Origin: Raillietiella orientalis
Lineage: Eukaryota
Length of the DNA: 64,000 bases
Direction of reading: 5' to 3'
Assembly: GCA_036172245.1 (NCBI GenBank)
Contig: JAYWIR010000005.1
Span: forward strand, 3,596,001-3,660,000
The translations under genes were made by a program, and so were the position numbers. Positions 1 to 64,000 of this stretch are shown here, piece after piece (position 1 is the first letter of the stretch; every line of letters begins with the position of its first letter). The notes beneath the pieces were generated by a model. It saw only the letters and a list, made by a program, of their open reading frames with translations, was not told the DNA's origin and ran no database searches.

Positions 1-92
1 CAGTCCAGCGACCAGCTTGGCGTCCGTTTTCACAATTGTGATCGGACGCCAGTTTCCTAGGGATCTCAGGTCTCCTCCCTTCGGGAGCAGAC
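1..92 (-). mobile_element. Fragment of a non-LTR retrotransposon RT on the minus strand, running off the left window edge
   Basis: The reverse complement reads LLPKGGDLRSLGNWRPITIVKTDAKLVAGL, the RT N-terminal NWRPI motif. It resembles LLPEEGDLRKLSNWRLITIVNTDAKLIAGL at ~16360-16450. The first ~26 aa of ORF 17..2365 are therefore the antisense of this fragment. Confidence 0.8.
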
Positions 93-2661
93 CGAAGAAG
101 AAGAAGCGCAAGGCGCCAGGTGAGGATGGTCTGCCTGCGGAGTTCTTCCAGTGCTTCGCGGCGGAACTCATCCCCCTGGTGCTGAGGCTTTCTGCGCTGA
201 TGCGAGAGACGGGCAATGTCCCGGCCTCGTTTTGCTCAGCAAGGGTGCGTCTGTTGCCGACAGGCGGAGACATGCGCCATTTAAGCAACTGGCGTCCCAT
301 CACCTTGGTGAATGCGGACGTCAAGTTGTTCTCCAGGCTGTGGGTCGCGCGCCTGGGCAGGATCGCTGGATCCGTGGTAAGTCCGGAGCAGTCTTACGCT
401 GTTCCCGGGCGGTCCATGGAGGCGAACCTGTTCTTCGCGCGCACGTGGCTCGAGCTGCAACGCTGCGTGGCGCACGACAGCCAGGCAACCGCGTCTGCGG
501 CTGCCGAGGCTAGGCGTCACTGCATTCGGCCTGAAGAAGCGCCGGGTGCCTTGGCGGTCGCGGTCGATCTCCGCAAGGCGTTCGATTGCGTAAATCAGGA
601 TCTCCTGCTGGAGCTCCTGGAACGCCTCGGTCTCCCGGTGCACCTCGTGGCGTATTTGCGCGCTTGCTGGCGCCACGCGCTCATTTCCATCTCTTTTAGC
701 GGCTGCCACGTGTACGGCGTGCCGGTGCGGCGAGGCATCAGGCAGGGCGACAGCTTAAGCCCGTTGCTCTTCAGCATCTTCTTTGAGTTGGTGCTGAGGG
801 CAAACAGGCTGACGCTGGCCAATCTGCCGAGCTCTTGTCCAGGAACGCCGTCCGTGGCGGCCTATGCTGACGACCTGCTTCTCCTCTTACCCATGACCAC
901 CCCGGCGTCCAGTCTCGAGGATTTCTTCGAGCTGATTCGCTGGGGAGCGGGCATGAGCGTCAACCGGAGCAAGAGCGTGGTCGTACCTATTGGTGCGGCG
1001 TGGGAGGGGCAGTCCGACTGGATCCGCCTGGGGATCCCGACCGCTTCCTCCGTGAAATATCTGGGCGTTCCGCTGGGGAACATCAGCCCAATGGAAGTGT
1101 GGTCGGACTGCCTTCGGAAGGCTTCGAATGCCCTGAGCCCGTTCCACCATGGCAGGTTCGTCCTGCCGGAGCGCGCCACGATATGGAAAACCTTCGTTGC
1201 CCCTCTCTTGCGCCCCCTGCTTTTTGTTTGCCCTCCCCCCTACTCGGCCAAGCTCCAGGCGCACAGCCTGTTGAGGAACGCTCTGTGGGGACCTGCGAGG
1301 TCCAGGATCCGCCTCAAAGACTTGGCGGCTCCGCGTCGGGATGCTGGCTTAGGCATCCTGACGCTGGAGAGAATCGAGCTGCAGGTGCAGCTTCGGATGT
1401 TGGCCCTGTGCGCCAACCTTTGGTCCACTCCGTGGTGCGCTCCCGCGCGCCTGCTTCTGCAGCGCTGCACAGGCAGCGATGGACTTCTGTCGCTGCGGCC
1501 GCACACGGAGCGCGCCACGAGAAGCTTCGGTTTCCCCTTGAAACCGCTGTATCGGCTCCTGGAAGCCCAGGGATGGATCTCCTGCCGCCCAACGAACTTT
1601 AAAGCCTGGCGGCAGGAACCGTTGCATGGCTGGGCAAAGCACCAGGATGTTTCCCTCCTGGAACTCCGTTGCGCTCACCTCTCCCCGTACTGCACGGTGG
1701 ATGAGGTGTGCAACAGCCAGGAGAAGTGGACCCGCCTGGCCGTCACCCCCCTCGAAGACGCACTGTCAGCCCTCAGGGCAAGAGATGACAGTTGCGAACC
1801 GGCGAGATGGGAGGTCGCCTGCACCATCGCAGGAACAACGCGACCTATTGGCGGCTGGAAGACTTGCGAGCTGGCGGACGCCGCCACACCTCGCCACGTT
1901 CCGAAGGGACTCCTTCGGTGGAGCGAACACTTGAGTGTGCCCCTTGAAGAACTTGTGGTTCCTCCCTCGTGTCTGAACACTTCTGTGTTCCCCCTTTCGT
2001 GGAAGCAGGACGTGATTATGCTGGTGCATTGGGGTTTTCACTCCAACCAGCGCACGGACCTTGTTTCCGGGGGAGTCGTCTCCCCAAACTGTAAGCGATG
2101 CGGGGAAGTGGAAACGCTCCCGCACCTGCTCCTGGACTGCGGTGCCCTTCTAGGACTGTGGCGAAGGCTGGCCTCAGCTCTCCTGCACCAGGGGGACACC
2201 GCGAGGGATTTGATGCTCCGCTTCTTCACGCCAGGCGGCCTGTCCTTAGGTGCTGTTGTTGCAACCGTGTGTTGCATTCGCGCCATCGACAAGGCCCACC
2301 GACAACTGGAGAAGTTGGCCATCCTTCGTCAGCCCACTGGCTTAGCCAGCGCCAGCGTGTCGTAGGCAGCCGAGTGGGCGCATCTTCCGTTCATCTTCTT
2401 GAGGAAGGAGATCGCCGTCATCCATTGCCGGTTCTGAAAGGAAGGAACGGCAGAACCAAAGACCCCTGTCCCCTGCCCTCCATATCTTTATTTTTATTTT
2501 TTCTATACGGTGTATTTGTGGTCCCCTCCCTCCCGTTCCGGACTTTCGGCATACCGACCTGCGTGTCGGGGATCCCACCCCCTTCGTTACTCTATGTCCT
2601 TTGTCCGGGAACTTTGTTCCCGGATAGTTTCTAATAAACGCCCCGGCGTACCCAAGTGATA
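93..2661 (+). mobile_element. 5'-truncated non-LTR retrotransposon (L1/Tx1-like), element A: RT, C-terminal zinc finger and 3' UTR
   Basis: Motifs KAPGEDG, NWRPITLVNAD, VDLRKAFD, GIRQGDSLSPLLF, AYADD, KYLGV and CKRCGEVETLPHLLLDC. Ends in AATAAACGCCCCGGCGTACCCAAGTGATA (2633-2661). Confidence 0.93.
95..2365 (+). pseudogene. Partial ORF2 (reverse transcriptase plus CCHC-type finger) of element A, no endonuclease or start codon
   Basis: Long open frame with the canonical RT motifs. TAG at 2363-2365 looks premature because the downstream AAEWAHLPFIFLRKEIAVIHCRF* (to 2437) matches the C-terminus AARWPYLDVEVKKEIADILPRF* of the 22.4 kb copy. Confidence 0.85.
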
Positions 2662-4819
2662 AACTGTCCACCTCCCGCGATCGTTTCGATCTCCTGGACG
2701 TCTGCCGCGGTGATCACGTGGATCTCCTGCAGCAGGGCCAGGTCGAACTCCCGCAGGGTGTCGGCCGTATCTCGTCTGTTGCCGTCGTCGCGCAGCCCGT
2801 TGACGTTCCAACTGGCCACGTGGATCCGAGGGCGACACGCGAGCCCAGGTGTTATTCCTGGAAAATTGGCTCTGCGGCGTCCGCCACCTGTTGGGGCGGG
2901 ACGCTAGGTGGAGGGGCAGGGTCAGGTGCTGAAGGCACCTGGTCCCCCTCCTCCATGGGTAACGGCGCTTCGGCCGGTTCACCCTCAGGTGGGGTAGCGC
3001 CTCCCTGTTCGCCCTCCTCCATGGGAGTGGCCTGCTCGACGGCTTCCGTGCGTGCGAATTCCACCTCCGGGTTTCCCACGCTGGCGTCGGCTTCTGGCTT
3101 CTCCTCCCCGCTCATGGAGGGGAGGCGCCTCCTCGGTTTTTGGGACTTACGTCCCGTTTTCCGGGGGGGTTACTTCGAGGAGGAGGATGCACTTCAGGCC
3201 CCCAGGTCGAACTCAGCTTCGGGGGCCTTCTTCGGCGGAGCCGGCCTGCGCACGGCCTTGCGTGATGGGTTCTCACGCTCGGCCAGCGTGACCGCGAGCT
3301 CCTCCGCCGCCTTCGCGAAGGCGGCGTATTCGCCGTCGGCGCGCGCGTCGCGCGGCTCACCCTCTGTGTAAACAGAAAGTTCGTTGTCGCGAACCTCGGG
3401 CGCGGCGGAAACGGCGAGGGGAGGTTCGTTGCCCCAGGTAGCAGCCTCAGGAACGCTTACGCGATCGAGTGCTACCGAGCACTCGCGGAGTTTTTTTGAC
3501 AGCGGCGCGGCTTTATTCTTTTTGCCGGCCGTGTTCTTTTTCTCCGTTTTCTTCAGTGGTTCTTTCACCACTTGTTTCTCTCTCCTGGCCTTTACCAGTT
3601 GCCATCCCTCCTCCACTCCCGCGTCTTCCGCGGTTTTATCCTCCGACGCCTTGGTGAGAGGAAGAGGAGATGGCGGCTCGGGCCGGCCAGTTTCTCGCTT
3701 AGGTCTTTCGACCTTGTTCATTTTTTTGGCCTGCGCCTTTTTATCAGCTGGTGGCACCGGGGTGGGGCGTTCAGGGCACACACGACGCACGTGTCCCTTA
3801 ACCCCGCACAAGTGGCACTCGATATTCGGGCACCGCTTGCGCAAGTGCCCTACTGCATCGCAGTAGCCACAATAGCGGGGTTTCCCCACGTACCAGAGGT
3901 CGACGGATTCCTTCGCGACCTCCAGTTTGTGGGGCAACCCAGCACCCTCATTGACAGTGACACGCGCTGCAGCCTGGCCTCCGAAATGGCTATGAAAGCC
4001 TTCGAAGATGGTGGGCTTTGGCCACAACGCGTGTACCTCTCCGTATTTCATCAACTCGGAATTGACCGCCGAGCGCGTCATCCGATTTGTGATTCCGGTT
4101 AGATGGACCACTACGGAGCGGTCCATGCTAACCGGTAGGATTTTCCGGCCATCCACATTCAGCGGGGTGTTTATCAGGCGCTGTGCTAAGGCTACGTCTT
4201 TGCAGACGACCTCCACGCGCTGCCCCTCGCTGAGTACGGAGAGGCCGTCAAGATCCTCTTCTCTTACAGGAAAGTCCTGTAGTGCCTTACTGAAGGCCCG
4301 GGCGGTGCGACCATCAAACAGGGGTCCTACCTTATAAACCAGAGATGGTTTATATCCTGAGGCCCTGTAAGCCGCTTGCTCCGCCAAGGTTTCCGCGCTC
4401 GGTGCGGCCACCATGGCGCTCCACGTCCTCGGCGTTGCCCTGGATGATTCCGGGGCGGATGCCCCTGATCCAGTAGGCCGTGGAGGGGAACAAGCCTCCC
4501 CCACGCCTACCTCCATCGTGGTGTCCTCTGGCAGCGATGCCATCGGACACCAACGATGTGAAACAGCACACACTTAACCAAAAAACCCGCTTTCCGGTAC
4601 TCGTACGCGGAGCGCCGGAAAAACACGTCCGCTCTCGAGGAGAGGGAGTTGGGGAGGGGTCGCCAACAGCAGGACCTTTCTGCAGGCGCGCACCTTTTCC
4701 AGATGCGCTGATGTCAGCCGGCTTGCGGAATACAAGGCGAGAGCCGAGCGCCAGGTCTGGCAGTCTGGAGCATCTTGCTTGCTCGACGAAAAAGGCCTCG
4801 AGTGCTCGACACCAGCCGG
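2662..4819 (-). mobile_element. 5' half of a non-LTR retrotransposon, element B: 5' UTR, ORF1 and start of the APE endonuclease, cut off by element A
   Basis: Gag-like ORF1 followed by ASWNVNGLR...FDLALLQEIH (ORF 2631..2819), the APE endonuclease N-terminal motifs, ending at the tail of element A. Confidence 0.88.
3194..4543 (-). CDS. ORF1 (gag-like nucleic-acid-binding protein) of element B, with an RRM-like region and two CCHC zinc knuckles
   Basis: ATG at 4543 (MASLPED). Contains CGYCDAVGHLRKRC and CHLCGVKGHVRRVC. The same frame resumes past stops at 3194-3196 and 3170-3172 into ORF 2852..3115, so these stops are probably premature. Confidence 0.85.
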   Translation of the reverse strand: MASLPEDTTMEVGVGEACSPPRPTGSGASAPESSRATPRTWSAMVAAPSAETLAEQAAYRASGYKPSLVYKVGPLFDGRTARAFSKALQDFPVREEDLDGLSVLSEGQRVEVVCKDVALAQRLINTPLNVDGRKILPVSMDRSVVVHLTGITNRMTRSAVNSELMKYGEVHALWPKPTIFEGFHSHFGGQAAARVTVNEGAGLPHKLEVAKESVDLWYVGKPRYCGYCDAVGHLRKRCPNIECHLCGVKGHVRRVCPERPTPVPPADKKAQAKKMNKVERPKRETGRPEPPSPLPLTKASEDKTAEDAGVEEGWQLVKARREKQVVKEPLKKTEKKNTAGKKNKAAPLSKKLRECSVALDRVSVPEAATWGNEPPLAVSAAPEVRDNELSVYTEGEPRDARADGEYAAFAKAAEELAVTLAERENPSRKAVRRPAPPKKAPEAEFDLGA

Positions 4820-6020
4820 TATATATATCGCCCGGATTTGCCGGGGCATTTATTACTGAAATTTTTATATGATAAAAATTTCATGATAAAGTCTTTGAAA
4901 TTATAGTCTTCAAGTCTTTGGGCAGAACACGTGGTTCTGCCTGTCTAGACACACTTCCTGCTGCCAGTTCGCAGGCCGCAGAAATCCTGCCCGGATGCGA
5001 TGGGGAAGGGAAAACTACAAACAAAAACCGAAAAAACAAATTACAACCAAGGGAAGGGAAATGTTTTGGGGGAGGGGAGGGCTGGGAGGGATCACTGGTC
5101 GCTCCGAGAGGTACTCTGCATCCTTTTCAGGGTGCGGGGAAGTGCCGGACATAGTGATCTTAGCCGGGACCATCGGGAACCTTTCTCAATGTTGAGGTCC
5201 GCCCATTGGATGGCATTCCGGCTGTTATGACCTCTGTAGGACGCAGTCCATTTTGCCAGGATCCCGCGTATGCAGTAGAGGACTGCTACACACGCAGCTG
5301 CTGGCTGGACGTCCTGCATAAAGGGGCGACGGAAAATGTTTTTCGGGTCGACCCCGGGAATGTTCAGAGTCGCTGAAAGTCGATCCCACATGGGACGAAG
5401 GGCAACACACTCGATGATGAGGTAGGGGAAAGTCTCTCTTTCCTCGCACCCTGCACAGTTGACATTCACAGTCCCTGAAGTTCAATGGAAGAGGCGTGCT
5501 TTGCAAAGGATTCTTCAATAGAACACTAGCAGCGCCGTCTCCTGCCATTCCAGGGACAGGGTGCAAGAATCCCAGCACGCTGGGAGCCACTTCACCTCCT
5601 CTATAGGTATGCCGAGCAGCCCGCCCCAGCGCACAATTCCTTTAGACGGGACGCTCGGGATCGCAGCATCCGCTAACACCCGAGTCCCCCACGCCTTCAA
5701 TGGTTATCTCCTGCCTTGGATGAGGCAGGACACTTCCCACAATGCTCGTTCGTTGCCGTCCCCGATGTTCTGGAGGGAGGACAGCACGGGGACAAGGGAG
5801 GTCAAAGTAGCCCACACAAATTTACGCGGGTTGTTGATTCTCTCCTTTAGGGCTGTCCAGAGTTCGGTCCTCGACGGCGACAGTTGTATTCCGCGTCGCT
5901 CGTGCCGTTGATCTTGGCCCACACTAAGACTCACTCCTGAAGGCAGTGCAGTTCGCGGGGAGGCAGGAGATCCAGGTATTCTCCGTCACCAGGGCGACCA
6001 TCCGGGGCAGATGGAAGCCA
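4820..6020 (-). mobile_element. Decayed 3' part of a related non-LTR element (D), head-to-tail with element B
   Basis: ORFs 5092..5469 (CAGCEERETFPYLIIEC), 5515..5700 and 5704..5934 match the C-termini of elements A and C. The minus-strand terminus is AATAAATGCCCCGGCAAATCCGGGCGATATATATA (4854-4820). Confidence 0.85.
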
Positions 6021-6024
6021 CACT

Positions 6025-6458
6025 TGTTGCCGGAGCTCCGTGCACGACGCACTCTCGACACTGATCTCGGCAGCCTGATCGCGACAAAGTTTTACATCCG
6101 CGTGGCCGTCACCGTGCTCCGTGTGCTCCAGACGTCCCAGACGCGAACACGAGAGAGTCCGTGGCGATGGCAGCCTCCTACTTGGGGGAGGCCGCAAGGT
6201 GAACACGCCTACAAGCACCAGTAAAGCCAATGTACAGAGCCTGTTCGCAAAAAAAGAAACGGCAAGCAACGTCAATCCCTGTCCCCATCGCTTCCTTCGT
6301 TTCTTGTCCCTTCGTTTTCGTCCTCCGCTACGAGTTGCGCTCACCGGACAGTCGGTGGGCTCTTCTTCCCTTCAAGTTATTCAGTGTTCCACTGAAAACT
6401 CAAATGCAAATTGAATTATTTTCCTTAAATTAACGCCCCGGCATGCCCGGGTGTAAAA
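6025..6458 (+). mobile_element. 3'-end fragment of a related non-LTR element (E); copies at ~30080-30740 (-) and ~38500-39398 (+)
   Basis: ESVAMAASYLGEAAR resembles DAVELAVRYLRIATRW of element C. Terminal AATTAACGCCCCGGCATGCCCGGGTGTAAAA at 6428-6458. Confidence 0.72.
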
Positions 6459-6870
6459 TTCCAGGAGAGCTACTCACGAGTGGGATCCACGCACGAGAAT
6501 CCTTGAGGCACGCTGGCCGGCGGATGCGAGGAGAAAAATGTGCACGGAACTCGAAAACATCAAGCGTGAAAATCCAGCGGAATTCGAAACTCTTCCGGGA
6601 TGGCGAGCAGCTGGATTTAAAGGCCTCTGGGCCAATGCGCACATCATTCCTGCAATATTGCTACATCACAGGAAAGAGTGCTGGTCATCGCAGAATTTCC
6701 TCCATTCCACGTCGGCGTCTCCTCAGCTCCGTTGCCAGATCCGTGGTAAAGCATCCGTGGACTGTAAGTGCGCGCGTGCTTGGTAAGCGTTCCCGCAGCA
6801 CTCTGTAACTGCAGTTTTCCTTCCTTAGCTTTGGATGCCATCGCGTCGTGAGAAGATCGTGGATACCAGA

Positions 6871-7829
6871 ATGTTGCAACGCAATGTTTGTGCGCTTCTG
6901 CTGGGAATGTTCGTTCTGAACTGCAGTAAGTAGGGGCAATCGGAGTGAAGGGTGACCGTGCGGTGTGCGCTTGCTTGACCTCATTTTCCGCCTTGAAGAA
7001 GCAACACTTTTGTGTATCAGCGGGAAGTTTTTCCGAAGGTGCTCGAAGGAACTTCCGTCGGGGCAGCATCCGTTGCGTCTTTCTGAGTGCTGGAAACGGC
7101 GGCATGTGCGGAAAAGGAATAGGGAATTCCTAGTCGATCCGGAAATGCCCCATCCAGCATTCGTCGGGAGCACGCAAATTTGTGACCTGTTGCCGTGGGG
7201 ATCGAGTGCGACGCGACCCTAGTTCGTGAACCTTGGCGCGAAGGCGAGCCACAAGCGAGTGAGTGATTTGCTGCACTTTCAGTCCTGACCACGAAGCACG
7301 TCAGCTGCCAATACGATCCCGATGGAAACGACATTAAATGGAAATCCACTGATAGGTGAGCTACTCAAAGCGGACCTCACCTGCTTGTTTCCTGCGTATG
7401 TCCTCATGGAAGGAACTGTTGTTATGAATAACCTGGCACTTCAGGCGAGCTGCACACTTGGACGAGTGAAGTCTAGTGTGCACTCGAGCTACAGGATCTG
7501 TGGGCTCCCGGATTCTCTTGGGACTATGGACTTTTCTTATCTGAGGACTTTCCTGTCCTGAAGGGTTTCCTCTTCCCTAAGGGTTTCTTTCGATTCACCT
7601 GCTTGTCATTCTCCGCTTTCTCGAAGCATGTCTTCAAATTTGCAATGTCGATCCGTGAGATGCTTGTCATTTCTTGTCATTCGAACTTTCTTCTTGCAGG
7701 AGTCCTCGTAATGGACCTATAAAGTTACCCCAGTTGGCAACGGAAAAGGATCCGGTGGGAGGTGAGCCTTGCGATGACGATGCTGGCTGCCCAACTGCAC
7801 GCTGTCATTCCGACGAGTGTTTGCAATGA
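6871..7829 (+). CDS. Secreted cysteine-rich prepro-peptide, copy 1 (85 aa); exons 6871-6925, 7283-7355, 7700-7829
   Basis: Splice sites GTAAGT...TTTCAG and GTGAGC...TTGCAG join in frame. Product MLQRNVCALLLGMFVLNCILTTKHVSCQYDPDGNDIKWKSTDRSPRNGPIKLPQLATEKDPVGGEPCDDDAGCPTARCHSDECLQ*. AATAAA at 7839-7844. Probable 5'-UTR intron ~6764-6828. Confidence 0.85.
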
Positions 7830-8953
7830 GATTTTGTAAATAAAGTGTTTGCTTTTGTGCCTTCGATCTTCCGTTCTGCTGATTGTAGGGGATAAAGAAT
7901 TGTACTCGTGGAACAGCGAATCACTCTATCGAAGAAACGCATGCGGAATAGCCTTTCTCACACTTATCAGGGATCATGCTTCGTTCTAGCCAATTTTAGC
8001 TTTATTTCGTCTCCTTGGCGACCGGTGCGGTTTTGGAAATTCATGGATACATTGAATCTTCAGGGGGTTTCCTCCACGGTTCCAGAATATGGAGTTGTCG
8101 TGCTCTGACTGAAGCATGCAGGCAGCGTGCTCATCTTTGGAGAAGATGGACTCAACTGAACCGGTGGTTGTGGCTTCCTTCGACATCAAGGAAATTTCCG
8201 TATGTGGATTGCCAGTGTTGGTATATCATGAATTATGTTGCTCCTGGAGGCTGCACGCATCTCATGTTCGTGTTTTTCTCCGCTTGAGTGTGCGTCGCTG
8301 TGTGCTGTCCACTCTCGAGGTTTTCCCCTTTTAAGCACTTTGGCAACTCTCCGAAGCCTTTTAGCACTTTTGGCTTCACCAACGTTTCTTTAGTTCCTCG
8401 AATGCAAGAAGAGTGCTTTTTTTACTACTCAGGTGCTGAACGACGACAGCGTTTGTTGCCGTTTGCTAAGTGCATGTGATATGGAATGCAACATAGGGGA
8501 AAACAGATGATTTCTTTTGGATGCGTTATTGGAGATTTGAACTTGCAGCTGTAAGCACTTTCTAGAGATCAGAGACACTTTTCACCATAAATTGGCTTGC
8601 GTAAATGGCGTTTGCAGAGACGAATACGATGGGTTTATCGAATTGTTCGTGGATTCTTTGCTTGGGAATCTGGAATTCGACAGCCAAAAGGGAAGTGAGG
8701 CTCGTGTAGATGCTCTCTTCTCGTGAGATTGCTCTCAGATGGTGGACATTGAGGTGTGCATCTCTCTGTGTATTCTTTTGTAATTTCCCATCTATTTTTA
8801 CATGCTTTCGTGATATTGAGCCGTGGTTTGAGCATTTTCAAATGGTTGATAGTCAAGAAGTACTTCACATGCATCTGTCTTCAGTTCCTCTCTCTTATGC
8901 ACGTAATGCTTTGGAACAAGCAGATGCTATGTGTGAAATTGAGGTCTCCCCAG

Positions 8954-8980
<27 letters not shown>
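8954..8980. repeat. (TA)n microsatellite; a copy one unit longer at ~41895-41923 and another (TA)n at ~55448-55470
   Basis: Read directly from the sequence. Confidence 0.95.
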
Positions 8981-8984
<4 letters not shown>

Positions 8985-11898
8985 CGAAAGAGACACATGA
9001 GCATTAGATTCTTGAAAGCTCATCGAAAAGGAAAGATCTGCACTCTGAGGTCCATGTGGAACAGAATCTCAGACGTCATCGTTTTTTTTTTTTTTTGGTT
9101 GGGCTACAGGAATTTCCTGTCACAAAGTTGGAAACCGTTTGAAACTATACACAAAGATGAGAGGTTCTTCAACTCTCCTCTGCACAACGGAATTTTTCAG
9201 GTTGCAGGGAGATTCCAACAGTGAAGATGGTACAAGGTAGGAAAAAAGGGAAATCCAGGGTGCAAAAACATATTTTGAAGAAGAAAGGTGTTTTTCGTGT
9301 TAAGCTAGGGCACGTGGAGTGCTCGCACTGTGGTGTTAGAAAGCTTGGACAAGTCGCAGCAGCAACAACTAGCTGTTGAGAAGTTGAAGAAAGAGAGAAG
9401 CCAGGCCGAGAAAGAAAAAGAACTGATCTGCATAGAGAGTTACGAGAACTCCCAGTCAGGGATGAACTCGGAAAAGTGACTTCGTACACTTCAGAAATAA
9501 AACACCTCTAGAGAAAAATGTGAAAACTTTGAAAACGCGTATATTGTTTCTGACTAGCTGTGGGGTACCACAGTTATTCGGACTGGGAATGTTGGTTACA
9601 GGAAAAACCACTAAGAGGTGTGGGACTTTCTCTGTACCAATGGTGGTACATAGGGCTCATCATTCCACCCACGGAAGAGTGGATGGCCGAAGAGGTAACT
9701 TCAAACTCACGAAGAAAGAACTGCAGTACTAGATAGATCCTGGGCCTTACGGTACAATTCCTAAGTGGAAAATAAGATGCCTTTCTTGACTCAATAAAAA
9801 TTAATTCTTACCCCGATTCACAACAGGACACAGCTCTGCCGGTGCTCATAGGTTCCGAGTGCGAAAATTCCTCAACAAACGTCAGTCGCTAAAGACTTGA
9901 AGAACTGTTGAAAATGCTTACCTTGAAAATCCAACCCGCCTTTTTTAATGGCACCACCTACGCCTCTGTAACATGAAGGACACAGAGAAGCTCACGTGAA
10001 GCGTATTACCCCACAAAAACAACATCCCAAAGAGATGCAATTTGCGTTCCTTGGTCTCAGATGCACCTTTCCTGGCTCCCCTCCTCTCCTTTCTGGCTAA
10101 CACCAAGACTAGGTTTCATCGTGCCCCGCTTTGCGATGAAACCTGCAAAGCGCTGCCACGAAACCATCCCGTTTCCATACACGCGCACGACTAAGGAATG
10201 AACACGGTGATCAATCAAGAAAATGGCACGAAACGACGATTTTTCTCGCCTCAGACAAAACTCAAGCGGAACCCTTCAGTCCTCCATTCTTTACTTACAT
10301 ATCTGACGGATGTAAGTAACCAAGATCATCATCTTGGTTACTTACATCGCACCAGACCTCGTTCTTGCATTCCAGACGGACATTCTCGCTCTCGCACTGC
10401 AAGAATTGCGCACTTTCCAGTCCAAGTTCACTCGCTGCTCCGAATGGCATCCCAAGCAAACGTGCTAGCCAGATCACTCTTCGCGTCGCGGATCGAAGAG
10501 CGTTTCCATCGAAACAAGTACTGGAAGTTTGCGAAATAAAGAAGGCAGACATGTCCCGGTCCTAAAGGGAGATAAACAGATCTCAGAGCAGAGGATGCAG
10601 TGGAAGGCGAGGAACAAACGATCAGAGAAGATGCACCGCTGAGGACGTTCCACGTCCTTCGCTTGCGTTCAACTACAGTGCGCGGGGAAGAACTCTTGCA
10701 TAGCGCTGGGGACATGACTCCTCCCAACTGGGAACTTCCAAAGGCAACAGAGAAATAGGAACGCCATCGAAACGTTCTCCACCCTTGTCCTCTTGGTCAA
10801 CACGAGTTTGCTTTTGCGAAAGAAAGCCATGGGGATGCTTCGAATTTTTGCAGCAAGGGAACCAGACCTCCGTCAAGCGGGAGGAAACAAGGAAGCCCCT
10901 GAATCCGCACGGAGGAGAATGCACAGAAGAAGTTTCAAGGACAGCCGCCTGCTCACTTCTGCGAATCACAAGCAGCGATCCTTCACTTCTCCCTGTTGAT
11001 TTAGAGATCTCATTCGGGCACAAGCTTGACTCCGCGGGCATTCGAAGTGAGGTTTCAGAAGCCCGCGCAAGCGGAGGGAAAAGCACTTCGTCGCCGCAGG
11101 CCGTCAGACAGGCGTGTCGTCGGAGCAGGACCGAACGACGGCTGGCTTGCGTAGCAGCGGATCAGCTGAAAATCCTCCCTGACTTGGGTCGGCCCGGACT
11201 TTATGCATGCCTTCAGTTTTATCTGATTCGGAAGCCTTGGTTTCGCTTGAACGTCATACTAAGGGAAGGAACGGATGAACCACCTTCCCCGATGCAAGCT
11301 CCTGAAAGTCAGCATCCGCTCTGTTTCCTGGTCTTCTGCAGCGATTTTTTTTTTTTTTTGCGTACGATTGCAGCCTGCACGCGTTGCCGAGCATTGTACA
11401 GTTGCAGTGCGCATGTGCAATACCAGCTGCTTCCGTACTCACTGCCAGTCATGGAGAGTTCAGACATCGCTTATTCGAAATATCCATGAGCAAAGCAAAA
11501 GCCGCAAGGAACGGAAATCAGAATGTGAAACAGAGAAAATTTTCAAACAAAAGGGGTTGCTTTTGACCATGTGCATATCTGGAATCGTACCCAGGAATGG
11601 GGACTGCTCGGAGGAATAAGAATTGCGCATTACCAAATCCATAACGGCCAAAAGTGGCCACATTACACTCTAAAGATCATCGAGGACACATACTCTTTAT
11701 TCATCCGAATAGCACACTATAATGCTCGTGTTTATTGACACAACAAGATAAGGAATAGCAGCAAGGCCGCACAGTTTTGTGGAAAGAAAGAATAAAGCAT
11801 TATTAGAATCATTTTGTGGAATTACCCGTCATGTATTCATATAATGGAGACTCCGCTCACATTTCTAAAAAAACACCTTTGAATGACAGAACATTGCA

Positions 11899-12881
11899 TC
11901 ACGTGGTTCCGTAAGGAACACATTTGTAGTTTTTGCAGACACCCTCATAGCAATCCCAATCTCTTATGCACTGGACGCGAGGCTTCACTCTTTTCTCCGC
12001 TGCAGCATTTCCATATTCTGAATCCTGGGGTATCTGCGCAGAGCCATCACGCTTATTCCTACAAGAAAACATTTTAAAGAAATTGCTAAAGATTTACTAA
12101 TAGTCACTATAGATTTCTTGAAAATCGAGGAGAGCATGAAAGATAACACGTCAGCGATGTCAGCGTTATTTCCAAAAATAAACACTGCTTTCGTAAGACA
12201 ACAGTCACTAAAATAGCAAAGACACTACCCCTAAGAAGATATGTGCGCCAATAAATTCTCTGTCTCGTGTGCACACTGGAGTTTCCTAGTCCAGGTGTGC
12301 TGATCGCCTTAAATGGAAGGGTTTCCAGAACAACAGCTCCTTCATGAGGAGAGTATTCGGCAAACCAGCAGGAGAAATCCGCTTTGAGTAGCTCACCTAT
12401 GACTACGTTTCCATTTAACGTCGCTTTCATCGGGATCGTATTGGCAGCTGACGCGCTTCGTGGTCAGGACTGAAAGTGCAGCAAATCACTCACTCGCTTG
12501 TGGCTCGCCTTCGCGCCAAGGTTCACGAACTAGGGTCGCGTCGCACTCGATCCCCACGGCAACAGGTCACAAATTTGCGTGCTCCCGACGAATGCTGGAT
12601 GGGGCATTTCCGGATCGACTAGGAATTCCCTATTTCTTTTCCGCACATGCCGCCGTTTCCAGCACTCAGAAAGACGCAACGGATGCTGCCCCGACGGAAG
12701 TTCCTTCGAGCACCTTCGGAAAAACTTCCCGCTGATACACAAAAGTGTTGCTTCTTCAAGGCGGAAAATGAGGTCAAGCAAGCGCACACCGCACGGTCAC
12801 CCTTCACTCCGATTGCCCCTACTTACTGCAGTTCAGAACGAACATTCCCAGCAGAAGCGCACAAACATTGCGTTGCAACAT
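11899..12881 (-). CDS. Secreted cysteine-rich prepro-peptide, copy 2 (95 aa); exons 12881-12827, 12469-12397, 12058-11899
   Basis: Same intron phases (1, 2) as copy 1. Product MLQRNVCALLLGMFVLNCILTTKRVSCQYDPDESDVKWKRSHRNKRDGSAQIPQDSEYGNAAAEKRVKPRVQCIRDWDCYEGVCKNYKCVPYGTT*. Confidence 0.85.
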
Positions 12882-14750
12882 TCTGGTATCCACGATCTTC
12901 TCACGACGCGATGGTAACGAAAGCTAAGGAAGGAAAACTGCAGTTACAGAGTGCTGCGGGAACGTTTACCAAGCACGCGCGTACTTACGGTCCACGGATG
13001 CTTTACCACGGATCTGGCAACGGAGCTGAGGAGACGCCGACGTGGAATCGAGGAAATTCTGCGATGACCAGCACTCTTTCCTGTGATGCAGCAATATTGC
13101 AGGAATGATGTGCGCATTGACCCAGAGGCCTTTAAATCCAGCTGCTCGCCATCCCGGAAGAGTTTCGAATTCCGCTGGATCTTCACGCTTGATGTTTTCG
13201 AGTCCCGTGCACATTTCTCTCCTCGCATCCGCCGACCAGCGTGCCTAAAGGATTCTCGTGCGTGCGTCCCAGTCCGTCCAGAGCCCACTTGAACCCAAGG
13301 TCAAAGCAGTAGTTCACGCAGCATCCGCAGTGCACTGGATTAATTTCGTGTTACTCGCAAAGAAGCTGCGTTAGATGTATAAGGTTCTAAGGCATGCCCC
13401 GCTGCATTTGTTCTGAGCAGCCGCAGAGATAAACTATCAGAATGCAATGTCATGTTACGTGAATAGAGGTTACTTTGATCTGGGATGATATTTTAGAAGA
13501 GCTACGGAAGAACTGAGTTGAATATACGAGAAACCATTATGCATGGACCTTAGGACACTCCACATCCAACAAGCTGCTTCTTGAGTCTAGTGAAAAATTA
13601 ATCCAATGTTTACTAGGCGTTCATCCTGCTTCTCCTTTCCATGACTATCCTGTATCCTTGGGAACTACACAGTGCACTGCGGATGCTGCGTGAACTACCG
13701 CTTTGACCTTGTGTTCAAGTGAGCTCTGGACGGACTGGGATGCACGCACGAGAATCCTTTAGGCACGCTGGCCGGCGGATGCGAGGAGAGAAATGTGCAC
13801 GGAACTCGAAAACATCAAGCGTGAAGATCCAGCGGAATTCGAAACTCTTCCGGGATGGCGAGCAGCTGGATTTAAAGGCCTCTGGGCCAATGCGCACATC
13901 ATTCCTGCAATATTGCTACATCACAGGAAAGAGTGCTGGTCATCGCAGAATTTCCTCGATTCCACGTCGGTGTCTCCTCAGCTCCGTTGCCAGATCCGTG
14001 GTAAAGCATCCGTGGACCGTGAGTACGCGCGTACTTGGTGGGCGTTCCCGCAGCACTCTGTAACTGCAGTTTTCCTTCCTTAGCTTTCGTAAACATCGCG
14101 TCGTGAGAAGATCGTGGATACCAGAATGTTGCAACGCAATGTTTGTGCGCTTCTGCTGGGAATGTTCGTTCTGAACTGCAGTAAGTAGGGGCAATCGGAG
14201 TGAAGGGTGACCGTGCGGTGTGCGCTTGCTTGACCTCATTTTCCGCCTTGAAGAAGCAACACTTTTGTGTATCAGCGGGAAGTTTTTCCGAAGGTGCTCG
14301 AAGGAACTTCCGTCGGGGCAGCATCCGTTGCGTCTTTCTGAGTGCTGGAAACGGCGGCATGTGCGGAAAAGGAATAGGAAATTCCTAGTCGATGCGGAAA
14401 TGCCCCATCCAGCATTCGTCGGGAGCACGCAAATTTGTGACCTGTTGCCGTGGGGATCGAGTGCGACGCGACCCTAGTTCGTGAACCTTGGCGCGAAGGC
14501 GAGCCACAAGCGAGTGAGTGATTTGCTGCACTTTCAGTCCTGACCACGAAGCGCGTCAGCTGCCAATACGATCCCGATGAAAGCGACATTGAATGGAAAC
14601 TTAGTCATAGGTGAGGTGCGCCAAGCGGATTTCTCCTGCTGGTTTGCCGAATATTCTTCTCATGAAGGAGCTGTTGTTCTGGAAACCCTTCCATTTAAGG
14701 CGAGCAGCACACTTGGACGGGTAAACTCCAGTGTGCACTCGAGATAGAGA
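12257..14750. repeat. Long inverted repeat (arms ~12257-13337 and ~13670-14750, spacer ~330 bp) carrying peptide copies 2 and 3 head-to-head
   Basis: GCATCCGCAGTGCACTG (13321-13337) is the reverse complement of CAGTGCACTGCGGATGC (13670-13686), and the ORFs are mirrored on the two strands. Confidence 0.93.
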
Positions 14751-15101
14751 AACACAGATGTTGGCGCACAGATCTTAGGAATAGGGACTTTGCTTTTCTG
14801 AAAGCTTTTCTGTCCTGAAGGCTGTGCTTTGTCATGAGGGTTTGGTACGCCATCGTCAGCTTGTGAGGTTTCACGTTCTCGTTGGGCTTTCTTGGAATCC
14901 GTGTTCTTGATTGGTGAATTGCATATTATCTCATTGGAACCGTTCTTTTATAGAAGTAATCGTAATGGACCGATGTATGAGCTCCCAAGGAAGCAGAATG
15001 TGGAGATGAACACTCCAAAAGAAAAGGTGTTTTACATCCCTTGTTCGAAAAATTCCGAATGCGCTACTCAAATATGTTACCTCAATAAATGCGTAACCTG
15101 A
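14126..15101 (+). CDS. Secreted cysteine-rich prepro-peptide, copy 3 (91 aa); exons 14126-14180, 14538-14610, 14954-15101
   Basis: Product MLQRNVCALLLGMFVLNCILTTKRVSCQYDPDESDIEWKLSHRSNRNGPMYELPRKQNVEMNTPKEKVFYIPCSKNSECATQICYLNKCVT*. AATAAA at 15111-15116. Confidence 0.85.
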
Positions 15102-15788
15102 GGTCCTATGAATAAACTGCCTCGCTTTGGAAGATTCTCGTTTTGCTCATTTTGAGGAATGGAAATTTGTACCAGTAGATCTGGGGTTTTCCAAATAAAT
15201 GCCAGAAACCCCAAAGTGCCTTTCTGATAATTTAGGCTGATTTTTCTTTGTTCCAGGTAATTCTTATGTGAGGTCTTCGGCCCACATGTAAAGCTTCATA
15301 GCCAATGCAGGAATCATCGGGTGAATTCCAGCCTGGAATTACCTTCTTCTCCGCACGGGCTTGCGGGGTTTTTTGGTGGCAACCTGTGACCTCATTTCCT
15401 CTTTTCTTTGCTTGTGAATGCTGCATTTTCTCAGATCGTCCGGTGCCCCGTTACTCGAATTGTCTCGACCTCCTGCATAAATCTGAAGGAAAATGCGCCC
15501 GGCACTCGTAGTCCAAGGATTGTGGTGCCGGAGGCACGCAGATGCCTGCGAAGGCACCCCCTCGTCAAGACACCGGCTTCCCGTTTGCGGCTGTTGTGCT
15601 TCCTTATCCCGTCGCAAGCGAATGCGCTACATCCATCTTGGCTGCTGTCCCTCACATTGCCCAGTCGTGGGGCAGCTGGCTGCGATGCACAGAAGACACT
15701 GAAGTCTCATCTACCGGAGGAAACAGGCAGCTCAGCCAGTAGGCTTGGTGACTAAGCTCCGAGTAGGCCGCCGTGGTCGCATCCGTTT

Positions 15789-18700
15789 TGTTCCACAAGA
15801 TTCCCGTATGGAATCGAGTGTTTGCCCTGTTCTTAGGCAATCGGATGCCATCCCCGGGGATTCGGGGAAGGGGTCCGTAACGAAAGGGCGTATTTATATG
15901 CCCGTCGTTACGCGAGGACCCCTAATGTCCGTCGCCTGGCAGAGTACCGAGCAGGGGCCGAACGTCAAGCCTGGCAATCCGGGTCGGCCAGCTTGCTGGA
16001 CGATCAGGGCCGGGAGCACTCGGCCCCGGCTAGGATGCGGCACCTCGTGCGGTGTTATTATTCCTCCCTTTATGCCAGGGCGCCCCCGGACCAAGATGCC
16101 TCTCGGCGCTTGCTTCCGGATGGTGCCCCGGTAATAGGGGAGGAGGAGAAGGAAAGCCTCGACGAGCCTTTTACCACCGGCGAAATTCTCGCCAGTATCA
16201 AAAGGTTCAAGAAGCGGAAAGCACCAGGGGAGGACGGCCTGCCCGAGGAGTTTTTTCAAGGCTTCGCGGCAGAGTTGGCACCCCTGGTGCTTCAGTTGAC
16301 AAGGCTGATCCGAGACGCAGGTGATGTTCCCGCCTCGTTTCGGTCAGCCAGAGTGAGGCTCCTCCCGGAAGAAGGTGACCTCAGGAAACTCAGCAACTGG
16401 CGTTTGATCACAATTGTGAATACGGACGCCAAGCTGATCGCCGGACTGTGGGCTTCGCGTCTGGGGCAGGTGGCCAATTCCGTAATTCGCCCGGAGCAGA
16501 CTTACGCTGTTCCCGGGCGAAGTATGGAGGCCAACCTCTTCTTCGCGAGCACATGGTTTCATGTGCAGAGTAGTGAAGAAAAGGAAGAGGGAATGATTGG
16601 CAGCCCCGCTTTGGGGGCGTCAGCAGGGCAGGGACAGGACTCCCAGGTGGAGAAGGGGACCCTAGCCATCGCAGTCGATCTGCATAAAGCGTTCGACTGC
16701 GTGGACCAGGATCTCCTGCTGGAGCTCCTGGGACGCATGGGCTTCCCTCCCTTCCTACTGACATATTTGCGCTCTTGCTGGCGCAGCGCGCTAATTAATA
16801 TCTCTTTCAGAGGTCAAATGGCGTACGGCGTGCCGGTACGGCGGGGCATACGGCAGGGCGACAGCCTCAGTCCCCTGCTCTTTAGCACCTACTTTGAGTT
16901 GGTGCTGAGAGCGTACAGGGTGACTTTGGCCCCTTGCCGAGCTCGTGCCCTCGCACGCCCGCCGTAGCAGCGTATACCGACGATCTTCTGCTCCTGTTGC
17001 CGATGTCCACCCCGGCGAAGGCGGTCGGGGATTTCTTCGATCTGCTTAGCCGCGGGATTGGACTGCAGGTTAACAGGACGAGTAGTCGGTCGGTGGTGCC
17101 AGTTGGTACGGCGTGGGCTGGGCAGCAGGACTGGGTCCGTTTGGGGATCCCCACGGCGAGGTGCTTGAAGTACCTTGGTGTGCCGTTGGGGGACTATTCC
17201 CTTTCGGATGCGTGGTTCGGCTGCCTCCAAAAAGTGGAAACGGCGATCGGCCCGTTCCTGGAAGACAAGTTTCTCCTTCCGGAACGGGCCGCGGTGTGGA
17301 ACGTTCGCGGCTCCCATCCTCCGCCCCCTGCTTTTTGTTTGCCCGTCCCCCGGGAGTTAAAGAAACGGACGAAGGACCTCCTGAGAATTGCCCTTTGGGT
17401 AAGAGGGAGGCCCCGAGTCCCGTTGAAGGACTTGTGTGCTCCACGTCGGGATGGCAGTCTCGGTCTCTTGACGTTGGAGCGAGTAGAGATACAGCTGCGA
17501 TGGTGCACCCTGGCCATCGCAGCGATGTTATGGAGCACCCCATGATGCGTTTAGGCCCGACTCCTTGCCAGCCGTGTATCCTTGACGGAGGGTCTCGCGT
17601 CTTATCTTCTGTGCCGTGGCTCGAAGATCAAGAGATGCGGACTTCTCCTGGGACGCATGGCAACTCTGGCTAAGGAAAACGGCTGGATGGTATGCAGCCC
17701 CGCCAACTCCTCCGCATGGCTGGAGGAGACAGCTGGCACGTGGGCGAAGATCAATGAGAAGAATGAAGAGATGTGGAACTGCCTGCGACGCGGCGCCTAT
17801 TTCCGCTGCACTCTGCGGAAGATACTCCAGTGTCCCGCGGGAAGCACGTGGGCAGAGACAACCCCCCTAGCTACGGCGATGCCTTTCTTGAGGAGGGCGC
17901 TCTCCAGCAGCCGCAAGCCTAGGTGGCAAGTCTCCTGCTGTATCGCAGGCAAGGAGAAGCTGATGAGCGGCTGGTCCATGAGGGAACTGGCAGACGCCAC
18001 GACCCGAAGTGTCCTTTCGCGAGGATTAGTGAAATGGGGCGAGCTGCTCGGCATCCAGCCGGATGACCTGAAGTGGCCCCCGGTATTCATTGGTTCGAGG
18101 ATCCTCCCCCTGAAGTGGCAGGAGTCGGCGCTTCTGTTGTTGCATTGGGGCCTGCCCTGCAACGCACGTCGCCACCACTGGACCAGGGGTCGAGTGAATC
18201 CCGACTGCATCAGGTGTGGGGAGCGGGAATCCCTCCCCCACCTTCTTGTTGATTGTGCTGCCCTCCGACCCCTGTGGGAACGTCTTCGTGTCTCCCTACG
18301 GATCCAGGAGGGCAGCCAGCCCAGAGACGTTTTTCGGCTTCTGTTCGTGCAGGATGCCCTGCGACCATTTGCTGCCCTGGATGCACTTTGCTGCGTCCGT
18401 GGGATCGTGACGTGCTGGAGCGACGTGAGAAGACCGAGCCACGACAGGGATGCCGTCGAACTTGCAGTCCGCTACCTGCGGATTGCGACCAGATGGCCCC
18501 ACCTGGGAATTATACTGACGGACCTCGAGGGCATCCTGCAAAGGATGGACCCTCCTCCCAGTGGTCAGTGATCCCTCCCCAACCCTCCAAAATCTTATGT
18601 TTATGTTTTTATTAATTTTATGTTTTATTTTTCTGTTTGTTTTTTCCCCCACCCCCTTCCGCTGCCGAGGAGAGTCGCGCCGGTTTGCGTACCGGCAACC

Positions 18701-18790
18701 CGGCAGGTCCTGTTGAGTTGGCCGTAGTGGGGCCTCGTACCACGAATTGTAGATAATTTCTAATAAACTCCCCGGCGTGACCGGGTGGCA
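15789..18790 (+). mobile_element. 5'-truncated, frameshifted non-LTR retrotransposon (element C): RT, zinc finger and 3' UTR
   Basis: ORFs 15993..16967, 16934..17545 and 17582..18571 together match element A (KAPGEDG, GIRQGDSLSP, AYTDD, CIRCGERESLPHLLVDC). Terminus AATAAACTCCCCGGCGTGACCGGGTGGCA at 18762-18790. Confidence 0.92.
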
Positions 18791-20259
18791 ACGATCGGAT
18801 GCCATTTGAATTGGACTGTCGTTTTTTTCTTTTGGAAACCTTGGGAAGTGCAATGTGGGGAAGGCTCCTTGTGTTAGACTTGCAACGTTTTGTTTGTGTT
18901 TCTCACAAACTGGGGATCGCATGCCTACTGTCCTATTCTTCATTTGGGACTGGGAGAAGCGAATCACATTTTAGGATAGGGCAATCCGCCTTTCTTCGTT
19001 ACCTACGTAACTTTCAGTAGAGAGAAGGAGGGCGAAGGCTCCGGTACCCAAAAAAAATTTCCGTCATCAAGAGTGCTCACGGCGAAAGCCATCATAAAGT
19101 GTCGCTTATACACCGCAGCCTTGCTTCAGAGAAAGGAGGCGAGCCACGCGCAGGCGCCACATTGTTTTTAAATGTAACCGCGCTTTCCCTCTTCTTTCTT
19201 ACTGGCGCCCGCAACTATGCGTTTTCTGGAGCTTGGGTTTTACGCTCTCGTTGCAGCCGTTATGTTGCTCCCTTCTTGTTTCAGATCTCCACGGCGGCGG
19301 ACTAAATTTGCGTGCGATAGACAGCGGCCGCCGAGAGCCGCAGACGCTGGCTGATGGCGGACGGCGAGCAGCGCAGCTCGTGCACTTTTCAGACTCGGTC
19401 CAACGCACCCGTGGTCGGACCAGGAGCCCAAACTGCGCACGGAATTGTCGAAAATGAAGCTCGTGTGAATGGGCACATGTAGACGCAGGGAAGTGCACGC
19501 TGGCGGTCTGGCGCTGGAGAATTGACAGTGAGATACCCTCTCACAGGAGTCGGAAGGCTCGGGGAGAATGATACTACCCATGAAGGAATCATCGACAGCG
19601 GCGGCGGAAGCTTGGAACTACCATCTTGAAAACCGTGTACAAGAGTTGTCAGCATTCGGAATTAGTAAACTCTTCTGCTGGTCGTTTTCAAGAGGGCAGC
19701 AATATTTAAAGGAGAGCAAGAAAGGGGCGTCAGGAGATACGCAGACGGAGGAAACATGGACCGGCTTAACGGTGAGGAATAAGATGACAGGTTCAGGAAG
19801 TAAGCAACTCCACAAGTGTGAGCGGACCGCATCCTATCTCAAAAGTTTTTTGTCGTGGATCGCTCAACTCGGGAATCAGCTGCAATGAGTGCGTGGGCAC
19901 CTCCTGCAAATGCTTGAGGTAGGTATTTCTCAGAGACTCCGTAACCGCGCGTCTTTTGGCATCTTCCTGTAGGTTGTTGATGTCGCACGCTCATCCGCGG
20001 ATCGAACGCACAGAGGCTTAATCCTTTCATTCTGCCTGCCAAGGAATCGGTCTTCCCGCTTTCCCAATTATCGTTCGGGCTCATGAGGAGTAGCCAAAGT
20101 TTCATCTTTCAGAGAATCGGGAAAGCTGACTTCAAAATGCTTTCTTTAGCTTCTATCGGAGAGGCTCATCTTCCCCAACGTTTCCCCACTGCAAACCGCT
20201 CCGTCCCTGCGAGAGTCGAGAGGTATCTCGCCGGGAGACTGCACACCATTTCCTCGCGC

Positions 20260-21060
20260 CGTCTCATCTCATCTTGGAGTCCAGCGACGCTTTTTGGAGC
20301 CACAGGGACCAAGGATCACCTTTTTTGCGGTGCTGCTTCTCTTTGCAAGAATCAGCTCTGAACATATTGTGCCAAAAGAGAGCGGTTATAATGGTCACCT
20401 TATTGGCCTCCCAACTGCTTTCTTCTCTGGTCGTCATCTGAACTACCGGGGTCTGTGCAATCATTGCGTTTGTCCCCGTTCCCTTCTCGGACGGTAGTGT
20501 TTCCGGAGGGCTTTCGACTACCGAGTTACCAAGCGTTTTGCCTGAAGCGGACGCACTTTCCTCAAATCTTTCGATCCGAGGGATGCATTTGTGGCTGTCG
20601 ATGGAATCCTCAGCTTGTGGAACTTTCTGCTTGCAAAAATTTTTCTTGTCTCCGTCTGTTTTCCGGGGAGGAATCGTTTCTGTCCGCGTTTTTCCATTGG
20701 GAAAGCCTGGCATGTGACCTGCACGTGTCCGCTCTGACTACAGCAATTGTACCTGATGTTCAAGCAATCCTCTTTCAGGTGTCCCGTGGCCTTCCAAAGC
20801 CCACAGACTTTGGGGATCAGACTCTTGCCACATATCGGCGCTTTCGTTGTCCACGCGTACTTCGCGATGAAGCGCCGGATCATTTGTCACTCGTGTGAGC
20901 TTTGCATTGGGCGCACTCGACGCTTTGCAAAAGCAGCGCCCGGATATCCTGATCCACCTTTTTGCGAGCCGTTTCGTGGTTGACAAGCAGGAAATTACCA
21001 GGCCAACAGGACACCGCACCGTCCTACAGGACTCTAGGTTGCCTTCTCTCTGTATCGCCA
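20260..21060 (-). pseudogene. Decayed ORF1 (zinc knuckles) of the same retroelement group
   Basis: KVCGLWKATGHLKEDCLNIRYNCCSQSGHVQVTC compares with RYCGYCDAVGHLRKRCPNIECHLCGVKGHVRRVC in element B. Confidence 0.7.
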
Positions 21061-21299
21061 CCCGTACTCACAGCTCCATTGCTTTTACTATCATGTTTCT
21101 AGTATGAGGTGGAAGAGCTGCTTCTTTCTCATACTACTTCGCGCTTGCACTTGGGAGACCTTGCCTTACCTGGGTGTTTTTCGTTAATCCTCACACTCTA
21201 CAAACTTTAATTGGCGCATAACCATCGAGACTGGGCCATTCCAACCGTCTCTCGCCTGCAACTGAACGCAGCGGTAGGGTAAACACGGATGTCAGTCCT

Positions 21300-21830
21300 T
21301 CGGTGCTTTTGCGGGATGACCACAGTCGTAGTTCTTCCTCTCTCATATTTACTTACCGGCAGACTAGCGCGAAGAGCTCCTCAGTCGAAGCACCGAAACT
21401 GGAAGTGGACAGCACGACAAGAGAGAACGTCGTCTGCGTAGGCTTTCAAGAACGGCGTGCAAACGCAGAAGCCCCGAAGCTGGCCAGCATCAGTATGTTC
21501 ATCTTCATCACCACTTCGAAGATTGGGAAGCGCACAGGACAAAAGCTGTCGCCTTATCTGATGCCCTGTATGGCCACCGGAACGCCGTAGAGGTAACTGT
21601 CGCGCAAAGAGATACAAATTATCAAGTTGCATCAGCAGGAGCTTTAGTAGAAGAGCACTTGAGAACCAGGCACTTCAGGAGATCCAAGTGATCATAGTTG
21701 GCATAACTAACGTATTTGTGCAGGTCGACTGTGACCACCAATGCACCAGACGTTTCCAGCCTTTTCTGTATCTCCAGCGTTGAGAAGCGCTGCTCTACGG
21801 CCGTCTCGCGCAAGACGCGATTCATTAGAT
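21300..21830 (-). pseudogene. Decayed RT core fragment
   Basis: GALVVTVDLHK and KAYADDVL in broken frames. Confidence 0.72.
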
Positions 21831-22199
21831 TTGCATCCTGTAACACCGAAGCGTTTATTTAACAAAAATTAAATAAACTTACGTAATAAACTCAGTAATG
21901 ATAATCCACGTGGAATTTACCTTTTTGGTGTTTGCTTATCGTTGATTTGATTATTTAAGAGTAATTAATTTTCTTAATAAGGAGTAATTAAAAGTTTTCA
22001 TCAAGATGCAGCACGAAAAGGAATATTAGTAGATACGTATCAGCTACGATATTTCAAGTTTGGATGTATACATGTAATTTAATATTGAAATAGGATTTAA
22101 TTGTAAATTTATTTGAGAAAGGTAGATTGAATGTAATAATCGTTGAATACAAATCGTCCAAGATGCGAAAGCAACCGTCGAGACGGAGATTTCTCTATA

Positions 22200-23010
22200 A
22201 GAAGACCTAAAGAAGATCAAGTGGAGGGTTCACGGACACGCCCGACTTGATTTCTGAACGTCCGGAGCAAGGGGGCAAAGAACAAACACAAAAATAAATT
22301 GAGGGGCAAGGGTAGGATTTTTGGCTTCTCCCGTTCCTTCATGAAACACCTGGAAAAGTCCGGAACGGACGGAAGTGGGTAGTAAACAATTACATTAAAA
22401 GGAGGGCGGTTCAAGGGTCACTGGTAATGTCTGTTCCTTTCTTTCAGAAGCGGGGCAGAATATCGGCGATCTCCTTCTTGACTTCCACGTCCAGGTAAGG
22501 CCACCTGGCAGCCGTCCTCATGTAGACAATTGCGATGCTGGAGGCCTCTTCTCGTTGCGTCCGAGACTCCGGCAAATGACAGGCTGCAACGATGGCACGA
22601 ATGCAACATGTCGTCGCCATCACGACGCCTGTCGCGGTTCCACTTCTCGAGAAGAAACGCCGCAGCAAGGCCGTCGCTGTGTCTTCGGTGTGCGCAGGAG
22701 TGCTGAGTTCAGCATACGCCAAAGTTCCTGGAGGCCAACAAAAGGTGCGGGAACGCTTCCATCGCCCCGCACTTCAAACAGTTCGGGACACAACAGCCCC
22801 TGAAATCCGGTTCCTATGTTGGTTGCACTGGAAACCACAGTGCAGAAACAGCAGGACGTCCTGTTTCGGTTTCAGCGGGAACACGGAAGCGTTTATACAT
22901 AGGGGAGAGACAACAAGTTTGCCGGAGGCCTCTCTGATCAGCTTGTCCCATCGGAGCAGTCCCTTCGCCCTATGACGTGGAGTGGTGGGGTTCACCAACT
23001 CATCGCCTTC
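22200..23010 (-). mobile_element. Decayed 3' end of an element-A-like retrotransposon
   Basis: TPRHRAKGLLRW, ASVFPLKPKQDVLLFLHCGFQCNQ and CCIRAI align with the C-terminus of element A. Confidence 0.8.
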
Positions 23011-23734
23011 CAGCTTTCTTGGAGTTTTGTTTTTCCTGGTGCAGGACAACCTCGTCGGTAGGTAACTGTTGTCACTGCCCTTAGGGCAGACAGTGATGCC
23101 GTAAGAGGTGTGGCGGCTAGAAAGACAGATCTCTCCGTGTTCTGCAGTACATATTCCAATAGCAGGTTGTCGAAGTACCGCAGGCGGCGAAGTATTTATG
23201 GGCTCAGTCCCACTGTAGAAGCCCAGGAGATGAACACCAATAGAGATAAACACGATTCATTAGCGTGAACAAGAACAGAGTAAAGAAGAGTTTGGCTTTG
23301 GGGGATCCCTCGTTAAAAGCACACTCTTGCTTCGGACCTACCGAAGAGTCTGTAACCCTGCCGAACGGGAAGCTTCACAGATTTGAGAAGAACTTGACCT
23401 CCGAGTTCACTAAAACGATCGGGCGTTAGTTGTAAGGGCTGCGAAGGTCTCTGAATTTCCAAAGAGGCTCCTCCGCTTGGAATCCGCTTGTTTTTCTCAC
23501 CAGCCGTGTCGATGGTCGCAGCACCAAGTGGCCTGGTTCCTCCACGATACTCTTAGAGAAATCCGTAAAAGGTATTCTTCTATCGCGTGCTTCGCTTTTG
23601 AGCGCAGCGATGGCAGATGGTCGTTTAGACGGGCACGTTCCTCCCCACCAATCGAGAGAGAGCTTCCCAGAGAGAAGAGTATAGCTTCCCGTGATACTCT
23701 GCTCTCGAGCAGGACGTCCACACACAAGTGCAGA

Positions 23735-23766
23735 GCTTCTCGGCCTTTTGACTAAGATCAAAGTGT
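23735..23766 (+). pseudogene. U2: 5' fragment of U2 snRNA (approximately nt 4-35)
   Basis: GCTTCTCGGCCTTTTGACTAAGATCAAAGTGT matches the recalled U2 5' end ATCGCTTCTCGGCCTTTTGGCTAAGATCAA(A)GTGTAGTA with one substitution. Similarity stops inside the branch-point-pairing GTAGTA. Confidence 0.8.
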
Positions 23767-25049
23767 CAGAACCGCGTGCTTTGGCTCACTTCCTACCGCA
23801 GCTGAGGGTGCGAAGGCACCTCGCGCTCGAATTCTACTTTAAAACTTGGGGTCATAGGATCAAAAAAGGGGTGAGCGCACTTCGTACTTTGTTCATTAGA
23901 CGCCTCCGGAGCATTCTTACTCGGATTGATGAATTTCTGACCATTACAATTGTACTACTGACCAACGGGGAGTTTTCCCTTTATCGACCTTCCTCAGCAT
24001 CAGAGCAAGTACAATCATTGACAGCAAATGCTGACATCAGTCTTGAATGAGTACGAGTGCATAGTCGAGATGGAGGTCAATAAAGACACAAGAACAGTTA
24101 ACAGTATTATCTAGAGAGACGGAAAATCTTGTAATGATAGGAAGCTCTCCAACACTCTATTGCATTCAAAATGCTCCTTGTTTGTCGACGTCAGGGAGTG
24201 GACACTGATTGCAATAGACGGGTGCATGAATCGGTCTTTATATCCGAAATCTCCACTCCATGGTTCGCGACCTCCGACAGAGGAATGTGGAATTGCAAGA
24301 GCCCCAAATAAAAGGAGGTTCTGTTATGAATTTTGAACAGAGATACACTCCTCGGAAAGGCCTGTACGATTGCTCACGAGTGCCTAGGCACACTTTGCCT
24401 GGAATATGCTAACGGACTTGTCTCGCATCAGATCCACAAGTCTGCAGTGCCTTCGACTCGAGCTTCGACTGAAATAGTTCTTTTGTCTACAGTCTGCACA
24501 CCAATGTGGCTGCATCCGTCCACTAAGGTGGAAGAGCTATAGGAGATGTGAGGATTGGAAAACGCTCTTTGTGTACGACCGATTAGTATGGCACAGAGGA
24601 CAAAAGCGTGATTTCAAGCAAGGATTGCGGGTCAGAGATCCCGCGTGAACAAGGAATTTAAGTTGGAGCTGCCATACAAGAAAGGTCTCTCTTATAATTG
24701 TGACACTGCATGCTCTTCCGTCAAAGGGCAGGCCAAACAACAAAGAGATGGATAAGAGCATGAAAGATTCTCGATTTGCACTAAGGATAGGTTCCTAAGA
24801 CGGAATGAGAAGCAATTCCCACCTCATGACTGTTAGATACCCCGGTTGGCCTTCAAGAGCCGCAACCTCACCAAGGACCACCCAACTGATGGTTGTCCAC
24901 CTAACTGCTCCCACTTTGAGTATGGTGACGGAAAACGTCTTCCGTGAATTTTCAAATTGTGGAACCGTACACACGCTATGACTTATCCTTTCATTGGACA
25001 TGAAAGGCCTTTCAGCGGCCTAATTGCAGCGCGTTTCGTGTTGAAGGAA

Positions 25050-25560
25050 GGAGAGCGGTGACTTCACATCCTGCAGTAGGCAAAAGTTCGTCTACTTGTG
25101 GTAAGTGCAAAAACTGTAATGCTACAATGCACCTAAGAAAAAGGTGGTCACATATGGATTACAGCCAGCTCAAAACAGAGAAGAATTGCACCCATTTTCA
25201 AAAAATACGCTACCAACTACTGCAGCAAGGAACCCAGACAACAAGCGCTCGGAAAAACCGGAAGAAACAAAACAAAAAATGTAGTTCCAAGCAGAAGCGG
25301 CACCTGCAGCCGCCCAATCAAGTCATTTGGGCATCCTCGCAATCCCGAGATGACACTGCCAAGGAACCTAGCAGCAAGGAGAGATGGCGGCAGCTGGCAG
25401 AGAATAAGAGCAAAATTCAAAACGGACAACCTGCTATTTGCGTCGAGCAAACACAGCACAATTCAAAGATGCGCGTCTGCACCGTCCAGCTGGAGCCCAT
25501 GTCCGCGATCTAAGGGGCCAGCGGAGCAGAAGTCTCTGTCTGCCTCCGCAGAAGACGACT
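25050..25560 (+). pseudogene. Decayed ORF1 remnant
   Basis: CKNCNATMHLRKR, ERWRQL and KMRVCTVQLEPM parallel CGYCDAVGHLRKR, EGWQL and KLRECSVALDRV in element B. Confidence 0.62.
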
Positions 25561-27289
25561 CGCGACAGAGTCTCGAGCTTTAGGAAAAGTGCAGATGCTC
25601 AAAGTATAAAGGCAACGTGCATCATTCCATGTTGTGAACTGCTGACACATAACACAATGTGACCACTTCCTTTAGCGAATTCGGCGTTCCTACCGATGGC
25701 AATGAGTTTGCTGCTGCCCGCTCTTCGTACCCGCATTCAATAGCCCCTTAGGTAGGTGAATTGTCTTTCGGGAACTCAGCTCTGCACTTTGACCGCAATC
25801 CCCTACAAGTGCGTGCAATATCCAAGGTACTTATAGCCAATATGCAAGAGTTTCCAGCCTGCTTCCAGTCTCAGAAGAGGAAATTCATCCAGAGAACGGA
25901 GTGTTCGAATGTGGATGTCGTGCATTTGGCAAAACTCCCGGTTCTTTCCACGGACGGAATTGGAGTCTAAAGCGCCTTAAACACCTTTTCCGCTCGGACC
26001 GTGCGTGGAATTCACGAGCTGTGCAGGCATCCTTCTTTCTTTGCCAAATGCTTTAGCAGTGTGCAACCATAGACGCAATCCTCACTACCAGCGAAAGAGC
26101 GACAACCGTTACTGAAACGATAATCGTTTCGGTAGCGATTTCTTCTCTCCGAAAAGCCATACTGATCAATGGCTTCTGTAAGGAGGTGCCTTTGAATCTT
26201 CAGTTCTCTTGCCATTTGCAGAATCCATTCGTAGCAAGCTCTTCTTGCAGGATTGCTTTCCAAATGGAAAGAAGCCGAGTTTCAGCAGCCCTGATTGGCA
26301 GAACTATGGCTAGCTAATCGGAATCGTGACCAATGTAGCATCAAGTGTCGTCCACAATCATCTGTTTGGAGACAGGAGAACCTCGATGAGCATAAATTTA
26401 GGATAAAATTCTGCACTGCCCTGAGTGAGAGGGCTCTTCATCGTTGCATGTCTACCTGGTCTGCGCTACCACCATTAGCAAGTCTTCCTTCGAGATCACT
26501 GCTAAATAATGAAAACGGTGGAGCAGATTCAACAACCAAGGATCCATCGACGCACGGAACCCGTTTCAGCTGCTTTGCTTGAATCGACATGCTGAAGATA
26601 TACTCAGATACCACGTGCAAAGAAATGACAAAGCAGTCCGAGACACTGAAAACCGTCCTTGAAGTGCTCTGAACCGCTGTGGCTCTGTTTCGCAAAAGAA
26701 AACAGTGCCACAGCGGTTCCTACGTAGCTGTGATTTGCGACACATCTCATAAATTTCTGCGTGAAAAACGAGCATGAATAAAAAGTGAATATCCACTCAA
26801 CAAAACGGCATTGACATCGCCTCACGAGAAACATTCGATTCAGGGCATCCCTTGCTTGGATCGCGGAACAAGGCGGAATACGCTGTAGAATCAAAGTTCA
26901 TTCCGTTCATGAATCCACCAATGCTGAGCAGCCAGCAGATGGATGAGACAAGCGAGAGATTCGGGTGGTGATTTGCATCAAAAGAACGTTGTGAGCAAGC
27001 GGCGGAGAAAAAAGTCTGCTCCGAAAATTACCGCCAAGCCCAAAGCTACCACAAACAAGAAAAACTTAATTCATCCTTCAGTCTTGAACTCCACGGCGTT
27101 CTAGAGCACCCAAACTTCCAGGGTACCTTCTCCCTGCACATAACAGAAAATTCAGTTTATTTCCAGAGATCAAACAAACAGTGAAGATCCTTGCGTTTCA
27201 ACAAAATATGCCCGTGCACGGCGACTAAGAGAGAATGCCGCAGGAAGAGAAGAAATTGGGACGTTGAGCAGTGTGTCAGCTGGCTGCAG

Positions 27290-27900
27290 TTGTCAGCTAC
27301 GCTGCCCTCTAAACAGACCCTTCCCCTGGGCAGATCTCCTGGATATGCCCTTGGATGTGCTGCACAAGCTCACAGTATTTTTCTGCTTTTTCCCTGAAGT
27401 GGCAGGACTCAGCGTTGCAAGAGTTGCTTAGCGCGTTCCCATGCGACGTGCGCCTCCACCGCCTGCTGGGCCGGGAACAATGTAGCCCCATTCTGTAGCA
27501 CGTGTGATGAAAGAGAAACATTCCCGCACCTGCTTTTAAAGAAAATTGCCCTGCAGGGTGCTTGGAAAGGTCAGGTTGCGTTCCTGGATTCATCCGGAGA
27601 CGAAACGAAGAGCCCGCGAAGAAGCCTGTATGCTCGTGGCAGGATGTCTCCCCTGCGGGGCCGATAGCACCTCTGTGCTGCTGCTTGCGTGGTGTCGTGG
27701 CAGATCGAATCCTCAATGACACAGGACGGACGGCCAAACACACGATCCCGATGGTGGTCTCCTTTTTGAGGATGACCATGAGATGGTCTCATAACACTTG
27801 GCACGAAGAGAAACTTGCCATCATCCTCCCCAATAATTCAAGGGTTGCCCTGGCAGTATTCCTAATCCCTTCCTGCCTTCGCCTCCCAACCCTTTGTGAA
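27290..27900 (+). mobile_element. Decayed 3' end of an element-C-like retrotransposon
   Basis: PLKWQDSAL, CSTCDERETFPHL and PLCCCLRGVV match the C-termini of elements C and D. Confidence 0.68.
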
Positions 27901-28707
27901 ACTTATATATATTAGTACATATACACACTTTTATGCAAATATATATATATAAATACATTTCTTATCTTTCGTTTTTGTTTACTCGCTCCCCTTCTTTTGC
28001 CTCTGCGTACATCTTTCGAGAAGCAGCCAGCGAGAAGCAGAATCTCCGAAATTCCCATCCTACTAAGAACTCTCAAAAAGCAGACAGTCGTCGTTCAGCA
28101 CCTGAGTAGTAAACAAAGCACTCTTCTTGCATTCGAAGAACTAGAAAAACGTTCGTGAAGACAAAAGTGCTAAAAGCCTTCGAAGAGTTGCCAAATTGCT
28201 TAAAAGGGGAAAACCTCGAGAGTGGACAGCACACAGCGACGCACACTCAAGCGGAGAAAAACACCAACGGAGATCAGTGCAGCCTCCAGGAGCAACATAA
28301 TTCATGATACACCAACGCTGGCAACCCACATACGGCAATTTCCTTGATGTCGAAGGAAACCACAACTTCCGGATCATTTCAGTCCATCTCTTCCAAAGAT
28401 GAGCACGCTGCCTGCATGCTTCAGTCAGAACACGGCAAATCCATGTTCTCCAACCGTGGAGGAAACCCTCCGGAGATTCAATGTAACTTACGATTTCCAC
28501 AACAGCAATAAGGCAGCAGCCGTTGCCATGGAAGAGGAGCGGAGCTAAAACTTGCTAGAACGAAGATACCTCGAAAGTGTGAGAAAGGTTATTCCGCATG
28601 CGTTTCTCCGATAGAGCGATTCGCTGTTCCACGAGTACAACCCTTTGCCCTTCACAATAAACAGAACACAAAACCGAAGAAACGAACAATGCTTTATTGA
28701 CAAAACC

Positions 28708-29666
28708 TCAGAACCTACATTCGCCGTAAACACAGTGTCCCTCTGGGCAATCAGAATCGCTTGTACAAACCGCAGTCCTTTGTACTTTCTTTCCATTTAT
28801 CTCTTGAGATACCTTTATAGGTCCATTACGAGGACTCCTGCAAGAAGAAAGTTCGAATGACAAGAAATGACAAGCATCTCACGGATCGACATTGCAAATT
28901 TGAAGACATGCTTCGAGAAAGCGGAGAATGACAAGCAGGTGAATCGAAAGAAACCCTTAGGGAAGAGGAAACCCTTCAGGACAGGAAAGTCCTCAGATAA
29001 GAAAAGTCCATAGTCCCAAGAGAATCCGGGAGCCCACAGATCCTGTAGCTCGAGTGCACACTAGACTTCACTCGTCCAAGTGTGCAGCTCGCCTGAAGTG
29101 CCAGGTTATTCATAACAACAGTTCCTTCCATGAGGACATACGCAGGAAACAAGCAGGTGAGGTCCGCTTTGAGTAGCTCACCTATCAGTGGATTTCCATT
29201 TAATGTCGTTTCCATCGGGATCGTATTGGCAGCTGACGTGCTTCGTGGTCAGGACTGAAAGTGCAGCAAATCACTCACTCGCTTGTGGCTCGCCTTCGCG
29301 CCAAGGTTCACGAACTAGGGTCGCGTCGCACTCGATCCCCACGGCAACAGGTCACAAATTTGCGTGCTCCCGACGAATGCTGGATGGGGCATTTCCGGAT
29401 CGACTAGGAATTCCCTATTCCTTTTCCGCACATGCCGCCGTTTCCAGCACTCAGAAAGACGCAACGGATGCTGCCCCGACGGAAGTTCCTTCGAGCACCT
29501 TCGGAAAAACTTCCCGCTGATACACAAAAGTGTTGCTTCTTCAAGGCGGAAAATGAGGTCAAGCAAGCGCACACCGCACGGTCACCCTTCACTCCGATTG
29601 CCCCTACTTACTGCAGTTCAGAACGAACATTCCCAGCAGAAGCGCACAAATATTGCGTTGCAACAT
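28708..29666 (-). CDS. Secreted cysteine-rich prepro-peptide, copy 4 (85 aa); exons 29666-29612, 29254-29182, 28837-28708
   Basis: Product MLQRNICALLLGMFVLNCILTTKHVSCQYDPDGNDIKWKSTDRSPRNGPIKVSQEINGKKVQRTAVCTSDSDCPEGHCVYGECRF*. AATAAA about 10 nt after the stop. Confidence 0.85.
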
Positions 29667-30740
29667 TCTGGTATCCACGATCTTCTCACGACGCGATGGT
29701 AACGAAAGCTAAGGAAGGAAAACTGCAGTTACAGAGTGCTGCGGGAACGCCCACCAAGTACGCGCGTACTCACGGTCCACGGATGCTTTACCACGGATCT
29801 GGCAACGGAGCTGAGGAGACACCGACGTGGAATCGAGGAAATTCTGCGATGACCAGCACTCTTTCCTGTGATGTAGCAATATTGCAGGAATGATGTGCGC
29901 ATTGGCCCAGAGGCCTTTAAATCCAGCTGCTCGCCATCCCGGAAGAGTTTCGAATTCCGCTGGATTTTCACGCTTGATGTTTTCGAGTCCCGTGCACATT
30001 TCTCTCCTCGCATCCGCCGGCCAGCGTGCCTAAAGGATTCTCGTGCGTGCATCCCACTTCTTGAGTAGCTCTCCTGGAATTTTACACCCGGGCATGCCGG
30101 GGCGTTAATTTAAGGAAAATAATTCAATTTGCATCTGAGTTTTTAGTCGAACACTAAATAACTTGAAGGGAAGAAGAGCCCACCGACTGTCCGGTGAGCG
30201 CAACTCTTAGCGGGGGACGAAAACGAAGGGACAAGAAACGAAGGAAGCGATGGGGACAGGGATTGACGTTGCTTGCCGTTTCTTTTTTTCCGAACAGGCT
30301 CTGTACATTGGCTTTACTGGTGCTTGTAGGCGTGTTCACCTTGCGGCCTCCCCCAAGTAGGAGGCTGCCATCGCCACGGACTCTCTCGTCTTCGCGTCTG
30401 GGGCGTCCGGAGCACACGGAGCACCGTGACGGCCACGCGGATGGAACACTTTGTCGCGATCAGTGTGCCGAGACCAGTGTCGAGAGTGCGTCGTGCACGA
30501 AGCTTCGGGGAAACAGCTCACGGGCAGCGTGCTGCTGGTGCGGGAGCGCTCATGCCAGGCAGCACCACGTTCAACGGGGGGCACTGCAGTACAAAAGAGG
30601 GTGCAAGACCGGTGCCACCTACCCACATACGGCGCAGTACAGGAATGCGACCCTTCTGGAAACAAGGTGGAGTCACCGATTCCATTGCTATCCCCGGTGC
30701 AGAAACTGCAGAACATCCTGCCTCCAGCTTGAAGGAAATA
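28813..30740 (-). repeat. Inverted duplication of ~1.9 kb; partner ~38750-40665 (+)
   Basis: Mirror-image ORFs (29432..29893 vs 39585..40046; 30154..30417 vs 39061..39324). Identity ends 25 nt into peptide exon 3. Confidence 0.93.
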
Positions 30741-33105
30741 TATGGCTACCTCGATGGAAGAAAACTTCATTCTTTTTCCGTAAAGAAGGCAGAAATGTGC
30801 GGGAATCACAAATGTCCAAAAGATTCTTGCTCGCTCGAAATGGACTACAACTATGGTCCGGTCAAGCGAATCGACCGACCCCTCTCTGCAGCAAGAAACA
30901 TTGGTGACCCAGACTAACGTTCCGGGGGACATCTGTGGTCCGATACTTAGCACAGCAACCCGAAGGGAAATTCGATAAGCCGAAATCGCGATGGCGAGCA
31001 TCAGTGCGGAGCTCCTGGAAGAATTCCGTATTCCCTTGTCCAACCACGCGAGCCGAAGCGCAGAAATCCAAGGCAATCCATGAGGTCGGAAAAAGGAGGT
31101 TCCGCTTTCTTGCTCTTTGTCAGAAAGCTGGATGCACTGGATGAACAGCAACGGCATCTTCCTGCAGCCCCTCAGGGCGTGCTTAGCGGAAATCACTTGG
31201 ATGTTTCTGCATTTTTCAACGGAAATCAAGGCGCACGGCGACAAGTTCGGGGCACCTCCGTCCCAGGGCACGGGTCAAGCGAGCGCGCTTTGTGCACGCA
31301 TGGGGAGCGACAGTGGTCCGTTCGCCTGCATTGGGAAGGAACCTTGTGTCAAAGAAAGGGAACTCGGTTGCTGAAACAAGTCCAGTTTGACGGCTCACAA
31401 GTGCGACACCAACGTCGTCCACGTGACGGGAGATGCCCGTTCGATCGCCGCGTGTGCGCCCTCGACATGATGACCACGAGGGGAATCGCATCGAGAGCAC
31501 CTTTTATCTCGGCTCTGGAGATTGATGAAGCAGTCCTTTCGTCTCTGGTGCTGGAAATCGAAAAGCAACTGGATCGTCCCTTGAACGCCAAAGGTTCGAA
31601 GCGTGCGCAAGTGCAATCCTGGACACGTTTGACGGCTCGAACACGACCGGGATGCCCAAGGCAACGTGGCATCAATGAGCAGTTTGCCGCAAGCCCCAGC
31701 TCCAATCCTGACATCGGAACTCAAATCCGAAAGCGTAGGCGGCTGCGCCACCTACGCTTTCGGATTTTCTTCTACCTTTGTCGCCTGGCGTTATGGGCAT
31801 CGGCAGTGCGTTGCATCGGCACCCCCTGAGCAGTGCACCCGCGGTCAGCTGACTCGGTGCTGCAAGACGGAGAGCGCCACCGGAATCGCTCCATAGCGAG
31901 GTGTAGAGATCTGACGTTCCTGCAAGCAAAATATGGAACTGACCATTGACTTCCGTTGTTCGAGAATGTGGAACGGGCCTGCAGCTTGTTGAGGGTCTTT
32001 CGAAAGAAATTTGGCCGCATTTTCACACCTTGGATCGTGTGATGCTTTTTCATGTTCGGTATGATAAAATGTAACACGTTGGTGTTGCAACTTTCGTGGT
32101 TACTGGGGTTGATAAAGCGAGAGCTGCAAACTTCTTTGTGGCTCTATTGAGGCTTTTGAAATGTTCGTTCCTGTAGCATGGAGCATCGTCCAGGGTACAC
32201 CGGGTCACCTTTGCAATGATGCGGAGAAAGGCGATCTTTTGTAAGTGAGCGCATTGGCTTCTGTGCTGCCACCGTTGGATGCAATTTGCACACTTCTTTA
32301 AATTTGCTGTTTTTCCTAATATTCGATTTTGCCGCAGATCATATATCAGCTGGAGACTCCTGATAGCTGTGTTTTTATCTTGCTATATTTTTGCTGCTGC
32401 TGCTCTGAGAACAAAGAAAACGATGTAAACTTGAAGTCAGTCATTCCTGAGTTTGAGACTCAAGTAATTAGAATTAGGAGGCGAATGTGAACCAGGCATA
32501 TATTGCATTCGTTTTCTATTTGTGTATGCTGTTTTGTTTGGAACTCCAGAATACAGTCCGGAGGTTGCATGAATCGCAGTGGGTGCTCTGCGGCTGTGAT
32601 TAGGAGTGATATTTCAGCCGGTCTGCTCAAGTACTGGATTTCGCACATGAGCAACTACTGAGCCTGCCGTTTGCCGATGCTTTAAGTGAACTGTTTACGA
32701 AACTCGTGGTCATCTTGCTTGAAGATCAAGTGGGAGGCATAACTCCTGTGCGATTGCAGGCAGCGCGATCTTTGTGACGCATTCTACTGTGCTAATGAGT
32801 TTTTTTCAGATTGTGAATTGGAAGGTGGTAACAGTGCCAATGATCCTGGTTGGGTATCGCAGAGAGTGGAGATTATGATTTATCTTTGCCTGTTTGAGCC
32901 ATAGTATGTAAAACACGGGTCATCGCAGAATTTTCTCGATTCCACGTCTGCGTCTCCTTACCTCCGTTGCCAGATCCGTGGTAAAGCATCCGTGGACCGT
33001 GAGTACGCGCGTACTTGGTGGGCGTTCCCGCAGCACTCTGTAACTGCAGTTTTCCTTCCTTAGCTTTCGTTACCATCGCGTCGTGAGAAGATCGTGGATA
33101 CCAGA

Positions 33106-34064
33106 ATGTTGCAACGCCATGTTTGTGCGCTTCTGCTCGGAATGTTTGTTCTGAACTGCCGTAAGTAGAGGCAATCGGAGTGAAGGGTGACCGTGCGGTG
33201 TGCGCTTGCTTGACCTCATTTTCCGCCTTGAAGAAGGAACACTTTTGTGTATCAGCGGGAAGTTTTTCCGAAGGTGCTCGAAGGAACTTCCGTCGGGGCA
33301 GCATCCGTTGCGTCTTTCTGAGTGCTGGAAACGGCGGCATGTGCGGAAAAGGAATAGGAAATTCCTAGTCGATGCGGAAATGCCCCATCCAGCATTCGTC
33401 GCGAGCACGCAAATTTGTGACCTGTTGCCGTGGGAATCGAGTGCGACGCGACCCTAGTTCGTGAACTTTGGCGCGAAGGCGAGCCACGAGCGAGTGAGTG
33501 ATTTGCTGCACTTTCAGTCCTGACCACGAAGCGCGTCAGCTGCCAAGACGATCCCGAGGAAGGCGACATTAAATGGAAACGCACTAATAGGTGAGCAGCA
33601 GAGGACGCATTTCGACTGCTTCTCCTCCGCGTATCTCCTTATGGAAGGAACTGTTCTGGAATCCTTAGCATTGAAGTCGAGTTGCACACTTGGACGGGTA
33701 AACTCCCGCGTGCACTGGAAGCAAGGAATTTGTTGTCTCGCGGATCTTCCTAGGGATTGGGACTTTGCTTTCATAATGGCTCTCTTCTTTCTTTCCTATT
33801 AGGATATCAGTTGCATCATGGAAATACAACTTTGCTCCTTCTGATTGTTTTCGCGAGAAACACGTGATGTGGTTCCGTGAACTACTTTCTGAATGTTTGA
33901 ATCTGTCTTATTCCAGCGATGATCGAGAAGACTTGATCAAATTGTGCCCGAAGAAAGAAGTTCCGTATCAAAATTTTGTAAAAAACAAGATTGTTTTGGT
34001 GGAATGTTTGGAGGATTCCGATTGCGAATTCGGAAGATGCTGCGACTTTTTATGCGTGAAGTAA
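33106..34064 (+). CDS. Secreted cysteine-rich prepro-peptide, copy 5 (91 aa, six Cys in exon 3); exons 33106-33160, 33518-33590, 33917-34064
   Basis: Product MLQRHVCALLLGMFVLNCLLTTKRVSCQDDPEEGDIKWKRTNSDDREDLIKLCPKKEVPYQNFVKNKIVLVECLEDSDCEFGRCCDFLCVK*. The shared upstream block is truncated at ~32918. Confidence 0.82.
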
Positions 34065-34327
34065 AGAGCTGTAATGAAACTGGCTCGTCTTGGAAGATTC
34101 TCGTTCTGCTCATTTTGAGGAATGGAAATTCGTACCAGTAGATCTGGGGTTTTCCAAATAAATGCCAGAAACTCCAAAGTGCCTTTCTGATAATTTAGGC
34201 TGATTTTTCTTTGTTCCAGGTAATTCTTATGTGAGGTCTCCGGCCCACATGTAAAGCCTTATAGCCAATGCAGGAATCATCGGGTGAATTCCAGCCTGGA
34301 ATTAGCTTCTTCTCCGCACGGGCTTGT

Positions 34328-34534
34328 ATCACCCGGGTGCGCCGGGGCGTTTATTAAAAACTATCCGGGAACAGAGTTCCTGGACAAAGGGAAAAACAAG
34401 AGACGAAGGGGGTGGGATCCCCGACACGCAGGTCGGTATGCCGAAAGTCCGGAACGGGAGGGAGGGGACCACAAATACACTACTATAAAAAATAAAAAGA
34501 AACTGGCTCGTGGGGTTAAAAAGAAACTACCTGG
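34328..34534 (-). mobile_element. 207-bp insertion of the element-A-type 3' UTR, flanked by a 15-16 bp target-site duplication
   Basis: CTCCGCACGGGCTTGT at 34312-34327 and 34535-34550. The paralogous empty site at ~15349-15363 has a single copy. Most of the insert matches 2500-2660 in reverse. Confidence 0.93.
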
Positions 34535-46500: not shown

Positions 46501-48887
46501 CCGGTGCACAGCGGCGGAACCGGGCTCCTGGTGCTCGACCTCTCTGCACTGATGAGAAAGACAGACCATGTGCCTGCCTCCTTTCGCTCAGCGAAGCTGC
46601 GTCTCTCCTGACGATAAACACGGACACCTTTGGAGTCTGAACAAAACGCATTTTATGGAATGCACCTACTTTACGTAGAGCTCGATTCCACAATGCACTA
46701 TAGAGGTCTCTCTATATTTCCAATTTGAAATGAAAATGGAATCAAAACACACGCCATAGTTGAACACAAACATCTTATTCCATAAAAGCGCAAACAAAAT
46801 ATCTTGCACCTAGGAATGTTAAGAGATGAAATAAAAACCTCGGCTTTGCGTTTGGTCATTAATAAGCGTGGATTAAATGGATGAACTCCCTTACAAGCTG
46901 GTAGGTTTATGGTGTTAATTTAAGTTACTCGTACCATGAATGTTAGTAATTCCGTAAACCATTACGCAGGTAATGGGAACCACAACATGATGAGCTACGA
47001 CATAGTAAAGATGTTCCCAATCTTTTGTGCTATGTCACAACATGTGTGTAAATAACGAATCATAGCATCAAAATAACAACGAATGTACCAAAAGAGTCCA
47101 AAGGAATAGGAAAGTCTTATCGATTCACGCACATTCCGTCTTTCATACATATTCGGGTTCTATCTCCAGATTTGGATGTTTCCGAAATACAAAAAAAGTA
47201 ACGGTTCCTTGACTACTTTAATCGGAATTATCAGCCCCCTCGCATTGATTTGCAAACACCAGACTGCAAAACTGCACAAACTTCCCACATTTTCCGAACA
47301 CCTTGTAAAGTATCCACCCGAAATAGGTAGTTTTCACAAGGTTTGTAGTCCTTAACACACGTACCGACGTATAGCAACAAATGCATCGAGATGGCAATTT
47401 CTGATACAGTTCGATGCAAAGCAAAAGAATTTTTGCTTCTTACGATGATTTGTGTTTCTCAATACAATTGTATTAAAGAATAAGAAAAAACATTTATGAA
47501 AACATTTAAAGATTTATGTGTTTCAATATGTTTCCTTATATTCAACGTATGTGCAAACAAATTTATCTTGAGAAAATTATAATAAAGTTCTAAATATATG
47601 GTGTATGTATCTCATTGTTCTATAAAACACACAAATTTACCAGCAGATGTGTTTCCTAAAGATGGATCTTTTATGAAACAGGTATGCACAGGATCACATC
47701 TAGATGCATAAATCTTGTATAAAAGTCCTTATTAATTATGACTTTACATAAACAATTCACAAAATAAGAGTCTGTCACTAATGCTCAATCCACATACAAG
47801 TCTACTTGGTATGTTTTTAGGTTATGGAATGCTATCTTGTTTGTAAAAAAAATAAAATAAAATAAAAAAAAACTAGAAGTATTCAAAAGATCTTCGAAAA
47901 CTTCAGAAATCAATAGAATATTTTTACAAATTTTGGAAAATCAATTTGTTTTCTGTTACCTATCCATATATGGCACCCATCCCATTCAACTTGCATCATT
48001 TACAAATTGCATACATGACTAAACCAAAAAATCCTCATTTTTCATCACATCAGGCACACAATTATTTGAAATAAAATGACCCATACCAACACGAAAAGTC
48101 AGTTACAGTAACTAGCAAAATCTGGCCTACCAAAGGAAGTTCTTACTCAGCTTGTCTAGTTCCAAGTGAATCAATTATCATGCATTAGGTTTCAACAGCT
48201 AAGTTCCTACCAACAAATCCTCACATACAGAACAGAACTAAAGTAACCATTATTCCTCCCATAAATGTGACTGTTTTACAGTTGCAACTTCTGATACTTT
48301 TTTGTAATTTAGAGCTCATCATCTACATTGTCTACTTTTCATGAAAATTATCAATATTTTACTTCATTAAACTTCTATATGCCTAACTAGTGATTATAAG
48401 CACAAAAAAAATTACAAAATCAGAATGAAAAAGGGTTTGTTAGGACAGCATTAGCTTGACTCAAATACAATGCAGAGTATGTGAAGTATTGCTCAAGTTA
48501 TGGCAAATAACACTTCACAGAACAGTTTGCAATTAATGTCTTCCTTAACATATTAAATATTACTCATAAGGATGCTCCATCTGTCACTAATGTAAGCAAT
48601 TCTCCTGCTTATCCCAATGCATGCTTACTAATCAAGCATTAATTATGTCTGATGCAACATAACTTGGAATGGCTACAGTTGCCATTTATTTCATTCTTTC
48701 TTCAGCCTCGATTGTCTGTTGCTGCCGACAATCTTGCTGATACAGACATGGCCACTAGCAAATAAATGCACAACTTTCAATAACCAACTCACTTTATCTG
48801 AGTTCAAAATTACAGGTGGACAACACATGGCATTTGTCTCTTGGGAAAAACACATGTACTGCAGATATAAATCTTCTAAACTCACAG

Positions 48888-49766
48888 TTACTCACGATGT
48901 AACAGAACAACCAATCCAAGTACAAGAAGAATGGCATACTTTATATAAAGTTATCTTTTTGTTTGTTATACATTATCCTAACTTACCTTTAATTTAGGAT
49001 AGTCATTCATTAATATAGTAACAATGCCCACATAAGGCACAAATCCCTTTGCCCTTCCAATAACATCTGAAGAATTCAGCCATAACTGCCCAGGAGCATA
49101 TAAACCACGATCATCTACATTGTTATTATCACCTTTGGTAAGGAATTTCATCTGACCATTTTCTCTGAATCAAGATTAGTTTTACATTGTATATAATGGA
49201 CTTACTTTTCATGAAGCTTGATTACACGATGTACTATAGGTATCTCTCTACCTTCGATTTTAAACACTACAATATCACCTACTCTGATTGGATCCTCTGG
49301 ATAATTGGTAAGGAATAAAAGATCACCCCTATGGAAGGCCGGCTCCATGCTACCACTTCAAGAAAATCAAACATGAATCATCACAACAAAATTTTTAACT
49401 TATGCAACATATGTAAACTATCATTCAATACCAAACGCAGTAATGATATATTGTTTTTGGAACATTTCGCTCAAAATTACATTCGTTGTGAAATACTTGT
49501 GAGCGTATTCACAAAAAAAATAGTGTTCTTTGCTAAATCAATATAAAAATACCTTAAAACAACTACAATTGGACTTTCACTTCCCGTGCAAATCATTAGA
49601 CCTTTCCAAATCATCAAGGCTGATGAGACTATAATTATCAGATTCAGTATCTGATACACCCTCTACAAAAAGGTTTTGGTTATAAAAAAACAATACCCCA
49701 CTTACAAACCTGTCGTTTACTCATTCGCTGTAATTCAGTAAACGCATTTACAAATTTTGATGTCAT
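48888..49766 (-). CDS. SEC11: Signal peptidase complex catalytic subunit SEC11 (181 aa); exons 49766-49710, 49662-49553, 49355-49206, 49164-48987, 48938-48888
   Basis: Motifs [57 protein letters not shown] and [16 protein letters not shown]. All introns are GT-AG and in frame, 546 nt in total. Confidence 0.97.
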
Positions 49767-52700
49767 GCTCAAGCACTGTTACACTTGTACTTCCCAACCT
49801 TCCCAAGCTACAAAACAAAGAAAACTCCGTTGCACAGCTTTCACGAAATTGTCCTTTCCAGAAAGGTATTTCGTAATATTCTGGCTTAAGTTTTTTGTAG
49901 TTTCGCAAATTTTGAGAATTCAACAACTGGGGATCAAAACTAACACAAAGGTTTTCATCCAAGAATATCAGTTCTCTTTAAAAAGAAACACATCCTCATT
50001 TTCTTTTGATTCCTCGAACGACACGAGTCCACACTCATCTCCACACGTATGCACAGCATTCCCGTTTAGCGATTTTTCATTTTTTGCGTTTTTCTTGCAG
50101 CTGAACTGAAATGAATGAAAAGTCTTTCTTATCTATCCCATATTATTTTATAAACTTGTTTTAAAAATGCCTTTGATTAATATACTACTATTCAAAATAT
50201 CACTAGATGTATAATCTTTCTTTGTATCTATATTTAACACTCAAGAACGACAGAACCGGCACGAGCCGGTCCGTTCCATCCACCTTCCATTAACATTTGT
50301 TTTGTTTAAAGAAATTCAGTAATTGGAGACCGAAAAATGGATAACCTGGTCCAGTTGTCATCTCTTCTTAAAACTTTTCCTTGATGATTAATGGTTTTTG
50401 AAGTTTTTAAATAAATATCTGGATGGTGTGCATAAAACTTCCTTATATTCGACGCAAATACTCCTACAGGTTCCACAAAATCTCAGTTTCCCTTTGAAAT
50501 AATGAAAATTCAACCCTAGTACGAATACTAAGTTTCAACACAACACGAAATACTCCTCAGCATATTGGGAAACAGAAGGTTGCAAAAATCTTGAAAATAA
50601 GAATGTGATTATGAATCATAAACAGATTGAAATCTACGAGAAATTTGCAACGTTTCTAAAAAGTATTTTTCAGTTATTATTCAATGGATAGGAACGCACA
50701 TAAGTGTACTCCGAAGCATCTCACCCCTTCTAACGAAACCTTGATTATCTTGCTTGTTTTATTGTCATGAGTTTTGATATACTAAGAATCTCAGTCAGTT
50801 CCAGCTGGATATTGAAAATGTTTTCTTTTTCCAAATTAACATTTTACTTTGAAATCAAATTAGGATGACACCGAACAAAGCAATACTACTGTTAGTTCCG
50901 AATAGAATATGAATTTTCGTGAGGTATCACCTAGAAGATATATCTTCATTGTTCTCAAGACAATGGATGCTGTATCATAGATCTGCATGATTTCTTGGAC
51001 TTTTGTTTTGAATCATTCTCAGCATTTGTGGATTCTTTCTCAAAATTGCAGCTGTTTTTACATGTCTTTTAAGCAGTTTATATTTGATGTTATGGGAAAT
51101 GAATCTATCTTTTCTTCTTACATAATTTAAAATTAAGTGCTTTGATGGAATACATGCAAACAAACGAAAATAGGAAAAGCTTCTAAATGAATGCCTTCTC
51201 TTATTTTTAGTTAATAAATATTATTGCAAGAGCACTCATATTTCCTATACAAGAAAATCTTCCTTAAAATCAAAATGCTTTTGAGTACATACTTATCCCT
51301 GCTGTATACAGCTATATAGTGCGTGGACTATGGAACAGTTATTGGCCATCATCAAATTTGCACAAGGACAGATTATTTAGAATTCAAATTTCTGTCATCT
51401 ATATCTCTTTTCTGTACCTTATTTTAACATAGTGGAAATGCATGAAATATATGCATTTCATACCCGTGTGTAACACATGTAAGAAATACGGATGCATGTA
51501 TGCCACTAGTATAGGAAAGGTGTTAACGGTCATTTCTAATATTCTTGAACCTTAATTTTGAAAGAATATAAGAATCAAGTGCGGATAAAATATGGAGAAT
51601 TAAAGTATTGCAAAAATTGAGGTTAGGCTTCCTAAATGACAGAAACTGTTCAAATCTTCTAATGGTGTATTTCCAGTAAAATTGTATACACCCAACTTTT
51701 ACCCTTTGGCAAACAAAATTTTGATTTCGTCACAGACAAAATAGATTAGCCATTTTTGGTAAGCATGAGTAATCAGTTCCATTGAATGCTGAATTTGAAT
51801 TTTAGTTTCAGTGTCCCTTGTACAGTTAAAAATATGTTTTCTTAAGCTATTTTAGTCAACTAAAATCAGTTGATCCATTGAACGGCTGTCTTCGGACAAA
51901 CATTTATAGCTGAATTTTTATTGCTGGTCCATTATGAAGCCACTGCAACTATAAAGCCACACGCTACTTTAAGGAGCACTTTAAGCTGCATACAGACGAC
52001 ACTTGCTGTTTTGATTCTCCCTTGACTATTATGGGAGCAGATGCTTGCATGAGTTGTACTCTTCATTTTAAAATAGAAATTCTTTTACTTTCTATTTCTA
52101 TTTGGACTAAAATGAATTCCAATTTTTGCTTTCCGAGTGCATACTCTGATTTCTGAAGTCGTACTCACTCTCGCTGCAAACATCAAATTGGTCATTCGAG
52201 TATCCATAAAAAGAGTAATAATCTGTTTTTATCGTCGTATTTGATATTTCTCTTTGAGATTAACACATAAGAACTCAGTCTGCTCTTATAGAGACATTAT
52301 TCCCTACTTCTGAAGCCTTCTGAAAATGTCACCAATAGGGATACATCTTGGAATTTTGATACCAGGATTTTCAGGACTTTCCTAAATCTGCGAGACCGAT
52401 AACAAAGGTAGTCAAATATTAGCCTAATACTCCATATCCAAATGCATCTCATTTCTCTTGGTTCGCGTATCAAGATGAAACCAAGTCAGCCACAACACCC
52501 TCAAGTAGAAGACTCTTGGGTTTCTTCCATCCCTTGCAATCTCTCAGCAGCTGGATTGCTTTTCCATTTCCCAGATCCCCAATCAAGATGCTCTGGACAT
52601 AGACAGCCGTTACTAATCCAGAGAACGAAACTACATCCTCAATACCGAGCGGAGCAGACGTCTAGGTCTCCAGGGCTTCGTTTTTCCGGTGAGCGAATCC

Positions 52701-54714
52701 AGTGTGTCCCCTTAGAGTCGGTGTCCCTCCTATCCTCCTCTTCTTAGTGAAGCTAGAAATCGATTGACTTAATTTCCATGCGCGAATCACATTAGGCTAT
52801 CTTGCTGCAGCAGCAGCATTCTTGCAACCGTAACATGTTTCTAATTCTTTAAGTGTACCGCTTAGAGCTCATAATGATTCTAAGCTTAGAGTCAGATAAA
52901 TTGCTTTCCTCAAGTAATCTCTTGCCCATTCCTCACAGATTTTCAATGACTAAATCATTTGCACCGATGTTCACTCGTCACGTGCAATACCTAAGTTCGA
53001 TTCTTTACGTGTGACAACTACTGGAAGCTAGAACCCTTGGGATCAAATTTTATTATTTCCAAATGTGCATGTTCCTGAAACGGCAGCATCAACCGAGAAA
53101 GAGAGTACTTCAACTCTCCACGAAACATAAGCCAAGTATGCGGGTATCGCTGGAGGGAGCTTTGCTACGCTGACATGTCCAGAACGCATCCCTATGGTGC
53201 GTTAGTTATGCCATCTAAAAAAATCGCTTTTGGCCCCTTTTGGTGTGCATTTTACTACAGCTCAAGATGATACAAAGACTGTGAAACATATCTTTAAAAA
53301 ATACATAGCAATTTTAAGGGAGTTGTTGACTAGATAGTATTAAACAAATTACACTCTACTCTGAAGGGAACTGAATCTATGGGTTTTCAACATAAAGATG
53401 ATTGAGACTCATGCTTGCAATAAGTATTAAATTTATTTGGATATAAGCTGTAATGTTATAAACAGTGTGGTATGAGCTTATTGAGATTGCAGCGAATATG
53501 CGGTAGGCGGTCATAATTTTAGTATGGCTCATGGAATCTCTATGAATCATCTGCGAATTCCATTTGATAGATTGCTGGCGGAAATACTAGCTCTCGACCT
53601 GGAATTGAGAGCCTAGGTTTATCCTGAATTTGGTTTTGAGCTCTCTCGGTAATACTTTAGTTGTCACACAGATAATTTCCTCTGAGATTGACTCTCAGAT
53701 TTTCAAGTTTTAAGCATATCTATGTTTAGCTTTAGTTCACATTTCCCATCCATATTTCTTTTTTAATGGTAGATTAAAAACGAATTCATCATTGTTTTAC
53801 TCAGCTTTGCATACTGCTTGATTTATGAGAACTTATTTCGTAATTTCTTTCCATCATTTCTGAAACTCCTGGGCATTCAAAAACCATTTGTTGTCTTAAA
53901 CTGAATCTTTCTTATAAGAAATTTGCATTGTGTTTATTCATTTATCCATTTATTGAAGCAAGTTTGAGTTCAGGATCAAATACGTGCAATTCTGAAATCA
54001 CAGGATACTCTGTGATTTCAATCTCGAAATACTCTATGATTTTCAATGAGCTTTCTACACTGGTTGCAACTTTTATTCAGATGGAATTTTCCTGAAAAGA
54101 GCATAAAATCTTTCATTGTTTTGTTTTGTTTCTGCACACCCTTCTTATACATTATGAATTTTATTTCTATGTTCCCACATTCGCTTTGTTATTGCAGATT
54201 TACAGGTTTAATGGAAATTCGAGCTCCTTGAAAATGATCTATCTAGTTTGATGTAAAATGCAGCTTTCCTATTAATTTAGATCAGAAATTGGGCAAAGCA
54301 GATTATTAGGAACACTACAGGTCACGAATGATGCTCAGATAGATTTCGTTTGGTGATCCTCGAACGAAAGTTTAAAGATCACCAAACGAAATCGCTGAAG
54401 TGCACATAAGTACCCGTTGCATTTATGTACGTGGGAACTTCAGATAACCTCAAATGGGAGCCGAATGCACGAAAAGCATTCCACATCATAGGATGCCATG
54501 AGAAAGCATCGTATCACAGGAGAAAAACACGGTGAATTTGTAAGCATCCTAAACGAATTGAAACCAGAATATAGACTCATTGAAATAACGTAAAGTGTGC
54601 AGGATCCCAATATCTTAAAACTCGGTTCAAGAGACTGACACTTTCAGAACAACCGATGAATCTTGAATATCATTTGGAAACGGTGACAGCTGGTCGACCA
54701 GCTGTCACCGTTAC

Positions 54715-54917
54715 TGCCAAGGCCTACACGTCTCGCCGGAAGACACTTTCCAAAAATTTTATACCGTCTACACCATCAGAAAACTAGTGCATCGCGAAGG
54801 TGTATCGTGTGTTCAAAAAATGGCACTGGTAAGGAAACACGGTGTTGGTGCCTGTGAGGTGCCACTTTGTGGCGCGTCTTGCCTTGAACAATATCGTAGT
54901 GCAAAATTCAGACTGAA
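54715..54917 (+). mobile_element. piggyBac-type transposase C-terminal cysteine-rich domain remnant (frameshifted)
   Basis: RPTRLAGRHFP...SRRCIVCSKNGTGKETRCWC / CEVPLCGASCLEQY fits the RLxGxHFP...RRCxVC...KETRxxCxxCxVPLC pattern of piggyBac C-termini. Confidence 0.75.
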
Positions 54918-55556
54918 TTTCTCACGAGTCTTTTCTTTTTCCTGTGTATGAAGTTTCTTATTTTCTGTACAATAACGGAATTTTTTATCAATCGTTTTTT
55001 TTGTTTTGTGTTTCTGCCATAGGTAAATTTGCAGTGCGTTCGAAGTACATGTCAGTCTTCGCCAGTTGGCACCCACAGGCGGTCTCTGGAGAGGAGTCCC
55101 CGCGGGATCCTGGAAGTAGCCGAAGAGTGCCCGGCATGCGTTGGGCTTCGACATCGCCGCTCTCGGGAAGGTGGTGGTACGCGACCCCTGTGAGGCTGCT
55201 GCAAAAGATCACAAATTTTGCATTTGAGGAGGACTTCTGGCAGTTAAGAGACTTAACTCGGGACTGGTTTGGGTAATAACTAAGTAGTGGTTAGCCGTAA
55301 TTGTATGTGGTGTATTCGATGTGCATACAACTTTTATTAGCGATGCCGTTTTGGTGAGTGTCTTATCTGTGGCATTGTATTAGTAAGAGTTTTGTTTTAC
55401 GTTCACTCCTATGCAAAAAGTTACAGTAATTTAACTAAAAGTTACACTATATATATATATATATATATATTGCTGATGGTTAATCACCAGCAGTTTTTAA
55501 TTGAACCAGTGTTTTTGGATATTTTGTGCTGTATTGACCCCTATTTTAGGTAAACT

Positions 55557-58500
55557 ATGAATGGATTGACAGATGCTTCTGGTCAGAACAATAAAAATGC
55601 AATTTTGAGCAAATTACGGCAACTGGTTCAGTTTTATTCAGCAAAGGTGCAGTAATTTCTAAATGAAAATTTTCTAATGAAATTATTTTACGACCTGATA
55701 CCTAACAGTATTTGCCGCCGTTAAATGAAAATGAACTGATTCATGAACCTGAAAGTTTGCTTTCAGGAAATGATACAAGTATGTATGATGGTGAACATAC
55801 CGTTCTTTTCAGTTAAATTTTGCCACTGCATTGTTTTGGGCCGATAAGGCCGACAGCTTGTCCAAAGGTGAATATGAAGATGCATTATCATTAGCAATAT
55901 GTTTATTGAAGACGAAGCAGCATCAAAGAGCTGCATTTCTTCTTCACAGCAGAAAACTTACCAAGGTAGGAGTGCTTTTAGTTTATTCATCCCTGTGTTC
56001 TCCACTCATTTAAAGCATTTCAAGAGTAAGCTTTTAATTCAAATGAATGAAGTGTCATTTTGCCATAATTGATAATATCATGCTGGAATATCACAGTTGA
56101 AACTTATATGGAAAGATGAGGAAAAATTGATTAGTACTATAAAAATAACTATCGAGAAGTGAGATCAAAACAGTAAAAAAACAATACTATGCGTACCATC
56201 AGATTCATAAAAACCATTACAGGGAATGATAAATGAAGAACTTTCACAGGTGTCTCAAAAATGTCATCAGTTGAACTTGTAAAAAGCTGGAAAAAAGGTT
56301 GTAATGTTGCAAGTAGTTTGAAATCTTGATCATGAGAAACATTGAGTAGTAGTTTCAAAGTCAGTTACAAAGGCTCAGAACAAAAAAATTATTTTTCGTT
56401 TCATGAACCCATGCAACAACAACATTCTGAAAGAACTTAATCAGAGAACTTAATCAAACTTATAATAATGCATATTAGATGTCAGAAATATTGAATGCTT
56501 TATGGAAATTGGAATGCATAATTACCACATTCATATGCATGATTATTTGTTTTTCAAATTTTGTTGCTTTGAAACTCAACTATTGGTATATGTTGTTCAT
56601 CTTGGCATCCATTTATTAGATTTCGGTATTCTTTAATTAATTGGCTCGGTTTTGATGCTCAGTTTGTTTTGAATTGTTTCGGAGAACCATTTTGTCTTTT
56701 ATCAATGTTCACATTTTCTCATTGTGTATTTTACCCCATGAAACTGTCATAAAGTCACTAATATAAGTATCCAGATTATTTGTTTTGTTTTACCCACTAT
56801 GTCATAATCATGTGTATGCTATTTATCTTGGATTTGTAAAGTTTACAGGGGAATTTTAAAAAAGTTTTTATTGCATATTGAATTATTCCCAGTTGATCAT
56901 GAGCCATTGCTGTATCGGAATTATTATTGTAAAACTGCTCTGACCAAAATTAATGTATATATGTACATTGGGGATGTAAATTTTGCATTTTTTAGATAGT
57001 GTCTTCCATACATATGTATATTCATGCATCAGTGTGTTGAATGCGAAATTCTGTATAATGTGTTTATATCTTTATATGCACATTTATTAAAACCAACCCC
57101 TTTTTTTTCTCCTAACAAAATAGGTGAATATGTTGTGCAAATATATTGCTGCATTATGCTATTATGAGTCACGTGATTATACAGCAGCCATGGAGCTAAT
57201 CGATACTCCCAATCCAGAACAGAAAGTTAATGATTGCTCTTCAACAATTTCTAAACTTTCAATCGATTCTTGTGATGTGGGAAAATTTGGTTTCATATCC
57301 ACCAATGTATGTTGCTTGTGTCAAAGCAATGCATTTTTATTGTGTAATTCCAAGATGGAAAGCACTTTGCAGTTGTTGAAAGCCAAAACTTCTGAAGCTT
57401 TGAATAATCTCACGATGTCAGCAGAATGTTACAAGAAAGCACTGATCTTGGATCCTTATTGTTTTGAAGCATTTGAAGCCTTAGTACAACATCAAATGCT
57501 GACATGTTCAGAAGGTTACAGACCTTAATTGTTATTTGATTTCATTTGCTTTCTAGAAAAAAATTTGCTGGCTTCCATTCCCTGGCATAAAGTCCCAGAA
57601 AATGAGTCCCGTTTTCTGAAAGATTTATACGAAACCTTGCTGGAAAAGTACTCCAAACCACAAGACTTATTCATACCAGAATCTCTGCAATTGTTGGAAG
57701 GCAATCTGGATCTTGAAACTGTAAAGATGGAGAAGCATTTCTACAATTGTGACTATGAAGAAGCATTTCGCATTAGTAAATCGTATGTAAACTAGATGCA
57801 GCTAAACACTCAGTGTGATAGAGTTTTACAACAGGATCCCTTTCATAAAACCTGTTTACCATTGCACATATCGTGTCTGGTAGAATTAAAGCAAAGAAAT
57901 GGTATGCTCTTAACATTGCTTCAAAAAAAAGTAAAAGTTTGCAGCTCTTTTCAAGTTAGCTCACCAACTTGTGGATCTGTATCCAGACAAGGCCCTATCT
58001 TGGTTTGCAGTTGGATGCTATTATTTTCTTATTGAGCATTATGAGCAAGCTCGTCGTTTTTTCCACAAAGCAACAGTGTTGGAGCAGACTTTCTGTCCAG
58101 TATGGTTAGCATATGGTCATGCCTTTGCTGTTGAGAATGAACATGATCAAGCTATTGCTGCTTACTTTAAAGCCAGCAAACTCATGAAAGGGTAGATGGC
58201 AATTCATGGAACTTCTGTTGATGGAATTCTCTCAATTTAGATGCCACTTGCCTTTGCTTTATGTAGGCTTGGAATATGGAATTACCAATAATGCAAAGCT
58301 TGCTGAGCGCTTTTTTCAGCAAGCTCTAACACTGGCTCCTGATGATCCTTTTGTTTTACATGAAATGGGAGTAGTTGCATTTCAGAATCGAGAGTAAGTT
58401 TCCTGCTGTTTTTGATCCATTTAAATGCATTGTTCAGATATCATAAAGCTGAGCAGTTGTTTCGCCAAGCTTTGTCCAAATTAATACAGGTTAGCCAAAT

Positions 58501-58868
58501 GGATATCTCACCCACTTGGGAACCATTGCTCAATAACTTGGGTCATGCATGCCGAAAGTTGAAATTATATGAAGAAGCTTTGCAGTGTCATCAGCAAGCT
58601 TTGATTCTACGTCCACGAAATGCATCCACATATTCAGCACTAGGATACGTGTATACACTGAGTGGGCAACTGCACACTGCCATTACGTATTTGCATCAAG
58701 CACTTGGTTTGCATAGACAGGATAGCTTTGCTGCCAGTTTGTTGAATGCTGTTGTTGAGCAGTTAATGAGTGAGTACAGCCAAAACTCATTCCCGCACTC
58801 AGTTTGATGTAGGTATTGGAGAAGAATTTGAACTTCCCAAAATTGACAAAGATGTCGAATCTAAGTGA
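55557..58868 (+). CDS. CDC16: Anaphase-promoting complex subunit 6 / CDC16 (TPR protein); exons approximately 55557-55646, 55813-55965, 57124-57276, 57355-57514, 57557-57782, 57822-57901, 57945-58191, 58241-58393, 58438-58769, 58813-58868
   Basis: Motifs ALFWADK, LDPYCFEAF, LFKLAHQLVDLYP, SWFAVGCYY, WLAYGHAFAVENEHDQA, GCHLPLLY and WEPLLNNLGHACRKL. The 57277-57354 intron and the last exon are less certain (alternative stop at 58807). Confidence 0.95.
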
Positions 58869-61800
58869 TTGCAAATTAAATCAGATAAATTCATGGACTG
58901 TTTTCATTTTGATTGTATGAGAGAACAAATTATTTTATTATTTGCAGCTGTTCTGCGTTTATACTTTCTTGCAATAATGCAGATTATTGTGACACAGTAT
59001 ATGATAAAGTTTCGATATGATATAGTTTGCCGGATCGTACTTTTAGTTTATTACGTAGGGATCAGCCAGGTGTTATTTTTTTGAAGGATAGTCAGGATGC
59101 TGCCATTTCTTTGCACAAAAAAATTGCAGGTGTCAGCAGTATTGATGGGATTCCTTTCTGGAGAGTTGAATTGGAAAATATGGTATAGGAGTTGCGTTTT
59201 ATGTTAACTTTCTGTCTTTGTATCGAGTCGTTTGAGTTTTGGGGTTTTGCATTACAGTGGAATCATACCTAAAGTATGACTAACTGTAGATTTCTCAAAC
59301 GCCTTTCTTGACTGCGTATGTGAATTTATAAGAATTTGCGATAAATCAAATCCAAATTTGGTGTAAAGGAGGTTTCACGTTAAAGTTCACTGTTGAACTG
59401 CGACGTGACATCTTTTTCCTAGAAGCCCAGACGCCTGTGTGTTTGTGTTCAGTGTGCGAGCATCGAATCTGGAACACTGTGCAAAGTGTTCCCAATTCAG
59501 ACAGTGCTCTTTATATGAGACTGCTAGGTTGTAATAAATTAACCGGTGTTGCATTGCATACAAAACAGCGTGCAAGATTTGCCAAAAATGCTGGTAGAAG
59601 ATTGGAAATTGGATGATAGTAAATTTTGGTAAGTTTGTCGGGAACCGGTGTTCAAAGATATAACCAGAGCTGGACTCCCCAAAGCTGTGAATTCCTGTTG
59701 TTCGAAGTGCATCTGAAATGCAACGTTTTGTTTGAACCGGAAACATCGGGTCGTGTCCGAAGAGGAGTGCAGGAAACCGGATATTCGGTATCGCGCTTCA
59801 GATGCGGTTCAAATACCTCTCTGCAAGTAAAGATTCGCAAAATTCAGCCGGTTTGAAACTACAAAGTGGTGTACAGTAGTCGATCGTTTACATTTGATGA
59901 AAGTGGATGAGGCCTTACGTACAGAAACGTCAAAGAATGTGAATGTAACAGAAAAGAAGAAACTGAATCAGATTATCCCTGTTTGTTCAAAACATACTTG
60001 TTGGAACAAGCTTTCCTGGAAAAAAAAATCTTTAGAGGGGGCACAATAAGAGAACTTCTAGTTGTATTCGAACAGATAAATGACTGTATACAACAGTGTC
60101 AAGATCCATCCAAAGTTCGTCCTACTTCCTGACGGGCGTCAAGCACATGTAAATCACTTTGCAGTTCGAAAATTCGAGACTTTTCGTGAATATTTCCCGA
60201 TTCCTGTTTCGAATATGCTAGATGAAGACGATTTTTCCACCTCCAAGACAACGAGGACCGCTAATTGCGTTCCTATGCAGGGGAAGAGTCATTCAATATT
60301 CTGAGGCAAATATTAATGGAGGAAAGCATAGAGTAAAAACATTTACCTATATTTAAGACGAAGCAACAGACAGATAATCGACTGCTTTCAATCAGAAGAA
60401 ACTTTGAATTCTCACTTGTCTTTCCACCTCGGAATCCATCGTATTCACCTTAAAAGGGTTTGCAACAATTCCAAGGAGATTATTGAGACATTTGAATCAT
60501 CTTTCGTGTTGTTTTTGTTGACCTTCCTGAACAAAAAGTGTAGTTTTACGAATCTTTGTGCTCCTCTAGAAATTAGCGATTTTTCAAAAACGATTATTGC
60601 AATCCAGAATCTCTATTCAAAGTTCTAAATTTGCGATTTTCTGGAAAGCTGAAATTCTTTTACTGCTTCTCTGGACTTGTTCCATCCTTCATACGACTTT
60701 GTATTTACATTTGTGACGTATCTCTGAAGTGTTTTGAAAAGGAAGTTTTGTTACAAATGTACGTCATGAAAAGAATACCACAGATTGATATTTTCGAAGA
60801 AACAAAAAGTGTTAAGAAATCAGATCTTTCTTATTAGATAATTCAAAGGAAGATGTTTACGATCCATTCTAGTAATTTCATTAGAGAAAGTGGATGCAAA
60901 TAGATATTGGTACTTAAAAATAAATATAAATATATGGCAAAGTCTTAATAAACGACCAAAAAAGAATGACAAACAGATATTCCTTCAAATTCAAAGAAAC
61001 TTCATTATGAATCAGTTTTATAAAAAAAAAAGTTGTACATTTGCAGCAAATAGATAGAAATTTGGTCTCACGTATAAGTTGATACAGACAATGGATCTTT
61101 ATGTGGGAAATGTATTAGGACATGATATTACTACATATTATTTACGATGATCATGAAGTCTTCATTATTCAGTTTGCTTGTTTCGTTGCTTGCACATCTG
61201 TCTCATATGAAGAGCACTTTCTGTCGTAAATATCCATTGCTTGTATATCTTTATTGTTTCTTATGAGTGTAAAAGCACATAATCCATCGCACAATCACGT
61301 AATTTTACCACGTCTCTTTCCTCTTCCTCAGAATAATATCTTGTCATTAGCAGTGTACATCAATGCTTTGAAAAAAAATTTTTAAGAGCATTCATAATGT
61401 TTTATTCAAAAAGGGGAATAAAGTTCGATTCGATTTAAGACACAGATGGATGATCTAAAATAGTGTGAATGTTTCTTCTAGTATTTTTTTTTTTCCTGAA
61501 TTGCAATGATATACACGTCGAACGGGAAAAGGATTCTTTATATGAGATACTTAAATTGCAGCTCTTTCACAAAATACTCTATATTGCTGATCAAGACGTA
61601 GGTATGGGGTAACGTGTGTAGTGCAAACTTCCAGGATTCTATTCGAGTTCTTTACGGTAGGACTCACATGTCTAGACAAAGAAAATTTTACAAGAAAGCT
61701 GAAATAAAGGGATTGCAACCATCATGAATAAGCATTTTGCAAAAAAAATTCTAATCAGCTATATAGTGAGATGGAGCTAGTCAGCCATTAATTTTATACG

Positions 61801-64000
61801 GCAACGCTGACACTTTGATTTAGCCTCATTATTTTGGAGCGGAAGAAAGCGTTGTGAAATGTCAGGCATTATCGGTAGCTTCCTCGAGCAGCATTTGAAG
61901 TGGCTTTGTTTCTTGATGCTAAAACCAGTCTGAGACTATAGCTTACGAAAGGATTTATGTCTGTGTACAGGTTGAATAGAGAAGATGAACATAGGATAGA
62001 GAAGTTACAAAAGAGTAATCTGGATTGCTTAAACGTTCAGTGGTGTAGGACAGCTTCGAATTCATGTACCTGGGTTTCTTTTGGGGAATCACGGATATAG
62101 GGATGGAAGCAGACGCTGCACTCATTACATAAACAGGTTGTTAGGTAAAGGGTTTATTCAAAAATTTCATTTCAAGGGAATTGTGATTTTTTTTTCTTTT
62201 TTTTCAAGGTCTAGGAGTAAATCGAGTTGTCAACTGCATATGAGTAATTTTGAGATTTTTGTCGCCGATCCCGAAACCACTTCGTATGATGGGTTCATTA
62301 CGAAATTCTGGACGATTATCGGTTTCAATTCGACTGTTTTTAAGGCCCATCTTCACGTGAGGGAATCGAACTGCAGGCGTGAGCCGACGGACCGTCATCA
62401 CGGGCAAGTCAGTGTGTTCAACCGACATCCGGTGTCGACGCCGGACACGGAAGTGGGGATGAAAGGTGGACCTCCAGGAAAGATGTATCCCGCCGTTTGT
62501 GAAAAATTGTGCAGATTCACGGGTGACCATTTGAAAAAAAAAAAAAGAAAAAGAAAACGGCTACTTATGCATAGCCGAACAGCTTTAAAACTGCGAACCA
62601 AGAAATCGCCAGAAATTTTGCAAGACAAAAAAAAAAAAATCTGCTCTGAAGTGGATGCATGGGATTTTCCTTGGGTCTTATAAATGGAACGACGTGCTAT
62701 TCGATTAAAGTAACGAGGCACGAATTAGCGGTCATCGAATTATGCATTTATTCAGGGAGATTTTTTGGAAGCAGACGAAATGGCCAAGGTGTAAAAAAGC
62801 AGCGAGCATCATGGAAATGCCTGCTGAGGACCGGAGAATCGCGTGAAAAGTAGGAGGAAGCAAGATTGGGGAGGCTGCTGATAATGCAGGTCCAGAGTGG
62901 GAAGAAGGTGCCTGGTGGAAATCATTTACATTAATTGTGTCAGGTGAGGGTGCCACTTTTGATGTAGTGTGTAGAGTCGATGGTTTTGTGTAAGTCACAA
63001 CTTGCTTGTATCGAGTTCCTGCCCTACCGTTTCACAGCTTGTGTGAATGTGAAGCCAAAAAAGAATTTTGCATTCCGTGCAAAGATTCATTAAGGAACTT
63101 GATTTAACATATAAAGCTTTAGTGAGTGTTCTTCATGGGAACGTGTTGGCTGCCTTTTTATCCTATAATTTGAAACCATGACTGTCAGTCGAAGTTCCTG
63201 TTTATTTTTTTTTTTCAAATTTCTAATTGTTTTTTCTGGGAACTAGTGGAGGATTCGACCGTCGGGTGATTATTCGAGATTAAACTATTAAGTTTTGTCT
63301 TGCATTACAATTATTGCAAATGGAAATTGTCAATTAATTATTTAATGTTATTATCTTGAAGGTACCCAACAGATGAAATTGCATTTGCTTTTCATGCAGT
63401 GACTTGTTTGTTAGTTCTGTTAATAATTTTAGAATATACGTTTAATTCGATGATATTTAGGTAAATGAGATTAACGAAGTTTAATAATTTGCACATTTAC
63501 AGTTACTGTGCATACAAGTAAAAATGGCGTTTTTCAAATTTCAAAAATAAGTATTGTTTGATATGAAACATACGTGGGTACCATATTGTTAGAAATTCTT
63601 TCATTTATTCATGCAGCTGAATTGTATATATTGTACGAGATGTGGAATAAATAATTTAATCGTTCATTAAAAGTTTAGAAAATTACTTTGGAAATGTTGA
63701 AAATCTTTTAAACATATAATTACATAATAAGCCGTAACTGAAAGGTTTTTATTCCACATTTTAGATAATGAAACAAGCAAGTAAATTTTTGAAATGCAAC
63801 TGCATCGTGTTTATGAGGAGCATTACTTTTATCATAATCAATAGTTAAGAAAGATGTTACAAGAAGAAAGTAATTTGGAGCATAAAGAAGTCTTGCATGC
63901 ATGCATATGCGACCATTCTGTTTCACCAGTTAATAGCCAAGAATTATCAACAAACAATTTGCAACCTTCAAAACAGTCAAATTCTTTGTTTTGCTCCAAG

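Follow-up and report, generated by a model that had tools for sequence, protein, structure and literature searches.

The abrupt change of sequence inside the peptide-coding exon of one member of a small gene family of Raillietiella orientalis most probably marks where a recent interlocus (ectopic) gene-conversion patch of ~1.74 kb ends on its 3' side, next to a diverged peptide core. The gene concerned, copy 4, lies together with five paralogues in the window, the 64-kb stretch of DNA analysed here. The patch would have made copy 4 identical to copy 6, and over its last 838 nt to copy 1 as well, at two loci, those of copies 4 and 6, that would otherwise be old duplicates. Repeated conversions of this kind may keep a chassis of promoter, signal and pro-region uniform in all six copies while a core of ~100 nt stays deeply diverged. 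Two things could make a tract stop at the core: a tail that is only ~52% identical may block extension of the heteroduplex, and selection may remove conversions that overwrite a distinct peptide.

The six clustered paralogues are three-exon genes with small, cysteine-rich products of 85-95 amino acids. A 35-nt start-codon probe placed their ATGs at 6871 (+), 12881 (-), 14126 (+), 29666 (-), 33106 (+) and 39812 (+). One architecture is common to six of the six copies, with an exon 1 of 55 nt, an intron 1 of 357 nt, an exon 2 of 73 nt, an intron 2 of 326-344 nt and an exon 3 of 130-160 nt, the GT-AG introns being in phases 1 and 2. A GTAAGT donor directly follows exon 1 in all six copies, and an AATAAA signal is found soon 3' of the stop codon in copies 1, 3, 4 and 6 (in copy 4 at 28698-28693, within the 3' flank). 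The N-terminus of each product is hydrophobic (MLQRN[IV]CALLLGMFVLNC...) and the C-terminus carries a C-x5-C-x4-C-x4-C module. This is the layout predicted for secreted peptides, in which exon 1 would encode the signal peptide, and exon 2 with the start of exon 3 the pro-region. LINE-type reverse-transcriptase ORFs are also present in the window; a search of the ESM Atlas with a reverse-transcriptase ORF returned generic Tx1-like LINE clusters only. The positions of the genes and of the segments of copy 4 are given in the table.

Positions in the window of the six genes, of the parts of copy 4 and of the segments that bound the region of identity.
Feature	Positions	Strand	Description
Copy 1 gene	6871..7829	+	exons 6871-6925, 7283-7355, 7700-7829; identical to copy 4 over 6887-7724
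Copy 2 gene	11899..12881	-	exons 12881-12827, 12469-12397, 12058-11899
Copy 3 gene	14126..15101	+	exons 14126-14180, 14538-14610, 14954-15101
Copy 3, 3' flank	15111..15788	+	96-99% identical to copy 5 flank (34073-34974); mirror-image edge of the island
Older homologous 3' flank, copy 4 against copies 1 and 6	28087..28707	-	78/307 differ (28707-28408), 27/322 differ (28407-28087)
Copy 4 exon 3	28708..28837	-	130 nt including TGA stop 28710-28708; end of pro-region and C-x5-C-x4-C-x4-C peptide
Divergent tail of copy 4	28708..28812	-	exon 3 nt 26-130; 50/105 columns differ from copies 1 and 6
Last piece of identity tract	28813..28837	-	exon 3 nt 1-25; 0 differences in 25 columns, copies 1, 4 and 6
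Patch common to copies 4 and 6	28813..30550	-	copy 6 38928-40665; 1 difference in 1738 columns, at 29420
Copy 4 intron 2	28838..29181	-	344 nt, GTGAGC...TTGCAG; identical in copies 1, 4 and 6
Copy 4 exon 2	29182..29254	-	73 nt, pro-region
Copy 4 intron 1	29255..29611	-	357 nt; 97-100% identical among the six copies
Copy 4 exon 1	29612..29666	-	55 nt, predicted signal peptide; next intron in phase 1
Older homologous upstream flank, copy 4 against copy 6	30551..30735	-	22/185 differ; marks 5' end of patch
Copy 5 gene	33106..34064	+	exons 33106-33160, 33518-33590, 33917-34064
Copy 6 gene	39812..40770	+	exons 39812-39866, 40224-40296, 40641-40770

The original prediction, of a sharp recombination-like break 25 nt inside the peptide exon, with copy 4 matching copies 1 and 6 through exon 2, the whole 344-nt intron 2 and those 25 nt, agrees with the three-way alignment, in which there are no differences in exon 2 (73 columns) or intron 2 (344 columns). 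The 25-nt string GAGTCCTCGTAATGGACCTATAAAG has three exact matches with no mismatches, at 7700-7724 (+), 28813-28837 (-) and 40641-40665 (+), and none of 100 shuffles gave a match. Between 28813 and 28812 identity drops to 55/105 over the remainder of exon 3, and it is at exactly this position that the maximum chi-square breakpoint falls (chi-square 387). The tail that follows has the same 34-codon length and the same position of the stop codon as those of copies 1 and 6, and the translations reproduce the earlier count of nine residues in common out of 34. Beyond the stop codon the sequences are alignable again, as had been claimed, with 75-92% identity between copy 4 and copies 1 and 6 as far as the end of homology at 28087, 8447 and 41388 in copies 4, 1 and 6, respectively. 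The breakpoint is thus confirmed as a real and highly non-random feature of the sequence as assembled. Towards the 5' side the identity stretches further than first stated, to 29650 against copy 1 (838 of 838 columns identical, 29650-28813) and to 30550 against copy 6.

The tract of identity has two ends, with diverged homologous sequence beyond each. From the upstream flank through the tract to the tail and the near and distal parts of the 3' flank, the differences amount to 22/185, 1/1738, 50/105, 78/307 and 27/322. By Fisher tests the tract (1/1738) is distinct both from the 3' side taken together (155/734, p = 7e-86) and from the upstream flank (22/185, p = 3e-22), and to either side of it copies 4 and 6 have diverged by 8-12% in their outer flanks. 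Had there been a single crossover, or had the whole unit been duplicated recently, one side would be identical up to the end of homology. Neither event fits a tract with two ends, which points instead to non-reciprocal patching of an old duplication.

Both introns and 884 nt of the 5' flank fall within the tract, so that freely varying sites are covered by the identity as well. In copies 1, 4 and 6 intron 2 shows 100% identity, whereas for other pairs of copies the figure is 68-87% over the first 150 nt of this intron and 55-64% over the remainder; since the intron varies freely in those pairs, constraint does not explain the identity of the tract. That function alone, with no recent exchange, might keep the 5' block identical, for instance through an antisense gene or an element in an intron, is suggested by the 97-100% identity of the proximal promoter and intron 1 across the six copies, with intron 1 at 97-100% in every pair and so above exon 2 at 88-100%, and by open antisense frames of 161-177 codons that overlap the conserved core. 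The antisense frames were however rejected as genes, as they have no start codon and no Pfam match and the frame differs between copies, being another one in copy 5. Intron 1 has no Rfam match, as is the case for the whole window at gathering thresholds, and its predicted RNA fold is not significant (z = -1.61, with 5 of 100 shuffles folding equally well). Identity at every site over 1.7 kb is moreover beyond what constraint gives, and together with the free variation of intron 2 this makes pure constraint hardly credible.

The same arrangement extends to the whole family. Between -190 and +426, numbered from the ATG, identity among the six copies is 97-100%, and counted in 50-nt bins there are 41 variable columns in total over -200 to +449 as against 20-63 per 50 nt after +450. 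The common sequence ends in the middle of exon 2 in copies 2, 3 and 5, and at nt 25 of exon 3 in copies 1, 4 and 6. A mirror image of this edge is seen in copies 3 and 5, in which the coding part of exon 3 is ~54% identical, with no indel, and identity rises ~12 nt past the stop codon to 96-99% for ~680 nt. The peptide-coding core thus lies between two edges of exchange, one on each side, that are seen in different pairs of copies.

Exchange among the copies was also evaluated by a GENECONV-like permutation of 340 polymorphic ungapped columns (2000 permutations), in which rate heterogeneity along the sequence is ignored. The longest agreeing runs are 233 of the 340 sites for copies 1 and 4, 227 for copies 4 and 6 and 313 for copies 1 and 6, none of which was reached in any of the 2000 permutations; the runs involving copy 4 are thus longer than permutation gives. 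Weaker, yet still unusual, runs were found for copies 3 and 4 (16 sites, 0/2000) and copies 2 and 3 (18 sites, 1/2000), and no signal for the pairs 1-5 (1763/2000) and 2-5 (999/2000). Altogether, at most two of the 2000 permutations reached the observed run in nine of the 15 pairs, with 15 to 1763 doing so in the other six.

Copy 6 is a mosaic. Upstream of nt 16 of exon 1 it is the same as copy 4 and has 36 differences in 858 nt from copy 1, most of the upstream differences of copy 1 being private to that copy, and an A at +15 of exon 1 is found only in copies 4 and 6. From 40666 on it is instead the same as copy 1 (1 difference in 734 columns) and not copy 4, and it runs on with copy 1 to 44492, inside a block of 5.5 kb with 99.2% identity (6030-11549 on the copy 1 side, 38970-44492 on the copy 6 side). 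At least two exchange events, as read from one haplotype, are therefore needed.

These details also bear on whether the pattern could have arisen in assembly or polishing, with reads from the paralogues collapsed or mis-mapped so that the 5' block was falsely homogenised and the cliff marks the point at which reads become uniquely placeable. An identity of exactly 100% over 838 to 1738 nt in three copies of a repeat-rich region is what might raise such a suspicion. The same assembly nevertheless kept the 36 differences of copy 1 from copies 4 and 6 in the adjacent 858 nt, a private base of copy 6 at the equivalent of 29420 and scattered single differences among the six copies within intron 1, and the outer flanks differ at the three loci. 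A contig that carries the junction between the chassis and the tail of copy 4 requires, in addition, that this junction be present in reads. An artefact is accordingly judged distinctly improbable.

Trees of separate segments differ across the family. Copies 1 and 2 group in the segment from -190 to +426 (support 97/95); from +427 to +853 copies 1, 4 and 6 are identical and copies 2 and 3 group (84/89); and in the tail of exon 3 copies 3 and 5 group (91/92), with copy 4 placed with copies 1 and 6 (84/83). Copy 3 thus has copy 2 as its partner in the 5' block but copy 5 in both tail and 3' flank. The expectation that trees for the 5' block and for the tail would disagree is borne out for copy 3, but the tail of copy 4 still has its nearest relatives in copies 1 and 6, so that for this copy both trees agree in topology and differ only in depth, which is 0 in the 5' block and ~1.15 substitutions per site in the tail.

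It had been proposed from the break that a common 5' chassis is either spread onto different peptide tails or swapped between them. The first of these stands, in that a 5' block consisting of promoter, signal-peptide exon, intron 1, exon 2 and intron 2 is homogenised between loci with different tails. The second finds no support, since the tail of copy 4 most resembles the tails of copies 1 and 6 and sits on a homologous 3' flank, and since a six-frame scan of the window found exactly six cysteine modules, all inside the genes (mean of 0.07 in 30 shuffles), with no orphan donor cassettes. It would seem that the chassis moves by non-reciprocal copying and that the tails stay put, each with its own 3' flank. 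A related possibility is that copy 4 is a recent copy of copy 6 that received its tail from a family member not seen here, by replacement of an exon segment. A sharp switch within an exon flanked by conserved introns does resemble what the excerpted text of PMC2474615 describes for snake three-finger toxin genes, and the search for a donor covered the 64-kb window. An imported, unrelated segment is however not what is found: length and cysteine positions are unchanged in the tail, the 3' flank is homologous, and both tail and flank are closest to copies 1 and 6. With 8-12% divergence from copy 6 outside the tract on both sides, copy 4 is also no recent whole copy of it, and with no orphan cassette in the window such a replacement is very unlikely.

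Conversion as the preferred explanation leaves the core as an island, ~100 nt of peptide-coding sequence in which all four cysteines are kept. Only six columns are invariant among the five distinct tails, namely the four cysteines, R3 and K16, and the tail has the character of a maintained coding sequence. Over the 34 tail codons of copies 4 and 1 the Nei-Gojobori estimates are pS 0.46, pN 0.50 and dN/dS 1.14, and over exon 3 of copies 3 and 5 they are pS 0.49, pN 0.50 and dN/dS 1.03; with only ~22-27 synonymous sites, near saturation, a dN/dS of ~1.1 is not clearly above 1. At synonymous sites the tail has diverged (10 of ~22 sites) far beyond the outer flanks with their 8-12% (P = 2e-5). Divergence also decreases from the tail to the adjoining 3' flank (p = 5e-5) and again from there to the distal flank (p = 8e-9). 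The 3' side is patchy, with 32, 20, 22, 3, 20, 25, 6, 9, 4, 5, 3 and 6 differences in successive sets of 60 columns. In our reading the core is older than the rest of the unit. The island may consist of old sequence that has escaped from conversion, or it may be a local hot spot of mutation.

Local hypermutation has been proposed for some toxin and antimicrobial-peptide genes, and were it targeted to the mature-peptide region here the hypermutated stretch would begin at the cliff. This would suit a tail in which synonymous and non-synonymous divergence are both ~0.5, and a divergence that peaks in the tail and declines unevenly with distance on the 3' side; in the excerpted text of PMC3862624 Dn and Ds of conotoxin genes likewise both increase from exon 1 to exon 3. 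It leaves unexplained, however, the absence of any difference in the abutting 344-nt intron 2, which is 13-45% different in other pairs, as well as the second, upstream end of the tract and the conflicting trees of the segments. We also know of no mechanism for such local hypermutation, and count this against it. As the explanation of the break it is unlikely, and at most it adds to conversion without being a substitute for it. Improbable to a similar degree is a germline diversification in the style of cassettes, in which the chassis would be a conversion hot spot or a functional element spread onto new tails, and the core would be shielded or hypermutated. If true, this would make a eukaryotic peptide family with a built-in mechanism for combining one expression and secretion module with many effector peptides.

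The peptides themselves resemble small cysteine modules of several kinds. A profile of the five tails, searched against 1.84 billion representatives, gave 46 matches at E <= 0.001, of which 45 are partial, with the best stretch within positions 13-47 (P0013 covers positions 8-46), and most carry repeats of a cysteine module of ~20 residues; no full-length relative of the precursor was found among these representatives with this profile. Pfam assigned DUF7107 (5), EB (4), Dickkopf_N (3), Dumpy_DPY (3), UPF0506 (2) or no family (4) among 18 of the profile matches. Exon 3 of copy 4 itself scored 17.1 bits against Dickkopf_N (PF04706), below the cut-off of 25 and thus short of the gathering threshold (E = 0.0071, profile positions 29-50 only), and copy 1 had no match. 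A word-index protein search, which is set to longer proteins, gave no candidate for the exon 3 peptide of copy 4, and the best score in the ESM Atlas with the peptide was 0.77, below the level of a lead. The best solved chain for the profile is the Dumpy DPY module 1oig_A (E = 0.025, 18 bits). The AlphaFold model has a mean pLDDT of 70.3, with 83-86 in the C-terminal blocks, and only its C-terminal hairpin is modelled with confidence; in VIA-align none of 48,161 chains reached Z >= 2 against it.

Dumpy DPY is a 21-residue module with two disulfides. The spacing C-x5-C-x4-C-x4-C is shared with it and with the other four-cysteine modules, namely the C-terminal half of Dickkopf_N, DUF7107, EB and UPF0506, and the signature D/S-D/E-C...G-x-C is often present as well. 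The matches of the tails extend over only ~20 residues, however, and no fold match was found. The string of the signal peptide did not occur in a full-text search of the literature, and the peptide family, being without a full-length relative in the databases searched, is apparently undescribed, a novelty that adds little on its own. By analogy the peptides might have a toxin, antimicrobial or signalling role.

Whether the hypervariability of mature peptides arises through selection, escape from conversion or local hypermutation is an old question in conotoxins and amphibian skin peptides, and the present locus bears on it. It gives a view at single-base resolution of how a family of secreted peptides can have a uniform promoter, signal and pro-region and yet very different peptides, with conversion tracts ending at both edges of the core, between 28813 and 28812 in copy 4 and ~12 nt past the stop codon in copies 3 and 5. 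This makes it a compact test case for models of the divergence of duplicates under gene conversion.

In comparison with known systems, the locus illustrates in very clean form an evolutionary pattern that has been described before, and it calls for no new mechanism. The organisation of the genes is that of conotoxin precursors as set out in the excerpt of PMC3862624, where three exons correspond approximately to signal, pro-region and mature peptide with introns in phase 1 and phase 2, a conserved signal contrasts with a hypervariable mature peptide built on a cysteine framework, and both Dn and Ds are higher towards exon 3. Here exons of 55 and 73 nt give the same phases 1 and 2. The resemblance is one of organisation only, as no sequence similarity to a conotoxin superfamily was found in the profile and word-index searches, and the introns, at ~350 nt, are about ten times shorter than the >3 kb given for conotoxins in that excerpt; a venom function has no support. 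The ASSET pattern of snake three-finger toxin genes, as excerpted from PMC2474615, is similar in placing a radically different exon segment between near-identical introns, but differs in that the switched segment here is still homologous, in length, cysteine positions and 3' flank, and it is the surroundings that have been homogenised. Recombination tracts in the regions of both signal and mature peptides have been identified with Geneconv and GARD in Arabidopsis defensin-like genes, according to the excerpt of PMC5731061. The likeness extends to the paralogue islands of the excerpted text of PMC3924837, in which introns and flanks are homogenised around a short, function-specifying coding stretch that is diverged and has sharp edges, and the 'islands of genetic divergence' in the GOT1 paralogues of Tigriopus appear similar in the excerpt of PMC3728101. 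Unlike the islands described in these two excerpts, which comprise a few sites, the one seen here is the whole mature-peptide segment of ~100 nt, diverged by ~50% with a dN/dS of ~1, and is set in a family of six copies whose tracts have staggered ends.

Among the six three-exon paralogues for small secreted cysteine-rich peptides (copies 1-6), copies 1 and 6 lie within a segmental duplication, and megablast aligns its two halves with 40 mismatches and 2 gap openings. These differences are unevenly placed: 36 of them fall within the first 857 nt, and the 1561 nt that follow contain just 2. At the break inside exon 3 of copy 4, where the identity of this copy with copies 1 and 6 ends, the junction lies between AAG and GTATCT (28805-28815, minus strand) and resembles a potential 5' splice donor; at the equivalent position copies 1 and 6 have AAG followed by TTACCC.

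Coordinates of features in and around the peptide gene cluster
Feature	Coordinates	Strand	Match or identity
Intron 1, copy 4	29255-29611		
Intron 1, copy 1	6926-7282		
Intron 1, copy 2	12470-12826		
Intron 1, copy 3	14181-14537		
Intron 1, copy 5	33161-33517		
Intron 1, copy 6	39867-40223		
5.5-kb segmental duplication	6030-11549 vs 38970-44492		99.2% identity (megablast)
Near-identical 3' flanks, copy 3 vs copy 5	15102-15788 vs 34065-34974		
Head-to-head palindrome of copies 2 and 3, arms	12256-13337 vs 14751-13670		
LINE-type retroelement remains	2-2365		
LINE-type retroelement remains	3194-4573	-	
LINE-type retroelement remains	15837-18571		
TPR-repeat ORF	58364-58807	+	TPR_1, E = 1.9e-15

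Across all six copies, intron 1 and the proximal promoter (about 190 nt) show 97-100% identity, above the 88-100% of the coding exon 2. This block, which had no match in Rfam, might mark a conversion hot spot or else be a regulatory element. The predicted RNA fold of intron 1 was not significant (z = -1.61), and the antisense open frames that run over the block appear spurious. The large palindrome formed by copies 2 and 3 has 1082-nt arms of 96.8% identity, separated by a spacer of approximately 330 nt, and in both copies the arm homology stops 141 nt inside intron 2.

The 3' flanks of copies 3 and 5 are 96-99% identical, beginning about 12 nt past the stop codon, and the adjoining coding parts of exon 3 share only about 54% identity. 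The copy 5 flank contains a 223-nt insertion (34312-34534), which opens with 15 nt that directly repeat the target (CTCCGCACGGGCTTG). A portion of this insertion is similar, in reverse, to a GC-rich palindromic motif found upstream of copies 1, 4 and 6 at a distance of about 440 nt, and this likeness makes the insertion a possible small mobile element. In the 3' flank of copy 4, a 60-nt patch (28579-28638) has just 3 differences from copy 6, against 20-25 per 60 columns in the stretches on either side; the patch would be the trace of a short conversion event of older date, or else a downstream element under conservation.

Beyond about 47 kb (47000-64000) the GC content falls to 33-39% from approximately 47-62%. 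The TPR region here, which includes a second, weaker TPR match at 57124-57528, is probably a multi-exon gene of this AT-rich compartment, unrelated to the peptide cluster. LINE-type remains flank copies 1 and 3, with RVT_1 matches of E = 2.6e-22 and 4.5e-15. They also give a weak, sub-threshold zf-RVT match and similarly weak, sub-threshold zinc-knuckle matches, the latter suggesting a putative gag-like ORF. The Atlas clusters closest to these remains are Tx1-like.
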